Part shown: piece after piece, positions 1-64,000 of the stretch
How the letters are laid out: each line of letters starts with the position of its first letter
Position numbering within the stretch: the stretch's first letter is position 1
Origin: Salinivirgaceae bacterium
Lineage (GTDB): Bacteria > Bacteroidota > Bacteroidia > Bacteroidales > SZUA-534
Assembly (NCBI GenBank): GCA_017617355.1
Contig: JAFZWI010000036.1
Coordinates: 1,082-65,081, forward strand
DNA: 64,000 nt
Reading direction: 5' to 3'
The notes under the pieces: model-generated
Database searches by the model: none
What the model was told of the DNA's origin: nothing
What the model saw: the letters and a program-made list of their open reading frames with translations, nothing else
Position numbers and translations under genes: made by a program

Positions 1-915
1 AGAATCAACAACTTTTCCGTTGTGAGTTACAATAGCACCCTTGCCATTTGGCAGACGACGTTTAATTGTAATCGGGCAGTCGAATTTCGTTAGTTTGCTT
101 TCTGCCGTAACATCAACCGAAATCTCAGTCTCCTCGCCTTGTTGTTTTTCGCTAATTTTCAACGAATTGCGCTCAATAATATATTTCGAAACCTCGGCAA
201 AAGTGCCAACCCAAAAAATTGGCTCGGCATCATGCACAAATTTTAGATGCGTGTCAAGGTCGACCGATTTGATTGGCGAATAGCCGCCGTCATCGTCAAT
301 TCCGTGAATCAGATAGACACACCAGCCATTCTCCTTGGCGGCCAGCTCAGCCCACACATTGAAGTCGTAGGGAGTTCTGAGATATTTGCTTTCAGTTCCC
401 ACCAATCGCGAAGCAATGGCGAACATATTCTGCGGCGACGGTGTGCTGAACGACTCACAGCAAATACGGGCCGAAATGTAATAGTCAGCGACAATAGAGT
501 CGATGCCGCGCACACAGTACGGATAAACCATTGTGATACACTCTTTTCCAACATTCCGTTCAATAATCTCCTTCGATTTTGCAAGCTCGACAGTCTGCTG
601 CTCGGCGGTCATTTTATCCAGATAAGGGTGCGAAATGGTGTGTGAGGCAATTTCATGCCCGTTGTCGGAAATTGACTTCCAGCCGCTCCAATCCTTAACC
701 CAATCGGTAACAAGGTTGAAAGTTCCACGATAACCGTATTTTTCGAGCGTCGGAACCGCAATCGGTACCTGGTTAGGAGTGCCGTCGTCGAACGAGTAGG
801 TAAGAGCCGCCTGACTGAAGCCTCGCCATTGTGCAACTTCGTATCCTTCAGGTATTTGTGCGTTTATAAGATTTGATATAGCCATTGCCGTAATCAATAA
901 AATATTTCTCTTCAT
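1..915 (-). CDS. Polysaccharide deacetylase family protein (NodB/CE4-like); 3' end runs off the window
   Basis: Absent from the ORF track because no stop lies inside the window. My reverse-strand translation from the ATG at 915-913 gives MKRNILLITAMAISNLINAQ (signal peptide), then YSFDDGTPNQ and HTISHPYL. These match the DDG and HxxxH motifs of NodB-type deacetylases. The frame stays open for 305 codons to position 1. Confidence 0.75.
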   Translation of the reverse strand, partial: MKRNILLITAMAISNLINAQIPEGYEVAQWRGFSQAALTYSFDDGTPNQVPIAVPTLEKYGYRGTFNLVTDWVKDWSGWKSISDNGHEIASHTISHPYLDKMTAEQQTVELAKSKEIIERNVGKECITMVYPYCVRGIDSIVADYYISARICCESFSTPSPQNMFAIASRLVGTESKYLRTPYDFNVWAELAAKENGWCVYLIHGIDDDGGYSPIKSVDLDTHLKFVHDAEPIFWVGTFAEVSKYIIERNSLKISEKQQGEETEISVDVTAESKLTKFDCPITIKRRLPNGKGAIVTHNGKVVDS

Positions 916-991
916 ATTAATTGTGTTTTTCATTTCACATAAAAATCAATTTCAAACACTAAATTATTGTATATGCGCAAATATTCAAGTT

Positions 992-999
992 TACATTTG
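992..999 (+). promoter_or_regulatory. Candidate Bacteroidetes -7 promoter box (TACATTTG) for folP
   Basis: Matches the TAnnTTTG consensus described for Bacteroides sigma-A promoters. It ends 17 nt upstream of the folP ATG at 1016. No clean -33 TTTG was seen. Confidence 0.3.
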
Positions 1000-1015
1000 C
1001 AAAAATTACGATAAA

Positions 1016-1849
1016 ATGAAAACTATCAATTGCAGAGGCCGGTTGCTCGATTTAAGCACCCCAAAAATAATGGCTATTGTCAACCTGACGCCTGACAGTT
1101 TCTACAGCGAAAGCCGCAATGCAAGCGCCGAAGCGGCTTTGAATCGAATTGAAAATGCGCTGGCACAGGGAGCAGATATAATCGATTTGGGAGCCTGCTC
1201 GACGCGTCCGGGCGCTGATGTGCCAAGCGCCGACGAAGAATGGCTGCGCATGAAAGATGTTTTGACAACGGCAAGAAGGAATTTCCCAGACGCCATAATC
1301 TCAATCGACACTTTCCGCAGCCAGATAGCCAGACAGGCTATCGAGGCTGGAGCTGACATAATAAACGACGTTTCAGGCGGACAAATTGACGAACAGATGT
1401 TCGGTACCATAGCCGAAATGCAAGTGCCATACGTGCTGATGCACATGCGCGGAACGCCAGCCACGATGCAGCAATTTGCTAATTATCAGAATGTAACGTC
1501 CGATGTCATATTTGAATTGTCGCAAAAACTTCGACAGTTGACTGACCTTGGTGTTCACGATGTCATAATAGACCCGGGATTCGGCTTTGCCAAAACGGTG
1601 GAGCAGAACTACGAGCTTTTCGCACATTTGTCTGATTTCAAAATCTTTGAGTTGCCTTTGCTTGTCGGCATATCACGCAAATCGATGATTTACAAATTAT
1701 TCGGCACAACGCCCGAAAAGTCGCTGAATGGAACAACCATATTGAACACTTTTGCGTTGCAAAACGGCGCGTCAATATTGCGTGTTCACGATGTGCCCGA
1801 AGCTGTTGAGGCGAGAAAAATCGTAGGAATTCTGCAAGGTTACCTATAG
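1016..1849 (+). CDS. folP: Dihydropteroate synthase
   Basis: ORF 923..1849. An internal ATG at 1016 gives MKTINCRGRLLDLSTPKIMAIVNLTPDSFY, followed by DIIDLGACSTRPG and DPGFGFAKT, which are typical pterin-binding DHPS motifs. The upstream extension is AT-rich and not protein-like. Confidence 0.9.
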   Translation: MKTINCRGRLLDLSTPKIMAIVNLTPDSFYSESRNASAEAALNRIENALAQGADIIDLGACSTRPGADVPSADEEWLRMKDVLTTARRNFPDAIISIDTFRSQIARQAIEAGADIINDVSGGQIDEQMFGTIAEMQVPYVLMHMRGTPATMQQFANYQNVTSDVIFELSQKLRQLTDLGVHDVIIDPGFGFAKTVEQNYELFAHLSDFKIFELPLLVGISRKSMIYKLFGTTPEKSLNGTTILNTFALQNGASILRVHDVPEAVEARKIVGILQGYL

Positions 1850-2542
1850 TATCTGTTTCAGTTCCAATAAATTGCTAATTTCGTAAGTAACCGGACATCC
1901 AGCCGGCTTTTTGCGCGTATTGAAATAAACTTGGTCAATTCCGGCCCGCCTCGCGCCAAGGATATCGATTGGCCACTCGTCGCCAATCATCAAGCTCTCA
2001 CGCTTCCGCGCATTGACATATTTTATGGCATAGTCGAAAGCTGATTTGTGCGGCTTTTTATAGCCCGACTCATCGGATGTGAACACCTTCTCAAAATAAG
2101 GCGCCAAGCCTGATTGTGTAGTCTTAATATGCTGTATCTCAGTAAATCCGTTAGTTAGCAAATACAAATGATACTCTTTTTGTTTCAGATAATCGAGTAC
2201 CTCGAACGTGTGCTCAACAACGCGCGTTTGATATGGCGATATCGAGATGTATTTCTCGCCAAACTCCTCAGCCAACGGCCTGTTGTCCAATCCAAACTGT
2301 CGGAAGACCTCGTGAAAGCGCTTCCAACGCAGCTCCTCCTTCGATATCCGACCCTCGCCGTATTCAATCCAAAGAAAATCGTTGTAATGGCGGTATGCGG
2401 CAAGAAACTCCGCCTCATGGTCAACTAAAGCGGGCGTCAACTGACGAATAAGCAACTGCAAAGTATACTCTGAATTGCTGTCGAAATCCCACAATGTGCC
2501 GTCCAAATCGAAGAACAGCCATTTGTAACGTTGCGCTGGCAA
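1844..2542 (-). CDS. HAD-superfamily hydrolase (subfamily IA, YjjG-like nucleotidase type)
   Basis: HAD motif I (FFDLDGTLWDF) lies near the N-terminus, with LLTNG and IGDEW later. The only in-frame start is a TTG at 2542-2540. The 3' end overlaps the folP 3' end convergently by 6 nt. Confidence 0.8.
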   Translation of the reverse strand: MPAQRYKWLFFDLDGTLWDFDSNSEYTLQLLIRQLTPALVDHEAEFLAAYRHYNDFLWIEYGEGRISKEELRWKRFHEVFRQFGLDNRPLAEEFGEKYISISPYQTRVVEHTFEVLDYLKQKEYHLYLLTNGFTEIQHIKTTQSGLAPYFEKVFTSDESGYKKPHKSAFDYAIKYVNARKRESLMIGDEWPIDILGARRAGIDQVYFNTRKKPAGCPVTYEISNLLELKQIL

Positions 2543-2546
2543 TGGA

Positions 2547-4076
2547 CTATTTTTTAGGTTTGACTACCGCGTTGATGTTTTCAATTTTCTTGCCCGGAGC
2601 GTTAACCACATTCAGCTTGGTCGAATAAGGCTCGATGTTAGCTCCTTCGATTTGCAGGACATAATTGCCCGGAAGGAGCGCCACATTAACAATGCTTGTT
2701 GTCGGGTTATAGACATACGTTCCGTAAACCGTCGAGCCCTTGGTCTGAACAGTGATTTTCAAGTCTTGTCCGGCGCTGCCAAGCGGCACTTTTTGGTCGC
2801 CCTCCTGAGTAACAAGTTTCACCTGATAAAGTTTCACCAACGGGTCGCGGTCGTTGAAAATAACGCGATAGATGTCGGCGCCACCAAACGATTCGGACTT
2901 AATGGCCGAAACGTAAGCGTAGTTGCCGTCGGGCGTGTAAGCTATTGTCTTGTTGTCGTAAACGTCATTGAGCGGATAACCGATGTTGCGTGGCTCCGAC
3001 AAGGCGCGTGTCTTAGGGTCGATGTTGCAGACAAAAATATCGTAGCCGCCCATTGATTTTGTGCCGTTGCTGCAGAAATAGAGCTTGCGGCCGTCAGCTG
3101 AAACCATTGGGTACGACTCATCATATTCGGTGTTGATTTTATTGCCGAGGCTCTCAGCATCGCTCCACTCGCCGGTTGGCAGCTGAACTGCAAAATAGAG
3201 GTCAAGTCCACCAAGACCACCTTCGCGGCTACTTGAGAAGAAAAGTGTGTCGCCAACGCGCCATGCGGACTGCTCCTCTTTTTTGGTGTTAATCTTCTCC
3301 GATAGTTTATTTTTCCCCTTCACGGTGTTCTTCTGAATCTCGGTCGACATCAAATCTTGAAAAGCATCGAGCCCGTCCAAACGGAAATAGAGAGTCGAGC
3401 CGTCGTCTGACAAACCGCCCACATACTCATCGTCGAGCGTACATATTGGCGACAAAACGCGGCCTTTCTTGAAATCTCCTTCTTCGGAATATGACGAGAA
3501 AATGTCGGTGGCGTAGAGTTTCAGTTGCGTGTCAAATTTCTGATTTGAAGTATAATACAGATTGTCATTGGCCGGAGTTATCATTGGTGTGGTCTCGTCG
3601 AGGGCGCTGTTGATGTCTTTGCCCAAATTCACAAAAGTGACATCGACCGGCTTCTGCACCATTTTCTCGGCATTGCCGATATACGCTGACAACAGCTTCA
3701 GTTCCCTGTCGTTTTTCAGTTTGGCTTCGGCTTTTCTAAGAGCCTCTCGCGCCTTTGCAAAATCGCCACGGTAGAAATAGGCATAGACCATAGCCACCAG
3801 AAAATCGCCGTCCTGTCCGTATTTCTTCTCGGCTTTCAGCAGATAATCCAAGGCCTCGTCGGGCTTTGAGTATGTTTTGGTTTTGCAGACACCTATTGAG
3901 TAGGCATAATCGACATTCGATGTATCTTTCTTATATGCACCAAGATACAATTTCAGCGCATATTGGTAGTTCTCCTGCTTGAATTGGAAATTTGCCTCGC
4001 GGACATCCTGAGCGGCAACGCTTGCCGGCAACAGAGCCGCAACAATCGACAGTCGGAACAGAAAACCCTTTTTCAT
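2547..4076 (-). CDS. Secreted TPR + TolB-like (PD40/WD40-like) beta-propeller + C-terminal beta-sandwich protein; PorE-N-terminal-like, no OmpA domain
   Basis: Signal peptide MKKGFLFRLSIVAALLPASVAAQ. TPR-like YAYSIGVCKTK...AMVYAYFYRGDFAKA. Repeated PD40-type segments (SADGRKLYFCSNG, GGYDIFV, GGADIYRV). Homologous by eye to 4102..5664 and 31650..34133. Confidence 0.8.
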   Translation of the reverse strand: MKKGFLFRLSIVAALLPASVAAQDVREANFQFKQENYQYALKLYLGAYKKDTSNVDYAYSIGVCKTKTYSKPDEALDYLLKAEKKYGQDGDFLVAMVYAYFYRGDFAKAREALRKAEAKLKNDRELKLLSAYIGNAEKMVQKPVDVTFVNLGKDINSALDETTPMITPANDNLYYTSNQKFDTQLKLYATDIFSSYSEEGDFKKGRVLSPICTLDDEYVGGLSDDGSTLYFRLDGLDAFQDLMSTEIQKNTVKGKNKLSEKINTKKEEQSAWRVGDTLFFSSSREGGLGGLDLYFAVQLPTGEWSDAESLGNKINTEYDESYPMVSADGRKLYFCSNGTKSMGGYDIFVCNIDPKTRALSEPRNIGYPLNDVYDNKTIAYTPDGNYAYVSAIKSESFGGADIYRVIFNDRDPLVKLYQVKLVTQEGDQKVPLGSAGQDLKITVQTKGSTVYGTYVYNPTTSIVNVALLPGNYVLQIEGANIEPYSTKLNVVNAPGKKIENINAVVKPKK

Positions 4077-4101
4077 ATCTGCAGATTTATTTGTTGGTCA
4101 A

Positions 4102-5664
4102 CTATTTAACAGGTTTCAACAGGATTGTTTTCTCAATCCAATCGCCCTCTTTTATATTGATAGATTCCTTATAACCTGTTGTCTGTCCTTCAAACTTAAC
4201 CTCCAAATCGTATTTTCCGGGGAAAAGTGACGCGAAGAATTGTCCTTCTTCAACCACCCATTGGGCGTAGATGTTTCCGTGCTGGTCGTAAACTGTTGCG
4301 TATGCCTTTTGGAACTGGTCGGAATGTGGAACGGCGGAGCCTTCGCTTTCACCAACATTCACAGTACCAATATAAATTGACGGCTGCATCTCGGGGTCGC
4401 CAAAATCAATCCGGTATATGTCGAGGTTGCCCATTCCCTCTTTGCGCTTGGCTGCCACGTATGCTGTTTTACCGTCGGCAGTGAACGAAATTTTGGTATT
4501 GTCAAGAGGTGTGTTTATTGGGAAACCAAGATTCTGTGGTCGCGTCCAGCTGTTGCTGGCCTCATCGAAATAGGAACGGAAAATGTCATAACCGCCTATG
4601 CAGTCGTGACCTTTTGAAGCGAAATAGAGAGTCTTGCCGTCGGCGCTCAGGCTCGGATAATTCTCATCATATTCGGTATTGATTACCGAACTCATCAATT
4701 CTGAAGGTCCCCATTTGCCGTCGGCGCCTTTGCGCGACATATACAAATCCAAACCGCCGCGTCCACCGGGTTTATCGCTGGCATAGTAAAGAGTGCTGCC
4801 GTCGGGCGAGAAACATGCCCCCATTTCAATTTCCTCGGTGTTCATATCGGCCGGCAAATCGGTCGCTTGTGCCTTTGTGAATTTGACACCCTTGCGATGA
4901 TACATTTTGATATCGTGGGTAGCATAGTCGCCATTGGCGTAAACCAACACTTTGGTACCGTCGTTGCTGACGCCAACCACATTCTCGTTGTCATAGCTGC
5001 TTATCGGTATTCTGACAGCGCTCTGCCATAAGCCTTTCTTCATCTCGCTATAGAAACCACTGTAGATGTAGTCTTCGTATTCCTTAATGTAGTTGCTGTT
5101 GCTTGAGAAGTAAAGCATTGTGTTGTCGTAGCTTACTACCGGGACCATTTCGTCGTACTTTGTGTTAATGGTGGTGTCGAGGCGTGTGAACGTAACGTTT
5201 TGCGGCACGTTTATCAACTCCAACACATAGTAGCACATGTCAATCATACGGTCGGTTTCCAGAAGGTCTTTCTCGTCAACGCCGATTGTCTTGTACTCAT
5301 ATAAAGCCTCTATGGCTTCGGTAAACCGATAGTTGTACATATAGGCGCGACCCAAGAAGAAAGCAGTGCGGATTGGCTTGTTGTTGAAACTGGCAACATA
5401 CTCCAGAAACGGAACGGCTTTCTCCTTATCGATATTGGTCTCAGTGTAGCATATTCCGATTTTATAATTGACATCAATATTCTCTTTGTCGTATTTGTAA
5501 AGCTGAAGATAGTTTTCGAGCGCGAACTCGTAATCCTTTCCGTTAAAGGCATTTTCGGCATATTTGCGAATCATGCTTATATCTTGCTGGTCTTGTGCTG
5601 ATGCTGATATCACCAATGACAGCATAGAAAAAACAATAGCCAGCAACCTCTTGTCTAATAACAT
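4102..5664 (-). CDS. Secreted TPR + TolB-like beta-propeller + C-terminal beta-sandwich protein (tandem paralog of 2547..4076)
   Basis: ORF 4102..5787. I prefer the ATG at 5664 (MLLDKRLLAIVFSMLSLVISASAQ, signal peptide), which also removes the overlap with murI. PD40-type repeats are present (SADGKTLYFASKG, GGYDIFRS, GNLDIYRI). Confidence 0.8.
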   Translation of the reverse strand: MLLDKRLLAIVFSMLSLVISASAQDQQDISMIRKYAENAFNGKDYEFALENYLQLYKYDKENIDVNYKIGICYTETNIDKEKAVPFLEYVASFNNKPIRTAFFLGRAYMYNYRFTEAIEALYEYKTIGVDEKDLLETDRMIDMCYYVLELINVPQNVTFTRLDTTINTKYDEMVPVVSYDNTMLYFSSNSNYIKEYEDYIYSGFYSEMKKGLWQSAVRIPISSYDNENVVGVSNDGTKVLVYANGDYATHDIKMYHRKGVKFTKAQATDLPADMNTEEIEMGACFSPDGSTLYYASDKPGGRGGLDLYMSRKGADGKWGPSELMSSVINTEYDENYPSLSADGKTLYFASKGHDCIGGYDIFRSYFDEASNSWTRPQNLGFPINTPLDNTKISFTADGKTAYVAAKRKEGMGNLDIYRIDFGDPEMQPSIYIGTVNVGESEGSAVPHSDQFQKAYATVYDQHGNIYAQWVVEEGQFFASLFPGKYDLEVKFEGQTTGYKESINIKEGDWIEKTILLKPVK

Positions 5665-5734
5665 AATTGAATGTGTGAATAAAAATTTCAGCAAATATAA
5701 AAATTTAGGGCAATTGACAATCGCCAATCGTCCT

Positions 5735-6553
5735 TTATTGAAGAGCCTTGTATTTGTTTGTGTTCCACTCCACAACCGTATCAGCAAGGCTTAACGCCGA
5801 TGTGTTTTCAAGCAAGCTGCGCATCTGCCCCGTTTCAGCCGACGACACAAACAAATCGGTGCCGCTGCCATTCCCAGTAAACAAACCGCCAGCTTCAAGC
5901 AATTCATGAGCGCGTTTGGCAACTGCCGGCGCCGGGTCGATTACGGTGACTTTATCACCCGCAATTGCCTCAATTTGTGTTTTGTAGAAAGGATAATGCG
6001 TGCAGCCGAGCACTATTTGGTCGGCGCCGTTCTCCACCATTGGACGCACATATTTTTTCAAAAGCGAATCGGCTTCGGGTGAGTTTATTTTATTCGTTTC
6101 CACAAGTTCGACCAACCCGTCGCCAACCTGCACAAGCACCTCAATGCCTTGGGCATATTTCTCACTTGTGGCCTTATACAGCCGACCGTCGAAAGTGCCT
6201 TTGGTGGCCAACACTCCAACCACTCCGGTTTTAGTGTGTAAGGCCGCCTGTTTTATTGCCGGCTCCATTCCCACAAACGGCACTTCAAACTCGCGGCGCA
6301 GCGTGTCAATTGCGGCAGCAGTGGCGGTGTTGCAAGCCACAACAATCAGTTTGCAGCCGAATTTGCCGAGCAAAAAATCAGTAATTCCGCGTGCCAGGTC
6401 AATGATTTTGTCCACAGGCTTGTGTCCGTAGGGGCAATGAAGGCTGTCGGCGAAATAGACGATGTCCTCGCCGGGCATCAGCCGCCGCACCTCGCGCCAG
6501 ACGGTGAGCCCGCCCAAGCCGGAATCAAATATGCCGATAGGGTTGCTGTTCAT
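5735..6553 (-). CDS. murI: Glutamate racemase
   Basis: The internal ATG at 6553 gives MNSNPIGIFDSGLGGLTV. ACNTA and GCTHYP motifs (the catalytic Cys regions) are present. Confidence 0.9.
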   Translation of the reverse strand: MNSNPIGIFDSGLGGLTVWREVRRLMPGEDIVYFADSLHCPYGHKPVDKIIDLARGITDFLLGKFGCKLIVVACNTATAAAIDTLRREFEVPFVGMEPAIKQAALHTKTGVVGVLATKGTFDGRLYKATSEKYAQGIEVLVQVGDGLVELVETNKINSPEADSLLKKYVRPMVENGADQIVLGCTHYPFYKTQIEAIAGDKVTVIDPAPAVAKRAHELLEAGGLFTGNGSGTDLFVSSAETGQMRSLLENTSALSLADTVVEWNTNKYKALQ

Positions 6554-6631
6554 TACCAAGTTGTCGGAAAAAACAATATCCAATGGAAAAACCACTGGAT
6601 ATTGCCAATATAAATATTATTAATCTATTAA

Positions 6632-7144
6632 TTACAAACCTAACTTCTTCAGAACCAGCGGCATCAAATCGACACTTTGGTCAGACTGATACAGAACAGC
6701 ACCAGCCGAAAGGTCGAACACGTAGGTGAATTTGTTTTCGTAAGCCACATCGTTTATAGCCTGACGTGCCTTGTCGATAATCGGTTGGATAAGTTTTGCT
6801 TCCTGCTCGCTCAACTCTTTTTGTGCGCTTTGTTGGAACATTTGGAAACGTTGCTGAATGTCAGTCAATTCACGCTCCTTAGCCTCACGCAGCACCTGCG
6901 GCAGTGAGTCGGCCTGCTCAAGATATTGCTGATACTTTGTTTCGAACTCACTTTGCATGGCAGCCATTTGGTCCTCAAGCTGTTTTGCATATTTCTCCAA
7001 TTGGGTACGAGCTTGTTCACGCTCCGGCATCTGCTGAAGCAATTTGCTTGAATCTATATGTCCAAATTTAAGATTCTGAGCGTTAGCCACTGTTGCAAAC
7101 GCCGATAATGCAACGACTGCAACGATTGTTAAAATCCTTTTCAT
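6632..7144 (-). CDS. skp: OmpH/Skp-family periplasmic chaperone
   Basis: 170 aa with a signal peptide and a long charged coiled-coil-like middle section. It sits immediately downstream of bamA, as in the conserved Bacteroidales arrangement. Confidence 0.85.
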   Translation of the reverse strand: MKRILTIVAVVALSAFATVANAQNLKFGHIDSSKLLQQMPEREQARTQLEKYAKQLEDQMAAMQSEFETKYQQYLEQADSLPQVLREAKERELTDIQQRFQMFQQSAQKELSEQEAKLIQPIIDKARQAINDVAYENKFTYVFDLSAGAVLYQSDQSVDLMPLVLKKLGL

Positions 7145-7206
7145 TATAAATCTGTTTAATTTTTGTGTTTACAAATATAGAAAAATACGTTACAAATAAT
7201 CGCTAA

Positions 7207-7719
7207 CTAATTCTTATAGCCCAATTTTTGAAGCACATCATCACTTTTGTCATACTTCGGGTCGGAATAGAGGAACGAAGCGCCGCCCGCTGCATCAAAA
7301 ATGAATGCGTAGTTGCCCGATGAGGCTATCTCCTTAATAGCGTTGAAGATGTCGTCCTGGATAGGTTTAATCAGTTCCTGACGTTTTTTGTACAAACTGC
7401 CCTCGGCACCGAAATACTTCTTTTGAAGTTCCTTGGTTTGACGCTCTTTCTGCACAATCTCCTCCTCACGTTTCTGTTTCATTTCCTCAGTAAGAAGCAC
7501 TTTTTCAGCCTGATACTCCTTATACATTTTCTCGATTTCAGCGTAAGCCGTCTCAATCTCACCCTGCCATTCTTTCGACATTATCTCAAGTTGTTCCTGG
7601 GCCGACTCATACGAGGGAATGCTCTTCAAAATGTAATCGGTATCGACATAAGCGAATTTCTGTGCAAAAGCCTGCGTTCCAAGCGCAATGGCGAAAGCTG
7701 CAATTAATAAACGTTTCAT
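7207..7719 (-). CDS. skp: OmpH/Skp-family periplasmic chaperone (second copy)
   Basis: 170 aa with a signal peptide (MKRLLIAAFAIALGTQAFAQ) and a K/E-rich helical core. Adjacent to bamA. Confidence 0.85.
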   Translation of the reverse strand: MKRLLIAAFAIALGTQAFAQKFAYVDTDYILKSIPSYESAQEQLEIMSKEWQGEIETAYAEIEKMYKEYQAEKVLLTEEMKQKREEEIVQKERQTKELQKKYFGAEGSLYKKRQELIKPIQDDIFNAIKEIASSGNYAFIFDAAGGASFLYSDPKYDKSDDVLQKLGYKN

Positions 7720-7751
7720 GACTAAAAATTTTAAAAGTTAAGAGTTAAACG

Positions 7752-10286
7752 TTAAAATGCCTGTCCTATTGTGAATGCGAACTGACTTCCGTTAGAGCCT
7801 GGGTTACGCGAATTGGCGTCGAATCCGTAGCCCCAGTCGAGACCGAGCAAGCCAAGCATCGGCAGATAGAAGCGAACACCCACACCCGCCGAGCGGTACA
7901 AACTATATGGGTTGTAATCTTTCATCTCATACCACGAATTACCCGCATCGAAGAAAGCGGCGGCCCAAATGGTTGCCGACTCTTTCATAACCAGCGGATA
8001 GCGTAACTCAACCGAGAGTTTCTGATAGACATTACCCTGCGGGTAGGCCGTCAGCGAACCGTTGCCGTTACGCCCGTTGTCGTAGCCGCGCAACGGGATG
8101 ACATCGTAGCCGTAATAGTAGTTGCCGCCTTGCATGCCGTCGCCACCCAACTGGAACGACTCGAACGGCGAGTAGCCCCAAAGGCTGTTGTAGTAGCCAA
8201 GCAAACCGAACTCGAAGTTGGTGCGCAGCACTAAATTGCCGTAAATGGCGTTGAACCAGTCGGCTTTGAACTTCCACTTGTGGAATTCAATCAGTTTGTA
8301 TTTGCGGCGCATCTCCTCCTCGCGGATACTTGCGTTGTTATTCTCAAGACCTTTGCGCTCCTCGCCCGACAATTCCCAGAACTTGCGCGGGCGCATCAGA
8401 GAGTAGGGCGGTGTCAGCTGTATCGACAGCGATATGTTTGCGCCGTGGCGCGGATAAAGCTGCTGGTCAAGTGAGTTTCGGCCTATTACTGTTGTGATAC
8501 TCAAGTTGTTCGATATGCCAGTGCTGAACTCGCTTAATATTGAATAATTCTTAATGTTGTAGCGTTGATAACTCAACTCGTTGTAGAGCGTGAAATATCT
8601 GTCGGGCCAACTCAGACGCCGTCCCAAACCAATAGCTCCACCGGTTATCTTCATAAATTGCTCTATGTTCGACTTATAGACGTTTGAGCTTGAACGCACT
8701 GTATGGTAGAACGACAATGAGAGCGAATTAGGCTTGCGGCCGCCCAGCCATGGCTCGGTGAACGAGAAACTCATCGAGCGATAGTGCTTGCCGCTTGTCT
8801 GCGCCCTGATTGATAGTTTCTGGCCGTCGCCGGTTGGCAGCGGGCTGTACGATTCAAGGTTGAAAAGATTCTGAATTGAGAAGTTTGTAAACGACAAGCC
8901 CAGCGTACCTATCACCATTCCGCCACCCCAGCCGCCGGAAAGCTCCACCTGGTCGGAACCGCGCTCAACAACAACAAACTCCAAATCGACTGTTCCGTCA
9001 GCCTGATTCGGAATAGGCTTAACGTCCATTTTCTCAGGGTCGAAATAGCTCATATTGCGCAACTCGCGGACTGATGCCATAAGGTCAGACTTGCTGAACA
9101 GCTCGCCCGGATGTGTCCATAGCTCACGGCGTATCACATACTCATTGGTGCGGTCGTTGCCATGAATAATAATATTGTTTATGCGAGCCTGTTTTCCCTC
9201 GTACAGACGGATTTGCAAATCAATGGAGTCATTCTCTACCTGCACTTCAACCGGAACGGCCTGGAAGAACAGATAGCCGCGGTCGAGATATAGATTCGAA
9301 ACGGCGTCCTCATCGGAATAGAGGCGCTTGTCGAGCCGCGACTGGTCGAATACGTCACCGCTCTTGATTTCGAGTTGCGAGGTAAGCATCTCTGCCGGAT
9401 ATTTGGTGTTGCCAACCCACTCTATATTACGGAAATAGTAGCGGTTGCCCTCCTCCACTCTGATGTTGATATTCATTGTCTTGTCCTCGTTGCGGTAAAC
9501 CGTATCGAAGATGATATTGGCGTCGCGGTAGCCGAGCTCATTGTATTTGGCTATCACCTTGTCCTTGTCTTCAACATACTTAGCCTCAATGTATTTCGAC
9601 GAACGGAAGATGTTGTACCAGGTCTTCTGTTTTGTGCCTTTCATGGCGCGGCGCAGTTTGCGCGATGCAAGCACCTCGTTGCCCTCGAAGGTTATGGTTT
9701 TAATTTTTACCTTACTGTTTTTCTTGATGTTGAAATGCAGAATCACGGTGTTTGGCATCACCGTGTCGTCAATCTGTTTAACACTCACTTTCGCATCGTA
9801 GAATCCTTTTTTTATATAGAACTCTTTGATTTTCTTCTTCGCCGTCTCAATCATATCGTCGGTAATCTGACTGCCGCGCGTCAGTTTTATCTCATCACGC
9901 AAATCGTCGCCCTGCGATTTCGATATACCCGAAAACTCCACCTTCGACAGACGCGGACGCTCTTTCAGGTAGATGTCCAAATAAATCTTGTCGTCTTGGA
10001 TATTGGTAACCGACAGCTGCACATCTCCAAAAAGACCGTGTTTCCAGAGTTTGTTCAGAGCGTTGGTAATGTCGTCGCCTGGTACGGTTATCTTTTGCCC
10101 AACCTGCAATCCCGACAAATTGACCAACACCGTCTGGTTCAAATATTTAACGCCCGAAACAGATATTCCGCCAATCTCGTATTCCTTTGGTTTCGAATAA
10201 TCGATTTTTATATCGGATGCAGACTGTGCGAATGCCTGTACAGCACTCAGGATAAGTATAATAGCAACTATTATTCTGCTTCTCAT
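7752..10286 (-). CDS. bamA: Outer-membrane protein assembly factor BamA
   Basis: 844 aa with a signal peptide, POTRA-like N-terminal repeats, an Omp85 barrel and the C-terminal beta-signal ...FAFTIGQAF. The uppS-bamA-skp-skp synteny supports the call. Confidence 0.93.
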   Translation of the reverse strand: MRSRIIVAIILILSAVQAFAQSASDIKIDYSKPKEYEIGGISVSGVKYLNQTVLVNLSGLQVGQKITVPGDDITNALNKLWKHGLFGDVQLSVTNIQDDKIYLDIYLKERPRLSKVEFSGISKSQGDDLRDEIKLTRGSQITDDMIETAKKKIKEFYIKKGFYDAKVSVKQIDDTVMPNTVILHFNIKKNSKVKIKTITFEGNEVLASRKLRRAMKGTKQKTWYNIFRSSKYIEAKYVEDKDKVIAKYNELGYRDANIIFDTVYRNEDKTMNINIRVEEGNRYYFRNIEWVGNTKYPAEMLTSQLEIKSGDVFDQSRLDKRLYSDEDAVSNLYLDRGYLFFQAVPVEVQVENDSIDLQIRLYEGKQARINNIIIHGNDRTNEYVIRRELWTHPGELFSKSDLMASVRELRNMSYFDPEKMDVKPIPNQADGTVDLEFVVVERGSDQVELSGGWGGGMVIGTLGLSFTNFSIQNLFNLESYSPLPTGDGQKLSIRAQTSGKHYRSMSFSFTEPWLGGRKPNSLSLSFYHTVRSSSNVYKSNIEQFMKITGGAIGLGRRLSWPDRYFTLYNELSYQRYNIKNYSILSEFSTGISNNLSITTVIGRNSLDQQLYPRHGANISLSIQLTPPYSLMRPRKFWELSGEERKGLENNNASIREEEMRRKYKLIEFHKWKFKADWFNAIYGNLVLRTNFEFGLLGYYNSLWGYSPFESFQLGGDGMQGGNYYYGYDVIPLRGYDNGRNGNGSLTAYPQGNVYQKLSVELRYPLVMKESATIWAAAFFDAGNSWYEMKDYNPYSLYRSAGVGVRFYLPMLGLLGLDWGYGFDANSRNPGSNGSQFAFTIGQAF

Positions 10287-10307
10287 TTGTCTCTTTTTTC
10301 AGATGCA

Positions 10308-11048
10308 CTAACTCAGTTGTTCGCTTGTCATGCCAAACCTGCGTTCGCGCTGCTGGTAGTCGGCAATAGCCTTGTAAAGTTCCTCTTTGTCGAAATCGGG
10401 CCAGAAAGTCGGGGTGAAATAGAGCTCAGCATAAGCAAGCTGCCACAGCATGAAATTGCTGATTCTCAACTCTCCGCTTGTTCTGATAAGCAAATCGGGG
10501 TCGGGCATGTCGGAAGTGTACAAAAAACTGTCAATCAAACCATTGTCAATATTTTCCGGTTTCAGTTTTCCGGCCTCGACATCGGCTGCTATCCGCCTTA
10601 CCGCTTCGGTGATTTCCACCTTCGAGCTGTAGCTCAAAGCCAACGTCAGCGTCATTCCTGTGTTGTTTTTTGTCTTCTCGATAGCCTCACGCAGATTCGC
10701 ACCCACCTTTTCGGGCAAATCGGCAAGCCGTCCTATCGCATTTAAACGGATATTATTCTTGATTAGTGTTTCAGTTTCTGTATTAATTGTCGATACAAGC
10801 AAGTCCATCAGTGCCATAACCTCCATTTTGGGGCGGTTCCAATTCTCGGTTGAGAAGGCGTAGAGTGTCAGATAGCCCACGCCCAATTCGGCGCAGCCTT
10901 CGCAGACATCGCGCACGGCTTTTATGGCGTTTTTGTGTCCGAATATGCGCGCGTTGCCTTGTTTTTTCGCCCATCGGCCATTGCCGTCCATAATAATGGC
11001 AATGTGCTTTGGCAGCTGATTCTTGTCGATATTATCCTTGAAAGACAT
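10308..11048 (-). CDS. uppS: Isoprenyl transferase (undecaprenyl-diphosphate synthase)
   Basis: [27 protein letters not shown] and [16 protein letters not shown] are canonical cis-prenyltransferase motifs. Confidence 0.93.
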
Positions 11049-11071
11049 ACTTTTTCTTTATCCGCGCAAAT

Positions 11072-11758
11072 TTAGTCAAATGAAGGACATTTTTGAGGAT
11101 ATTCGAATTTATACGATAAATAAATGGCAAAATAGGAAAACCAGTCTTTTCCGCTCTTCACCGACAGCTGTTTAATCTGGTTCGACTCCGACGGACTGTC
11201 GGCCACATAATCAACCTTGTCGCTGAAGGTTTTCACCATCAGAAAGTCGGCGCCATAGGCCCATTTCTTTTTGGTGTTGTACTTCACACCCAAACCGAAC
11301 GGCACTGTCACATTCAGTTTTTTCGAATCATCGACAGGCAGCATCATCAAGCCCAAACCGCCTTGCAGATAAAGTGTGTATGGTGTCAGCATTTTGCCTT
11401 TCGACTGGAATGGCACAAAATTAAACTCGCCAAGAGCCATAAAACCGAAAGTGTTTTTGGTGAATGAGTAGCCGCGCTCAAGCTGATAGTCGCTGTGCTT
11501 GAATGTTGAGTCGTCGGCATGGAGCATGGCGTATGAGAAGATGCCTTTGGCCGAATATCGCTGGTTGAAATTGTGGCGGTAGAAGATGCCACCTGCCGGC
11601 CGTGTGCCACGGAACGGCATCTTGTTTATATCGCCCAGATAGAACGAGCCGCCAAGTTGCACGCCCAAATCGCCTTCGGGGTATTCTTCCGCACACAACG
11701 GCAACGATATGAAACAAAGCAGCAATAAGACGCTGATTTGTCGAAGCATTTTCAACAT
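11072..11758 (-). CDS. Small outer-membrane beta-barrel protein (DUF6089-like, name from memory)
   Basis: Signal peptide, alternating beta-strand pattern, GxxxYxGDI motif. Its start overlaps the upstream stop by 1 nt (TAATG). Confidence 0.6.
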   Translation of the reverse strand: MLKMLRQISVLLLLCFISLPLCAEEYPEGDLGVQLGGSFYLGDINKMPFRGTRPAGGIFYRHNFNQRYSAKGIFSYAMLHADDSTFKHSDYQLERGYSFTKNTFGFMALGEFNFVPFQSKGKMLTPYTLYLQGGLGLMMLPVDDSKKLNVTVPFGLGVKYNTKKKWAYGADFLMVKTFSDKVDYVADSPSESNQIKQLSVKSGKDWFSYFAIYLSYKFEYPQKCPSFD

Positions 11759-12600
11759 TATCTTTTGATTGAGCGGAAATTAGGCATGTGGTTGCGTTTC
11801 TCGCGCAATGTTACCACCAGGCTGACATTCACAAACTGATATTGGTCAATCCATTTGCCAAACATTTTATCAAAAGACCGACCTTCTTCTACGCCGCTTA
11901 CATCAGGTTTGCCCTTCCTGTTGCAGTTGTCAAGACCGTCGTTAAGAGCAACACGCCAACCGGCCTCAAAACCGATGTATGTTATAGGGTCGATACGGAA
12001 TTTTCCACCCAAACCGCCCATTACTACCGGCGCAACATTGATATAATTGATATCGTAGCGTTCCCTTTGGTCTGTACTAGTCCAATAGAATTTTCCGACA
12101 TTCATAATTCCGCCCGCACCAACAAACAAATACGAAGGAACAGTGGCGTTTTTCATACGTGTCTCGCCCAAGCTGCGGTAGATTGTGCGGCGGCGGCGCT
12201 CACGGATAATCTGAAACTCATATCGTGCCGACAATTCGGTAAAGAATGATTTGAATGCTATTCCTCGGCCATAATATGTTGGTGTTTGCTGGCTTGGTTC
12301 ACGTGCTGCCATATAACCTGTAAAGAGTGATGTGCCGACATAGTGACGGCCTTTCAAGTTGTATTTCAGCAACGCATCGGCCGTATAGCCTGTGGTTTTG
12401 AACGGTCGCACCCAAACGGGTATATCTGTTTTGGGTGAATTTATATCGCCCATAAAGTTAGTCAGACCAAGACCGAGCTGGGCTTCATACCTACGCGAAT
12501 TCCACTTGTGCCCGGCTTTCTTCTGGGCAAATGCCGACGGCATGCCGCACAAAAGCGCAAGTGCAATTATTGATATCCGAAAGAATGTTAGTTTTTTCAT
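11758..12600 (-). CDS. Small outer-membrane beta-barrel protein, paralog
   Basis: Signal peptide MKKLTFFRISIIALALLCGMPSAFAQ and a GLGLTNFMGDI motif shared with its neighbours. Confidence 0.6.
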   Translation of the reverse strand: MKKLTFFRISIIALALLCGMPSAFAQKKAGHKWNSRRYEAQLGLGLTNFMGDINSPKTDIPVWVRPFKTTGYTADALLKYNLKGRHYVGTSLFTGYMAAREPSQQTPTYYGRGIAFKSFFTELSARYEFQIIRERRRRTIYRSLGETRMKNATVPSYLFVGAGGIMNVGKFYWTSTDQRERYDINYINVAPVVMGGLGGKFRIDPITYIGFEAGWRVALNDGLDNCNRKGKPDVSGVEEGRSFDKMFGKWIDQYQFVNVSLVVTLREKRNHMPNFRSIKR

Positions 12601-12626
12601 ATTGGGCGGCTAATGTAGCATAAAAA

Positions 12627-13583
12627 TTAGAATTTCGGCAAACCATTTCTGCCTGTTTTCAATTTATATGTTACTGAAACCATTGTAAACATATAAAAAT
12701 CATTGAATTTGGACTCACCGCGTTGGTCAGCTTGATAGGCATTTCCACCATACCTCACATACGGCAGCGGGTCGCTGTCGTCGTTAGTTTGAATGCTGCG
12801 GTCGGCCATACGTGCCGCTTGAGGATTTTTCTCCGCAAGCCAGGCATTATCTACATATGTGGTGCTGACATCGTCGATATAGTCGGTGGTAGTGTAGCGC
12901 GGGCCAAACTCAAGTCCGGCGCACAACGAGCGCGAAATCGGATATTTGACACCCAAACCGAACGGGAATGCCAAGGCGATACGCGAATATTTTTTGCGGC
13001 CTTCCATAAGTCCCTGTCCTTCAGTACCAAGCGGCTGCAAGGCAACCCATTTCCCTGTTCCCTCCTCACCGGTGTCTTTAGCCTTCGGGTTATAGTAGAA
13101 GAGCCCCAAACCAGCAAAAACATAGATGTTGGTTTTTTGGATAGTGCTACGGAGTGAGAATTTGCGCCTACGCGACGCACGATAGTTCACTGGCTCCGGA
13201 ATAATGGAATATTCTACCTGTGCCTCCAACTCCCAAAGGTTTGTGCGGAAACTGAGGTTGCGGTCCTCGCGGTATATGTTTGCAGTGCGTTTGTCGCTGC
13301 CGGCTAACATTCCGTATGTCAGCGAAGCCTTGACTGCCAACGGGTTAAGTATCTTATACCGCATTCCGGCCGACAGGGCAAAACGCTGCGACATGAAATC
13401 GAAATCGTTCAAAAAGTGTCCCTGGCGCTCGCTGTCCTTACCGCCAAGCTCACCTACAAAAGCCGAAATGCCTACTCCTCCGACAAGCTCATAACGAGTG
13501 CGTTTCCAACGGTCGGCTTGCGCATCGGCAAATTTTGGAAAAGCCAAAAATGTGATTATGAATAGAATTACAACCTTCTTCAT
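12627..13583 (-). CDS. Small outer-membrane beta-barrel protein, paralog
   Basis: ORF 12627..13658. The ATG at 13583 gives MKKVVILFIITFLAFPKFADAQ. It has a GVGISAFVGEL motif and ends in ...GLPKF (aromatic C-terminus). Confidence 0.6.
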   Translation of the reverse strand: MKKVVILFIITFLAFPKFADAQADRWKRTRYELVGGVGISAFVGELGGKDSERQGHFLNDFDFMSQRFALSAGMRYKILNPLAVKASLTYGMLAGSDKRTANIYREDRNLSFRTNLWELEAQVEYSIIPEPVNYRASRRRKFSLRSTIQKTNIYVFAGLGLFYYNPKAKDTGEEGTGKWVALQPLGTEGQGLMEGRKKYSRIALAFPFGLGVKYPISRSLCAGLEFGPRYTTTDYIDDVSTTYVDNAWLAEKNPQAARMADRSIQTNDDSDPLPYVRYGGNAYQADQRGESKFNDFYMFTMVSVTYKLKTGRNGLPKF

Positions 13584-13703
13584 ACAAAAAACTCGAGTAT
13601 TCATTCGTATGCAAATGAGTGCCAAAGGTATAAATAATTTTTTTATACGGCTTACCAACCGCTTTTTTTACGGCAACAGACGCAATGCGTTGACAAAGGG
13701 TGT

Positions 13704-14582
13704 TTAATTGCGCTTATCAGCACCCCACATCAGTTTGTTGCGCAATGTCGGGAAGAAACCGTGCCCGTCGAGTTTGATGACAGAAATGCTATGCGCCGAC
13801 TTGCGGATTGATATCTCAGTTGGGGTACGCAGCACAACCGAAGTCGAATCGAGCGACAGCATGTAGTTCAGCTCACGGCTCTCGATACTTATACGAATGG
13901 TGCCGTTGTCAGGAATGACAAGCGGCCGCACTGTCAGGTTGTGTGAGGCGATAGGCGTGATGATTATGTTCTGCGCAGCAGGCGACAGAATGGGACCACC
14001 GGCACTCATCGAGTAGGCTGTTGACCCTGTCGGGGTTGCAATTATCAGTCCGTCAGCCCAATATGTTGCCAGATATTTGTCATCGATATAAGTGTGAATG
14101 ACAATCATGCTCGAGCTGTCGCACTTGTGGACGGTTATCTCATTGAGCGCAAACGGGTGCTTAATTTCATCGATGTGTGGCTGAAGCTCAAGCAACGGCC
14201 GCTGCTCAAGCAGAAACTTGCCAGTTGCCAAAGCGTCGATAGCGGTGTCAATATCGTCGGGCGAGATGTCTGCCAAAAAGCCCAAACGCCCTGTGTTGAT
14301 ACCCACAAACGGCACATGCAGATATTCAAATTCGCTTATTGCCTTCAGAAAACTGCCGTCGCCACCTATTATAATAATAAAATCGAGATTATTTGGCACA
14401 CTGGCCGAGGTGTCGATGTTTGAACAGGTAAGTCCGGCACTCTGCTGCCATAGCTTGAACACCGGCGCAAACAGCGGATGCAGCCAAATGCGAGCCTTGT
14501 GCCGCTGGAGCGCGCCAAAAAGCACCTCAAGCACAGGCTGATGCTGCGAACCCAAAAGCTGACTGTAAATGGCGACGTTCAT
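13704..14582 (-). CDS. nadK: NAD kinase
   Basis: GGDGSFL, NEITV and the TPTGSTAYSMSAGGPI motif. The ATG at 14582 overlaps the rlpA stop by 1 nt. A GTG at 14585 is the alternative start. Confidence 0.88.
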   Translation of the reverse strand: MNVAIYSQLLGSQHQPVLEVLFGALQRHKARIWLHPLFAPVFKLWQQSAGLTCSNIDTSASVPNNLDFIIIIGGDGSFLKAISEFEYLHVPFVGINTGRLGFLADISPDDIDTAIDALATGKFLLEQRPLLELQPHIDEIKHPFALNEITVHKCDSSSMIVIHTYIDDKYLATYWADGLIIATPTGSTAYSMSAGGPILSPAAQNIIITPIASHNLTVRPLVIPDNGTIRISIESRELNYMLSLDSTSVVLRTPTEISIRKSAHSISVIKLDGHGFFPTLRNKLMWGADKRN

Positions 14583-15352
14583 CACTCAAGCGATACTACA
14601 AAACTGCCGCTGAAATCGGTCAGTTTACGGTTAAAATTCTCTGCCTTATCGCGCGACTCGAACGGTCCGGCAATTATGCGGTAAACCTTGATTCCGTTTT
14701 TGTCGCCAATCTGAATCATAATGTCCTTTCCTATCTTTTCCTTAATCTCGGCGCAGCGCTTAACAAGGTTTGCCGCCTCTTGATAGCTTGCAAGCTGCAC
14801 GCCGTAGCCCTTCGGATTTACCACGGTCGACACTATTTTATAATACTCGTTGGCAGGCTTTTTAACCTCAGTCAGCGCAGTCTGTTTTTCGGCATCGTCG
14901 CCAGCCGGGTCCGACTCCGACACGCCTGCTGGTTTGCTGCCTGGCCACGCTGGTGTCGACGTGCCAGAGGCCACCTCACTGCCACTGCCGTCGGGAAGGC
15001 TCACAACTTCAATCTTGACATTGGTTGTGCCATTGTCGATAAACTTAAGTTTCTCGGCAGCCGCCCTCGAAAGGTCGATGATGCGCTTATCGACAAACGG
15101 ACCACGGTCGTTTATGGTGACGGTCACCGACAGATTGTTGTTCAGGTTGGTAACCTTGACCACCGAGCCGAACGGCAACGTGCGGTGCGCAGCCGTCAGT
15201 TTGCTCTGTTTGAAAACTTCGCCGCTGGCAGTTGTCTTGCCCTCGAATTTGTCGGCGTAGAACGACGCCATGCCTATCTCCGATATTTGCGCGGTAGCGG
15301 TTACAGCCGTCAACAGCAGCGATGCCAATGCTAAGAGTTTAAGTTTTTTCAT
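14582..15352 (-). CDS. rlpA: Septal ring lytic transglycosylase RlpA-family protein with C-terminal SPOR-like domain
   Basis: ASFYADKFEGKTTASGE...VTINDRGPF (DPBB/RlpA fold) is followed by a YGVQLASY...YRIIAGPF SPOR-like region. The ATG at 15352 gives an MKKLKLLALASLLL signal peptide. Confidence 0.85.
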   Translation of the reverse strand: MKKLKLLALASLLLTAVTATAQISEIGMASFYADKFEGKTTASGEVFKQSKLTAAHRTLPFGSVVKVTNLNNNLSVTVTINDRGPFVDKRIIDLSRAAAEKLKFIDNGTTNVKIEVVSLPDGSGSEVASGTSTPAWPGSKPAGVSESDPAGDDAEKQTALTEVKKPANEYYKIVSTVVNPKGYGVQLASYQEAANLVKRCAEIKEKIGKDIMIQIGDKNGIKVYRIIAGPFESRDKAENFNRKLTDFSGSFVVSLE

Positions 15353-15386
15353 TTTCTGTTTCGTTTTATAAATCAATAATTTATTT

Positions 15387-16373
15387 TCATTCAGTTTTGT
15401 TTGCCTTATCGGTTTCCGACTGTATTGCCGATTGAAAGTTGAACAAACCGCACTGCTGGTTGTGTGCGGCGCAGATGCTCAAATTAAGTTCGAAACCAGC
15501 CAATAATATATTGGCATACAGATTGATAAGTACCAATATTGCTATAAGCGTTCCTATGGAGCCGTACAAGGCGTTGTAGTTGCTGAAATTTGAAAGGTAG
15601 AAGCCAAAGCCGGCAGTGGCGGCAAGCAGAAGCACTGTTGCCAGAACCGAGCCTATCGATATGAAACCCATTTTGGTGTGCTTGGCCGGTGCAAAATAGT
15701 AGATTACCGAAACACTAATCAGGCAAAGTGTCAGAATGACAACCCATTGCACCACATAAAGCAGTATAGTAGAGAACACACCGTTGATAATATGCTTGCT
15801 GGCGAGAATGCCGATAACTGTACGGCCGAACATCAATGTTGCAATGGCAACCGACAGCAAAGCCGTAACCGCAAAAAGCATTATCAGCGACGACACGCGC
15901 AAGCCGATGAACGAGCGCGTCTCGTAGGCGTTAATCGATGAGTTGAAAGCCCTGATGACCGCCGTAACACCGTTCGAAACCAGGACTATCGTGGTTATGA
16001 AACCGAACGAGAGCAAGCCGCTACGCGGGTTCATGGCAATATCGACAAGCGTCTCCTCTATCGACTCAAAGGCGTACGAGGGAATGAGCTGCTCGAGCAG
16101 CGAAATGAATTCCGATTGGAAATCGGGAATAGGGATGTAAGGGATAAGCGTGAAAAGGAAAAGGACGGCCGGAAAAAGCGCCAGGAAAAAGTTGAAAGCA
16201 ATGGCGGCCGAGCGTATTCCAAGCGTGCCGCCCGAAAGCGACTTTATGAAAAACGAGCCGACATCGTATAGTGACAACTGTCCGAAGCCGGGAAAAGTGA
16301 TGTTTTTGGTTTTCTCGACAAAACGGGCAATCCGCGCCTTCCAATTCTCAATTATCTGCTTAATCTTCTTCAT
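15387..16373 (-). CDS. YihY/BrkB-family inner-membrane protein
   Basis: 328 aa with about 6 predicted TM segments and a family-typical layout. It overlaps the nadC stop by 4 nt (ATGA). Confidence 0.75.
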   Translation of the reverse strand: MKKIKQIIENWKARIARFVEKTKNITFPGFGQLSLYDVGSFFIKSLSGGTLGIRSAAIAFNFFLALFPAVLFLFTLIPYIPIPDFQSEFISLLEQLIPSYAFESIEETLVDIAMNPRSGLLSFGFITTIVLVSNGVTAVIRAFNSSINAYETRSFIGLRVSSLIMLFAVTALLSVAIATLMFGRTVIGILASKHIINGVFSTILLYVVQWVVILTLCLISVSVIYYFAPAKHTKMGFISIGSVLATVLLLAATAGFGFYLSNFSNYNALYGSIGTLIAILVLINLYANILLAGFELNLSICAAHNQQCGLFNFQSAIQSETDKANKTE

Positions 16374-17218
16374 TTTATAGCTTTCAAGCTCAAGTCGAGA
16401 CTACGGATTTGATGCGTGAGTGCGCCAACTGAAATGAAATCGACACCGGTGGCGGCGTAGTCGCGCAAGTTGGCGTCGGTAATACCGCCTGAAGCCTCTG
16501 TTTCGTATTGTCCGCCAATCATTTCCACAGCCTTTTTGGTGTCCGGAATCGAGAAATTGTCAATCATTATACGGTCGATGCCACCAATTTCCATAATCTG
16601 CTTGATTTCATCGAACGAGCGCGCTTCAACCTCAATTTTCAGATTCTTGCCCTTTGCTTTCAGATACTCTTTGGCGCGGTTGATAGCCTGCGGAATACCG
16701 CCGGCGTAGTCGATGTGGTTGTCTTTGATGAGAATCATATCGTACAGTCCGATGCGGTGGTTCTGACCACCACCCATAACCACAGCCATTTTCTCAAAGA
16801 CGCGCATTCCGGGCGTGGTCTTGCGGGTGTCGAGAATCTTGGTGTGCAGACCTTTCACAAGTTCAACATATTTGCTTGTCTGTGTGGCGATTCCACTCAT
16901 GCGCTGCATAAAATTCAGCACCAGACGTTCGGTTTGCAGAATCGAAAGTTCCCGGCCCTCAACCACAAACGCCACATCGCCCTTCTTGACGGGCGTGCCG
17001 TCGGTGATGAAAGTGGTCATTTTCAGGTCTTTGTCGAATGTCTCAAAAACCATTCGAGCCACCTCAACACCGGCCAAAATACCGTCTTGTTTAACAAGCA
17101 GTTGCGCCTTGCCAATTTGCTCAGGCGGAATGCAGCTGAGCGATGTGTGGTCGCCGTCGCCAACATCCTCGCGAATGGCGCGTGCGATAAAATCTTTTAT
17201 GTACTCTTGATTGTCCAT
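16370..17218 (-). CDS. nadC: Nicotinate-nucleotide (quinolinate) phosphoribosyltransferase
   Basis: 282 aa with DTRKTTPG, IKDNH and GGITxxN motifs. Confidence 0.92.
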   Translation of the reverse strand: MDNQEYIKDFIARAIREDVGDGDHTSLSCIPPEQIGKAQLLVKQDGILAGVEVARMVFETFDKDLKMTTFITDGTPVKKGDVAFVVEGRELSILQTERLVLNFMQRMSGIATQTSKYVELVKGLHTKILDTRKTTPGMRVFEKMAVVMGGGQNHRIGLYDMILIKDNHIDYAGGIPQAINRAKEYLKAKGKNLKIEVEARSFDEIKQIMEIGGIDRIMIDNFSIPDTKKAVEMIGGQYETEASGGITDANLRDYAATGVDFISVGALTHQIRSLDLSLKAIK

Positions 17219-17640
17219 TATTCTATAGTGAATTGATATACAAACTGTTGATTAGATTGTTGCTTGGTAAGAAAACTGACACGATAGTTATGCGTGCTGC
17301 AAAAAATGGTGCCCACAATAAAATATGTGTCGTTTTCGCGGTTGCTGCTGATAATATTGAACGACTCAGGCTGGTTGCTCTTGAAAAACTCCGAGAGCAG
17401 TATCTTGGCTTGGTTGCGGCTGCTTATGCCCGAGAAATCGGGTAGCGACAGTTCGACCCTCTGGTTCAAATAACCGGCCAGAGAATCAACATCTGCCGTC
17501 TGCAACGTGCGGGTTATGCAGTTGATAACCGAGTCGGATGACACCACCTGCGCGCCTGCCCGCAGCGGACAAACCGACAATGCCGCCAGAACCGCCGTCA
17601 GCAGAATCACTTTTTTTGCAAAAAACAATTTCAAATTCAT
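17218..17640 (-). CDS. Small secreted protein (DUF4783-like, name from memory)
   Basis: 140 aa with a signal peptide. The stop overlaps the nadC start by 1 nt (TAATG). Confidence 0.55.
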   Translation of the reverse strand: MNLKLFFAKKVILLTAVLAALSVCPLRAGAQVVSSDSVINCITRTLQTADVDSLAGYLNQRVELSLPDFSGISSRNQAKILLSEFFKSNQPESFNIISSNRENDTYFIVGTIFCSTHNYRVSFLTKQQSNQQFVYQFTIE

Positions 17641-17820
17641 AGTTGCAAAGTTAATAGATTAATTGAAGGATTGAATATAAGATATGGATGGGATAAATAC
17701 TAACAAGAAATGGTGTCGAATACGAGAAAAAATAGGAGTGTCGCTTATTTGAAACACAGAGAAGAATAAAATTTGTTTTGTTTTCATTCTTGCCTTTTCC
17801 ACAAATCGTCCCTTTTACGT

Positions 17821-17828
17821 TAATTTTG
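17821..17828 (+). promoter_or_regulatory. Candidate -7 box TAATTTTG for rlmD
   Basis: Matches TAnnTTTG and lies 22 nt upstream of the ATG at 17850. Confidence 0.3.
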
Positions 17829-17849
17829 CCCCACAAAACCGATAGAATT

Positions 17850-19268
17850 ATGTCGCGCAAAAAGAATCAGAAGCAACTGTTTGAGAATGTTGAGATAACC
17901 GACATTGCCGCAGAAGGCATGGCAATGGGCAAATACGAAGGTATGGTGGTGTTTGTTCCGTTGGCCATTCCGGGCGATGTGGTTGATGTTGAGGGAAAAG
18001 TGAAGCACAATCGTTACATCGAAGGACGCGTGGTGCGCTATGTGAAGATGAGCGATAAACGCATTGAGCCTTTCTGCCGACATTTTGGAACCTGTGGCGG
18101 TTGCAAATGGCAGATTCTGCCATACGAGATGCAGACGGCTTGGAAACAGAAACAAGTGGTTGACAATCTGACACGTATAGGCCATTTGGAGTTACCCGAA
18201 GTGTCGCCCATTTTGGGCAGCCAGCGCACCATGGAGTACCGCAACAAGCTGGAGTTTGCCTTCTCGCCCTTACGTTGGCTCGCTCCCGAGCAGATTGCCA
18301 ATGCCGACAAGCTGGAGCAGCGCTCACTCGGCTACCATCTGCCGCGCTTCTTCGATAAGGTGGTGGATATTGATGAATGCAGGCTGATGCCAGAGCCAGT
18401 TAACGAGATTCGCAACGCATTGAAACAGTTTGCTATAGATAACAATATAAGTTTCTATCACCAGCGCGAGCATTTTGGACTGTTACGCAATGTGGTCTTC
18501 CGTAACTCAAATACAGGCGGACTGATGGTCATCTTGATTGTGTCGGAGGACAACCGTCAGCAAATCAGCCTTGTGATGGATTTTCTGCATAGTTGTTTTC
18601 CACAAATCACATCGTTGATGTATATGATAAACAGCAAGTTGAATGATTCATACACCGACCTGCCCGCAACACTTTACGCTGGCGATGACCATATTGTGGG
18701 CGAGATGGCTGGGCTGAAGTTCAAAATCGGTCCCAACTCGTTCTACCAGACCAATACCGACCAGGCCACAGTGCTTTACGGTGTTGCCAAAGATTTTGCC
18801 GAGCTAACGGGCAATGAGGTTGTTTACGACCTTTATACTGGTACTGGCACCATTGCCTGCTTTGTGGCCGACAAGGCGCAGAAAGTGATTGGTATTGAGT
18901 ATGTTGAAGATGCCATTGCTGATGCCAAGGTGAACGCTCAGATGAATAATCTGACGAATCTTGACTTTTATGCCGGCGACATGAAAAACGTCCTCACCGA
19001 CAGTTTCATAGCCGAGCATGGCCGTCCCGATGTCATCATCACCGACCCACCGCGCTCAGGCATGCACCCAGATGTTGTGCAGGTAATCCTGAACGCGAAC
19101 CCCAAGTGCATTGTGTATGTGAGCTGCAATCCCGCCACCCAGGCGCGTGACCTTGCCATGATGAGCCAACAATACCGCATTGCAAAGGTGCAACCCGTTG
19201 ACATGTTTCCGCAGACTCAACACGTTGAGAATGTGGTGCAATTGATAAGGATTGAAGAAAAAGAATAA
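17850..19268 (+). CDS. rlmD: 23S rRNA (uracil-C5)-methyltransferase, RlmD/RumA type
   Basis: The internal ATG at 17850 gives MSRKKNQKQLFENVEITDIAAEGMAMGK (TRAM domain). Also present are the Fe-S Cys cluster CRHFGTCGGCKWQ, the SAM site DLYTGTGT, and DPPRSG. Confidence 0.88.
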   Translation: MSRKKNQKQLFENVEITDIAAEGMAMGKYEGMVVFVPLAIPGDVVDVEGKVKHNRYIEGRVVRYVKMSDKRIEPFCRHFGTCGGCKWQILPYEMQTAWKQKQVVDNLTRIGHLELPEVSPILGSQRTMEYRNKLEFAFSPLRWLAPEQIANADKLEQRSLGYHLPRFFDKVVDIDECRLMPEPVNEIRNALKQFAIDNNISFYHQREHFGLLRNVVFRNSNTGGLMVILIVSEDNRQQISLVMDFLHSCFPQITSLMYMINSKLNDSYTDLPATLYAGDDHIVGEMAGLKFKIGPNSFYQTNTDQATVLYGVAKDFAELTGNEVVYDLYTGTGTIACFVADKAQKVIGIEYVEDAIADAKVNAQMNNLTNLDFYAGDMKNVLTDSFIAEHGRPDVIITDPPRSGMHPDVVQVILNANPKCIVYVSCNPATQARDLAMMSQQYRIAKVQPVDMFPQTQHVENVVQLIRIEEKE

Positions 19269-19301
19269 CGAATTGCAGGCTTCAAAAATTCAACTTAAAA
19301 C

Positions 19302-21173
19302 TTACTTGTCCAATTGCTCGTAAATTGAATTTTGGCTGATGAATTCGGGCACAATTTCTTTCATCAGACGGACAACGCCCATGTTATCTTGATTCTTTAT
19401 TAGTTCAATAAAGCCATCGATTTTGGTGTTGGCTTCATCGTGATTGTATTCGCGCACTTTGGCAACCATAATCTGTGGGTGAGGAGTGGGGATTGTATTC
19501 TCCTTATTTGCAAGCAGTTCCTCGTATAGTTTCTCGCCAGGACGCAAACCTGTGAAAGTAATCTGAATATCCTTGCCCAGCTGCAGACCTGATAGTTTTA
19601 TCATTTTTTTAGCCAAATCAACAATCTTGACAGATTCTCCCATATCGAATATGAAAATCTCGCCGCCCTTGCCCGATGCACCGGCTTCCAAAACCAGCTG
19701 GCAAGCCTCCGGAATGGTCATGAAATAACGAGTTATTTGTGGATGAGTTACGGTAACGGGGCCGCCGCTCTCAATCTGTTTTTTGAATCGTGGAATAACC
19801 GAGCCGTTTGAGCCGAGTACATTGCCAAATCGGGTCGTAATGAACAGTGTTTCTGATTTTCCGTTGAGCGACTGTGTGTAAATCTCGGCAATTCGTTTCG
19901 ATGCTCCCATTACGTTTGTCGGATTCACGGCCTTGTCGGTTGACACCATCACAAAGCGCGAAACACCATATTTTATTGCGGTGTCGGCAATCAGGCGAGT
20001 TCCAAGCACATTATTGCGTACAGCTTCAACAGGATTGTTCTCCATCATTGGCACATGCTTGTAGGCTGCGGCATGGTATACAATATTGGGTTTGTATTTT
20101 TTGAATACTTCCTCTACACGTTGTTCATCGGTTATGTCGCCAATGACAATGGTTATGTTGCTTGCCGACTGGTCGCGCAACTCCATCTCAATGTCATACA
20201 TCGGCGTTTCGGCCTGGTCGAAAAGAACGATGTTTTTCGGCTCGAATCGGATAAGTTGGCGCACAATCTCGCTGCCAATAGAGCCTGCCGCTCCTGTAAC
20301 CATCATTGTCAAGCCTTTAACTTGGCTCTGGATGCGGTCAAAATTAAGCTGAATAGGGTTGCGCTCAAGCAAATCCTCAATTTTGATATTCTTTATCTGT
20401 TTCGAACTCAACTCTCCGTTTATCCATTTTTCAACCTTGGGCACATTCAGAATCACAAGTCCCTTGTTTAAGCCTAACTCGATGATTTCCTGCTTCTTCT
20501 CAATGGTCGGGAAGGGTTTTGCCAGCAGAAGGTTTTTGGCGTCCAGCTCTTCAATAAGCGACGCAATGTCGTTTATCGGCAGAATTGGCAGATTGTCAAT
20601 GGTTTTCTTCGATTTCTTGTCAATATCGTCAACAAATGCGACAACCTTATAGTTGGAGCTGCGGTCTTCCTCAAGTGCCAATTTTGCCGATTGTGCGTTT
20701 CTATCTGTGCCATAGACAATTACATTATTTGTCTTTATTGTTGTGCGGAATTCGAAGAACACCGTTTTCACCATCCACCGCAATGTTATCATAAAGAATA
20801 ATGTTGTCATAAACTCGATGATGACTATGGACATAGGCACTATGAACGCCTGAGTGAGACCCGAATAATAGCACACAATGTTTATTAGCGAGATGAAGAT
20901 GCTGCCCGATGCGGTGGTTATCACAATGCGACGGGCATCGTTAAGGCCGGTGTAGCGTATTATTCCGGCGTAAGTTTTGAATACCAAAAAGCCGATAATA
21001 CGCACTGCTACAACAAGTTGCACTATCTGTGTCAACTCGCCCACCTTTTCGTTTTCCGGAATGTCAAAATTAAAGCGCAACAAGTACGCGATAATTATTG
21101 ACGCTGTGCTAATGAAAATATCTATAGCCAGAACAATCCAACGCGGCGCATATTTCTTACTGAATATCGACAT
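19302..21173 (-). CDS. Polysaccharide biosynthesis protein, CapD/WbpM/PglF-type membrane-anchored NDP-sugar 4,6-dehydratase
   Basis: 623 aa with N-terminal TM helices followed by an SDR domain (VTGAAGSIGSE, YHAAAYKHV). Confidence 0.88.
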   Translation of the reverse strand: MSIFSKKYAPRWIVLAIDIFISTASIIIAYLLRFNFDIPENEKVGELTQIVQLVVAVRIIGFLVFKTYAGIIRYTGLNDARRIVITTASGSIFISLINIVCYYSGLTQAFIVPMSIVIIEFMTTLFFMITLRWMVKTVFFEFRTTIKTNNVIVYGTDRNAQSAKLALEEDRSSNYKVVAFVDDIDKKSKKTIDNLPILPINDIASLIEELDAKNLLLAKPFPTIEKKQEIIELGLNKGLVILNVPKVEKWINGELSSKQIKNIKIEDLLERNPIQLNFDRIQSQVKGLTMMVTGAAGSIGSEIVRQLIRFEPKNIVLFDQAETPMYDIEMELRDQSASNITIVIGDITDEQRVEEVFKKYKPNIVYHAAAYKHVPMMENNPVEAVRNNVLGTRLIADTAIKYGVSRFVMVSTDKAVNPTNVMGASKRIAEIYTQSLNGKSETLFITTRFGNVLGSNGSVIPRFKKQIESGGPVTVTHPQITRYFMTIPEACQLVLEAGASGKGGEIFIFDMGESVKIVDLAKKMIKLSGLQLGKDIQITFTGLRPGEKLYEELLANKENTIPTPHPQIMVAKVREYNHDEANTKIDGFIELIKNQDNMGVVRLMKEIVPEFISQNSIYEQLDK

Positions 21174-21342
21174 CGTTTCATTTTAATGAGTGGCAAAAAT
21201 AAAAAATAGGCTATTAAACCAACGTCCGCCCGACTTTTTATTTCCGTCCAAAGTGATGAATGAATGTCTGATAGCCGCCAACGGGCGCCGTTTTTTAGCG
21301 AAAAGCGTTTTCCGTTCAGTTTTTCGACTATCGCCAATTCAT

Positions 21343-21377
21343 AAAAAAAAGTGCCGGCCGCGCTTATGACCGACACT
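21343..21377 (-). terminator. Rho-independent terminator downstream of the GH43 gene
   Basis: Read on the minus strand: GTGTCGG-loop-CCGGCAC (one mismatch), followed by a run of 8 T. A second perfect palindrome, GACGCCTTA-T-TAAGGCGTC, lies at 21390-21408 and abuts the stop codon. Confidence 0.55.
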
Positions 21378-21407
21378 TTATGGTTGTGCGACGCCTTATT
21401 AAGGCGT

Positions 21408-22883
21408 CTATTTTTTGCACTTGTACGATTTCGATTTTGCTACCACAACAATAATAATCAATACAGCGGCAGCCAAAAGAATCCAACCTAAGTTAGACGA
21501 TGTGCCTTCGACTGTAATCCAGTCAATATTCACATTTTCGCCTTCGGTCAGCTCAACGTAAACATGGTGAATTCCTTTCGGGCAGTTTTCTATTTGCGCG
21601 CTTGCAGTCTTTGCCGACGCTTCCACTTTTACCTCAGCCAAAACAGGTCCGTTGGCGCCGTCAACTTTGACGGTTATTGTGCCGTTGCCGCCTTCGGTCA
21701 ATGCCAGAATGAGTCGTTTGCCATTGCCTTTGCCAAAATCGACAGTGTTGTATTTAACCCAGCTGCCAGGCTTGCTGAAAGTTGTTTTCCAACCTTCAAA
21801 ACGTTTTGTGGTGTCGGGGTCGTTCTCATAGAGGAAGCTGATGCTCGCGTCACCGCCAATGTTGGTGTAGCGGTCAATCTGTATTTTGTCGGAAGCCTTT
21901 GTGACGCCAATGCCGCGCAGTGTCGATTTTACCGGACGAATGGTGCCGTCCTCGTTGAAGAAGAGGCTGTCGGCAAAAACCGAACGGTTCTTATCGAAGT
22001 TAGGCGAATAGTCGTTGTGATGGTAGAATAAGTACCATTGTCCCTTATAGTTCACAATCGAGTGGTGGTTTGTCCAGCACTCGGGGCGTTCTTCCATAAT
22101 CAGACCTTTGTATTCGTATGGTCCCATCGGGTTTTTGCTCATAGCATAGCCTAGAGCCTCGGTTCTTTCCACCACGTAAGGATATGTAAGATAGTAGTTT
22201 CCGTTGTATTCGAAAGCAAAAGGGCCTTCAGCCTGACGCGAAGGCAAACCTCTAAGGCAGCTGACACCACGCATCACAAACTGGCGCGGGCCCCATTTGA
22301 CAGTGTCGGTCGGATTGTCATCGGCCAACTCTATCATGTTGTCTTTCAGTTTGGCGCAGTTGCCTGCACCCCAGAAAATGTAGTTGTTGCCGTCGCTTGC
22401 CTGAAGCACGCATGGGTCGATGCCGTTGATGCCTTCAATATTCTTTTCCAAAACGGTGTACGGACCTTCGGGTTTATCTGCCACAGCCACGCCAATGCCG
22501 AAACCGAAGCCTTGTTTTTGTCCGTCAGGGAAATAGAAGTAATATTTGCCGTCTTTGCCTTGAACGCAGTCGGGAGCCCACATACTGTAACCTTTCGGGT
22601 TGCCCCAGGGAACGTCTTTTTGGTCGATGATTTTGCCGTGGTCAGTCCACTCAGTCAGATTCTCCGACGAGAAGACGTGGTAGTCGTTCATGCAGAACCA
22701 GTCTTTGCGCGGAAAATCGGGAATCGACGCAGGAGTGGTGTCATGCGACGGAAAAAGATAGATTTTTCCGTTGAAGACTCTGGCCGTCGGGTCGGCCGAA
22801 AATTGATTGCGGATAATCGGGTTTTGTGCCGAAACAGCCGTTGTCAGCATGACTAACGATGCAATTAATGATAATTTCCTCAT
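21408..22883 (-). CDS. Glycoside hydrolase family 43 with CBM6/35-like module and C-terminal hydrophobic anchor
   Basis: ATG at 22883 (MRKLSLIASLVM..., signal peptide). NPIIRNQFSADP, MWAPDC and AEGPFAF place the three GH43 catalytic acid positions. The C-terminal module contains WVKYNTVDFG. The protein ends LGWILLAAAVLIIIVVVAKSKSYKCKK. Confidence 0.88.
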   Translation of the reverse strand: MRKLSLIASLVMLTTAVSAQNPIIRNQFSADPTARVFNGKIYLFPSHDTTPASIPDFPRKDWFCMNDYHVFSSENLTEWTDHGKIIDQKDVPWGNPKGYSMWAPDCVQGKDGKYYFYFPDGQKQGFGFGIGVAVADKPEGPYTVLEKNIEGINGIDPCVLQASDGNNYIFWGAGNCAKLKDNMIELADDNPTDTVKWGPRQFVMRGVSCLRGLPSRQAEGPFAFEYNGNYYLTYPYVVERTEALGYAMSKNPMGPYEYKGLIMEERPECWTNHHSIVNYKGQWYLFYHHNDYSPNFDKNRSVFADSLFFNEDGTIRPVKSTLRGIGVTKASDKIQIDRYTNIGGDASISFLYENDPDTTKRFEGWKTTFSKPGSWVKYNTVDFGKGNGKRLILALTEGGNGTITVKVDGANGPVLAEVKVEASAKTASAQIENCPKGIHHVYVELTEGENVNIDWITVEGTSSNLGWILLAAAVLIIIVVVAKSKSYKCKK

Positions 22884-23207
22884 AATCAAGAGTGTTTTTC
22901 GTATTTATACTTAAGTTTATGGTGTGCAATTTATTAAAATCTTTTTCATGTCAAAAACATATATCTGTCATATTAGACTTGTCTGACTTGTCGAACATCA
23001 TTTTTATATATATAATAGGTGTGGCTTGTGTTTCCGCACAATAATTTTCTTTTTCAACTTTGAGAAATAAATTTTTTGCTTTTAATTTGAATCAAATTTA
23101 AGGGTAAGAGTTTTGAGGCATAATAGGTATGTCTAATTAAAAGCAAAAAGAAATCGGGCGGTTGTGAGCCCACAATTACACAATTATTAATTACTAAAAA
23201 ACCATTT

Positions 23208-26200
23208 ATGATGAAAATGTATCTGAAAAGTGCAGTGCTTGCACTGCCAATGCTGCTGCTTTCTGCAGGAGTTTTTGCTCAGGCACATGATGTAGGGGGT
23301 AAGGTTCTTGACGAGGAACAACAACCCATACCAGGTGCCAATGTGATTATCAAAGGAACAACATCCGGTACGGTTACGGCTGGTAACGGTGAGTTCTCTA
23401 TGAAAGCCGCCGATGGCGACGTTCTTGTGATTTCTTATATGGGTTATGTTTCTGAAGAAGTTACCGTAAATGGTAGCGGCCCGTATAATGTCAGCCTTCT
23501 TCCTGACCTGGTAGGTTTGGATGAGATTGTGGTTGTAGGTTATGGTACGATGAAAAAGAGTGACCTTACAGGTGCTGTTGCTTCAGTAAGGAACGAGGAT
23601 TTGTCGAACCGTGCCACTTCCGATGCAGCTCAGGCTTTGCAAGGTAAGGCTGCTGGTGTGCAAATTATTGCTACCAACGGTGCTCCGGGTTCAACGCCTG
23701 ACATCCGTATTCGTGGTGTGTCTTCAAACTCTGGTAGCCTTGGCCCACTGATTATTGTTGACGGTTTGAAAGTTTCAAGTATGCAATACCTCGACCCTGA
23801 AATGATTGAGTCTATTGAGGTGTTGAAAGACGCTGCATCAGCGGCCATCTATGGTGCTCAGGCTGGTAACGGTGTTATTCTTGTAACTACAAAAACAGGT
23901 AAGAAAGGTGAAGACGGTACCATTTTCTATAACGGACAATGGCAGTTGAGCAGCCTGTCGCGTGAGCTGAAGGTTATGAACGCCGAGCAATACATTGACT
24001 TTGGTAATAAAATGCAATTCCTGCCTGGTGGTTGGGAAGAGACAACTAAATATGACGGAAGCGATATTAACTGGAGTAAAGAGGTTTTTGAACCTACTTG
24101 GAGTCAGCGCCACACTGTAGGTGTACAAGGTGGTAACGACCGTGGAAGCTTCTTTGCTGCTATCAACAATGTTAAGAACGACGGTATTTTCAAAGGCTCA
24201 AAAGACCAATACAATCGTTTGTCGATGCAAGTCAATGCCGATTATAAAGTCAAAAAATGGCTGACTGTAGGAACCAACAATTCAATTGAGAAATATAGCA
24301 AGAAGTCAATTAGCGACCGTAGCGATAATGGTTCTGCAATGCTTGCCGCCATTACCTCCGATCCTTTGTTTGGTCCATATGTTGACCCTGAAAAGGAAGA
24401 TGAGCAGCTTACTGACTCTCAGAAAGGCGCTTTGGAAAGCGGTTTGTTACCTGGAGACGATGGATACAGAGCAGTGCTTGGCGATGGTGAGCGCTACTAT
24501 AGAATATCGCCTATCAGTGGTCAGACACAATCTTCGAACCCGTTCATTCGCCGCGACCAATCTGATTCAAACGAGGAGGGTATCCAAGTTCGCGGTCTTG
24601 CGTTCTTGAACTTTAATCCTATCAGCGGTCTTGTTTACACATCGCGTTTCGGCTATCGCTTTGGCTTCACCAACACGCATACTTACAATGTTCCGTTTGT
24701 AGCTAACGATTTCGTTAAGGAAGAGTCTTTCTCTCTTAGAGGTGAAGCAAGCACTTCATACTACTATCAGTGGGAAAACTTCATTAACTACAACAAAACA
24801 TTTGCCGACGTTCATGATTTCGGCGCCATGGTTGGTATGTCATGGGAGGCAAACCACACTGACAATGTTTGGGGACAAGCAAAAGGTTATGATCCTTTGA
24901 AAGGTTACGATGAGACCTTCCGTTACTTGGAGTACTTGAAAGACGGTGACGCTAAATCTTCGCTGAAGAATACAGGTGGTACCGTTAATGATTCAAGAAA
25001 CCTTTCCTACTTCGGCCGTTTGACTTATAGCTACGACAACCGCTATAGCGTGCAAGCCAACTTCCGTGCCGACGCATTCGACTCTTCAAAACTTCCGAAA
25101 GAGTCACGCTGGGGTAAATTCCCATCGTTCTCTGCAGGTTGGACTGCCAGCAACGAAAGCTTCATTGCCGAAAACGTCAGCACCGACATCCTCTCGTTCT
25201 TGAAGCTGAGAGCTTCTTGGGGCCGCAACGGTAACATCAACGTGCTGAGAGATTATCCGTATGCATCAGTTATCAAGGCCAATACTGACTGGTATCAGTT
25301 CTCGTCTGACTACACAATGGTTTATGGTTCAGAGCCGAATGGCCTTGCAAACCCCGAACTGAAATGGGAGGTGTCAGAGCAAATCGACCTTGGTTTGGAT
25401 GCTCGCTTCCTCAATAGCCGACTCTCTTTAGGTATCGATTGGTACAAGAAGACTACCGAAGGTTTGCTGGTTAAAACCGCTCCATTGTATGAAACTGGTG
25501 TGATGGAAACAACATCTAATGCCGGTGAGGTCTTGAACAAAGGTCTTGAAATTGAGCTTGGGTGGAAAGACAAGATTGGTGATTTCTCGTATTCGGTTAA
25601 CGCCAATATGGCAACACTCCATAACGAGCTTACAAAACTTGGCGATGGCAAAACAGAGGGTATGAAGCTTTCTGGTACAAGCCTTCAGGGTTCAAGCATC
25701 ACAACCGAATGTGTTGTTGGTCAGCCTCTGTGGCACTTCCTTGGTTTCCAATTCGATCATTTAAACGAAAATGGTATTGCTGAATTCAAGGATCTCAATG
25801 GCGATGGTGAATTCCAGCCAAACGAGAGCGATATGACCGATCTTGGCTGCGGTCTGCCGAAACTCACTTATGGTATCACCATTAATATGGAGTATAAAGG
25901 ATTAGACTTTGTAATATTCGGTACGGGTGTCGCTGGCAATAAGATTCTGCCACAAGGTTGGCGTACTGACCGTCCGTATTGCAACTATTACAGCTGGTTC
26001 TATGAGAATGCATGGGATGCTGAAACCAATCCGAACGGCAAATTCCCTGTTATAAGCCCGCAAGGATGGCAAAATAATGTTTGGGGTTCCGACCTGACAG
26101 TATTCAGTGGAGCATACTTCAAAATCAAACAAATACAGTTGGGTTATACATTGCCTAAAGAATGGGTGAACAAAGCTTTCATCAGCCGTTTGCGCGTGTT

Positions 26201-26360
26201 CGCTTCGCTTGAAAACTATTTCACTTTCAGCAAATATCCAGGTCTTGACCCAGAGGTTGCGAACGCCAATAATGCATGGACACCAAGCTCGCTTGGTATC
26301 GATAATGGTACTTATCCTACAGCTAAACAAGTTATTTTTGGTGTTAACCTTACTTTCTAA
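23208..26360 (+). CDS. SusC/RagA-family TonB-dependent outer-membrane transporter
   Basis: 1050 aa with a signal peptide, a CarboxypepD_reg-like N-terminal region (GKVLDEEQQPIPGANVIIKGT), the plug motif VVVGYGTMKKSDLTGAV, and the C-terminal ...FGVNLTF. Confidence 0.92.
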   Translation: MMKMYLKSAVLALPMLLLSAGVFAQAHDVGGKVLDEEQQPIPGANVIIKGTTSGTVTAGNGEFSMKAADGDVLVISYMGYVSEEVTVNGSGPYNVSLLPDLVGLDEIVVVGYGTMKKSDLTGAVASVRNEDLSNRATSDAAQALQGKAAGVQIIATNGAPGSTPDIRIRGVSSNSGSLGPLIIVDGLKVSSMQYLDPEMIESIEVLKDAASAAIYGAQAGNGVILVTTKTGKKGEDGTIFYNGQWQLSSLSRELKVMNAEQYIDFGNKMQFLPGGWEETTKYDGSDINWSKEVFEPTWSQRHTVGVQGGNDRGSFFAAINNVKNDGIFKGSKDQYNRLSMQVNADYKVKKWLTVGTNNSIEKYSKKSISDRSDNGSAMLAAITSDPLFGPYVDPEKEDEQLTDSQKGALESGLLPGDDGYRAVLGDGERYYRISPISGQTQSSNPFIRRDQSDSNEEGIQVRGLAFLNFNPISGLVYTSRFGYRFGFTNTHTYNVPFVANDFVKEESFSLRGEASTSYYYQWENFINYNKTFADVHDFGAMVGMSWEANHTDNVWGQAKGYDPLKGYDETFRYLEYLKDGDAKSSLKNTGGTVNDSRNLSYFGRLTYSYDNRYSVQANFRADAFDSSKLPKESRWGKFPSFSAGWTASNESFIAENVSTDILSFLKLRASWGRNGNINVLRDYPYASVIKANTDWYQFSSDYTMVYGSEPNGLANPELKWEVSEQIDLGLDARFLNSRLSLGIDWYKKTTEGLLVKTAPLYETGVMETTSNAGEVLNKGLEIELGWKDKIGDFSYSVNANMATLHNELTKLGDGKTEGMKLSGTSLQGSSITTECVVGQPLWHFLGFQFDHLNENGIAEFKDLNGDGEFQPNESDMTDLGCGLPKLTYGITINMEYKGLDFVIFGTGVAGNKILPQGWRTDRPYCNYYSWFYENAWDAETNPNGKFPVISPQGWQNNVWGSDLTVFSGAYFKIKQIQLGYTLPKEWVNKAFISRLRVFASLENYFTFSKYPGLDPEVANANNAWTPSSLGIDNGTYPTAKQVIFGVNLTF

Positions 26361-26372
26361 AAATTTACTGAT

Positions 26373-28253
26373 ATGAAAAAGAATAAATATTTGTTATTAG
26401 TTGCAGTAGCTGCGTTAGCAATTACTGGTTGCAACGAAGATCAATTGGATATTCCTCAGAAAGGTGTTATATCTTTGGAGAATTTCTATAAAACCGATAA
26501 GGATGCTGAGAATGCCTTGACAATTGCATACGCAACAACTCAGAAATACTTCTCGCACTGCGATGTGGCTCGTCAGTACAACTACGGACCATATTTCGCA
26601 TTGACTAACTGGATGGGCGACGACATCTGGTTGGGCGGTTCTGGTGTTCCTGATTGCAAGGCTCAACGTGAGATGCATCAATTTGTGTATGATTATGACT
26701 ATGATGATGTAATAGGCGCATATTATGTGTTCTATGCATCGATTCTTAAGTGCAACTATGTGATAACCAATTTTACTGAAGAGCGTTTGGGTGAACTCAG
26801 CGATGTGCAGAAAAGATGTGTGGCTGAGGCTCGTGCTTTGCGCGCCTTCGACTATCTGATGCTGGGCATCTATTGGGGTACTCCGCCTATTGTTGAGACA
26901 GTGCTGACACCAGCCGACCAACCGGCTAATTCTGAATCGCAAGAGGCCGTTATGCAATGGGTTGCCAATGAGGCTCAATTAGCTGCCGACGACCTTCCGT
27001 GGCGCAAGGGACAGGATGACTACGAAGGTGCAGTTAGAGTAACCAAAGGTTTTGCTCTTGCAGTTAAAGGAAAAGCTCTGATGTGGAAGAAAGACTATAG
27101 TGGTGCAAAAGCTGCCTTGGAGCAGGTCATCAAATCAGGAAAATACGACCTTCTTCCTTCTGAAAAGATGATTACCATTGGACACGCCGACGGCAAAGCT
27201 ACATGTGAGTCAGTGTTAGAGTTCAATTATGATGGCACCAACGTTCCAAGCGACGGATATGAGCGTTTGGCACGTGGCGGCTGGAACGACCATAGCACTT
27301 TCACATGGCGTGGTGATTATGTGAACGGTTCTAAACTCGTAGACGAATCAATTTTTGCCGCTGGTTGGGGATGGCTCAATCCTTCAGAGTATTTCGTGAA
27401 CACGCTGTTGGAGCACGACGGTATGGAGTCGGCACGCCGCAAGGCTTGGATTATGAACTACGACGAAATGCTTTATAATTTGCAATGGAAGTCTGACGGC
27501 AAGAAATTCAAACCGGGCAAAACAGCTAAGAAGGAAACAGACAAAAAACGTGGTTTGTCACACGATGTTTACGCAAACTGCGGTTGGTTCACTTACAAAA
27601 TCAACGCTCACCCAAATCAGGGCGACCAGTTGTCTGACAGCCACCTTAACCGCAACGCCAGCATAATGCGTTACGCCGAAGTGCTTCTTTTGTATGCCGA
27701 GGCTTGCGCTCAACTTGGCGAAACTTCGGGTGCCGGTCTGGATGCTCTTCAAGCTATTCAGAAACGTGCTCAAATTAAAGCTGAAAACGTTTCTACAACG
27801 TTGACTCTTGCCGCCGTGCAGAAAGAGAAAATGTTGGAGTTGTGGCTCGAAGGAACCCGCTTTGCCGACCTTGTCCGTTGGGGTAAAGACGATCCAAGCG
27901 TGCTCTATAACCTGGAGCATCAAGACGAGTATCTGCCTACTTTTGCCGACCTTATCAATATTAAGGGCACGACTAAAGTCAAACATAAAGTTTGGAGCGA
28001 GGAAAAACAAAAATATGTAACAGAGAAGGTTGATTCTGTTATCTTCACTCCTATAGGCGAATATGGTATAAGCGACACTACCGACGTTCACACAGGTGTG
28101 ATTGTTAAGGAGATTCGTGACCAAGAGGCTGACCTTTGGGTGAAAACTTATGGCGACGCTCTCGGATTCAAGAGAGGTAAACACGAATTGCTGCCTTTCC
28201 CGAAAAAAGCGATGTCACTTAACGGTGCTCTTGTACAAAATCCTGGTTGGTAA
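26373..28253 (+). CDS. SusD/RagB-family lipoprotein
   Basis: Starts 13 nt after SusC, has the lipobox LAITGC, and is 626 aa with a TPR-like SusD core (RYAEVLLLYAEA). Confidence 0.88.
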   Translation: MKKNKYLLLVAVAALAITGCNEDQLDIPQKGVISLENFYKTDKDAENALTIAYATTQKYFSHCDVARQYNYGPYFALTNWMGDDIWLGGSGVPDCKAQREMHQFVYDYDYDDVIGAYYVFYASILKCNYVITNFTEERLGELSDVQKRCVAEARALRAFDYLMLGIYWGTPPIVETVLTPADQPANSESQEAVMQWVANEAQLAADDLPWRKGQDDYEGAVRVTKGFALAVKGKALMWKKDYSGAKAALEQVIKSGKYDLLPSEKMITIGHADGKATCESVLEFNYDGTNVPSDGYERLARGGWNDHSTFTWRGDYVNGSKLVDESIFAAGWGWLNPSEYFVNTLLEHDGMESARRKAWIMNYDEMLYNLQWKSDGKKFKPGKTAKKETDKKRGLSHDVYANCGWFTYKINAHPNQGDQLSDSHLNRNASIMRYAEVLLLYAEACAQLGETSGAGLDALQAIQKRAQIKAENVSTTLTLAAVQKEKMLELWLEGTRFADLVRWGKDDPSVLYNLEHQDEYLPTFADLINIKGTTKVKHKVWSEEKQKYVTEKVDSVIFTPIGEYGISDTTDVHTGVIVKEIRDQEADLWVKTYGDALGFKRGKHELLPFPKKAMSLNGALVQNPGW

Positions 28254-28274
28254 TAACAATGGATGCTTGATATA

Positions 28275-28318
28275 GAAAGGCTGCTCAGCAAAAGGCGTGG
28301 GCAGCCTTTCTTGTTTTA
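28275..28318 (+). terminator. Hairpin terminator after susD
   Basis: GAAAGGCTGC (28275-28284) pairs perfectly with GCAGCCTTTC (28301-28310), followed by TTGTTTTA. Confidence 0.55.
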
Positions 28319-28522
28319 TCCCCTTAATTTATATGTGTCTTCTTTGTCCTGTCATGTCCTATTGTTTCCCTCTTATTCCGTCCTTCTCCCATTAATCCCC
28401 AATATCCACCCATTAATCACTGTTTGCAAAAAAAAACTCACAAAAAAAACATAACAAGTGCACCATATTAAAAAATATGTGTACATTTGTTCCGTGTTAT
28501 TAACTAATAAAAAATTTAGGTT

Positions 28523-29926
28523 ATGAAAAAGACTTTACTAAATTCTATGCTGGCTGCTGCCGTATTGTTCGGCATGGCCAATGTTGCTAAGGCAGAGATT
28601 GATAATCCTGCTGGAGCTAGAGCTGGTCAAGTGTATCGTTGGGAAACTAACGGTGAGGACTATGAGCAATTGTGCGAGCCTGAAAATGGCGTATATGGTC
28701 TTTACACTTATAAGGAAGATTCAGATCCATGGTCTTCTCAGTTCTTCTTGGTTTTCGCTGACGCTGTAGTTCCTTCTGGTTCGACTCTTAATGTGAAATT
28801 TGACTACAAGAAGGGTGATGAAGGTGCTGTTCAATTCAACGCTCAAGGTCACGCTGACCCGCACTCTTATGTAAACAACGACGGTTGGGAAACTCTTACT
28901 TGCACCGACGAATGGCAGACTTATGAGGGTACAGTTACAACAACTGGTGAAATCCGTACTTTCGCTCTCAACTGCTCAATGGCAAAAGAAGACGGTATCC
29001 TTCTTCTCCGTAACATCAGCATTCAGCTCAACTTCGAGGATGCAATCGTAACTACTGAGACTGAAGAAGATGAGTGCGAGGATCTTGGTGACAGACCAGT
29101 TGTAGAACTTGACACTGTTTTCGTTCCTGCTCCGAAAGACCTTTTGACTGCTGACAAAGTAGGTGGTGACACCAATAATGTAGCAGACGCTATCTTCCGT
29201 GGCCGTGACAGCCGTTGGGGTGGTGCACAATTCGCTGCAACAACCGTTAAATACGGTGAGGATGACGTTTATGCTTTCTACTTGGATACCAATCTGGTGA
29301 ACGCATGGGACGCTCAATTCTTTGTAATGTTCGAGGCTGTTTCTCCATCTGCTAAAAAAGCTTTGGTTTTGAATCTTGAGTTCTCAACCAACTATAGCGC
29401 TGCTGGTGGCTTCAACGTTCACAATGGTGGCAACAAGAATGCAAAATGGGGTTTCGCAACTCCTGATTCTGCTCAGTGGACTAAATTTACCGATACAGTA
29501 TACGTATATGACGGCGTATATGGTGGTAAAGACTCTTTGTCTTGCTGGGAGTTCCACATTGGTGGCAAAGCTGTAGGTAAAGGCGAAGTCCTCATGCACA
29601 CATCTCCGTACAATGTATTCTTCAGAAATGTTGAACTCAAAGTCGATCCTGAAGGCGTAGAGCCTCCTGCACAACAACAAGGTGGCAATGAAGGTGGCAA
29701 TGAAGGTGGCAATGAGGGTTCAGCCGTTCTCGAGGCTGCTGCTGTTAACGCATTCGTAGCTGGTGACGTTCTTTACGCTTCTGAGGCTGCCGATGTTGTT
29801 ATCTACAACATCAGTGGTGTAGCTGTTAAGGCTGCTAAGAAGGTTACTTCTCTTAGCGTAGCTGACCTGAAGTCTGGTCTGTACATTGCTAAGGTTGGTA
29901 ACAAGGCTATCAAGTTTGTGAAATAA
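28523..29926 (+). CDS. T9SS-sorted surface protein with two CBM-like beta-sandwich modules
   Basis: Signal peptide, then two related modules (DPWSSQFFLVFADAV... and NAWDAQFFVMFEAV...). A (GGNE)3 linker precedes a type-A T9SS C-terminal domain (...VVIYNISGVAVKAAKK...LKSGLYIAKVGNKAIKFVK). Confidence 0.8.
   Translation: MKKTLLNSMLAAAVLFGMANVAKAEIDNPAGARAGQVYRWETNGEDYEQLCEPENGVYGLYTYKEDSDPWSSQFFLVFADAVVPSGSTLNVKFDYKKGDEGAVQFNAQGHADPHSYVNNDGWETLTCTDEWQTYEGTVTTTGEIRTFALNCSMAKEDGILLLRNISIQLNFEDAIVTTETEEDECEDLGDRPVVELDTVFVPAPKDLLTADKVGGDTNNVADAIFRGRDSRWGGAQFAATTVKYGEDDVYAFYLDTNLVNAWDAQFFVMFEAVSPSAKKALVLNLEFSTNYSAAGGFNVHNGGNKNAKWGFATPDSAQWTKFTDTVYVYDGVYGGKDSLSCWEFHIGGKAVGKGEVLMHTSPYNVFFRNVELKVDPEGVEPPAQQQGGNEGGNEGGNEGSAVLEAAAVNAFVAGDVLYASEAADVVIYNISGVAVKAAKKVTSLSVADLKSGLYIAKVGNKAIKFVK
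29681..29716 (+). repeat. 12-bp tandem repeat x3 (GGTGGCAATGAA/G) encoding the GGNE linker
   Basis: Two identical units followed by a third that differs by 1 nt, in frame within CDS 28523..29926. Confidence 0.95.
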
Positions 29927-29968
29927 TTAACAAGTAAATTTTAATAGTTTAACTGTTAATAACACAAC

Positions 29969-30002
29969 CGCCCCGCAGACATCGTCTGCGGGGCTTTTTT
30001 TT
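29969..30002 (+). terminator. Rho-independent terminator
   Basis: CCCCGCAGAC-ATC-GTCTGCGGGG is a perfect 10-bp stem, followed by C and a run of 8 T. It begins 43 nt after the stop of 28523..29926. Confidence 0.75.
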
Positions 30003-30301
30003 GCCTTACCCAATCTATCATTCCAACCTTTCCGTTTCTTATCTTCCTTTTCATCCCTTTTATTAGTCCTGTTCGTCTTGTATTATCTTATTACTCTTAT
30101 AAAATCTATTAGTTCTATCAAGCCCACCTCACCTCCATATTCCGCTTTTTCAAAAGGACGCTTCCAAAATCAAAATTTGCCCCCATCTTAAATTACAGTT
30201 TGTAAGCAAATAATTCTAAATATCAGTTTTTATAAATAAAATGATTAGCTTTTATAAGAAATGCTATTACATTTGCCGTCCAAAACAAAAGTTAGTGCAA
30301 A

Positions 30302-31339
30302 ATGAGCAAACTGAATATTCCTTCGGGATATAAACCGATTCTGAACCTGACACAGACAGAGTTGGGCATACAGCGGATAAAAGATTTTTTCCAGTCGAAC
30401 CTGTCGGCGGAGCTGCACTTGCGGCGTGTAACGGCACCGCTTTTTGTGCTGAAAGGCACCGGACTGAACGATGACCTGAACGGAGTTGAGCGTCCGGTAA
30501 CATTCCCGGTGAAAGACATGAACGACCAGAAGGCGGAGATTGTCCACTCGCTTGCCAAGTGGAAACGCATGATTCTTGCCGATTATGGCATCAAGCGCGG
30601 CTATGGCATCTACACCGATATGAATGCCATTCGTCCCGACGAGGAGCTCGACAACATTCACTCGCTCTATGTAGACCAGTGGGACTGGGAGATGACAATA
30701 GGCCAGGAGGACCGCACTATCGATTTTCTCCAGAAGATAGTCAAACGCATCTTCTACGCGATGCACCGCACCGAGTATCTGGTTTATGAGATGTTCCCCG
30801 ATATTGAACCGCAACTGCCGGAGCATATTCATTTTATTTATTCCGAAGACTTGTTGAAAATGTATCCTAACCTGTCGCCTAAGGAGCGCGAGGACGCAAT
30901 AGCCAAGCAGTATGGCGCAGTGTTTATTATGGGTATTGGTGGCAAGTTGGCCAACGGCGAGAAACACGACGGCCGCGCCCCCGACTACGACGACTGGACA
31001 ACACCAACCGGCGACGGACATTTCGGTTTGAATGGCGACATCCTTGTATGGGACGATGTGCTGGGACATTCGCTTGAGTTGTCATCGATGGGCGTGCGTG
31101 TTGACAAAGAGGCGCTTTTGCGGCAGCTCGACATCACCGGCGAGCAGAAACGCAAGGAACTCTATTTTCACCAGAGGCTGCTCAACGGCACATTACCGCT
31201 CTCAATTGGTGGTGGCATAGGCCAGTCAAGGTTGTGCATGTTCATGCTTCGCAAAGCCCATATAGGCGAGATTCAAGCCAGTCTTTGGCCGGAAGATATG
31301 CGTCAGGCATGCGCTAAAAACAATATCTTCTTGATATAG
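30302..31339 (+). CDS. asnA: Aspartate--ammonia ligase
   Basis: 345 aa. The protein is AsnA-like throughout (class II aaRS-like fold) and ends in the SIGGGIGQSRLCMFML motif. Confidence 0.92.
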   Translation: MSKLNIPSGYKPILNLTQTELGIQRIKDFFQSNLSAELHLRRVTAPLFVLKGTGLNDDLNGVERPVTFPVKDMNDQKAEIVHSLAKWKRMILADYGIKRGYGIYTDMNAIRPDEELDNIHSLYVDQWDWEMTIGQEDRTIDFLQKIVKRIFYAMHRTEYLVYEMFPDIEPQLPEHIHFIYSEDLLKMYPNLSPKEREDAIAKQYGAVFIMGIGGKLANGEKHDGRAPDYDDWTTPTGDGHFGLNGDILVWDDVLGHSLELSSMGVRVDKEALLRQLDITGEQKRKELYFHQRLLNGTLPLSIGGGIGQSRLCMFMLRKAHIGEIQASLWPEDMRQACAKNNIFLI

Positions 31340-31365
31340 AAATTGTTGAATATAGGAAAATGATA

Positions 31366-31400
31366 AGAGGGGAGATGCGTAATCTTCCCTTTTTTTGTTT
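31366..31400 (+). terminator. Probable terminator after asnA
   Basis: GGGGAGAT-GCGTA-ATCTTCCC (one mismatch), followed by TTTTTTTGTTTT. Confidence 0.45.
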
Positions 31401-31560
31401 TACGAAAACACTAACGATAACGATGACTATAACGATAACACTGACACTAACGAAAACGTAAACCGAAAACTTAAACGTAAACAAAAAACCTAAACCACTT
31501 ATGCCTTATGTCTTTTGCCTTTTTGCCTATAACCTTTATTCATTAATCATTACTCATTAC
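31401..31560. repeat. Modular low-complexity intergenic element (ACG/TAA short-period module plus CTTATGCC module)
   Basis: 31401-31482 is homologous in inverted orientation to 50532-50590. 31470-31545 is homologous in direct orientation to 54410-54470 (shared ...AAACTTAAA...CCTAAACC...CCACTTATGCCTT(A/G)TG...). The tract is G-poor on the + strand. Confidence 0.7.
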
Positions 31561-31649
31561 ACTTTCCCCCATTCAGTCAGGCACTTCGTATTATTTATTG
31601 TTTTGGAATAATAAAAATCCCTATTTTTATATTTTAAAACGAAAAAAAT

Positions 31650-34133
31650 ATGATTAAACATCTGATAACTCTTTGCGCTTTGGCATTGACATTCAGTCAG
31701 GCTGTGTGGGCGCAGGAAAATCCCAAAATCAAGAAGAAAACCTTCTTCATAACCGAGATGGGTAAAGACGATGCGAAAAAGAACCTGTCGAAAGGTGAGC
31801 ATTTCTATCGGAAAGGCGAAGGCCTTTACGACGAGGCTTTGAAATACTACCTTAAGGCACACAAATACAATAACCGCGACGCTGCCTTGAACTACAAAAT
31901 AGCTATTTGCTATCTGTACAGCAACGACAAGGAGCTGGCGCTTGACTACATCATGCAGAGCGACCCGTCGGTGGCAGATGACTACTACTACATTGAGGGC
32001 GTGGCGCATCAGTATAACAACCAGTTCGACGAGGCCGTGAAGGCTTACAACACCTATCTGAGCACTTGCTCAAAGATAGCTCGCATAAACGCTAAGGGCC
32101 GCATTGCGCAGAAGGTGCGTGAGTGCGAACTCGGCAAACAGATGGTGAAAGACACTGTGTCGGTGTTTATTACCAATCTAGGCCCGATAATCAACACCTA
32201 TTATGATGACTATAACGCTATCTTCAATAATGCCGATTCGCTGCTTTATTTTACATCACGACGGCCGAAAGAGGAGCCGCGCAAACGTGTGTCGAGGTTT
32301 AAGTTTGCGGAGAACATCTGGACTGGCAGCTACGATGCGGAAGCCGACGAGCCATGCGACAAGGTTTGGATGCCGAAGGGAATTAAAAGCCGCAAGAACA
32401 TCAGCCTGACTTGCATCCGCAACGACCAGATTTACTTCTACAAAGGCAAGCGCGGCAATGGCACAATATACATTGCTACGCGCAAAGAGGCTGGCAAAGG
32501 CTGGGGCAAGTTCCGCCAGGCCAAGGGCGGCTTCAACCATGTGGCTTACAAGGAGAGCGTGGTCAGCATCGATGACGCAAACAATATCTATTATGTTACC
32601 AATCATCGCGGAGGCGAGGGCGGCAACGACATCTGGATGGCTCAGCACAAAAAGAAAAACCGTTGGAAGAAGCCGGTTAATCTGGGGCCTGTTATCAATA
32701 CTCCGTTCGACGAGGAGTGTGTGTCAGTCTCGCCCGACGGTCAGACGATGTATTTCTCATCGAACGGACATCCGGGCATGGGCGGCTTCGATGTATATAA
32801 ATCGACAAAAGACGCTGGCGGAAACTGGAGCAAGCCTGAGAATCTGGGTTTCCCAATCAACAGCCCGGCCAACGAGTTGTTCTACCAGCCAACATCTGAC
32901 ACTAACACGGCATTCTATTCCACCATGCGTAAAGGCGGCTATGGAGGTCTCGATATCTATTCAATTGTCAACGATTTACGCCAACCGTTCTTCTACAAGT
33001 GTCTCGCTATTGAGGCCGACGACATGCAGCCTCTCGACATTTCGGTGTCGATTACAAACGAGTACGGTTCGACAATAAAGTCGGGTGAGGCCATTGGCAA
33101 TACCAAGCCGTTCAGTTGCCGATTTGAGGATGCGGGGCTTTACATTGTCAATGTCAACCACGAAGGCTACAAACCGGTTACCGATACCATAAAATGCGCG
33201 GCCAAGAACGAATTGTCGGAAAAACTCTTCGTGCTTGAGAAGCTGCGTCATCCGTTCACCATTTCGGGAACAGTGACTGACGTCGACAAGCAGACTCCGC
33301 TGGCCGCAACCATATTGTTCAAAGATCAGAGTGGCAATCTGCTGGGCAAAACCAACTCGTCGGCCATAACGGGCAATTATGTATTCTCGTTCGAGGACAA
33401 GATTGATTTCACGATAGAGGCGTCGCTTACCGATTATCATACCGCTACAGCCGAGGTTAAAGCCACGCATACATCGGCCGCTAACATTAAACAGGATCTG
33501 CAGATGAAGGTTAGCCGCATCGATTATTTTGTACGTGGCCGCATAACCGAGGAAGACGGTACCACGCCAGTCCGTGCGGCACTTGTCTTCTACGAGCGGG
33601 GTTCGAAGGAGGCCGAGACGATAGCCTTCAGCGATAGCTTGAGCGGTAACTACAACGTGCAACTGAAAACGGGTAATACCTATTTGGTTGAAATTGAGGC
33701 TAATTTGCACTTCTTTGCCAATGATGCCGTTAGTTTCCCAGCCGGCGAGACTATGGTGCTGCGCAACTATCAGCTTAAGAAAATGGACGTGGGCGCCAAG
33801 CTAGTCATCGAGAACATTCTGTTCAATACGGGTAAGAGTACGCTCAAGCCGCAGTCGTTTGCCGAGCTTGACAAGTTTGCAAACCTGTTGCTCAAAAACC
33901 CGACGGTGCAGATTGAGGTTTCCGGTCATACTGATAACGTAGGTTCGGCTTCAATCAACAAGAAACTTTCGCGCGACCGTGCGCTTACGGTTAAGAACTA
34001 TCTGATTAACAAGGGCGTTGAGGCCGAGCGCATAACTCACATGGGTTACGGTTTCGACCAGCCGATAGCTCCCAACGACACACCCGAGGGGCGCGAACAG
34101 AACCGTCGTGTCGAAATTAAAGTGCTGAAATAA
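31650..34133 (+). CDS. PorE-like (PG1058-type) multidomain protein: TPR + beta-propeller + CRD-like beta-sandwiches + OmpA_C peptidoglycan-binding domain
   Basis: Signal peptide, TPR segment (YRKGEGLYDEALKYYLKA...), PD40 repeats (SPDGQTMYFSSNG, GGFDVYKS, GGLDIYSI) and CRD-like segments (ISGTVTDVDKQTPL...). The OmpA_C end reads NILFNTGKSTLKP...VSGHTDNVGS...NKKLSRDRA...NRRVEIKVLK. This domain order is the one published for P. gingivalis PG1058/PorE. Confidence 0.8.
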   Translation: MIKHLITLCALALTFSQAVWAQENPKIKKKTFFITEMGKDDAKKNLSKGEHFYRKGEGLYDEALKYYLKAHKYNNRDAALNYKIAICYLYSNDKELALDYIMQSDPSVADDYYYIEGVAHQYNNQFDEAVKAYNTYLSTCSKIARINAKGRIAQKVRECELGKQMVKDTVSVFITNLGPIINTYYDDYNAIFNNADSLLYFTSRRPKEEPRKRVSRFKFAENIWTGSYDAEADEPCDKVWMPKGIKSRKNISLTCIRNDQIYFYKGKRGNGTIYIATRKEAGKGWGKFRQAKGGFNHVAYKESVVSIDDANNIYYVTNHRGGEGGNDIWMAQHKKKNRWKKPVNLGPVINTPFDEECVSVSPDGQTMYFSSNGHPGMGGFDVYKSTKDAGGNWSKPENLGFPINSPANELFYQPTSDTNTAFYSTMRKGGYGGLDIYSIVNDLRQPFFYKCLAIEADDMQPLDISVSITNEYGSTIKSGEAIGNTKPFSCRFEDAGLYIVNVNHEGYKPVTDTIKCAAKNELSEKLFVLEKLRHPFTISGTVTDVDKQTPLAATILFKDQSGNLLGKTNSSAITGNYVFSFEDKIDFTIEASLTDYHTATAEVKATHTSAANIKQDLQMKVSRIDYFVRGRITEEDGTTPVRAALVFYERGSKEAETIAFSDSLSGNYNVQLKTGNTYLVEIEANLHFFANDAVSFPAGETMVLRNYQLKKMDVGAKLVIENILFNTGKSTLKPQSFAELDKFANLLLKNPTVQIEVSGHTDNVGSASINKKLSRDRALTVKNYLINKGVEAERITHMGYGFDQPIAPNDTPEGREQNRRVEIKVLK

Positions 34134-34145
34134 AACCATTTTGAT

Positions 34146-35753
34146 ATGAAAAAGATAAGAACGATATCATTGCTCATTGCCGGTGCGCTAACTATGGCCG
34201 CCTGCATGAAAGACGAGATAAAGGTTGAGGATACAACCTACAACCGCTCGCTCAATTTTGCCGCGCCTATATTTACCGCCACCGCCGATTATACGACGAT
34301 TTTAAACTCGTTCTCCGACAAGTCGCAGCACGAGTCGATAATCTATGCCGATGACGAGGGGCGGCTCTACCTCGAGTACACCACCGAATATCATGTCAAA
34401 TGGAATTCGATTCTGAACATCGATACCTATAACAAACAGTACTTCACTCCGGTGCTGACAAAGGCCGGCACTAGCGTCAACCAGAGGTTTGAATTCCGTC
34501 ACAAGCTGAACTCCGACAGCACAACACGCATTGACTCGATGATTATCAGTTCGGCAACGCTGAAACTGGAAGCGAGTGCGCTGCCAATATCGGGAACGGC
34601 AATTATGACGCTTGATGAGCTGACAATAAACGGCATGGGGCTGAGTACCTCATGGGAACTGAGCGAGGGAATGAAGCAGAACATCGACCTTAGCGGATAT
34701 ATGCTCAAACCCAAACATTCAGCCGATTCTAGTTATACCAATTGCAAGATTCGGTTTGTGGGCGAGGGCACAGCCAACGCAACGAATGAGTTCAATTTCA
34801 AGATCGAGATGAGCGATGTTATACCGCAGGTGGCCTTCGGATTCTTTGGACAGAACGAAGTGTTCAACGAGGCCGGCATTCAGCATATGGGCTTCTTTAG
34901 CGAGTACAGAGTGCCGCGTGCTATAAAGATGAAAGGCATGCGCATAAATCTGAATGTCGACAACCACACCGGTACGGCGTTTAATCTGCAGATGGCCGAA
35001 ATGCGTATTGTCTGCGCCGACAACAACGAAACGATACCCGTTCATTTCCTCGACAGCAACAACATATATGTCAATCAGATATCGTATAAAGATTATCTTG
35101 TCGACGGATTGTCGAAACCAAAGAGTAACCAGTATATGCTCGACTCCACAAACTCGAATGCCGATGAGATTCTGAACTCTTCGCCGCTCGATTTTGAGTA
35201 CACGCTGAAGATTGAGTCGAACCCAGAAGGTGAGGTGCAGGAGAATTTCATCACACCCGAGACACAGCTCGACGCCACTGTCGATATTTTCATTCCGTTC
35301 TACTTCAGCGTCTACGATTTGAACCGTCGCGACACTTTCAACTTCAATTTTAACGACTTGATACTTGACAGCGACAACTCAAAGTACGTCGATAAGTTGA
35401 TTATTGCGATGAAATTCAGTAACGGATTCCCGTTCTCATTTGTTACGCAAGGCTATTTAGTCGATGAGAATTATAATGTGGTCGACTCACTATTCACTGG
35501 TCAAGAGAAGCTGTGGAAGATGCCTGAGTTCGACTCCAACCTGCGTGTGACGAAGCGGGGAGATCTGGAAACCGACATTGTGTTTGATAGTGCTAAGATT
35601 GAACGCTGCTCAAAAGGCAACCCCATATACTTGATTCTCAACACTACAGTGTCGACGCAAGACATGCCGGACAAATACTTTATGCTGTATGAGAACTACG
35701 GCTTGGACATGCGGTTAGCGATTGAGCTGGTTGGAAAATATAAATCGGAATAA
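34146..35753 (+). CDS. Orphan lipoprotein, 535 aa
   Basis: Starts 12 nt after the porE-like stop. Lipobox LTMAAC. I recognise no family. Confidence 0.75.
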   Translation: MKKIRTISLLIAGALTMAACMKDEIKVEDTTYNRSLNFAAPIFTATADYTTILNSFSDKSQHESIIYADDEGRLYLEYTTEYHVKWNSILNIDTYNKQYFTPVLTKAGTSVNQRFEFRHKLNSDSTTRIDSMIISSATLKLEASALPISGTAIMTLDELTINGMGLSTSWELSEGMKQNIDLSGYMLKPKHSADSSYTNCKIRFVGEGTANATNEFNFKIEMSDVIPQVAFGFFGQNEVFNEAGIQHMGFFSEYRVPRAIKMKGMRINLNVDNHTGTAFNLQMAEMRIVCADNNETIPVHFLDSNNIYVNQISYKDYLVDGLSKPKSNQYMLDSTNSNADEILNSSPLDFEYTLKIESNPEGEVQENFITPETQLDATVDIFIPFYFSVYDLNRRDTFNFNFNDLILDSDNSKYVDKLIIAMKFSNGFPFSFVTQGYLVDENYNVVDSLFTGQEKLWKMPEFDSNLRVTKRGDLETDIVFDSAKIERCSKGNPIYLILNTTVSTQDMPDKYFMLYENYGLDMRLAIELVGKYKSE

Positions 35754-35755
35754 TT

Positions 35756-37204
35756 ATGAGAAAGCACATTATAACAATATTGGCCGGACTTATGGCATTC
35801 ACCGCCTCAGCGCAACAGCCCCTGTCGCTTTACTATGTCGATAACGTTCCGCAGACATCGGCGCTCAATCCGGCGCGCCAACCGCGCGCCAACGGTTATT
35901 TTGCGATACCGGGCGCCAATGTCAGCTTCATGCTTGAGTCAAACATAATACTGAAGGAGTTTTTTCAGGAGAAAAACGGAGTCTGGTACACTCCGATGAA
36001 CCACGAATTTGATTACAGCAAAATATTGCGTCGTTTCAGAAATGGAGCAAGGGTGCGGCCCGAAGTTGGTGTGTCGCTGCTTAACCTTGGTTGGCGCGGC
36101 TCAAAGGGCTATTGGACCGTTGCCGTCAACGAGCGCGTGCAGTCGAACATTGCGCTGCCGTCGGCCATTTTCAACATGCTCGACAACGGACTTGCGCCCG
36201 GCACCACGCTTAATTTCGCCAATATGCGTGTCAACGCTAAAGTGTTTCATGAGATTTCAGTCGGTTACAGCTGTGAACTTACTGAGCAGCTGGCCATGGG
36301 TTGGCGCGTCAAATATCTATCGGGCATTGGCGCTATTAAGACCGATTTCAAAAAATTTGACCTTACAACCGGCCGCGACAAATGGACATTGGAGGCCAAG
36401 GGCGGCATCTATACGTCGATACCGAATCTGAAAATGCAGGAGAAGGAGAACGGCTTGGTCAATTTTGACTCAACATCGTTTGATGAGTTAAAAACCAAAG
36501 ACATTGTGAATGTGCTGATTCCGTTTGTGCACAATCCAGGCGCCGCTATCGATTTCGGTTTTAACTACACAATTGACGAGAATTTCAGTTTTTCGGCCTC
36601 TGTAACCGATTTGGGCTTCATTGCCTGGACCAACGAGCTTAACTCGATAAATGTAAATGGCGGCTATCAGTTTGAGGGACTGGAAATTAACGTTTCTGAT
36701 GCGAAAAATATCGATTATGGCGAGGCGTTTGACAATATAATTGACTCCATTGAAGCGCGCATGTCGCCAACACTGAGCAAAGATGTGTTTGCAACGGCCT
36801 TGAATCCAAATATTTACATTGGTGCGGCATACACGCCGATACATTTTTTGACTATCGGTCTGCTGTCGAAGACAACCATACTGAACAAGACGGCCACGCA
36901 GGATTTCGACCTGTCGTTAAACCTGAACCCGTACAAGTGCTTCTCGCTGATGACCGGCCTCGACTACAATGTGAAAGGCCATTTGTCGGCCAATTTTGGC
37001 TGGTCGCTTAATTTGAGCTTTTTGCAGCTCTATATGATGACTGACTACGTGCCGGTGGCTTACCGCAAAGTCAATATTGAGGGTGACGGCACTGTGCTGC
37101 CTAACAATACCGGCGATGTTAACATCTCGGTTGGCCTGAACCTGATTTTTGGTGCCAAAGGCTACCGTGATAGACCAATGATTAACGCTTATTCCGATTT
37201 CTAA
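35756..37204 (+). CDS. Orphan outer-membrane beta-barrel-like protein, 482 aa (possibly DUF5723 / PorP-SprF-like; unverified)
   Basis: Starts 2 nt after the upstream stop. Signal peptide ...FTASAQ, followed by QTSALNPA, which recalls the N-terminal NPA motif of PorP/SprF. It shows amphipathic strand periodicity and ends ...INAYSDF (aromatic terminus). Confidence 0.7.
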   Translation: MRKHIITILAGLMAFTASAQQPLSLYYVDNVPQTSALNPARQPRANGYFAIPGANVSFMLESNIILKEFFQEKNGVWYTPMNHEFDYSKILRRFRNGARVRPEVGVSLLNLGWRGSKGYWTVAVNERVQSNIALPSAIFNMLDNGLAPGTTLNFANMRVNAKVFHEISVGYSCELTEQLAMGWRVKYLSGIGAIKTDFKKFDLTTGRDKWTLEAKGGIYTSIPNLKMQEKENGLVNFDSTSFDELKTKDIVNVLIPFVHNPGAAIDFGFNYTIDENFSFSASVTDLGFIAWTNELNSINVNGGYQFEGLEINVSDAKNIDYGEAFDNIIDSIEARMSPTLSKDVFATALNPNIYIGAAYTPIHFLTIGLLSKTTILNKTATQDFDLSLNLNPYKCFSLMTGLDYNVKGHLSANFGWSLNLSFLQLYMMTDYVPVAYRKVNIEGDGTVLPNNTGDVNISVGLNLIFGAKGYRDRPMINAYSDF

Positions 37205-37209
37205 CAGAC

Positions 37210-38367
37210 ATGATTTTTCGGCGTACCATATTGCTTGCTGCCTTGCTGTCGGCTGTGGCGGCACCGGCCACTGCGCAGATGACAACAACAGCGAGCGGTT
37301 TGCAGTATCAGATAATTGAGCCAGGCAACAATCGTCATCCGCAACCGGGTTGGCGTGTCTGGGTTGAATACACCGGCACGCTCGACGACGGCACAGTGTT
37401 TGCCAGCACCCGCGAGACTGGCGGAATCGACCTGTGGCTGGGCTGTGGACAGCTTATAAAGGGGTGGGAGGAAGCCCTGCCGATGATAGGCGAAGAGGGG
37501 CGAATTATACTCATAGCACCCCCTTCGCAGGGTTATACTGATATGGAAGTGCCAGGTATTCCCAAAAATTCGACATTGCATTTTGAAATCAAACTTGTGC
37601 AGGCCGACAGCTTTCCGGCAATAAAACCTTTTGCCGTAAAAGGTGTTAAAAAGCAGAAAACACCAAGCGGAATAACTTGTTACTGCATTGAACATGGGCA
37701 CGGCAAACCGGCAAAGAAAGGCGACAATGTGTATGTCAACTACACGGGCTGGCTGCCTGACGGCACCATATACACCACAACCCGCACCTCGGGCGAGGCA
37801 CAGCGTTTTACGGCCGGCATGGGCGAGGCTTTTGTGGGTATGGATTCGGCTCTGCTGATGATGCCCGAAGGAGCAAAGTGCCGGTTCATTATTCCGTACA
37901 GGCTAGCCTTCGGCGACAAGGGTTATGCCAACCGCATACCTCCCAAAACTGATGTTACGCTTGACATTGAAATGATGCGCATATCGCCCGAAAAGAAAAT
38001 AACAAAATGGGATTGCACAGGCCTTGACACCATTACCACAGTCTCGGGGTTGCGCTATGTTGTGCTGGACCCCGGTTATGGCCCGCGTATTGAGCTCGAC
38101 AATATTGTAACAGCCAACTATTCTGCTTTTTATAACGATACTTTGTTTGACTCATCGGTTAAGCGTGAGTCGCCAATCCGCTATCCTGTTGGTGCGGGCA
38201 TTGTAATAGACGGGTGGGAGGAGGCCACACTGCTGATGCGCCGAGGCTCGCGTTTCCAGTTGTTTGTACCCTCGAAATTAGCTTTTGGCAGCGACGGACC
38301 GCAAATCGGCCTGCCAGCTGACGCTGATGTAATCTTCGATGTTGAGATTCTTGATGTTATGGAATGA
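37210..38367 (+). CDS. Periplasmic FKBP-type peptidyl-prolyl isomerase with three FKBP domains
   Basis: Signal peptide ...APATAQ. Three repeats follow the pattern SGLxYxxxxxGxG...V.Y.G.L.DGT.F..., each ending in ...L.F.IEL/I. Confidence 0.85.
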   Translation: MIFRRTILLAALLSAVAAPATAQMTTTASGLQYQIIEPGNNRHPQPGWRVWVEYTGTLDDGTVFASTRETGGIDLWLGCGQLIKGWEEALPMIGEEGRIILIAPPSQGYTDMEVPGIPKNSTLHFEIKLVQADSFPAIKPFAVKGVKKQKTPSGITCYCIEHGHGKPAKKGDNVYVNYTGWLPDGTIYTTTRTSGEAQRFTAGMGEAFVGMDSALLMMPEGAKCRFIIPYRLAFGDKGYANRIPPKTDVTLDIEMMRISPEKKITKWDCTGLDTITTVSGLRYVVLDPGYGPRIELDNIVTANYSAFYNDTLFDSSVKRESPIRYPVGAGIVIDGWEEATLLMRRGSRFQLFVPSKLAFGSDGPQIGLPADADVIFDVEILDVME

Positions 38368-38500
38368 TGAAAAGGGAAGATGTGAGTGTTTAATGTTTAG
38401 AGATTAATGTTTAACGAGTTTAAAGTTAGAAGTTGCAAGGCATAAGGCAAAAGTAATTACGAATTACGATGTAGGGACGCGGTATAGCATGTCTGTACAA
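38368..38500. repeat. C-poor low-complexity module plus a TGTAGGGACGCG...GTCTGT motif
   Basis: GAAAAGGGAAGATGTGAG...ATGTTTAG resembles 54336-54370. AAGTTAGAAGTTGCAAGG and TGTAGGGACGCG (38470-38481) resemble 48920-48978. Confidence 0.6.
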
Positions 38501-38510
38501 CAATCCCCGT

Positions 38511-38643
38511 CATTCCGATGAATCCCGATAACCATCGGGACGGAATCTTTATCATTTTGCAGAGATGCTGTCCCGATAGCTATCGGGGCAAGTTCAGCAT
38601 GACAGAAGACATCATTCCGATGAATCCTGATAGCTATCGTGGA
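38511..38643. repeat. REP-like palindrome cluster
   Basis: There are three hairpin units. The first is TCCCGATAACCATCGGGA (38523-38540). The second is the perfect 16-nt palindrome CCCGATAGCTATCGGG (38572-38587). The third is an imperfect copy at 38626-38642. The first and third are preceded by the identical 15-mer CATTCCGATGAATCC (38511 and 38613). Confidence 0.85.
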
Positions 38644-38773
38644 CTTCGCTGTTGAGCACATTTTTAATTCTTCATTTTTTCATTCTTCCGTACAAATAAC
38701 CTCATTACGTAAAAAATACACGCCCGATGATAAATAAAGTTGCATCTTTGAGTGATGTTTAAACATTATAGGA

Positions 38774-41700
38774 ATGGGCAAGCGGATAACACTCATATTC
38801 TCATTGTTGGCAGTATGCGCCATAGCGGTTGCCCAATCATTCCCTTTCCCTACGGAAAACCTTCAACTTTGGCTCCGTGCTGATAGTGTTGAGCTGACCG
38901 ACGGCAAGGTCTCGCAATGGTACGACCTAAGCCCTAACCAGTATGAAATAGTGCAGACAGATGCGGCGTCTAGACCTATGCCCAATGGCAAATTTTCAAT
39001 ATCATTCAACGGAACATCAACATACTTGACCGGCGGAGATATTCTTGATTTAGGAAATACAAGTTGGACATGGTTTGTTGTTGGAAAATACATCAATGGT
39101 ACAGGTGTCAACACCCCATGTTTTTTGGGGAAGTATGACCGATACAAGAATTGGAATGTGCAGCCACATTGGACATTGGGAAAAGAAGCTCGATTTATCC
39201 TTTGGAAACCTTCTTATTATTATATTGAAGAACCATCAAATTATACAGAAGAGATTTTTTCAGTATTTGAATATGAGATACTTAACAGAAATGACAACTC
39301 AACAACTATATATGTAAATAATGCCAAAAGAAGTCAGAGTAGTTATTCTCCAGGTTTTTATGACATTACCAACAATATAGACTTTAAAATAGGCGGTAAT
39401 TTGGTATTAAGTACGGCAGCGCCAAGCGGCAATTATTTGAATGGGCAAATATCCGAAATCATTGCTTTCAACACTATTGACAGCACATTGAGAGAGCAAG
39501 TTTATAATTATTTATACAACAAGTATGTAATGTCATCAGTCAATCTCGGCTTAGATATTAACATGTCATACGGCTTTGCCGACACCGCCATAACAACAGC
39601 TTACAAACCAGACTTTACATCATACTTGTGGAGCGCAGGCGAGACAGACTCAATAATTCATGTCAACAAGTCTGGAAAATATTGGGTAACAGTAACAAAC
39701 GCTTTCGGTTACACAAGTTCGGACACCATAAATGTCTATTATCCGAAGCCAACCCAATTGCACGATACCACCATTTGTGCTGGTGATATTCTTACATGGA
39801 ATGCAGCGCTTAATGGACCATACAGCTATATGTGGAGCGACGGCACAACCGAAAGTTCGTTGGATATATCAACAGCCGGCAAGTACTGGCTTACTGTTAC
39901 CGACACCGCTGGTTACGTGTGGAAGAGCGATACAATAACAGTCAGTATCGACGATTATCCGCTGACAACATCTTTCACCTCAGGCAATGCGCACATTATC
40001 GACACTGCTCTATGTAGCGGCAATGCGCTTGGGTTGGCTACAAATGCTGATGTTACCACTGCATACCAATGGAGCAATGATGCCACATCGGCACGTATCA
40101 GAATAAGCGAATCGGGCGACTACACGCTTATTTCGACAAACAATCGAGGCTGTCAGGCAACCAACACCGCTCATGTCAGCATAAAAGGCGCTGCGCCCAA
40201 AATCAATTACAGCATCAATAATTTGTGCTACGGCGACCAGACAGAGTTTGTGGGAAATGCGGCATCGGAACAAGGAATAGCATCTTATCTGTGGATTGTT
40301 GACGGGACCGACTCTCTGCCGACAAAAGATTTTCAATATGCTTTTTCGACTGTTGGAGAACACCATGTGAAATTTGAAGTGGCGTCGAACAACACCTGTA
40401 TGAACGACAGCATAATAAGCGTCAATGTTAAAGATGTTCCGGTACCCGATTTTAGTTTTATGCCCGTATGCGCAGGACTGCCAATGGATTTTGTTGCCGA
40501 CAACCGTGTGCCCAATGGCAGCTCGGTTACGCAATACGAGTGGAGCGTGAACGGAACGACTATCGGAACTGACGAGAGTCTGACTTATACCTTTGGTGGC
40601 GATGCTGATGTGCCGCTGACCTATACGTTGACCTTGGACAACGGCTGCACGGGTGAGAAAACCATTGATGTGCCAGTTAAAGCGGAATATGCCACACCAC
40701 GGCGAATGTCGTGTGTCTATCCCACAAATGGGCAGTTTGTTATGGACGATACTGTTGATTTTTTGTGGAATACAGACACTGACATTCTCTATTACGAATT
40801 GATAACATCAGCCGATGCATCGTTCGCCGCAGCCGACACCATTTGCTGCTCGGCAAACAACTATTCAGTAGCTGCGGAGCAATTTGGCGATACTACTTAT
40901 TGGAAAGTGCGGGCTTATAATCATTGTATGAGGGCAGGGGAGTCGACACCATATATGTTCCGAAAAACTATAGGTGGACAAATGAATTTTGCATCCGACA
41001 CCACACTTCAGCTTTGGCTCCGAGCCGACAGCGTTGAGCTGACCGACGGCAAAGTTTCACGCTGGTACGACTTGAGTTCTAACCAGTATGAGATAGTGCA
41101 GACAGATGCGGCGTCTAGACCTATGCCCAATGGCAAATTTTCAATGTCATTCAATGGTACATCAACATATTTGACTGGCGGGAACATTCTTGATTTAGGA
41201 AATAGTGGTTGGACGTGGTTTATTGTTGGAAAGTACATCAATGGTACAGGCGTAAACACCCCATGTTTTTTGGGAAAGTATGACCGATACAATAATTGGA
41301 ATGGACAACCACATTGGACATTGGGAAAAGAAGCAAGATTTATCCTTTGGAAACCATCGTATTATTATATCGAGGAGCCATCAAATTATACAGAGGAGGA
41401 TTTTTCAATATTTGAATATGAATTACTTAATAGAAATGATAACACCACGACTATATATGTGAATAAAGACAAAAGAAGTCAGAGTGTTTATCCTCCAGGT
41501 TTTTATGACATTACCAATAATATAGACTTCAAAATAGGCGGTAATTTGGTGCTAAGCACGGCAGCGCCAAGTGGCAACTATTTGAACGGTCAAATATCCG
41601 AAATCATTGCATTCAATACTATTGACAGCACGTTGAGAGAGCAAGTTTATAATTATTTATACAACAAGTATGTGCTGTCAGCAGTCAATCTCGGCTTAGA

Positions 41701-44131
41701 TATTAACATGTCATACGGTTATGCCGACACCGCCATAACAACAGCCTACAAACCAGATTTCGTAAAATATCAATGGAGCACAGGCGAGACCGACTCTGTA
41801 ATTCATGTCAACAAATCGGGAAAATATTGGGTAACAGTAACAAATGCTTTCGGTTACACAAGTTCCGACACCATAAATGTCTATTACCCCGAGCCAACGC
41901 AATTGCACGACACCACCATTTGTGCTGGCGATGTTCTTACATGGAATGCCGTGCTTAATGGCACGTATAGTTATCTGTGGAGCGACGGTTCAACCGAAAG
42001 CTCGTTAGCGATAACAACCGCGGGCGAGTACTGGCTCACTGTTACTGATACTGCTGGCTTCAAATGGTATAGCGACACAATAACAGTTGCGGTGGATAGT
42101 TTCCCCGTTGCGGCACGGCTTGAGGGCGACCGGATAAATTCGTGTGTCGGCAACAACATCTATCTGCAAAACGGCTACGAGGAGGCTGTTGGCTATCTTT
42201 GGAGTGACGGTAGCACAGCCAACCATTTGGCGGTTACCGAATCGGGGCAGTATTGGGTGAAAGTGACCGACAACATAGGCTGTAAAGCTACTGATACGGC
42301 CTATATCAGCGTTTTGGGCATTGCGCCTACGCCCGATTTCACACATACAGCACTCTGCGCCACTCGCGATATTGAGTTCAGCAATCTGTCGCACTCAAAC
42401 GACGATTCGCAGATAACAGCTTACCTATGGCAGTTTGGCGACGGCGGCGTGTCGGTTGAACAAAATGCAACTCATAGTTATAGGTTGAGCGGCACCTACA
42501 GCATGCAGCTAACGGTGTCGAGCAACAACGGCTGCAGCAATATATTGAAAAAAACGCTCATTATCGACTCGCTGCCGACAGCGGCTTTTGCGCCGGCACA
42601 GGCTTGCAGCTTCAACGATGTACAGTTTACCGACCTCAGTACCACGCCTGTCAACTATCTGACTGAATGGCAATGGACAATGAACGACAACGTCTTTGCC
42701 GAGCGCAATCCGCACACCATGTTCCGCACGGCGGGCGATATGCCAGTGCAGCTTGTTGTCGGTACCGCCCATGGCTGCACCGACACTCTGCGCTCAAGCA
42801 TCAGCATCCTTCAAGGACCGGATGTTGATTTCAACTACAGTGCCACTTGCCTTAAAACGCCTGTATATTTCTCGAACAGAACCATTTCGGCATTCAACCT
42901 TGCAGCAAGCTATCAATGGCTGATTGATGATGAGGAAAAAAGCACGGTTCGAAGCCCGAATTTCACTTTCAACGATACGGGAACCTACAAGGTTACGCTG
43001 ACAGCAAAGCAGCTGGCCAATGGTTGTGTGGCAACTAAAAGCCGATATATCAGCATTTTACCGCCGCCTGATGTTAGAATAAGTGCGGGGCTGATTTGTC
43101 AGAACCAGCCAACTGAGATAACCGCAACCAACATTGAGCCAGGCAATATTGTGAGCCAGTGGGTGTGGACTTTTGATAATGAAATCAAGATAAATAGTCA
43201 GGCAGCTACCATAAGTTTTGAAAAGGAGGGAAAGCATAACATATCGGTAACGGCTACCGATACAGTCGGTTGCACCGACAGGGGTGACACTACCATTGTT
43301 GTCCGTCCCACACCAACAGCACAGTTCGCTGCCATGCCTGCACGCGGCCCCGTGCCTTTCAAGACTGAATTGTTGAACCAATCGACTAATGCTGATTCGT
43401 ATGAGTGGCATATAAGCGACGGTGCCACATCGCAAGCTGAGGAGCTGGCGCATACTTTTGCCGACAGCGGCACTTTCAGAATAACACTTGTAGCCAAAAA
43501 CCTCTACGGCTGTGCTGACACCATACGCCACATTGTTACTGCCATTGTGCCTAACACCGATTTGGTTCTTATCAATGCCGAATCAGATTTAAGTGACGGC
43601 TACATCAGCATCTCGGCATTGGTGGCCAACAACAGCCCCTATGACCTTGCCAACACCGTCATCAATTGGACCGACAATCTTGGGCACAATGTGCGCGAAG
43701 TGATAGCCGATACCATAAAATCGGGGAAAATCTATCATTACACGTTTACAGCAAAAATAGGGGTGGACGCGCCTAACCGCTTGAAATACATCTGCGTTAA
43801 TGTTGAACCGGCAGTTAATGATGATAATGCGCCCGACAACAACCAGTTCTGCATAACAATGAATCCCAATGAGTTCAGCATTGAGCCGGCAAAACCAAAT
43901 CCGGCCGATAATCGCTTGAAAATAAGTTATGTGATTCCAGAAGAAGGAACCGTAAAAATAGAACTTTTCAATCAGACGGGAATACTTGTCGGCATACCGT
44001 TCAATGGAACGGCAAACGCAGGCTACAACGAATTTATGTTTGATTCAAGCCTTTTGAAATCAGGGATGTACCATTATCGGATAACATACGACGGACACAG
44101 CCGTGTGGGGGTGGTAATGGTGATGCATTGA
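38774..44131 (+). CDS. Giant T9SS-sorted surface protein: 2x LamG-like lectin domain, many about-45-aa YxWSxGxT repeats, multiple PKD domains, type-A T9SS CTD
   Basis: 1785 aa with a signal peptide. LamG-type segments begin LQLWLRADSVELTDGKV...FNGTSTYL (twice). PKD signatures are present (WQFGDGGVSVEQNATHSY...GTYSMQLTV). The CTD reads KPNPADNRLKISY...KIELFNQTG...LKSGMYHYRI. Confidence 0.9.
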   Translation: MGKRITLIFSLLAVCAIAVAQSFPFPTENLQLWLRADSVELTDGKVSQWYDLSPNQYEIVQTDAASRPMPNGKFSISFNGTSTYLTGGDILDLGNTSWTWFVVGKYINGTGVNTPCFLGKYDRYKNWNVQPHWTLGKEARFILWKPSYYYIEEPSNYTEEIFSVFEYEILNRNDNSTTIYVNNAKRSQSSYSPGFYDITNNIDFKIGGNLVLSTAAPSGNYLNGQISEIIAFNTIDSTLREQVYNYLYNKYVMSSVNLGLDINMSYGFADTAITTAYKPDFTSYLWSAGETDSIIHVNKSGKYWVTVTNAFGYTSSDTINVYYPKPTQLHDTTICAGDILTWNAALNGPYSYMWSDGTTESSLDISTAGKYWLTVTDTAGYVWKSDTITVSIDDYPLTTSFTSGNAHIIDTALCSGNALGLATNADVTTAYQWSNDATSARIRISESGDYTLISTNNRGCQATNTAHVSIKGAAPKINYSINNLCYGDQTEFVGNAASEQGIASYLWIVDGTDSLPTKDFQYAFSTVGEHHVKFEVASNNTCMNDSIISVNVKDVPVPDFSFMPVCAGLPMDFVADNRVPNGSSVTQYEWSVNGTTIGTDESLTYTFGGDADVPLTYTLTLDNGCTGEKTIDVPVKAEYATPRRMSCVYPTNGQFVMDDTVDFLWNTDTDILYYELITSADASFAAADTICCSANNYSVAAEQFGDTTYWKVRAYNHCMRAGESTPYMFRKTIGGQMNFASDTTLQLWLRADSVELTDGKVSRWYDLSSNQYEIVQTDAASRPMPNGKFSMSFNGTSTYLTGGNILDLGNSGWTWFIVGKYINGTGVNTPCFLGKYDRYNNWNGQPHWTLGKEARFILWKPSYYYIEEPSNYTEEDFSIFEYELLNRNDNTTTIYVNKDKRSQSVYPPGFYDITNNIDFKIGGNLVLSTAAPSGNYLNGQISEIIAFNTIDSTLREQVYNYLYNKYVLSAVNLGLDINMSYGYADTAITTAYKPDFVKYQWSTGETDSVIHVNKSGKYWVTVTNAFGYTSSDTINVYYPEPTQLHDTTICAGDVLTWNAVLNGTYSYLWSDGSTESSLAITTAGEYWLTVTDTAGFKWYSDTITVAVDSFPVAARLEGDRINSCVGNNIYLQNGYEEAVGYLWSDGSTANHLAVTESGQYWVKVTDNIGCKATDTAYISVLGIAPTPDFTHTALCATRDIEFSNLSHSNDDSQITAYLWQFGDGGVSVEQNATHSYRLSGTYSMQLTVSSNNGCSNILKKTLIIDSLPTAAFAPAQACSFNDVQFTDLSTTPVNYLTEWQWTMNDNVFAERNPHTMFRTAGDMPVQLVVGTAHGCTDTLRSSISILQGPDVDFNYSATCLKTPVYFSNRTISAFNLAASYQWLIDDEEKSTVRSPNFTFNDTGTYKVTLTAKQLANGCVATKSRYISILPPPDVRISAGLICQNQPTEITATNIEPGNIVSQWVWTFDNEIKINSQAATISFEKEGKHNISVTATDTVGCTDRGDTTIVVRPTPTAQFAAMPARGPVPFKTELLNQSTNADSYEWHISDGATSQAEELAHTFADSGTFRITLVAKNLYGCADTIRHIVTAIVPNTDLVLINAESDLSDGYISISALVANNSPYDLANTVINWTDNLGHNVREVIADTIKSGKIYHYTFTAKIGVDAPNRLKYICVNVEPAVNDDNAPDNNQFCITMNPNEFSIEPAKPNPADNRLKISYVIPEEGTVKIELFNQTGILVGIPFNGTANAGYNEFMFDSSLLKSGMYHYRITYDGHSRVGVVMVMH
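38860..39960 (+). repeat. Internal segmental duplication, copy 1
   Basis: Aligns without net indel to 41005-42105 at an offset of exactly 2145 nt (715 codons). Identity is high by eye and includes a 53-nt identical run (38948-39000 = 41093-41145). Confidence 0.9.
41005..42105 (+). repeat. Internal segmental duplication, copy 2
   Basis: See copy 1. Confidence 0.9.
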
Positions 44132-44161
44132 TGTCTAATTAGTCTTGTCGTATGACAGCTA

Positions 44162-45283
44162 CTACATCACAAAATTTTCAATATTATCGGAGTTAACTAC
44201 CAAAAAATCAGAATTTTTGTATGCATCGCTGAATGTTTTTGGCAGCTTTGGATTCTTTTTCGGGCTCCATTTAATCTCACACGCAAGAAGTTTGCCGTCC
44301 GATTCCTCAAGATAATCAATCTCTTGCTGCTGTTTGGTTCGCCAAAAATAACTGTTAACCCACAATCCGCTGTATGCGATATGCTTCATACGCTCGGCCA
44401 CTACAAAGTTCTCCCACAAATGGCCAATATCCTGCCGCACTTCGGGCAAGGTGAAATCGGCAATCAGCGCATTTCGAATGCCATTGTCATAAAAATAAAT
44501 TTTGCGGACGGTCTTCAACTCATTACGCAAATTACGGGCAAACGAAGGCAATCGGAAAATCACATAACACTGCTCAAGCAGCGATATATATTTTTCAACG
44601 GTTTTTGAATCCATTGAGCAAATATCGCCCAACTCGTTGAACGACACCTGCGAGCCAATTTGATATGCCAACGCCCGAAGCAATGTCAGCAGTTTGTCGG
44701 GGTGCTTTATATTTTCCCAAGCCAATATGTCTTTATAGAGATAGGCATCAGTCAGTTGTTTGAGCACTTGTTTCTCATTACCGCTACTTGTCACAACTTC
44801 AGGATAATAGCCATATACAAGGCGTTGAGGCAAAAGCCGTTTCTCTTTTATAAGTCCATGATGTTGAACCATTTCAGCAAATGACAAAGGAAACATTTGA
44901 TATTGCCATTTCCGTCCAGTTAATGGTTCGTTAACCTCGTTGGCCAAGTCGAAGGCCGAACTGCCAGTCGCAATCAGTTGAACATCTTTTATTTGGTCGG
45001 TAATGAGTTTCAGTCGCAAGCCTATGTCTTTAATCCGTTGCGCCTCGTCAATTACAATGACTCTGTTATTGCCGAAAAGTTTTTTCAGTCTGTCTGCCGA
45101 CGTGTCTTCAAACATCTTCTGCACATCCAATTCGTCGCCGTTCAGCCATAAACAACCATTGCCACCTGAAACCAAACTGTTAAGCAGTGTGGTTTTTCCC
45201 ACTTGCCGTGCACCCAGCAGAACCAATGCTTTGCCGCAGAACAATTTGTTTTTGATAGTATCTTCCAATAGCCGTTTTATCAT
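44162..45283 (-). CDS. AAA-type ATPase with DUF4143-like C-terminal domain
   Basis: The ATG at 45283 gives MIKRLLEDTIKNKLF..., with Walker A GARQVGKTTLL and Walker B VIVIDEAQ. The C-terminal half is typical of the abundant Bacteroidales ATP-binding protein / DUF4143 family. Confidence 0.8.
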   Translation of the reverse strand: MIKRLLEDTIKNKLFCGKALVLLGARQVGKTTLLNSLVSGGNGCLWLNGDELDVQKMFEDTSADRLKKLFGNNRVIVIDEAQRIKDIGLRLKLITDQIKDVQLIATGSSAFDLANEVNEPLTGRKWQYQMFPLSFAEMVQHHGLIKEKRLLPQRLVYGYYPEVVTSSGNEKQVLKQLTDAYLYKDILAWENIKHPDKLLTLLRALAYQIGSQVSFNELGDICSMDSKTVEKYISLLEQCYVIFRLPSFARNLRNELKTVRKIYFYDNGIRNALIADFTLPEVRQDIGHLWENFVVAERMKHIAYSGLWVNSYFWRTKQQQEIDYLEESDGKLLACEIKWSPKKNPKLPKTFSDAYKNSDFLVVNSDNIENFVM

Positions 45284-45302
45284 ATGCACTCATTTTTAAT
45301 CG

Positions 45303-45310
45303 CAAAAATA
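45303..45310 (-). promoter_or_regulatory. Candidate -7 box (TATTTTTG on the minus strand)
   Basis: The plus strand reads CAAAAATA, the reverse complement of TAnnTTTG. It lies 20 nt upstream of the ATG at 45283. Confidence 0.3.
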
Positions 45311-45312
45311 CG

Positions 45313-45364
45313 ACTTTTTTGGAATTGATTCCGTAAAAGTTATAACTTTTTCGGAATTGAATCC
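45313..45364. repeat. 32-bp-period direct repeat upstream of the ATPase gene
   Basis: ACTTTTTTGGAATTGATTCC (45313-45332) and ACTTTTTCGGAATTGAATCC (45345-45364) match at 18 of 20 positions. A weaker third copy, ACTTTTGCCATTTCC, starts at 45389. Confidence 0.75.
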
Positions 45365-45685
45365 TTGAAATACATTATGTAACAAAAGACTTTTGCCATT
45401 TCCTATTCTGCCATTTTATTCCACAAACGTTGCAAAATCACAATTTTTATGGAATAATGTTTTGCGGCATTAATATGATTTTCCATCAAAAAAGCCCATA
45501 TATAAGCGATTGTCGGTTTTTTCCCGTGGTTTTGTATAGAATTAAGCCAATCGGTCGTTTTTTAACTCCGTTACCAAATAAATGTTCAGCATGCGGTAAT
45601 CGTGAAAGTGGCTGCGTTTGATTTTGGTTGAGGGGGAGGTCATTGTTGTTTTGTGCTACTTGAAAAAACTCTACCTATAAGCATT

Positions 45686-46804
45686 TTAGTGCGTTCCGAA
45701 AATTTTTGAAAGAGGTTGCATAAAATCGTTAATCATATTCTCTTCATTATAGTTACCCGTCGCAAACATATAACCATTGTGCCCCATTTCATTTCTAATA
45801 TCTGGGTTTTGTAATAGCATTATTTTATTAGCAAGGTCTTCTGGATTATTTTTTTCATATAGATAGCCATTATATCCATTTTTAATAAGTTCAACACTTC
45901 CTCCAACATTTGCGGCAACCACAGGAATTGAATGTTTCATTGCTTCTATTGCCACTCTGCCAAATGATTCACATGAACACACTAATACTATATCTGTTTC
46001 AGAATATATCGAATTAACATCTTCGAGAAATTGTATAAAATGCACATTGGTATCAACTGCTAGTTCACGTAGCTTTTGGTAGTAATCGTTTTTTTCGTTA
46101 TGCCAACCAACAATGAACAATTCCATTTCGGTTCCATTTTTTTTTAGTATTTTAAATGCTTTAACGGCCTCATCTTGAGCTTTATGTGGAGACACAGCAC
46201 CAATTATTGAAATTTTCGGTTTCCCCAAACAACTTCTATCTAATGATTCTTGTTTACAAAAGACTTGTTGCCGTACTTTGTAAATGTCTTTTTTAATATA
46301 TCGAGAACACTCTTTTAATAGAAAATCAGAATTAACATACACATAATCGGATAATGCGCTAATGATTTTCATTGAAAGCCAATTGCCCAACATAAAATTA
46401 GCTTGCAAGTTTTTTTCTACCAATTCTCTAATATGCCAACAATGATGTTTTTTTTCAATTTTTGCGGCTATAGCAAAACTGCATATCACTGAAGTGTTAG
46501 TGATTATTACATCTGGCGAAAAATCCTTTATTATCTTTCTTGCAGACGATATGCAATATCTAAGTATCCAAAACAGGTCTCTTTTACTATATTTTTCTGG
46601 ATACCATTTTTTTATCCACCAAAATTGCTCACAGTAAAATAAAGACACTTTCTCGGGTAATAATGTCTCTAATTGTCCTTTGCCGGGCAGTACTACACCT
46701 ATTTTTGTATCATTTTGTTTTGCTATGGCCGACACTATTTCTGCTAATGACCGCTCTCCACCAGCCATTCCTGAAGAATGTGAAACAAAAAGAATTTTAT
46801 GCAT
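45686..46804 (-). CDS. Glycosyltransferase family 4
   Basis: 372 aa. N-terminal FVSHSSGMAGGERS, and a C-terminal GT1/GT4 signature (ESFGRVAIEAMKHSIPVVAANVGG). The sequence is visibly AT-rich. Confidence 0.85.
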   Translation of the reverse strand: MHKILFVSHSSGMAGGERSLAEIVSAIAKQNDTKIGVVLPGKGQLETLLPEKVSLFYCEQFWWIKKWYPEKYSKRDLFWILRYCISSARKIIKDFSPDVIITNTSVICSFAIAAKIEKKHHCWHIRELVEKNLQANFMLGNWLSMKIISALSDYVYVNSDFLLKECSRYIKKDIYKVRQQVFCKQESLDRSCLGKPKISIIGAVSPHKAQDEAVKAFKILKKNGTEMELFIVGWHNEKNDYYQKLRELAVDTNVHFIQFLEDVNSIYSETDIVLVCSCESFGRVAIEAMKHSIPVVAANVGGSVELIKNGYNGYLYEKNNPEDLANKIMLLQNPDIRNEMGHNGYMFATGNYNEENMINDFMQPLSKIFGTH

Positions 46805-46873
46805 TTTACCCTTCGTTATTATTAGTTTTATTCACCGTAATACAAGGAAGTATTATGACTGTGGTGCATTGTG

Positions 46874-47632
46874 TTATAAGTCTGTGGTCAAAAAGCGAAG
46901 GTTCTTTGAACAAAATAATGTGTGTTCCTTTGATGACCAATATGTGCGCTGATAGAATTCAATATTATTATCTTTTAAAATGCGTTCTATTTCGGTTATT
47001 GTTTCTTGTTCACCGGGTCTTCCAACATCATCAATCATAATGCAAAAAGATTCGGTTAAACAACTTGGTATAAGATGTAGAATTTGAGACCGCGAATAGT
47101 GTTCACTACCAAAAGGACCATCAACAAAAATGAAATCATATTTTTTGCCTAATAACTCTTTGCAATTATCTTTATATGACAAGGTTTTATGTCCGTTATA
47201 AATTGTTTCTTGCAATTCAGTGTTATAAATATTTACGGGATATTTGTCTTTAACAAGTTCTTTGAAAAAACAAATCCACTCCTCATCGTGCTCATAAGTA
47301 ATAGCTTGCACGTCATTATAATGATTTGCATATTGATAAATCATTCTGGAAGATTGTCCCAAACCAAATTCCAAAATGTTTTTTGGATGAATAGAATCTA
47401 ATATGCGGTACATCGTGTATAATGCACCATAATCTAATGCCGCCCCACCTGCAGAAAAAGATTGTATTTTTAACCATTCAGAATCCTTAATTGTATCAGA
47501 AAAGCGATGTGCATTAAGAATTTCTTTTTGCATTATTTCAATTCCACGAATCATTTTTTTCAGTTCATTCTGTTCGCTTTGAACAGAATTAATCCCTTGT
47601 ATGCGCCTTATTAACTTCAATAATCTATTCAT
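46874..47632 (-). CDS. Probable class I SAM-dependent methyltransferase-fold protein with N-terminal coiled-coil-like segment
   Basis: Motif-I-like ILEFGLGQSS, then later FIFVDGP. It starts 1 nt after the wzt stop. The function assignment is tentative. Confidence 0.55.
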   Translation of the reverse strand: MNRLLKLIRRIQGINSVQSEQNELKKMIRGIEIMQKEILNAHRFSDTIKDSEWLKIQSFSAGGAALDYGALYTMYRILDSIHPKNILEFGLGQSSRMIYQYANHYNDVQAITYEHDEEWICFFKELVKDKYPVNIYNTELQETIYNGHKTLSYKDNCKELLGKKYDFIFVDGPFGSEHYSRSQILHLIPSCLTESFCIMIDDVGRPGEQETITEIERILKDNNIEFYQRTYWSSKEHTLFCSKNLRFLTTDL

Positions 47633-47633
47633 T

Positions 47634-48914
47634 TCAGATTTGTTTGCTTATTTGAAAATCAGTAATATAATACCCTTGATTAGGTGGCATTATTCTGCCA
47701 TTCTTAAAATAATCATTGTAGCTGATGTGCAATTTCGCCACATTTCCAACCCAGTCCGCCAACTCGCCATCAACTAATGAACACAAATTGACATTATAAG
47801 TTCCTTCATTTAACATTAGTTTAGGAATGTAAAAATTAACATACCCATTGTCCAACACTATTTTGTCGGAATACAAATATGTGCTTAACCAAGTTACTCT
47901 TTCTCCAAGAGAATTGTTTATTCCAATATCTAATTGAGATGTATTTGAATTTTGGAAACGACTTGTTGTTTCTATTTTAATTTTAATTATTATTTCATCA
48001 CCAACAGAAAAGTTGTCTTTAGAACATCCTTGTAAATCAGTGAATTTTATATCAACAAGGCGGATAGACCCATTTCCTTTTCTATCAGAAACTGCACCTA
48101 AAGCTATTTTTGAACGTTCCTCCTGCTCTGCTAAATATCTATCAATTACACTATCAATATTGCCTTGATAATCAATTATTCCGTTTTTCAAAATATATCC
48201 ATTCTTGCACAGATTGCGTACGGCTGTCATATTATGACTAACAAACAGCACCGTTCTTCCCTCGCCTTTGCTCACATCCTGCATTTTGCCAATAGCTTTT
48301 TTCTGGAATTCGGCATCGCCAACGGCAAGAACCTCGTCAACCACAAGGATTTCGGGGTCGAGGTGGGCGGCAATAGCAAAGCCAAGGCGCACTGTCATAC
48401 CGCTTGAATAACGTTTCACGGGAGTGTCAATATAGCGTTCGCAGCCCGAGAAATCAACAATCTCATCGAGTTTGCGGGTAATCTCGGCGCGTGTCATTCC
48501 CATAATGGCGCCATTCATATAGATGTTCTCGCGGCCAGTCATTTCGGGGTGGAAACCTGTGCCCACTTCAAGTAGCGAGGCTATACGGCCACGGTATTTT
48601 ATGGTTCCTGTGGTGGGCTTGGTAACTCGCGAGAGCAGTTTCAGCAATGTTGATTTGCCTGCGCCGTTCTTGCCGATTATGCCCACCACATCGCCCTGCT
48701 CAATCTCCATATTTATGTCCTTCAGCGCCCACACATACTCTGAATTTCCTTTGCTGGCGCGGTCATTGGTCTCGCCAATTTTCAGATATGGGTCTTCGCG
48801 GCGCAGCACGCTCGTTGTCCACCAGCGGTTGAGGTCGTGGCTAAGCGTTCCAGTAGAGATTACCCCAAGGCGGTATTGCTTCGAAACGTTTTCTATTTTT
48901 ATTGCTGTAGGCAT
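47634..48914 (-). CDS. wzt: Polysaccharide ABC exporter ATP-binding protein (Wzt/TagH type) with C-terminal glycan-binding-type domain
   Basis: Walker A GKNGAGKSTLLK, signature YSSGM, Walker B ILVVDE, then a beta-rich extension of about 170 aa, as in Wzt proteins that carry a C-terminal carbohydrate-binding domain. Confidence 0.88.
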   Translation of the reverse strand: MPTAIKIENVSKQYRLGVISTGTLSHDLNRWWTTSVLRREDPYLKIGETNDRASKGNSEYVWALKDINMEIEQGDVVGIIGKNGAGKSTLLKLLSRVTKPTTGTIKYRGRIASLLEVGTGFHPEMTGRENIYMNGAIMGMTRAEITRKLDEIVDFSGCERYIDTPVKRYSSGMTVRLGFAIAAHLDPEILVVDEVLAVGDAEFQKKAIGKMQDVSKGEGRTVLFVSHNMTAVRNLCKNGYILKNGIIDYQGNIDSVIDRYLAEQEERSKIALGAVSDRKGNGSIRLVDIKFTDLQGCSKDNFSVGDEIIIKIKIETTSRFQNSNTSQLDIGINNSLGERVTWLSTYLYSDKIVLDNGYVNFYIPKLMLNEGTYNVNLCSLVDGELADWVGNVAKLHISYNDYFKNGRIMPPNQGYYITDFQISKQI

Positions 48915-48919
48915 TTTTT

Positions 48920-48978
48920 AAGTTACAAGTTATAAGTTACAAGTTTTCGCTTGTAGGGACGCGATTCATCGCGTCTGT
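48920..48978. repeat. AAGTTACAAGTTAT tandem plus TGTAGGGACGCGATTCATCGCGTCTGT palindromic motif
   Basis: AAGTTACAAGTT occurs twice (48920-48945). GACGCGAT/ATCGCGTC forms an 8-bp stem. TGTAGGGACGCG is shared with 38470-38481. Confidence 0.7.
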
Positions 48979-49041
48979 TATTTCATTTCAATTTCCAAAG
49001 TAACGTTTTTCAGTATTAATCTGTTACGTTTTTTGACACAT

Positions 49042-50346
49042 TTATTGTTCTTTTCCGTCAAACCACGCCCGTACCGCATAAAGCGGAAGATTGGTCACCG
49101 TGTTATTCTGGCGGAAGGGCAGCAACGACGTCTTTACCGCCACTTCAGGATTGTGCTCTTTGCAAAACGAGCCGAACGATTTGCTTTGCAAATTCTTGCC
49201 CGATTTTGCTTCGACGGGAACCGCCCGTTGGCCACATTGCACAAGAAAATCAATCTCTTGGCGCGAATTCTCCTTGCTGAAATAGGACACTGGAAGCTCG
49301 CGAATGGTTTTCAGTTCCTGCAAAACATATTGCTCGGTGAACGCTCCCTGGTATTCCTCAAATACGCCATCGCCAATCAGAACGGAATCGGCGCTGGTAT
49401 TGCTCATCGCACCAAACAACCCACAATCGAGTACAAACAATTTGAACGCCGAAAAATCCTCATAGTATTGCAGCGGCGCTTCAGGTTTGCTGACGCGGTT
49501 TACTTTGTACACCAACCCCGCATCGCACAACCATTGCAAGGCAATCTCGAACTCGCGTGCCCGTGCGCCTTCTTTCACAACTCCATAAATGAATTTTTTG
49601 TTCTCTTTCGCCAATTGACCTGGTATAGAATTGAAAACCATGCTGATACGCATAACTTCGCGCGGCGGTGCGTGTTTGCCAATGTCTTGAATGTAGTTGT
49701 CAAGAATCTCGTTTTGCATATAGCGAATAGTCCACATCGGTTCGCCATCGATATAAGCCTGCACAATTTCGGGCATTCCGCCCACATAGAAATAATGGCG
49801 CAGACAATCAAGCAACTGCTCGTGGATAACAGCGGCTGTCGGCCAATCCTGTTCATCCAACACTTTGGCGTATGCATCTTTGCCTATCGCTTTCAGAAAT
49901 TCGGCAAACGACAACGGATACATCTGCATAGTGTTGACTTTTCCGACAGGATACGAAATGTCCTCGTGTAACATTAAGCCTAACAGCGAACCCGCTACCG
50001 CAATATGCTGGTCGGGGGCATCTTCACAAAAATATTTCAGTGCCTGAATAGCACGCGGTACTTCCTGCACCTCGTCGATTATTATCAGTGTCTGACCTGC
50101 AACCACTGGCACTTGTGTTATGACCTCAATGGCTTTCAATATCCGCTGCACGTCGAAATCGGCAAACAAAGTCGCCATTCGGGACTCTCTGTCGCAATTT
50201 ATGTAAGCCACATTTTTATAGGCAACTTCGCCAAAATGCTTCAGAATCCAAGTCTTGCCAACTTGCCTTGCACCATTAAGAATCAGTGGTTTACGACGTT
50301 CGCTCTGTTTCCATTTCAACAAATCCTGCAAAATGCTCCGCTCCAT
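49042..50346 (-). CDS. AAA-type ATPase with DUF4143-like C-terminal domain (second, divergent paralog)
   Basis: 434 aa with Walker A GARQVGKTWIL and Walker B LIIIDEVQ. Confidence 0.8.
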   Translation of the reverse strand: MERSILQDLLKWKQSERRKPLILNGARQVGKTWILKHFGEVAYKNVAYINCDRESRMATLFADFDVQRILKAIEVITQVPVVAGQTLIIIDEVQEVPRAIQALKYFCEDAPDQHIAVAGSLLGLMLHEDISYPVGKVNTMQMYPLSFAEFLKAIGKDAYAKVLDEQDWPTAAVIHEQLLDCLRHYFYVGGMPEIVQAYIDGEPMWTIRYMQNEILDNYIQDIGKHAPPREVMRISMVFNSIPGQLAKENKKFIYGVVKEGARAREFEIALQWLCDAGLVYKVNRVSKPEAPLQYYEDFSAFKLFVLDCGLFGAMSNTSADSVLIGDGVFEEYQGAFTEQYVLQELKTIRELPVSYFSKENSRQEIDFLVQCGQRAVPVEAKSGKNLQSKSFGSFCKEHNPEVAVKTSLLPFRQNNTVTNLPLYAVRAWFDGKEQ

Positions 50347-50369
50347 AAACTTTCAGTTTAATTTGCTCA

Positions 50370-50377
50370 CAAATATA
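50370..50377 (-). promoter_or_regulatory. Candidate -7 box (TATATTTG on the minus strand)
   Basis: The plus strand reads CAAATATA and lies 24 nt upstream of the ATG at 50346. Confidence 0.3.
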
Positions 50378-50405
50378 TACAAAAAGCATACTGACATACA
50401 ATTGT

Positions 50406-50514
50406 TTCACATTTTATGTACGTCTTTTTGGCAAAACTTCACATTTTATGTACGACTTTTTGCAAAAATTGCACATTTTATGCACGAGTTTTGGCGAGAA
50501 TTCACATCTAATGG
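50406..50514. repeat. 31-32-bp tandem repeat x3.4 upstream of the second ATPase gene
   Basis: Units begin at 50406, 50438, 50469 and 50501 (partial). The consensus is TTCACATTTTATGTACGNCTTTTTGGCAAAAN. Confidence 0.85.
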
Positions 50515-50526
50515 TTAGGGGTTGCG

Positions 50527-50592
50527 TTTTAGTTTACGTTTACGTTAGTGTTAGTGTCAACGTTATCGTCATCGTTTTTCGTCATCGTTAAA
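50527..50592. repeat. ACG/TAA short-period low-complexity module, inverted copy of 31401-31482
   Basis: The reverse complement reads TAACGATGAC...CGATAAC...TGACACTAAC...AACGTAAACGTAAAC and aligns block by block with 31410-31482. Confidence 0.7.
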
Positions 50593-50594
50593 TA

Positions 50595-51437
50595 TCACAC
50601 CGTATCCATAAAATCTTTTTCTACTTTATTGAAGATTATAGTGCCAAGTAGAAGCGTTATAATCATGAAAATCAAACTGTAAAGTAGCCAGCCCCACGAG
50701 AACACACCACTGCCGATAGCTCCGTATTTGAATGTCTCAATTATGGAAGTCATCGGGTTAAGTTGGAAAATCCATTGTTTGTCGGCAGGCATTGTGCTAA
50801 GCGGGTAGATTACCGGTGTGGCGTACATCCATAGCTGCACTCCGAATTGCAAGAGGAATGTCAGGTCGCGGTATTTGGTTGTCATTGAGGAGAATATAAT
50901 GCCGAAGCCTAAGGCTAATCCGGCACTCATTATTACAAGCAACGGGAAAAGAAAAGCATACCAGTTTGGAGTAATGCCCACCCCCTTAAACGCATATACA
51001 ATGTATATTATAAGGAATATCGCGAATTGAATGAAGAATTTCACAAGGTTCGAAATGGTAACTGAAATAGGTACCACCAGACGCGGAAAATACACCTTGC
51101 CAAAAACATTCTGGTTGGTGGTGAATGTGCCGGATGTCTTATTCAGGCAGTCAGCAAAATAGTTCCATAGTATAATTCCCGCAAAGTAGAAGAGTGGTCC
51201 GGGAATTCCGTCGGTGGAGATGCCGGCCAGATTTCCGAATACGAACATAAACATTACGGTTGTAAGTATGGGCTGAATCACAAACCACAGCGGACCAAGA
51301 ATTGTTTGCTTGTACATAGTGACAATGTCACGCTTTACGTACATGTAAATCAAATCCTTATAGGCAATAACCTCGCGAAGGTTGAGGCTTAGCAAACGGT
51401 TGTTAGGAGTTATTTCTGTATAGCCGTTTTTATCCAT
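50595..51437 (-). CDS. wzm: ABC-2-type polysaccharide exporter permease
   Basis: 280 aa with 6 TM segments and a typical Wzm/TagG N-terminus (...YKDLIYMYVKRDIVTMYKQTILGPLWFVIQP). Confidence 0.88.
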   Translation of the reverse strand: MDKNGYTEITPNNRLLSLNLREVIAYKDLIYMYVKRDIVTMYKQTILGPLWFVIQPILTTVMFMFVFGNLAGISTDGIPGPLFYFAGIILWNYFADCLNKTSGTFTTNQNVFGKVYFPRLVVPISVTISNLVKFFIQFAIFLIIYIVYAFKGVGITPNWYAFLFPLLVIMSAGLALGFGIIFSSMTTKYRDLTFLLQFGVQLWMYATPVIYPLSTMPADKQWIFQLNPMTSIIETFKYGAIGSGVFSWGWLLYSLIFMIITLLLGTIIFNKVEKDFMDTV

Positions 51438-51480
51438 TTTTTATTAAGAGTAAGCAAAACAACTTGCTGATAATCAACAA

Positions 51481-52278
51481 TTACTCTGCATCTTTCACGC
51501 ACCTTACCGATATGGCGTTTCGCGGACTCTCGTAGTAGCGGAACGGCTTTTTCAAGCTTTTGTGGTAATAGAGCTTCCAAACGTTGTCATGCGCCTTGCT
51601 TGACGACCAGAATGATGCTGAGTAACCGGCGTTCTGGTAATCGCCATTGTAGAATCCGGCATAAACCAGTTCAAACGGATTGATGAGGTTCTCCACAACC
51701 GAATCATTGCAAAGGCTGACCGACAGGTCTTGCAGCTCCTTGTCAGTAGGGATGTGCCAGCCGTCGGGGCAGAGGCCTTGTGCGCCCTCATCGGTGCTGC
51801 CGTTCATGGCGGCGTCCCAAGTGTAGAGAAGTCCCAGTTCGGGAGCGTCGGGGTTTTGGAAATATTTGATTTCGTCGCCGTTGCTGTTTGTTGTGGCGCG
51901 AAGGTTTTCTGTCATCCATGCGCGGCCGTTCACAATGGTCGTCTTGTAGCTGTTGCCCTCGTTGTCGATGCAGAGCGGGCAGTCAGGCCCTTTCACTGTT
52001 ATCGATTCGGTGCCGGAGTTGCCGCGAGCGTCGGTTACCGTTACGGTGTAGACGCCGGCCTCAAGGTCGCTAATTTCGGCCACTGCCTGATTGTTCGACC
52101 ATTTGATTGCGTACGGAGCTTTGCCGCCGCTAATGGTTATCGCTATTGAACCGTCGTTGCTTCCGTAGTCGGAAAGCGGGGTCACATTTGCTTCAATTTC
52201 AATAGGCTTGCGGTTGCAACTTGCTAATATTGCACCAGTTAGAGCAAGCAACAATAAGGATTTACAATAAATTCGCAT
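51481..52278 (-). CDS. Lipoprotein with SprB-repeat-like N-terminal Ig module and FISUMP (Fibrobacter succinogenes major paralogous) domain
   Basis: Lipobox ILASC. DGSIAITISGGKAPYAIKWSNNQ is SprB-repeat-like. CPDGWHIPTDKELQDL...FWSSS...SVRCVKD are FISUMP hallmarks. Confidence 0.8.
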   Translation of the reverse strand: MRIYCKSLLLLALTGAILASCNRKPIEIEANVTPLSDYGSNDGSIAITISGGKAPYAIKWSNNQAVAEISDLEAGVYTVTVTDARGNSGTESITVKGPDCPLCIDNEGNSYKTTIVNGRAWMTENLRATTNSNGDEIKYFQNPDAPELGLLYTWDAAMNGSTDEGAQGLCPDGWHIPTDKELQDLSVSLCNDSVVENLINPFELVYAGFYNGDYQNAGYSASFWSSSKAHDNVWKLYYHKSLKKPFRYYESPRNAISVRCVKDAE

Positions 52279-52347
52279 ATTATATCGTTACAAAAAACGT
52301 TTAAAAATAGCAAAAACACATTTATTTGATAATTGTCGGTGCAATTT

Positions 52348-53097
52348 ATGAGAAAAATAGTTTGTGCTGTTTTCTTTTTGACGGTGTTGTTTTCGGCTTG
52401 TGCGCAAGATTCTGTTCCCGCCCGAATCGATTTGCACGGAGTTATTTTGAATGCCGACGGCTTGCAGCCAGTTTATAATGTCAATGTCTATGTGCGACAC
52501 GGATACGGCACAACATCGAACAACAACGGATATTTCAACTTGCGTTGCGCCAGTGGCGATACGGTGGTGTTTTCGCACGTAGGCTATAGGCTTGTGAGGT
52601 TTGTTGTGCCCGACACCATTTTTGCCGAAAACCGGACTATCGGCATCATTATGCAGACCGACACTATTCTTCTGCCTGAGGTTGTGGTGCTTCCGTTTGT
52701 CACCTATGCGCGTATGAAGTACGAGGTGGCTAATATGGAACCCGATGCCGAACTGCAGACGGCTTTTTACAATGTCTCTGAAATTGTTGATTTGGCTTTG
52801 AGCCAGCCTGGTACCACTTATGACGCTCCTGCGCAACAACTTTCAGCCTATTCGGAGCGATTGCAAAACGCTGGTATGTTCGCGCCTAACCAAACAGTGA
52901 GTCTGATAGGCTTGAATAAAGGTGTTGTGGCATACTTGCGCCAGGTTAATTCGCGAAGAAAAAATGTCCCGACACCCGGTTATCGCAACGCGCAAAAACA
53001 GCTGCAGATGATTACCGATGTTCGCAATTTTGTTGTGAAACAAGCTGATACACTTGCTGTGCAACCTGCCGCCGATACACTCAGAACCACTGAGTAA
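52348..53097 (+). CDS. Secreted CarboxypepD_reg-like domain protein
   Basis: The ATG at 52348 gives MRKIVCAVFFLTVLFSACAQ, followed by HGVILNADGLQPVYNVNVYV...NNNGYFNL...GDTVVFSHVGY. Confidence 0.7.
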   Translation: MRKIVCAVFFLTVLFSACAQDSVPARIDLHGVILNADGLQPVYNVNVYVRHGYGTTSNNNGYFNLRCASGDTVVFSHVGYRLVRFVVPDTIFAENRTIGIIMQTDTILLPEVVVLPFVTYARMKYEVANMEPDAELQTAFYNVSEIVDLALSQPGTTYDAPAQQLSAYSERLQNAGMFAPNQTVSLIGLNKGVVAYLRQVNSRRKNVPTPGYRNAQKQLQMITDVRNFVVKQADTLAVQPAADTLRTTE

Positions 53098-53182
53098 GTC
53101 CTTCTGTTTTGACTCCGTTTGTCCATTTTGAAAATCAAATTTGTCGTTACGAGATATCCGTATCTATTCTCAACAATTTTAA

Positions 53183-53190
53183 TACTTTTG
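53183..53190 (+). promoter_or_regulatory. Candidate -7 box TACTTTTG
   Basis: Matches TAnnTTTG and lies 20 nt upstream of the ATG at 53210. Confidence 0.3.
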
Positions 53191-53209
53191 CGGACTTACT
53201 TTTTTGCTG

Positions 53210-54334
53210 ATGATTATTGCAGTCAACACGCAGACACTGCTGAAAGACAAACTTGAAGGTCTGGGAAGTTTCACCGATGAAATCATGCGCCGCATGGTTC
53301 GGAATCATCCTGAGCACCAATTTCTGTTCATCTTCGACCGCGACTGGGACAGTTCCTTCGTCTATGCCGATAATGTGATACCGGTAAAGACCTTCCTGCC
53401 GTCGCGTCATCCGGTGTTGTGGTATAGCCGTTTCGAATTCATTATACCTAACTTGTTGAAACGGCACAAAGTGAGTCTTTTCCTGTCAACCGACGGTTAT
53501 ATGCCTGTGCATCCGGCGGTTAAAACGTATAATGTAATTCACGACATAGGCTTTGTGCACGACCCTCAGAGCCAGCCGTTCCTTATAAACAGGTATTACA
53601 ACCATTATTTCCCGATTTTCGCCCGCAGTGCCGACAGACTTGGTACCGTGTCGGAGTATTCAAAGGCCGATATCGTGCGCACTTGGGATATCAATCCAGA
53701 CAAAATCGATGTCATATACAATGGTGTGAAGACGGTTTTTGCGCCGCTTGACGAGGCTGCGAAGAAAGAGGTTCGCGAAAAAACAACGGGCGGCAGTCCT
53801 TATTTCGTTTTCGTTGGGTCGCTTAATCAGCGCAAGAATGTTGAAGGCCTTTTGCGCGCGTTCGACCTGTTCAAACAGAAGGGCAATTTCCCGCACAAAC
53901 TTGTCATTGTGGGCGAGTGTATGTGGTCGATGACAAGCATCGATAGCGAGATTGAACAAATGGAACATGCTGACGATGTGGTGTTTATGGGTCGTCTTCA
54001 GCCCGATGCCCTGCGCGATGTAACGGCAAGTGCCGATGCGTTGGTGCTGCCTTCGTTCCTTGAGGGGTTTGGCGTGCCGATTGTCGAGGCTATGAACTGC
54101 GATGTGCCGGTGATAACCTCAAACTGCACCTCAATGCCCGAAGTGGCCGGTGATGCCGGACTTCTCATCAATCCCCATTCCGATGAGGAGATAGCCAATG
54201 CCATGGTCCAATTGGCAACCGACGCGGAGCTGCGGCAGAAACTGATTGAAAACGCCAAAATTCAGCGGCAGAAATTCTCGTGGGACAAGTCGGCTGTCGA
54301 TTTGTGGAACGGAATGATGCGGCTAATGGAATAA
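53210..54334 (+). CDS. Glycosyltransferase family 4 (mannosyltransferase-like)
   Basis: The ATG at 53210 gives MIIAVNTQTLLKDKLEGLG. C-terminal EGFGVPIVEAMNCDVPVITSN signature. Confidence 0.85.
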   Translation: MIIAVNTQTLLKDKLEGLGSFTDEIMRRMVRNHPEHQFLFIFDRDWDSSFVYADNVIPVKTFLPSRHPVLWYSRFEFIIPNLLKRHKVSLFLSTDGYMPVHPAVKTYNVIHDIGFVHDPQSQPFLINRYYNHYFPIFARSADRLGTVSEYSKADIVRTWDINPDKIDVIYNGVKTVFAPLDEAAKKEVREKTTGGSPYFVFVGSLNQRKNVEGLLRAFDLFKQKGNFPHKLVIVGECMWSMTSIDSEIEQMEHADDVVFMGRLQPDALRDVTASADALVLPSFLEGFGVPIVEAMNCDVPVITSNCTSMPEVAGDAGLLINPHSDEEIANAMVQLATDAELRQKLIENAKIQRQKFSWDKSAVDLWNGMMRLME

Positions 54335-54335
54335 G

Positions 54336-54475
54336 AAAAGGGAAGAGGTAAGGAGTTGAGATGTTTAGTGTTGAACAAGTTCAACAAGTTTAACCTCAAC
54401 ACTTAAAACTTCGGAAACTTAAAACCTAAAACCTTCCAACCACTTATGCCTTGTGCCCTATGCCTTTTAACACTT
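54336..54475. repeat. Bipartite intergenic element: a C-poor arm followed by a G-poor arm
   Basis: GAAAAGGGAAGAGGTAAGGAGTTGAGATGTTTAGTGTTGAAC is partly complementary to ...CTCAACACTTAAAACTTC.... The centre is GTTGAAC-AA-GTTCAAC. The right arm shares CCACTTATGCCTTGTGCC with 31496-31515. Confidence 0.7.
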
Positions 54476-54476
54476 C

Positions 54477-55010
54477 TCACGCCTGAATGCTGATAGTGCT
54501 GAGTCGGTTGTCGTGTAATTCGGTCAGGTAATATTTTATTGCGTACCAACCGCGGCGGATAACTTTAAGCGGCGGGAAGTCAATCGGATTGTCGTCGAAG
54601 TGGATGCGAATGATATTCTGCAATTTAGCCATTTCAACGGGAATCTTCTGAAGTAGGCAGAAACTTGCGTCGAATGTCTGCAGATTGTCGAGTTTGCCAA
54701 TCTGAACAGGCAATTTGTCAAGCGGGTTGTAGCTGATATCGAGTGATTTAAGCCGATTCATGCTGCCGATGTTCTCGGGCAGCGATTTGATGCAGTTGCG
54801 CATCAGGTAGAGACTTTCCAAATTCTCAAGTTTGGTAATCGAATCGGGGAGGCTCGAAATCTGATTGTAGCTCAAGTCCAATGTCCGCAGCTCTGTCAGT
54901 TCGCCTATCTTTTCAGGTAATTCAGTGATATCCTTGTTCGATAAGTCGAGCGACTTGCAACCTGTGCGTTTAGCGCGGTCAATAATCCATTCAACCTCTT
55001 CTTTTTTCAT
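54477..55010 (-). CDS. Leucine-rich-repeat protein, no signal peptide
   Basis: The ATG at 55010 gives MKKEEVEWIIDRAK. About 6 LRRs of 23 aa follow (LxxLxLxxNxIxxLPxxI...). Confidence 0.8.
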   Translation of the reverse strand: MKKEEVEWIIDRAKRTGCKSLDLSNKDITELPEKIGELTELRTLDLSYNQISSLPDSITKLENLESLYLMRNCIKSLPENIGSMNRLKSLDISYNPLDKLPVQIGKLDNLQTFDASFCLLQKIPVEMAKLQNIIRIHFDDNPIDFPPLKVIRRGWYAIKYYLTELHDNRLSTISIQA

Positions 55011-55195
55011 ATCTTTTATGTTTGGATGTTGCAAAATTACATTAGTAAAATGTTTTATCAAAGAGGCAAATCGGGAAGTCGGTCAAAAAAATGTCGGTAT
55101 TAATCACTTTTTTTCTTCAGTCGAAATAAGCGAAAACGGCGAGCGGATTGATACTTTTTCGATTAGAACATTATTTTCGCACTCAAAAAAAGAAG

Positions 55196-56356
55196 ATGAC
55201 GATTTTAATTACAGCAATTTACCTGATTGCTCCAATACTGATTGCCGCATCGTATCAGCGCAGCAAGTTTGTGCGCAAAGCAGGAACCGTGATAATAGCT
55301 TACGCCGTGGGGCTTGTTCTGGCACTCGGCGGGTTTGTTAAAATGGCCGATGTGCACGCGCTCGAGTCGGCGCAGAACATCATTATGGACGTTTCGGTGC
55401 CGATAGCCATTCCGCTGATGTTATTCAACTGCAACTTCCGCCTTTGGACGCACTCGCTGCCCAAAACCATTCTGGCGCTTGTTGGCGGCCTGCTGTCGAT
55501 AACCGTGGCGGTGGCGGTGGCGTTTTTCCTGTTCCGCAATTCGGGCATCGGCGGTCTCGACCGCATCTCGGGCCTGATGATGGGCATCTACACTGGCGGT
55601 ACTCTTAACTTTTTCGCCCTCGGTTCGGCTTTGCGCGTCGATGAGTCGGTTATTCTGCTCGTTTACGCCTTCGAGATGCTTGTGACATTCCCGTTAATTA
55701 TGTTCATTGTGGCTGGTGGCTACAGATTGTTCCGTCGCCTGCTGCCTTTTCCCGACGAGTCGATAACTCTGCAATCCGATGTCGAGACCGACGGTGGTGT
55801 TGAAGATTATAGCCATTTTTTCGCGCGTCGTACCTTTGGCCACACAATGCTCGGGCTGCTGCTGGCGGTGCTTTTTCTTGCCGTGGCGGCTGGTCTGTCG
55901 CTGTTGCTGACGGGTGTTTTGAGTGAGCTGGTTATCATTTTGGTAATCACCACATTGGCCATTGCAGTATCGTTCTCGGAAAAGGTTCGCAACCTGCCCA
56001 AAACATTCGAGTTGGGAATGGTTTTCATACTGATGTTCAGCGTTGTGGTGGCCTCGAAATTCGACATTAACTGCCTATACCAATCGGCATTCACATTGAT
56101 GTGTTTCGTGCTGACAATTATGGCGATAACTGTAGCGCTGCACCTGCTGCTCTGCCGAATTTTCCGCATCAGCGGCGACTTGTTCACGGTGGCCAACATC
56201 GGTCTGCTTTGCTCGCCGCCGTTCATTCCGCCCGTGGTTGGCGCAATGGGTAACCGCAAGGTGCTCATCAGCGGCATTATTATCGGGCTTGTGGGCTATG
56301 CCGTGGGTACCTATTTGGGTGTCGGAATGGCCTATCTGCTGAAGGCATTTATTTAA
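55196..56356 (+). CDS. Polytopic inner-membrane protein (DUF819-like, name from memory)
   Basis: The ATG at 55196 gives MTILITAIYLIAPILIAASY. About 10-12 hydrophobic segments. Confidence 0.65.
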   Translation: MTILITAIYLIAPILIAASYQRSKFVRKAGTVIIAYAVGLVLALGGFVKMADVHALESAQNIIMDVSVPIAIPLMLFNCNFRLWTHSLPKTILALVGGLLSITVAVAVAFFLFRNSGIGGLDRISGLMMGIYTGGTLNFFALGSALRVDESVILLVYAFEMLVTFPLIMFIVAGGYRLFRRLLPFPDESITLQSDVETDGGVEDYSHFFARRTFGHTMLGLLLAVLFLAVAAGLSLLLTGVLSELVIILVITTLAIAVSFSEKVRNLPKTFELGMVFILMFSVVVASKFDINCLYQSAFTLMCFVLTIMAITVALHLLLCRIFRISGDLFTVANIGLLCSPPFIPPVVGAMGNRKVLISGIIIGLVGYAVGTYLGVGMAYLLKAFI

Positions 56357-56383
56357 GGACTGAAGGATTGAATGTTTTTTGAA

Positions 56384-57724
56384 ATGAAACGTTTGATATT
56401 CACTGTGATAATTGCCTTGCTGACTGTTGTGGCAAATGCTCAAGGCGAAACAAAGACGGGTTGGACTTTTGGTGTCCTTCCGTCGGTGGCTTACGATGCC
56501 GACCTCGGGTTCCAATATGGCGCTCTCACCAATTTGTATTATTTCGGCGATGGCAGCACCTATCCCGAATATCTGCATTCGATTTACGCCGAGGTGAACC
56601 GCACCACCAAAAAGAACGGACTTTTCCGCTTGAATCTTGAGTCGCGCGCGCTGGTGCCGGGGCTGCTCATTTCGTCTGACATTTCGTATATGCCCGACGA
56701 GATGTGTGATTTTTCGGGCTTCAACGGCCACCAAGCTGTGTTTAATTCCGATTGGGCCGACGACAGCAAGGCCGATTACCGTTCGCGTGCTTTCTACAAA
56801 TATCGCCGCGGATTGTTCCGCTCGATTATTGATATTCAAGGCGATATCAGCGGCAATCTCAATTGGAACGCTGGTGCAGGACTGCTCGTATTCAATGCCG
56901 ACCACGTCAACATCGACAAGCTGAACCGCGGACAGTCCGACGAGAAGAAACTGCCTGACATTGACCTCCTTTTCGACAAATATCAGCAATGGGGGCTGAT
57001 TGACAGTTGTGAGACTAAAACCGGCGCGTATCCCTACATTCACGGCGGCGTCAGCTACGACAGCCGCAACCGCACGGCGGCACCGTCGGCAGGCATTTGG
57101 GCCGATGCGTTTTTAACTTACACAGCCGCTTTCGGCAATCTGAAACAATTTAACAGTCTGAAACTGAATGCCGATTTTCGCCATTACATAGCGTTGGGCA
57201 CGCCTATTGCTGTGCTGGCTTATCGGCTGTCAGCGCAGCTCACACTTGCCGGACAAACACCGTTTTATATGGCCTCGCAGCATAACGTGCTGAATATGAG
57301 ACGTGCAATCTACGAGAGTTTGGGCGGCTCAAGTTCGCTGCGCGGCATCACTCGCAACCGCATCGTTAGTGACGGTTTTGCGCTGGCTAACATTGAGTTA
57401 CGGCTGCGCTTGGTGAAGTTTGATGTCGGTTCAAGCCATTTCTATATTGCCACCAATCCTTTTGTGGATGCAGGAATGGTGCTTCAGCCGGTCGATATTG
57501 ATGAGCAACAAGTGCGACTAGCCGCAGAAACAACTGACGACAATGCCGACGATTATTTCGATTTCTCGGGCAGCGTCTATCGTCCGCATTTTTCAGGTGG
57601 TGCCGGATTGAAAGTGGCTATGAATGAGAATTTTATCCTCTCAGTCGATTGGGCGACACCATTCAGTTCTGGCGATTCGGGAAAGAAATCAAACATCTAC
57701 GTAAAAATGGGCTATCTGTTTTAG
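56384..57724 (+). CDS. Omp85/bacterial-surface-antigen-type beta-barrel without POTRA domains
   Basis: The ATG at 56384 gives the signal peptide MKRLIFTVIIALLTVVANAQ. SLRGITRNRIVSDGFALANIELRLRL is typical of the Omp85 barrel. The protein ends YVKMGYLF (beta-signal). Confidence 0.75.
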   Translation: MKRLIFTVIIALLTVVANAQGETKTGWTFGVLPSVAYDADLGFQYGALTNLYYFGDGSTYPEYLHSIYAEVNRTTKKNGLFRLNLESRALVPGLLISSDISYMPDEMCDFSGFNGHQAVFNSDWADDSKADYRSRAFYKYRRGLFRSIIDIQGDISGNLNWNAGAGLLVFNADHVNIDKLNRGQSDEKKLPDIDLLFDKYQQWGLIDSCETKTGAYPYIHGGVSYDSRNRTAAPSAGIWADAFLTYTAAFGNLKQFNSLKLNADFRHYIALGTPIAVLAYRLSAQLTLAGQTPFYMASQHNVLNMRRAIYESLGGSSSLRGITRNRIVSDGFALANIELRLRLVKFDVGSSHFYIATNPFVDAGMVLQPVDIDEQQVRLAAETTDDNADDYFDFSGSVYRPHFSGGAGLKVAMNENFILSVDWATPFSSGDSGKKSNIYVKMGYLF

Positions 57725-57735
57725 CCACATAAAAA

Positions 57736-57759
57736 AAGCCGTCCTTTTCAGAACGGCTT
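57736..57759. terminator. Bidirectional hairpin between convergent genes
   Basis: An A-run is followed by AAGCCGT-CCTTTTCAGA-ACGGCTT. The A-run provides the T-tract for the minus-strand gene. Confidence 0.45.
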
Positions 57760-57864
57760 AAATCGGTATTATAGTTCAAATTATTGAGCTATAGAGCGGG
57801 TTTCGTATTCAGCCTTGACATCTTCATAAAATGCTGCGTATGAGGTGTAGATGTAAGGAATCAG

Positions 57865-58392
57865 TCATAAATAACCGATGCCGAAAGTGAACATACACAA
57901 AATTGCCCAACCGATGAACGACAATTGAAGGCAGAACAAATCCCATTTGTGTCCGTCCATCATAGCCATACTTAATTCAATAGCTTCGTTGTTCTGAAGG
58001 TTGGGGTTGTCGTTAAGAATGAACGGTGTCAATGCGTATGCCAATCCCTTGATTACTCCGGGGATAATGAACAGCAATGTCCATAAAAATGTGTAAACAA
58101 ACACCAAAAGCATTGTTACCCAAAGGCGTGTCTCTTTAAAGAACGCGAAGATGCATTCTGTTTTTATAGTCTCGCCAGTGCGAAGCATTTTCAGAAACGC
58201 CACCATTAATGCGGCTTCAAGAACAACCGCGCCTATTGAGGCTATTAAAGACAAAGGCCCGCAAAAAGCTAATATGAAACTTGCAACCATAACGATTGCT
58301 AAAAGAACCAATGTGGTGAGAACGGCATCTCCCCATTTTCCGTTGAGAGCGGCAGCCGCAGTGGCTCGCATCTCTTTTGCACATTTAATCAT
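57865..58392 (-). CDS. DUF975-like membrane protein, ends at an in-frame TGA inside a hydrophobic segment (possible pseudogene or readthrough)
   Basis: 175 aa ending ...FTFGIGYL-TGA. The same frame continues LIPYIYTSYAAFYEDVKAEYETRSIAQ to a TAA at 57781-57783. Confidence 0.7.
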   Translation of the reverse strand: MIKCAKEMRATAAAALNGKWGDAVLTTLVLLAIVMVASFILAFCGPLSLIASIGAVVLEAALMVAFLKMLRTGETIKTECIFAFFKETRLWVTMLLVFVYTFLWTLLFIIPGVIKGLAYALTPFILNDNPNLQNNEAIELSMAMMDGHKWDLFCLQLSFIGWAILCMFTFGIGYL

Positions 58393-58438
58393 AATAATTC
58401 GATTTAAAGTTAAGTTTTCGATTTCTAAAATATGAAAA

Positions 58439-58669
58439 TTATCGTTTCACCAACGGCCAAATGAGTTTTTCCAATCCGTTTACTTTAATCTCGTACATCA
58501 GCCGCAACTGATTGCCGATTTTTCCTGGCGGGAAGCCTTTTTGCGCGTACCAAGCCAAGTACGGCTCGGGCAGTTCAATTAGCAGCCGGCCCTCGTATTT
58601 GCCGTACGGCATACGGGTGTTGGCAAGCTCAACAAGTTCGTGCTGGTCGGGTGGTGTGAGAGGTGTCAT
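58439..58669 (-). CDS. Small DUF3820-like protein
   Basis: 76 aa. [33 protein letters not shown] matches my memory of that family. Confidence 0.65.
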
Positions 58670-58726
58670 AATCGTTTTTGTTTTGACTACAATGTTACTA
58701 TTTTTGCACCAATACTATTACCGAAA

Positions 58727-59452
58727 ATGAAACTTATAGCTGAACATTTGGTTAAACGTTACGGCAGTCGCACTGTGGTGAAAGACGTGTCGTTTCACGC
58801 CGAAAAGGGTGAGATTGTGGGGCTTCTGGGGCCTAACGGCGCAGGCAAGACTACATCGTTCTATATGATTGTGGGACTGATAACGCCCAATGGCGGCAAC
58901 ATCTATCTCGATGACCTTAACGTTACAAAAGAGCCTATCTACAAGCGTGCGAAACTCGGCATCGGTTATCTGGCGCAGGAAGCGTCGGTGTTCAGAAAGT
59001 TGAGTGTTGAGGATAACATAATGTCGATTCTTGAGATGACCGACCTGACCAAAGACCAGCAAAAGGAGAAACTGGAGTCATTGCTTACCGAGTTCAGCCT
59101 GCACCATATCCGCAAGAGCCTTGGCATTCAGTTGTCGGGTGGCGAGCGTCGCCGTACGGAGATTGCCCGTGCTTTGGCTATTGACCCACATTTCATCTTG
59201 CTCGATGAGCCGTTTGCCGGTGTCGACCCGATTGCGGTTGAGGACATTCAACGCATTGTGCGTCAGCTGAAAGAGCGCGGCATTGGTGTCATCATCACCG
59301 ACCACAACGTGCAGGAAACGCTCTGCATCACCGACCGCACCTATCTGCTTTACGACGGCCGCATTATGAAGGAAGGCTCGGCACGTGAACTGGCTGATGA
59401 TGAGGAGGTTCGCCGTGTTTATCTGGGACAGAATTTTGTGCTGAGGGAGTGA
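58727..59452 (+). CDS. lptB: LPS export ABC transporter ATP-binding protein
   Basis: The ATG at 58727 gives [23 protein letters not shown]. Walker [10 protein letters not shown], signature LSGGERRR, Walker [13 protein letters not shown]. Confidence 0.9.
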
Positions 59453-59485
59453 CTAAGTTTTGACAAACTTAAATATCTGACTGAA

Positions 59486-59947
59486 ATGCAAATAAATTAT
59501 CATATAAACAGATTGCTATCTGTTGGGATAAATAGAAAATGTTTTTGCATTCTAATATTGTTCTATTATGCAGTATTACAATATGAGTTTTATCATCCAC
59601 AAGCAATGCATTTAAACATATTTCTTTTATTCTTTATATGCTTAATTTTCATAACAATTATATGGTTATTGTTGGGAAACATTATAGGGTTGGGGTTATC
59701 GATTTGGATTGATTCTATAGTGGCGACACATTATAGTGATGCATTTTATTATGCACCATTCCCTACTTTTTCTGCGTTATCTGCTACTTACATTGCATTA
59801 AGTATGCTTCGCTGCCAGAATATGAAAGTAAATGTTTTAATGGCTTTGGTGCCGTTTTATAATCCAATAGCATTACTATTTAAGAAACCAAGAGCACAAA
59901 ACAATAAGAATGAAACATTGACGGTCACAGCCCCGTTTGAAGTCTGA
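59486..59947 (+). CDS. Hypothetical small membrane protein, strongly AT-rich orphan ORF
   Basis: 153 aa with 3-4 hydrophobic segments. I recognise no motif, and its composition clearly differs from its neighbours. Confidence 0.4.
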   Translation: MQINYHINRLLSVGINRKCFCILILFYYAVLQYEFYHPQAMHLNIFLLFFICLIFITIIWLLLGNIIGLGLSIWIDSIVATHYSDAFYYAPFPTFSALSATYIALSMLRCQNMKVNVLMALVPFYNPIALLFKKPRAQNNKNETLTVTAPFEV

Positions 59948-60009
59948 AGTCCGTTGTCTGTAGTCCCAAAAAAATAACCACGAAACTTAAACTTAACATA
60001 TTACTGCTT

Positions 60010-62445
60010 TTGCTGCTTTGCGCGGTACAACTCTCAGCGCAAGTGACTCGCATTCGCGGCACTGTGATTGACGCCGAAACTGACGAGCCAATGCCGTTTG
60101 TGAATGTTGCGGTGCCCGGCACGCAGCTTGGCACAATTACCGATGTCGATGGTAAATTCTTCATTGAAACCCGCATTCACGCCGACACGCTCGTGGTGTC
60201 GTATATGGGCTATCATTCGTTCAAGGTGGCTGTCAGAAATGGCGCATATCAGGAGTTGGCGTTGCGGCTTGAGCCTGACAATATTGTTATGGACGAGATT
60301 GTGGTGCATCCGGGCGAGAATCCGGCCTTCCGCATTCTGCGCGAGATTAACGAAAACAAGCCGCGCAACAACCCAATGCGCCAGTCGCTCTACACCTATG
60401 AGGTTTACAACAAGATGGAACTCGATGTGAACAATATCACTGACGAATATCGCAACCAAAAGATTTTCAAGAAATTCCAATTTGTCTTCGATTACGTTGA
60501 TACATCGGCGATAACCGGAAAAACATTCCTTCCGATATTTATAACCGAAACATTGTCAGATTATTACTACCAAAAGAACCCGAAGCGCGAGAAAGAGGTG
60601 ATAAAGGCCAGCCGCATTTCGGGCACCGAGGACGATATGGTGTCGGAATTCACGGGCAAGATGTATCTGGATTTCAATCTATACGACAATTTTGTGCCGA
60701 TTCTTGGACACGATTTTGTTAGCCCGATTGCCAACATCGGCCGCGTATATTACAAATACTACCTGATTGACAGCGCGTTCCGCGACAACCGCTGGTGCTA
60801 TCAGATTTCGTTCAAGCCGAAACGCAAGCAGGAGCCAACGTTTACCGGTTATTTCTGGGTTCACGACACCACCTATGCCATTGAGAGTTACAAAATCCGC
60901 ATTTCCGAGGGTGTGAACATCAACTTTGTGTCGGATTTTGTAGCAGAGCAGTCGTTTACGTATGTTGAAGATTCTGTGTGGTTTCCGAAGAAACAGGAAT
61001 TGTTTATCGATTTTTCAGTCACGCAAAAAGATTATGGATTTTTCGGGCGTAAGACCACATCGTACAGCAATATCAACCTGCATCCTGACCTGCCCGACAA
61101 GACTTTCTCATCGTCGGCACCGACCGAGACCGTGCTACTCAACGACGCGATGCAGAAATCGGTTGACGAGTGGAACGCTATGCGCCACGAGGAGTTGAGC
61201 CAGCGCGAGAAGGACATCTACAAAATGGTTGATTCGGTGCGCGAGGTGCCTATGTTCAATAATATCGTCAATCTTGTAAATACTTTAATAACAGGATATT
61301 GGGTTCATAGATATATCGAAATAGGACCATACTACACGCTTTATAGTTTTAATCCTATTGAGGGCAGCCGCTTCAAGCTGAGTCTGCGCACCAGCAACGA
61401 GTTCAGTACCAGGCACATGCTCTACGGACACATTGCCTATGGTACTCGTGACCAGAAATTTAAATACGGCTTTGGTTTTACCGAGATGTTCAGCACAATG
61501 CCCCGACGATGTGCCAATGTTTATTATTTTCATGATAATGAACAACTTGGGCTGACGGAAAATGCTTTCTTGACGGACAATATTCTGTCATCGTTGTTTG
61601 CGCGCAAGCAGAACGACAAGCTGACCATTGTGAACGAGGGTGGAGCCTACTACGACCACGAGTGGTTCCCGGGCTTGTCGACCAAGCTGAAGGTCCGTCA
61701 CAAGCAGATTTACGCGTCGGAAACTGTCACATTCAGAATGGAGGACCTTGAAACGGGTGACACTATTGATGTGAAAAGTCTGCGGACATCGGAAGTTTCA
61801 GTAAATGTGAGATTTGCCTATAACGAAAAGTTTGTAATGGGCAAATTCGAGCGTGTCAGTCTTGGCACTAAATACCCGATTTTCAATGTCGGCCTGACTG
61901 TGGGCATCCCCGACATTTTGGGCAGCAAATACGAGTATTACAAGCTGCACGCCAGCATTGACCATACAGTGCCGGTGAATCCGCTGGGCGATTTCCGTTA
62001 TATTATCGACGCCGGAAAAACCTTTGGCAAGGCGCCGTTCCCGTTCCAGCAGCTGCACGAGGGCAACCAGACCTACGCCTACGACGAGTACGCCTTCAAC
62101 CTGATGAACTATTACGAGTTTGTGAGCAGCGAGTATCTGACCTTTATGTTTGAACATCACTTTAAAGGACTCTTTTTGAACCATATACCGCTGATGAGGC
62201 GGCTGAAATGGCGCGAGGTGGCCACCGGCAAGGTGCTGATTGGCGACTTTACCCAGCGCACCAGCAACGACCTCTTCTTCCCAACTGACATGAACCTGTT
62301 GCACCGCCCGTACGCCGAGGCTGGCGTTGGCATCGAGAACATTTTCAAGTTCTTCCGTGTCGATGCAATCTGGCGCCTCTCGTACCTCGACCACAAAGAT
62401 GTGCTGCCGTTCGGAATTTTGGCTAAAATGCAGTTGAGGTTCTGA
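60010..62445 (+). CDS. CarboxypepD_reg-like + DUF5686-like outer-membrane-associated protein
   Basis: RIRGTVIDAETDEPMPFVNVAVPGTQLGTITDVDGKFF (CRD) is followed by a region of about 700 aa typical of the family. The track start is a TTG, and the true start is uncertain (see findings). Confidence 0.8.
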   Translation: MLLCAVQLSAQVTRIRGTVIDAETDEPMPFVNVAVPGTQLGTITDVDGKFFIETRIHADTLVVSYMGYHSFKVAVRNGAYQELALRLEPDNIVMDEIVVHPGENPAFRILREINENKPRNNPMRQSLYTYEVYNKMELDVNNITDEYRNQKIFKKFQFVFDYVDTSAITGKTFLPIFITETLSDYYYQKNPKREKEVIKASRISGTEDDMVSEFTGKMYLDFNLYDNFVPILGHDFVSPIANIGRVYYKYYLIDSAFRDNRWCYQISFKPKRKQEPTFTGYFWVHDTTYAIESYKIRISEGVNINFVSDFVAEQSFTYVEDSVWFPKKQELFIDFSVTQKDYGFFGRKTTSYSNINLHPDLPDKTFSSSAPTETVLLNDAMQKSVDEWNAMRHEELSQREKDIYKMVDSVREVPMFNNIVNLVNTLITGYWVHRYIEIGPYYTLYSFNPIEGSRFKLSLRTSNEFSTRHMLYGHIAYGTRDQKFKYGFGFTEMFSTMPRRCANVYYFHDNEQLGLTENAFLTDNILSSLFARKQNDKLTIVNEGGAYYDHEWFPGLSTKLKVRHKQIYASETVTFRMEDLETGDTIDVKSLRTSEVSVNVRFAYNEKFVMGKFERVSLGTKYPIFNVGLTVGIPDILGSKYEYYKLHASIDHTVPVNPLGDFRYIIDAGKTFGKAPFPFQQLHEGNQTYAYDEYAFNLMNYYEFVSSEYLTFMFEHHFKGLFLNHIPLMRRLKWREVATGKVLIGDFTQRTSNDLFFPTDMNLLHRPYAEAGVGIENIFKFFRVDAIWRLSYLDHKDVLPFGILAKMQLRF

Positions 62446-62467
62446 TATCGGCTTATATTTGCAAAAA

Positions 62468-63415
62468 ATGAATTCTGTGGAAAAAGGAATCGTAACAAAA
62501 TCGACAGGCAGCTGGTATTTGGTCCGGAAAGACGACGGGAGCGTGGTGGAGTGCCGCATACGTGGAAAAATGCGCACCAAAGGACTGCGCACCACCAATC
62601 CGGTGGCTGTGGGCGATTCGGTTGAGTTCGATATTGATTCCGAAACGGGTAAGGGTTTGATTCACAGCATCGACGACCGCCGAAACTATATCATCCGCAA
62701 GTCGATAAACCTGTCGAAGGAGGCGCAGATTATGGCAGCCAACATCGACCAAGCCATTCTGGTGGTGACGCTCGTCAGTCCGCGCACGTTCACGCAGTTC
62801 ATCGACCGCTTTCTGGCGTCGGCGGAGGCTTACAACATTCCTTCGGTTTTGGTTTTCAATAAGATAGATATTTATAACGCGCAACAGACCGCCGAAATGG
62901 ACGAGCTGATTGCCGTCTATCAAAAGATTGGCTATGAATGCGTTAAGGCATCGACGGTGCAAAACATCGGCATCGACCGCATTGAGGAACTCACTCGCGG
63001 CAAACTCTCGCTGCTGGCTGGTCATTCGGGTGTTGGCAAATCGACCATCGCTAACCGATTGAATCCCAATCTCGACTTGCGCACATCGGCTATTTCCGAC
63101 TCGCACGACAGCGGAATGCACACCACCACTTATCCCGAAATGCACCCGTTGATGAATGGCGGATATATTATTGATTCACCTGGAATTAAGGGCTTTGGTA
63201 CCATCGAGATGAAAGACGAGATGGCGCACTATTTTCCCGAGATGTTTGCCGAGTCGGCCAACTGCCAATTCTACAACTGCACCCACACTCACGAGCCGAA
63301 ATGTGCTGTGAAACAGGCTGTTGCCGAAGGACGCATTGCGCAGAGCCGCTACAATAGTTATTTAAGCCTTTTGAACGATGAAGATGAGGATAAATATCGC
63401 CAAGGTGTTGATTAG
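62468..63415 (+). CDS. rsgA: Ribosome small-subunit-dependent GTPase A
   Basis: The ATG at 62468 gives MNSVEKGIVTKSTGSWY (OB fold). Circularly permuted GTPase motifs are present (VFNKID ... GHSGVGKSTIANRL), along with a C-terminal Zn-finger Cys/His cluster (CQFYNCTHTHEPKC). Confidence 0.9.
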   Translation: MNSVEKGIVTKSTGSWYLVRKDDGSVVECRIRGKMRTKGLRTTNPVAVGDSVEFDIDSETGKGLIHSIDDRRNYIIRKSINLSKEAQIMAANIDQAILVVTLVSPRTFTQFIDRFLASAEAYNIPSVLVFNKIDIYNAQQTAEMDELIAVYQKIGYECVKASTVQNIGIDRIEELTRGKLSLLAGHSGVGKSTIANRLNPNLDLRTSAISDSHDSGMHTTTYPEMHPLMNGGYIIDSPGIKGFGTIEMKDEMAHYFPEMFAESANCQFYNCTHTHEPKCAVKQAVAEGRIAQSRYNSYLSLLNDEDEDKYRQGVD

Positions 63416-64000
63416 CACGGTTCTGGCAGTTGTGCTATGCGCTTGCGGTAGCCAACCATCGCCGCAAGGCCAACAACAGCAGAACACCGAAACATCGGCG
63501 CAGACCGAAAAACCGAAGACTGAAAAACCGAAGCAGACATCGACTCAAAAGAAAAAGGCTGACAAACCCAAGAAGGTGCGCCTGACCGAAGACAATGTGG
63601 TTGAGGAGCTTACAAAATACGGCCGCCAAAACCCCGAAAAGCGCGTGCGCATAATCACTTCGATGGGTACAATGGTGGTGGAGTTGTACGAGAACACGCC
63701 GCTGCACCGCGCCAATTTCATCCACCTTATCAAGGAGCACTACTACGACGGCACGGAGTTTTACCGCGTCATCAACAATTTTATGATTCAGGGCGGCGAC
63801 ACCGACGGTTACGAGCGCCGGGCTGTGAAGGAGAAAATCGGGAAATACACGCTGCCGTCGGAGTTTCGCGAGGAGAATATCCACAAGCGTGGAGCCCTGT
63901 CAATGGTGCGCGAGTATGAGAACAACCCCGAGAAACGCTCGTCGCCGTTTGAGTTTTTCATTGTGCAGGGCACGGTTTACACCGAAGGCGAGCTGAACGG
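63378..64000 (+). CDS. Cyclophilin-type peptidyl-prolyl isomerase lipoprotein; 3' end runs off the window
   Basis: Not in the ORF track because no stop lies inside the window. My translation from the ATG at 63378 gives MKMRINIAKVLISTVLAVVLCACGSQ (lipobox), a K/P/Q-rich linker, and then MGTMVVELYENTPLHRANFIHLIKEHYYDGTEFYRVINNFMIQGGD. It overlaps the rsgA 3' end by 38 nt in another frame. Confidence 0.85.
   Translation, partial: MKMRINIAKVLISTVLAVVLCACGSQPSPQGQQQQNTETSAQTEKPKTEKPKQTSTQKKKADKPKKVRLTEDNVVEELTKYGRQNPEKRVRIITSMGTMVVELYENTPLHRANFIHLIKEHYYDGTEFYRVINNFMIQGGDTDGYERRAVKEKIGKYTLPSEFREENIHKRGALSMVREYENNPEKRSSPFEFFIVQGTVYTEGELN

Follow-up and report, generated by a model that had tools for sequence, protein, structure and literature searches.

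The gene at 38774-44131 and its surroundings

The window, by which is meant the whole 64-kb stretch of DNA analysed here, comes from a rumen-type Bacteroidales bacterium and contains on its forward strand a predicted surface-protein gene (38774-44131, 1785 aa), as seen from the list of open reading frames, the translation and scans with Pfam and NCBIfam models. The protein is laid out in the order signal peptide, A1, B1, A2, B2, with a T9SS C-terminal domain inside B2, and all these parts lie on the forward strand. The N-terminus is hydrophobic in the translation (MGKRITLIFSLLAVCAIAVAQS), and a putative signal peptide, MGKRITLIFSLLAVCAIAVAQ, can be read off at aa 1-21 (38774-38836).

Repeat copy A1 (aa 30-390, 38861-39942) is delimited by repeat detection, the identity profile, an AF2 model, Foldseek comparison and the positions of motifs, and combines a jelly roll of ConA/LamG type with a helix and with two small beta-sandwich mini-domains in which the motif YxWSxGxT occurs. 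Within A1, the ortholog identity profile defines a hypervariable core (aa 61-270, 38954-39583), in which variability is highest at aa 121-210. Then follows the spacer module B1 (aa 391-744, 39943-41005), which according to ortholog identity is not homogenised, and in which a third mini-domain, PKD-like domains (Pfam PKD_4 and PKD_3) and a C-terminal beta domain are found. Repeat copy A2 (aa 745-1105, 41006-42087), recognised by repeat detection and the identity profile, has its own hypervariable core at aa 776-985 (41099-41728), where the profile matches that of the A1 core. Module B2 (aa 1106-1785, 42088-44131), defined by its Pfam and NCBIfam domain matches, contains a third mini-domain, five PKD domains and a T9SS type A C-terminal sorting domain (aa 1708-1778, nt 43895-44107).

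A first-pass annotation, made from the letters of the DNA and its open reading frames, had named PKD, LamG-like and T9SS cargo domains, as well as YxWSxGxT repeats in each copy, and these are recovered, the LamG-like domain through its predicted fold. When the whole protein is scanned with Pfam, the cut-offs are passed by PKD_4 (169 bits in five stretches, E 2e-50) and by the PKD model (88 bits in four stretches), and the sorting domain is recognised by Por_Secre_tail (PF18962; 30.5-33.3 bits over aa 1708-1776, cut-off 27) and by TIGR04183 (29.2 bits over aa 1708-1778, cut-off 23). The YxWSxGxT motif occurs at aa 284 and 352 in the first copy and at aa 999 and 1067 in the second, with a third occurrence after each copy (aa 431 and aa 1141). 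The likeness to T9SS type A CTD cargo with PKD domains lies in the C-terminal domain and the five PKD domains, to which the putative signal peptide may be added. The gene product would be exported by the T9SS to the cell surface. Homologues, from Salinivirgaceae or Bacteroidales MAGs, carry the name 'PKD domain-containing protein', and a search of the literature for this family returned no paper and no member with a described function.

The LamG-like domain emerges from the predicted fold; its sequence match is marginal. Laminin_G_2 scores 24.0 bits over the whole protein with a cut-off of 22.9 and no single stretch above it, and 15.1 bits when unit A is scanned alone, while precomputed PF13385 or PF02210 matches are present on some homologues. 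A phmmer comparison of unit A with PDB chains gives no match; only the comparison of folds is informative here. When the AF2 model of unit A (pLDDT 85.1, pTM 0.74) is submitted to Foldseek, the top PDB matches (probability 1.0, E about 1e-8, sequence identities 8-14%) are lectin-like jelly rolls from tetanus and botulinum Hc, from SraP and from NanB. These matches support a lectin-like ConA/LamG jelly-roll fold for the modelled N-terminal part of unit A, a fold that it would have in common with HcN of clostridial neurotoxins, the L-lectin module of SraP and CBM40 of NanB, from which it differs by the low sequence identity and the marginal Laminin_G match. The core of unit A may bind a ligand.

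Beside the gene, as a conserved context outside the repeat, lies a surface-glycan cluster (45686-54334), in which Pfam scans identify GT1 (45686-46804), a methyltransferase-like ORF with matches under the cut-off (46874-47632), a Wzt ABC ATPase (47634-48914), AAA_14/DUF4143 (49042-50346), a Wzm ABC-2 permease (50595-51437), a Fib_succ/SprB protein (51481-52278) and GT4 (53204-54334). All examined loci adjoin a surface-glycan cluster, a linkage that holds for homologues at identities from 29% to 100%, and at eight of the loci Wzm/Wzt transporter genes are present.

The repeat pair in the window

An in-frame repeat without net indel, at an offset of 2145 nt (715 codons), had been noticed in the first-pass annotation and placed at 38860-39960 and 41005-42105. 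The repeat is as described, with the right end set about 18 nt too far: A1 and A2 align at 38861-39942 and 41006-42087, ungapped over 1082 nt, with 87.7% nucleotide and 90% amino acid identity. When copy 1 is compared by blastn with the whole window, there are two matches only, each with E = 0, namely the copy itself and copy 2. The two copies differ at 133 of the 1082 sites, and 90 of these 133 are third codon positions; the frame is intact in both copies, the differences are symmetric, and 86 of them are transitions. Immediately beyond the tract, the identity at the 2145-nt offset drops to background (12-37%), and the segments behind A1 and A2 are, as had been remarked, strongly diverged, with 26% amino acid identity over 216 collinear residues (E 1e-21). 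The perfect run of 53 nt is likewise there, as the longest exact run between the copies (38948-39000 and 41093-41145), and is expected at such identity: codon shuffling gives a mean of 41 with an SD of 9, so that the observed length is not significant (P = 0.12).

Between A1 and A2, dS is 0.54 and dN is 0.054, which gives a dN/dS of 0.10. This dS is comparable to those obtained for B1, B2 and flanking genes (0.36-1.6) when the species is compared with its relative. Divided by parts, dS is 0.43 in the core, 0.98 in the 5' part of the unit and 0.66 in its 3' part, a modest contrast between core and flank (Fisher P = 0.037). The longest exact run being 53 nt and the differences being fairly even, no ongoing or recent conversion is seen in the window's own pair. 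It may be noted that the case for conversion is accordingly made by the relatives described below, and not by the A1/A2 pair of the window.

Other ways of generating variation were considered as well. A diversity-generating retroelement is ruled out by differences that are symmetric, dominated by transitions and mostly in third positions; neither a reverse-transcriptase domain nor a recombinase is found among the neighbouring ORFs scanned with Pfam. Silent donor cassettes are absent from the 64-kb window, where tblastn and blastn searches with unit A return the two in-gene copies alone. An invertible promoter, for which an inverted repeat of 10 nt (38405-38414 and 38759-38768) was considered, is rejected in that L016 and L018 lack the repeat in their orthologous intergenic regions.

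Layout, cores and exact tracts in the homologues

More than 80 homologues, whose overall identities range from 26% to 78%, share the A-B1-A-B2 layout and have two or three A units. B1 of the window is 82-90% identical to B1 of the orthologues P0002-P0007, compared with 26% to the start of B2, and among close orthologues B1 and B2 are both 82-91% identical. By these comparisons, the module duplication predates the divergence of the lineages. That the internal duplication should be recent, as first suggested, is contradicted by the dS of 0.54 together with the two-module layout and an orthologous B1 in homologues down to about 30% identity.

Consider now the core of unit A. In comparison with six close orthologues, the core (aa 61-270) is 27-58% identical and the rest of the protein 72-96%; between close orthologues, identity outside the two cores is 72-97%, and at aa 121-210 it is 24-32%. 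When, instead, the A1 core is compared with the A2 core of the same protein, for the window and its close orthologues, the identity is 91-98%; in general, the within-protein identity of cores is usually 90-100%, with a median of 100%. The same relation is seen at synonymous sites: orthologous cores are saturated at a dS of about 3, against 0.43 between the two cores of the window, and for the A1 core of the window compared with L016, dS is saturated with a dN of 0.39. In the family as a whole, the nearest neighbour of an A unit is its sister copy in 131 of 184 cases, and in the clade of the window this is true for 14 of 14 cores, the mean core identity in this clade being 0.92 within and 0.45 between proteins. 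That the homogenised unit holds a strain-hypervariable core, and that the tract in the window is without sign of ongoing conversion, had both escaped the first reading of the sequence.

The 3' part of the unit clusters by position, its nearest neighbour being the equivalent position of a different protein in 9 of 14, 14 of 24 and 40 of 42 cases in three clades, and it serves as an internal control for positional orthology. In one clade, 28 of 42 cores are homogenised, and of the adjacent, better conserved mini-domains none of 42. Homogenisation is not universal, since the cores are unlike (<50% identity) in 7 of the 40 proteins with two modules. No positive selection is detected, with dN/dS near 0.1 throughout and the orthologous cores saturated, and no claim of it is made.

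Core types were defined by average linkage on aa 91-240, as single linkage chained nearly all cores together. Types 8, 9, 14 and 27 are present in both backbone clades, and P0004 and P0013, with B1 modules that are 58% identical, have cores that are 79% identical; over the family, core identity and backbone identity are uncorrelated (Spearman 0.13). Since distant backbones have core types in common, cores are also exchanged between lineages. Co-variation of the core type with the neighbouring glycan cluster is unsupported among the ten loci with defined A units, a small and not decisive sample from which L025, lacking A units, was left out. One core type (0.75) is common to L016 and L023, and these two loci have no similar flanking ORFs.

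Long exact runs between A1 and A2 are found in four relatives, namely 1067 nt in L017 (P0013; gene coordinates 88-1154, nearly the whole unit), 623 nt in L020 (P0008; 145-767), 519 nt in L022 (P0011; 307-825) and 621 nt in L023 (P0012; 169-789), where it must be remembered that all relatives are short-read metagenome assemblies, so that the exact identity of long repeats may be inflated by the merging of bubbles in the assembler. The end points of the exact tracts differ among the four lineages and, in L020, L022 and L023, the unit outside the exact run has a dS from 0.5 to saturated. To exemplify, L020 and L021 belong to the same species and have 97% identical flanks; they differ in a single block, the A2 core, some 600 nt long, and the A2 core of L020 equals L020's own A1 core. 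Recurrent intragenic gene conversion between the A copies is the apparent explanation of these tracts. Since its core is strain-variable and has yet been copied repeatedly between positions within the gene, the 1.1-kb repeat is an old, maintained feature and not a recent duplication.

Alleles with one, two and three modules are found, which at the level of the family bears out the early suggestion of size variation by recombination between the copies. A one-module allele of 1078 aa and a two-module allele of 1809 aa occupy the same locus within one species: the 1078-aa protein P0017 is encoded at a position syntenic with the window gene and with P0002, and between its locus and the two-module L016 the flanks are 96-98% identical. 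Within one species, the gene itself is more diverged (80-87%) than its flanks (96-98%). In three-module proteins, B1 and B1' are from 36% to 100% identical, and in L024 a tandem duplicate of 1.8 kb is 100% identical, although short-read origin means that module number may be mis-resolved across perfect repeats. The L024 duplicate and the one-module alleles are most exposed to assembly error. In the MAG RGIG9951 the gene is broken across two contigs, L001 and L003, consistent with the warning, given at the outset, that such repeats disturb short-read assembly. P0001, encoded on an independent contig, is the same protein as that of the window minus 2 aa.

Origin and meaning of the matching cores

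An explanation has to account for what is shown, namely the repeat and its age, the concerted pattern of the cores across the family, the tracts in relatives, the shared core types and the copy-number alleles. Probably, the gene descends from an ancient two-module A-B1-A-B2 protein, into which diverse cores have been imported and then matched by intragenic gene conversion. In each A unit, two small Ig-like mini-domains would come after a jelly roll of ConA/LamG type, and the jelly-roll core (aa 61-270 and 776-985) would be represented in the population by many types that have diverged deeply, swapped between lineages through homologous recombination in the conserved sequence on both sides. The two cores in one gene would repeatedly be equalised by non-reciprocal homologous recombination, presumably RecA-dependent. 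The last homogenisation in the window would have covered the whole 1082-nt unit and be old (dS about 0.5), with purifying selection acting on both copies since then, and unequal crossing-over between A copies would alter the number of modules and give one-, two- and three-module alleles. Of the two alternatives left by the first-pass annotation, an old module duplication with its first 1.1 kb homogenised is therefore the one favoured by the data: sister copies exceed orthologous copies in likeness, also at synonymous sites, and the exact tracts of 519-1067 nt have variable ends, three of them with strongly diverged flanks.

A 1.1-kb piece copied once in this lineage, and now merely diverging, would agree with the uniform divergence of the window copies, free of long identical patches, and with the sharp boundaries of the tract. 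Such a one-off partial duplication is very unlikely, because more than 80 homologues, the most distant about 30% identical, have A-B1-A-B2 with orthologous B1, the 3' parts of the unit are orthologous by position across proteins, a dS of 0.54 is not recent, and a single duplication cannot give each lineage its own core type at both positions. It could also be argued that old copies are held alike by strong purifying selection, or become alike by parallel or convergent evolution, with no conversion; the dN/dS of 0.10 between A1 and A2 fits this, and that cores match more often than the adjoining mini-domains hints that matching matters. Selection on the protein does not, however, spare synonymous sites, where the window cores differ with a dS of 0.43 against about 3 for orthologous cores, and relatives have exact runs of 519-1067 nt, so that we ascribe only a very small probability to this scheme. 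That the repeat, or its copy number, is an artefact of metagenome misassembly is more improbable still, even though the source of the window is a metagenome-type assembly and such repeats do break assemblies, as in RGIG9951 with its contigs L001 and L003. An assembler could not have invented 133 differences in 1082 sites, 90 of the 133 at third positions, with the frame kept; P0001 gives, from an independent contig, the same protein but for a 2-aa deletion, and the layout recurs across assemblies from many studies.

Import clearly occurs, as is evident from core types common to distant backbones and from a gene that is 80-87% identical between flanks that are 96-98% identical in one species. 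The matching cores might then have arrived from donor genes or segments in which they were already matched, or the same foreign core might have been imported twice. This only moves the origin of the matching to the donor, and the end points of the exact tracts vary by lineage. Furthermore, L020 and L021 differ in the A2 core alone, and the A2 of L020 equals its own A1 over 623 nt, for which one internal copying is simpler than a second import; import is, on this account, quite unlikely as the source of the matching, and conversion within the gene is preferred.

Conversion may be accompanied by selection. Diversifying or frequency-dependent selection, exerted by phage, grazers, host or substrate, may drive the diversity of types and favour two matching cores. 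The notion of diversifying selection is here drawn from the type polymorphism itself. A more specific reading, which we consider unlikely, is that selection keeps the two cores matched as they act jointly on one strain-specific ligand, with a glycan from the adjoining variable surface-glycan cluster as a candidate. The homogenisation of 28 of 42 cores and none of 42 mini-domains, as well as the linkage to glycan clusters, speak in its favour, while L016 and L023, which have a core type in common but lack similar flanking ORFs, and the 7 of 40 genes with unlike cores speak against it.

Repeated surface proteins are well known from Gram-positive cocci, where proteins of the alpha C/Rib, SasG/Aap, Esp and Bap type have in-gene repeats that are near-identical at the DNA level, that consist of a structural stalk domain in head-to-tail tandem, and that vary in number between strains through homologous recombination. 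The present gene is like them in having in-gene repeats that are alike at the DNA level and variable in number, but differs in having one to three units of 1.1 kb with an unhomogenised spacer of 1.06 kb, and in that the homogenised part is lectin-like and strain-hypervariable instead of a stalk. In cassette-based antigenic variation, as in pilE/pilS of Neisseria, vlsE of Borrelia and msp2 of Anaplasma, there is similarly a variable segment between conserved sequence that is replaced by non-reciprocal recombination. In the present case, in contrast, there are no silent donor cassettes in the 64-kb window, donor and recipient are in one expressed reading frame, and the time scale is evolutionary and not that of switching within a clone. 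Gene-conversion tracts between the modules of assembly-line polyketide synthases have been described as GRINS (PMC8256042), and, as far as the abstract goes, the likeness consists in intragenic conversion between dispersed homologous modules of a very large multi-module gene, which yields stretches of intense similarity that end at discrete boundaries (PMC8256042). According to the same abstract, GRINS reside in biosynthetic enzymes, whereas the present gene encodes a predicted secreted surface protein, and a population-level library of hypervariable types has no counterpart in that abstract (PMC8256042).

The gene brings together three processes, a hypervariable lectin-like core, discrete conversion tracts and a number of modules from one to three, and its unconverted B1 spacer and mini-domains provide internal controls. 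Such genes can break short-read assemblies, and their modules may be mis-counted, so caution is needed with any gene catalogue or pangenome analysis in which they are included. If the matched-core reading were true, the protein would be a type-switching device for recognition or anchoring, in which a new core is imported and then copied to the second position. The family is an abundant and uncharacterised one among Bacteroidales surface proteins in rumen and gut metagenomes, where core types could mark strains, and the core types point to a ligand or an antagonist, be it a phage, a protist, a host factor or a glycan, behind their diversity.

Layout of the two-module gene

The long open reading frame at 38774..44131 (+) encodes 1785 amino acids and contains a direct repeat, 38861-39942 versus 41006-42087, with exactly 2145 nt (715 codons) between corresponding positions. 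The two copies align without gaps over 1082 nt, with 87.7% nucleotide and 90% amino acid identity, and just outside the tract the identity at this offset is at background. When copy 1 is compared with the whole window by blastn, the matches are the two copies only, each with E = 0, and the longest exact run that they share is 53 nt (38948-39000 and 41093-41145). The repeat, the offset and the run are all as the first-pass annotation had them, except that it set the right-hand ends about 18 nt too far out.

The protein consists of a putative signal peptide (aa 1-21), the first copy of repeat unit A (A1, aa 30-390), a spacer (B1, aa 391-744), the second copy (A2, aa 745-1105) and a final module (B2, aa 1106-1785). 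Among the domains proposed for it, PKD (five domains) and the T9SS type A sorting domain (aa 1708-1778, exceeding cut-offs) are recovered by domain scans of the 1785-aa protein, and Laminin_G is marginal by Pfam. YxWSxGxT motifs occur at aa 284, 352, 999 and 1067, and each A unit is followed by a third (aa 431 and 1141). From an alignment of 23 sequences, AlphaFold2 models unit A (pLDDT 85, pTM 0.74) as a jelly roll and a helix together with a pair of small beta-sandwich mini-domains. In a Foldseek comparison the predicted jelly roll falls in with lectin-like domains, those of clostridial neurotoxin Hc, SraP and NanB (probability 1.0, E ~1e-8). B1 can be aligned collinearly with the start of B2, though at only 26% identity (E 1e-21), i.e., the segments after each copy are strongly diverged, as first noted, which fits an ancient duplication of the whole module.

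The protein is also encoded on an independent contig (P0001, 1783 aa), free of substitutions but minus the 'DG' of A2 within the conserved YLWSDGST motif (window 41984-41989, aa 1071-1072); near-identical strains or assemblies differ here by an in-frame indel of 6 nt.

Concerted evolution of the core

A protein search gives 818 matches with E <= 1e-10. The best 120 of the 818 belong to MAGs of Salinivirgaceae, Bacteroidales and other Bacteroidota, with rumen studies the source of many, and more than 80 of these 120 have two or three A units with B1-like spacers between them, down to about 30% identity. A protein query with the hypervariable core alone (38954-39583) has no match, not even the identical P0001, and the negatives that this search tool gives for such queries are untrustworthy.

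When the window protein is compared with its six closest orthologues (P0002-P0007), identity is 82-90% in B1 and 84-91% in B2, but only 52-66% in A. The loss is centred on the jelly-roll core, aa 61-270 and 776-985, and is deepest at aa 121-210 (24-32%), while inside each protein of this comparison the A1 and A2 cores are 91-98% identical. In 40 two-module proteins, the between-protein core identity has a median of about 23%, even where B1 is 80-90% identical, and does not correlate with backbone identity (Spearman 0.13); within proteins the median is 100%, with at least 90% in 25 of 40 and less than 50% in 7 of 40. The sister copy is the nearest neighbour for 131 of 184 A units. As an internal control, unit A was split into parts and the nearest neighbour of each unit counted per clade. 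For the core, this is the sister copy in the same protein in 14/14, 20/24 and 28/42 cases (Clades A, B and C), and for the 3' mini-domain part it is the same position in another protein in 9/14, 14/24 and 40/42 cases. The split indicates that the duplication is old and positionally orthologous, and that the core evolves in concert.

Clustered by average linkage over aa 91-240, 212 units fall into 87 core types at 50% identity, and types 8, 9, 14 and 27 are present on both backbone clades. The cores of P0004 and P0013 are 79% identical though their B1 spacers are only 58% identical, and in two loci from one species (L016, which encodes P0002, and L019) the flanks are 96-98% identical and the gene itself only 80-87%. 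Throughout the comparisons dN/dS is about 0.1, with no detectable burst of point substitutions. Taken together, the shared types, the divergence of the gene relative to its flanks and the low dN/dS indicate that core diversity is a shuffling of old types.

Module number and genomic neighbourhood

Deletion or expansion through the repeats had been anticipated, and variants of both kinds occur. P0017 (1078 aa, identical in two assemblies) has one A unit and shares its syntenic slot with the window gene and P0002 (OmpA/PD40 - hypothetical - DUF5723 - FKBP - gene - AAA_14/DUF4143). Three-module proteins of ~2450-2630 aa are found in several lineages, with B1/B1' identity of 36-100%, and one such homologue (L024) has a 1.8-kb, 100% identical tandem duplicate at offset 2181 (gene nt ~1220-3000 versus ~3400-5180), which reflects a very recent expansion by a module or else a wrong path in the assembly. 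In MAG RGIG9951 the homologous gene is divided over two contigs, of which L001 ends inside B1 and L003 starts in mid-A2, a break of the sort to which internal repeats can lead in assemblies.

A surface-glycan cluster (45686-54334 in the window) adjoins the gene at every locus examined, with 29-100% protein identity. Wzm/Wzt ABC-transporter genes occur at eight loci (window, L016, L018/L019, L020, L021, L022, L024 and L026), an ABC-2 permease and an ABC ATPase in L017, and in L023 and L025 glycosyltransferase or sugar-modification genes alone. Cluster gene content varies among strains and the wider contexts differ (window, L016-L026); a small test gave no support for co-variation of core type and cluster content. 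Paralogous AAA_14/DUF4143 ATPase genes lie directly after the gene (44162-45289, -) and inside the cluster (49042-50346, -), and L016, L018 and L022 have homologues in matching positions. In one clade the other neighbour of the gene is rplM-rpsI-rpsB-tsf.

Directly upstream, an operon-like run (31650-38367, +) encodes OmpA/PD40 (827 aa), a protein of 535 aa that matches no family, DUF5723 (482 aa) and triple-FKBP (385 aa); only in the window's clade (L016, L018, L019) does the run stay together with the gene. The intergenic region between run and gene has a palindromic element (38524-38639), CCCGATAnCnATCGGG, twice exact and with a third, imperfect copy at 38626-38639; it is absent from the orthologous regions of L016 and L018, and may represent a small repeat of mobile or REP-like type. 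The window has no silent cassettes, the neighbouring ORFs scanned include no reverse transcriptase or recombinase genes, and no conserved invertible promoter was found. A 467-aa ORF (28523-29926, +), with sub-threshold CBM_4_9 and Por_Secre_tail matches, may encode a second T9SS cargo protein.

Conversion tracts and competing explanations

DNA was compared for six two-module orthologues, the window included, and for L021, the same-species partner of L020. The longest exact A1/A2 run is 1067 nt in L017 (P0013; gene coordinates 88-1154), where it spans nearly the whole unit, 623 nt in L020 (P0008; 145-767), 621 nt in L023 (P0012; 169-789), 519 nt in L022 (P0011; 307-825), 79 nt in L016 (581-659) and 53 nt in the window (175-227). 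Outside the run, unit A in L020, L022 and L023 has dS of 0.5 to >1, or is saturated. Such tracts, identical but ending at different points and set in old flanks, are the mark that gene conversion leaves. Between L020 and L021, whose flanks are 97% identical, the difference is one block of about 600 nt. This block is the A2 core, which in L020 equals that gene's own A1 core. The alternative already raised in the first-pass annotation, an old module duplication homogenised by gene conversion, thereby gains support from the old layout and the exact 519-1067-nt tracts in relatives.

One competing explanation is a one-off recent duplication. The A1/A2 pair of the window has 133 differences, 90 of them at third codon positions, with transitions dominant and symmetric, and a dS of 0.54, dN of 0.054 and dN/dS of 0.10 (Nei-Gojobori). 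Between the window and L016, dS is 0.36 in B1, 0.61 in B2 and 0.5-1.6 in flanking genes. Since these values are similar, the window's copies were last homogenised about as long ago as the two species separated, and a recent duplication, as was first proposed, is not supported; the 53-nt run is what such identity leads one to expect (codon shuffles: mean 41, SD 9, P = 0.12). At synonymous sites the two cores of the window resemble each other somewhat more than the rest of unit A does (dS 0.43, against 0.98 in the 5' part and 0.66 in the 3' part; Fisher P = 0.037).

Selection without conversion could keep two cores alike as proteins, but exact nucleotide tracts in old flanks are beyond the reach of selection on protein sequence. 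Import only, by which cores arrive from other lineages, is in line with the types shared between clades; the A2 core of L020 matches the A1 core of the same gene. As to an assembly artefact, all relatives are short-read metagenome assemblies, and assemblers may over-polish or mis-thread perfect repeats; the L024 duplicate and the one-module alleles are provisional and need confirmation by long reads. Each of these explanations is contradicted or less parsimonious. Best supported is an ancient surface protein of two modules, whose lectin-like core would exist as many exchangeable types, with intragenic gene conversion repeatedly copying the core between the two positions and occasional unequal crossing-over altering module number. 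Recombination machinery, ligand binding and selective agent we infer.

The phenomenon belongs with known kinds, i.e., concerted evolution of intragenic surface-protein repeats and inter-module gene-conversion tracts, the latter as in the PKS GRINS (PMC8256042). Relative to these kinds, the A-B1-A-B2 family is undescribed, a literature search having found no publication on it; its units are dispersed, not tandem, and its tracts are centred on a lectin core, itself hypervariable among strains.
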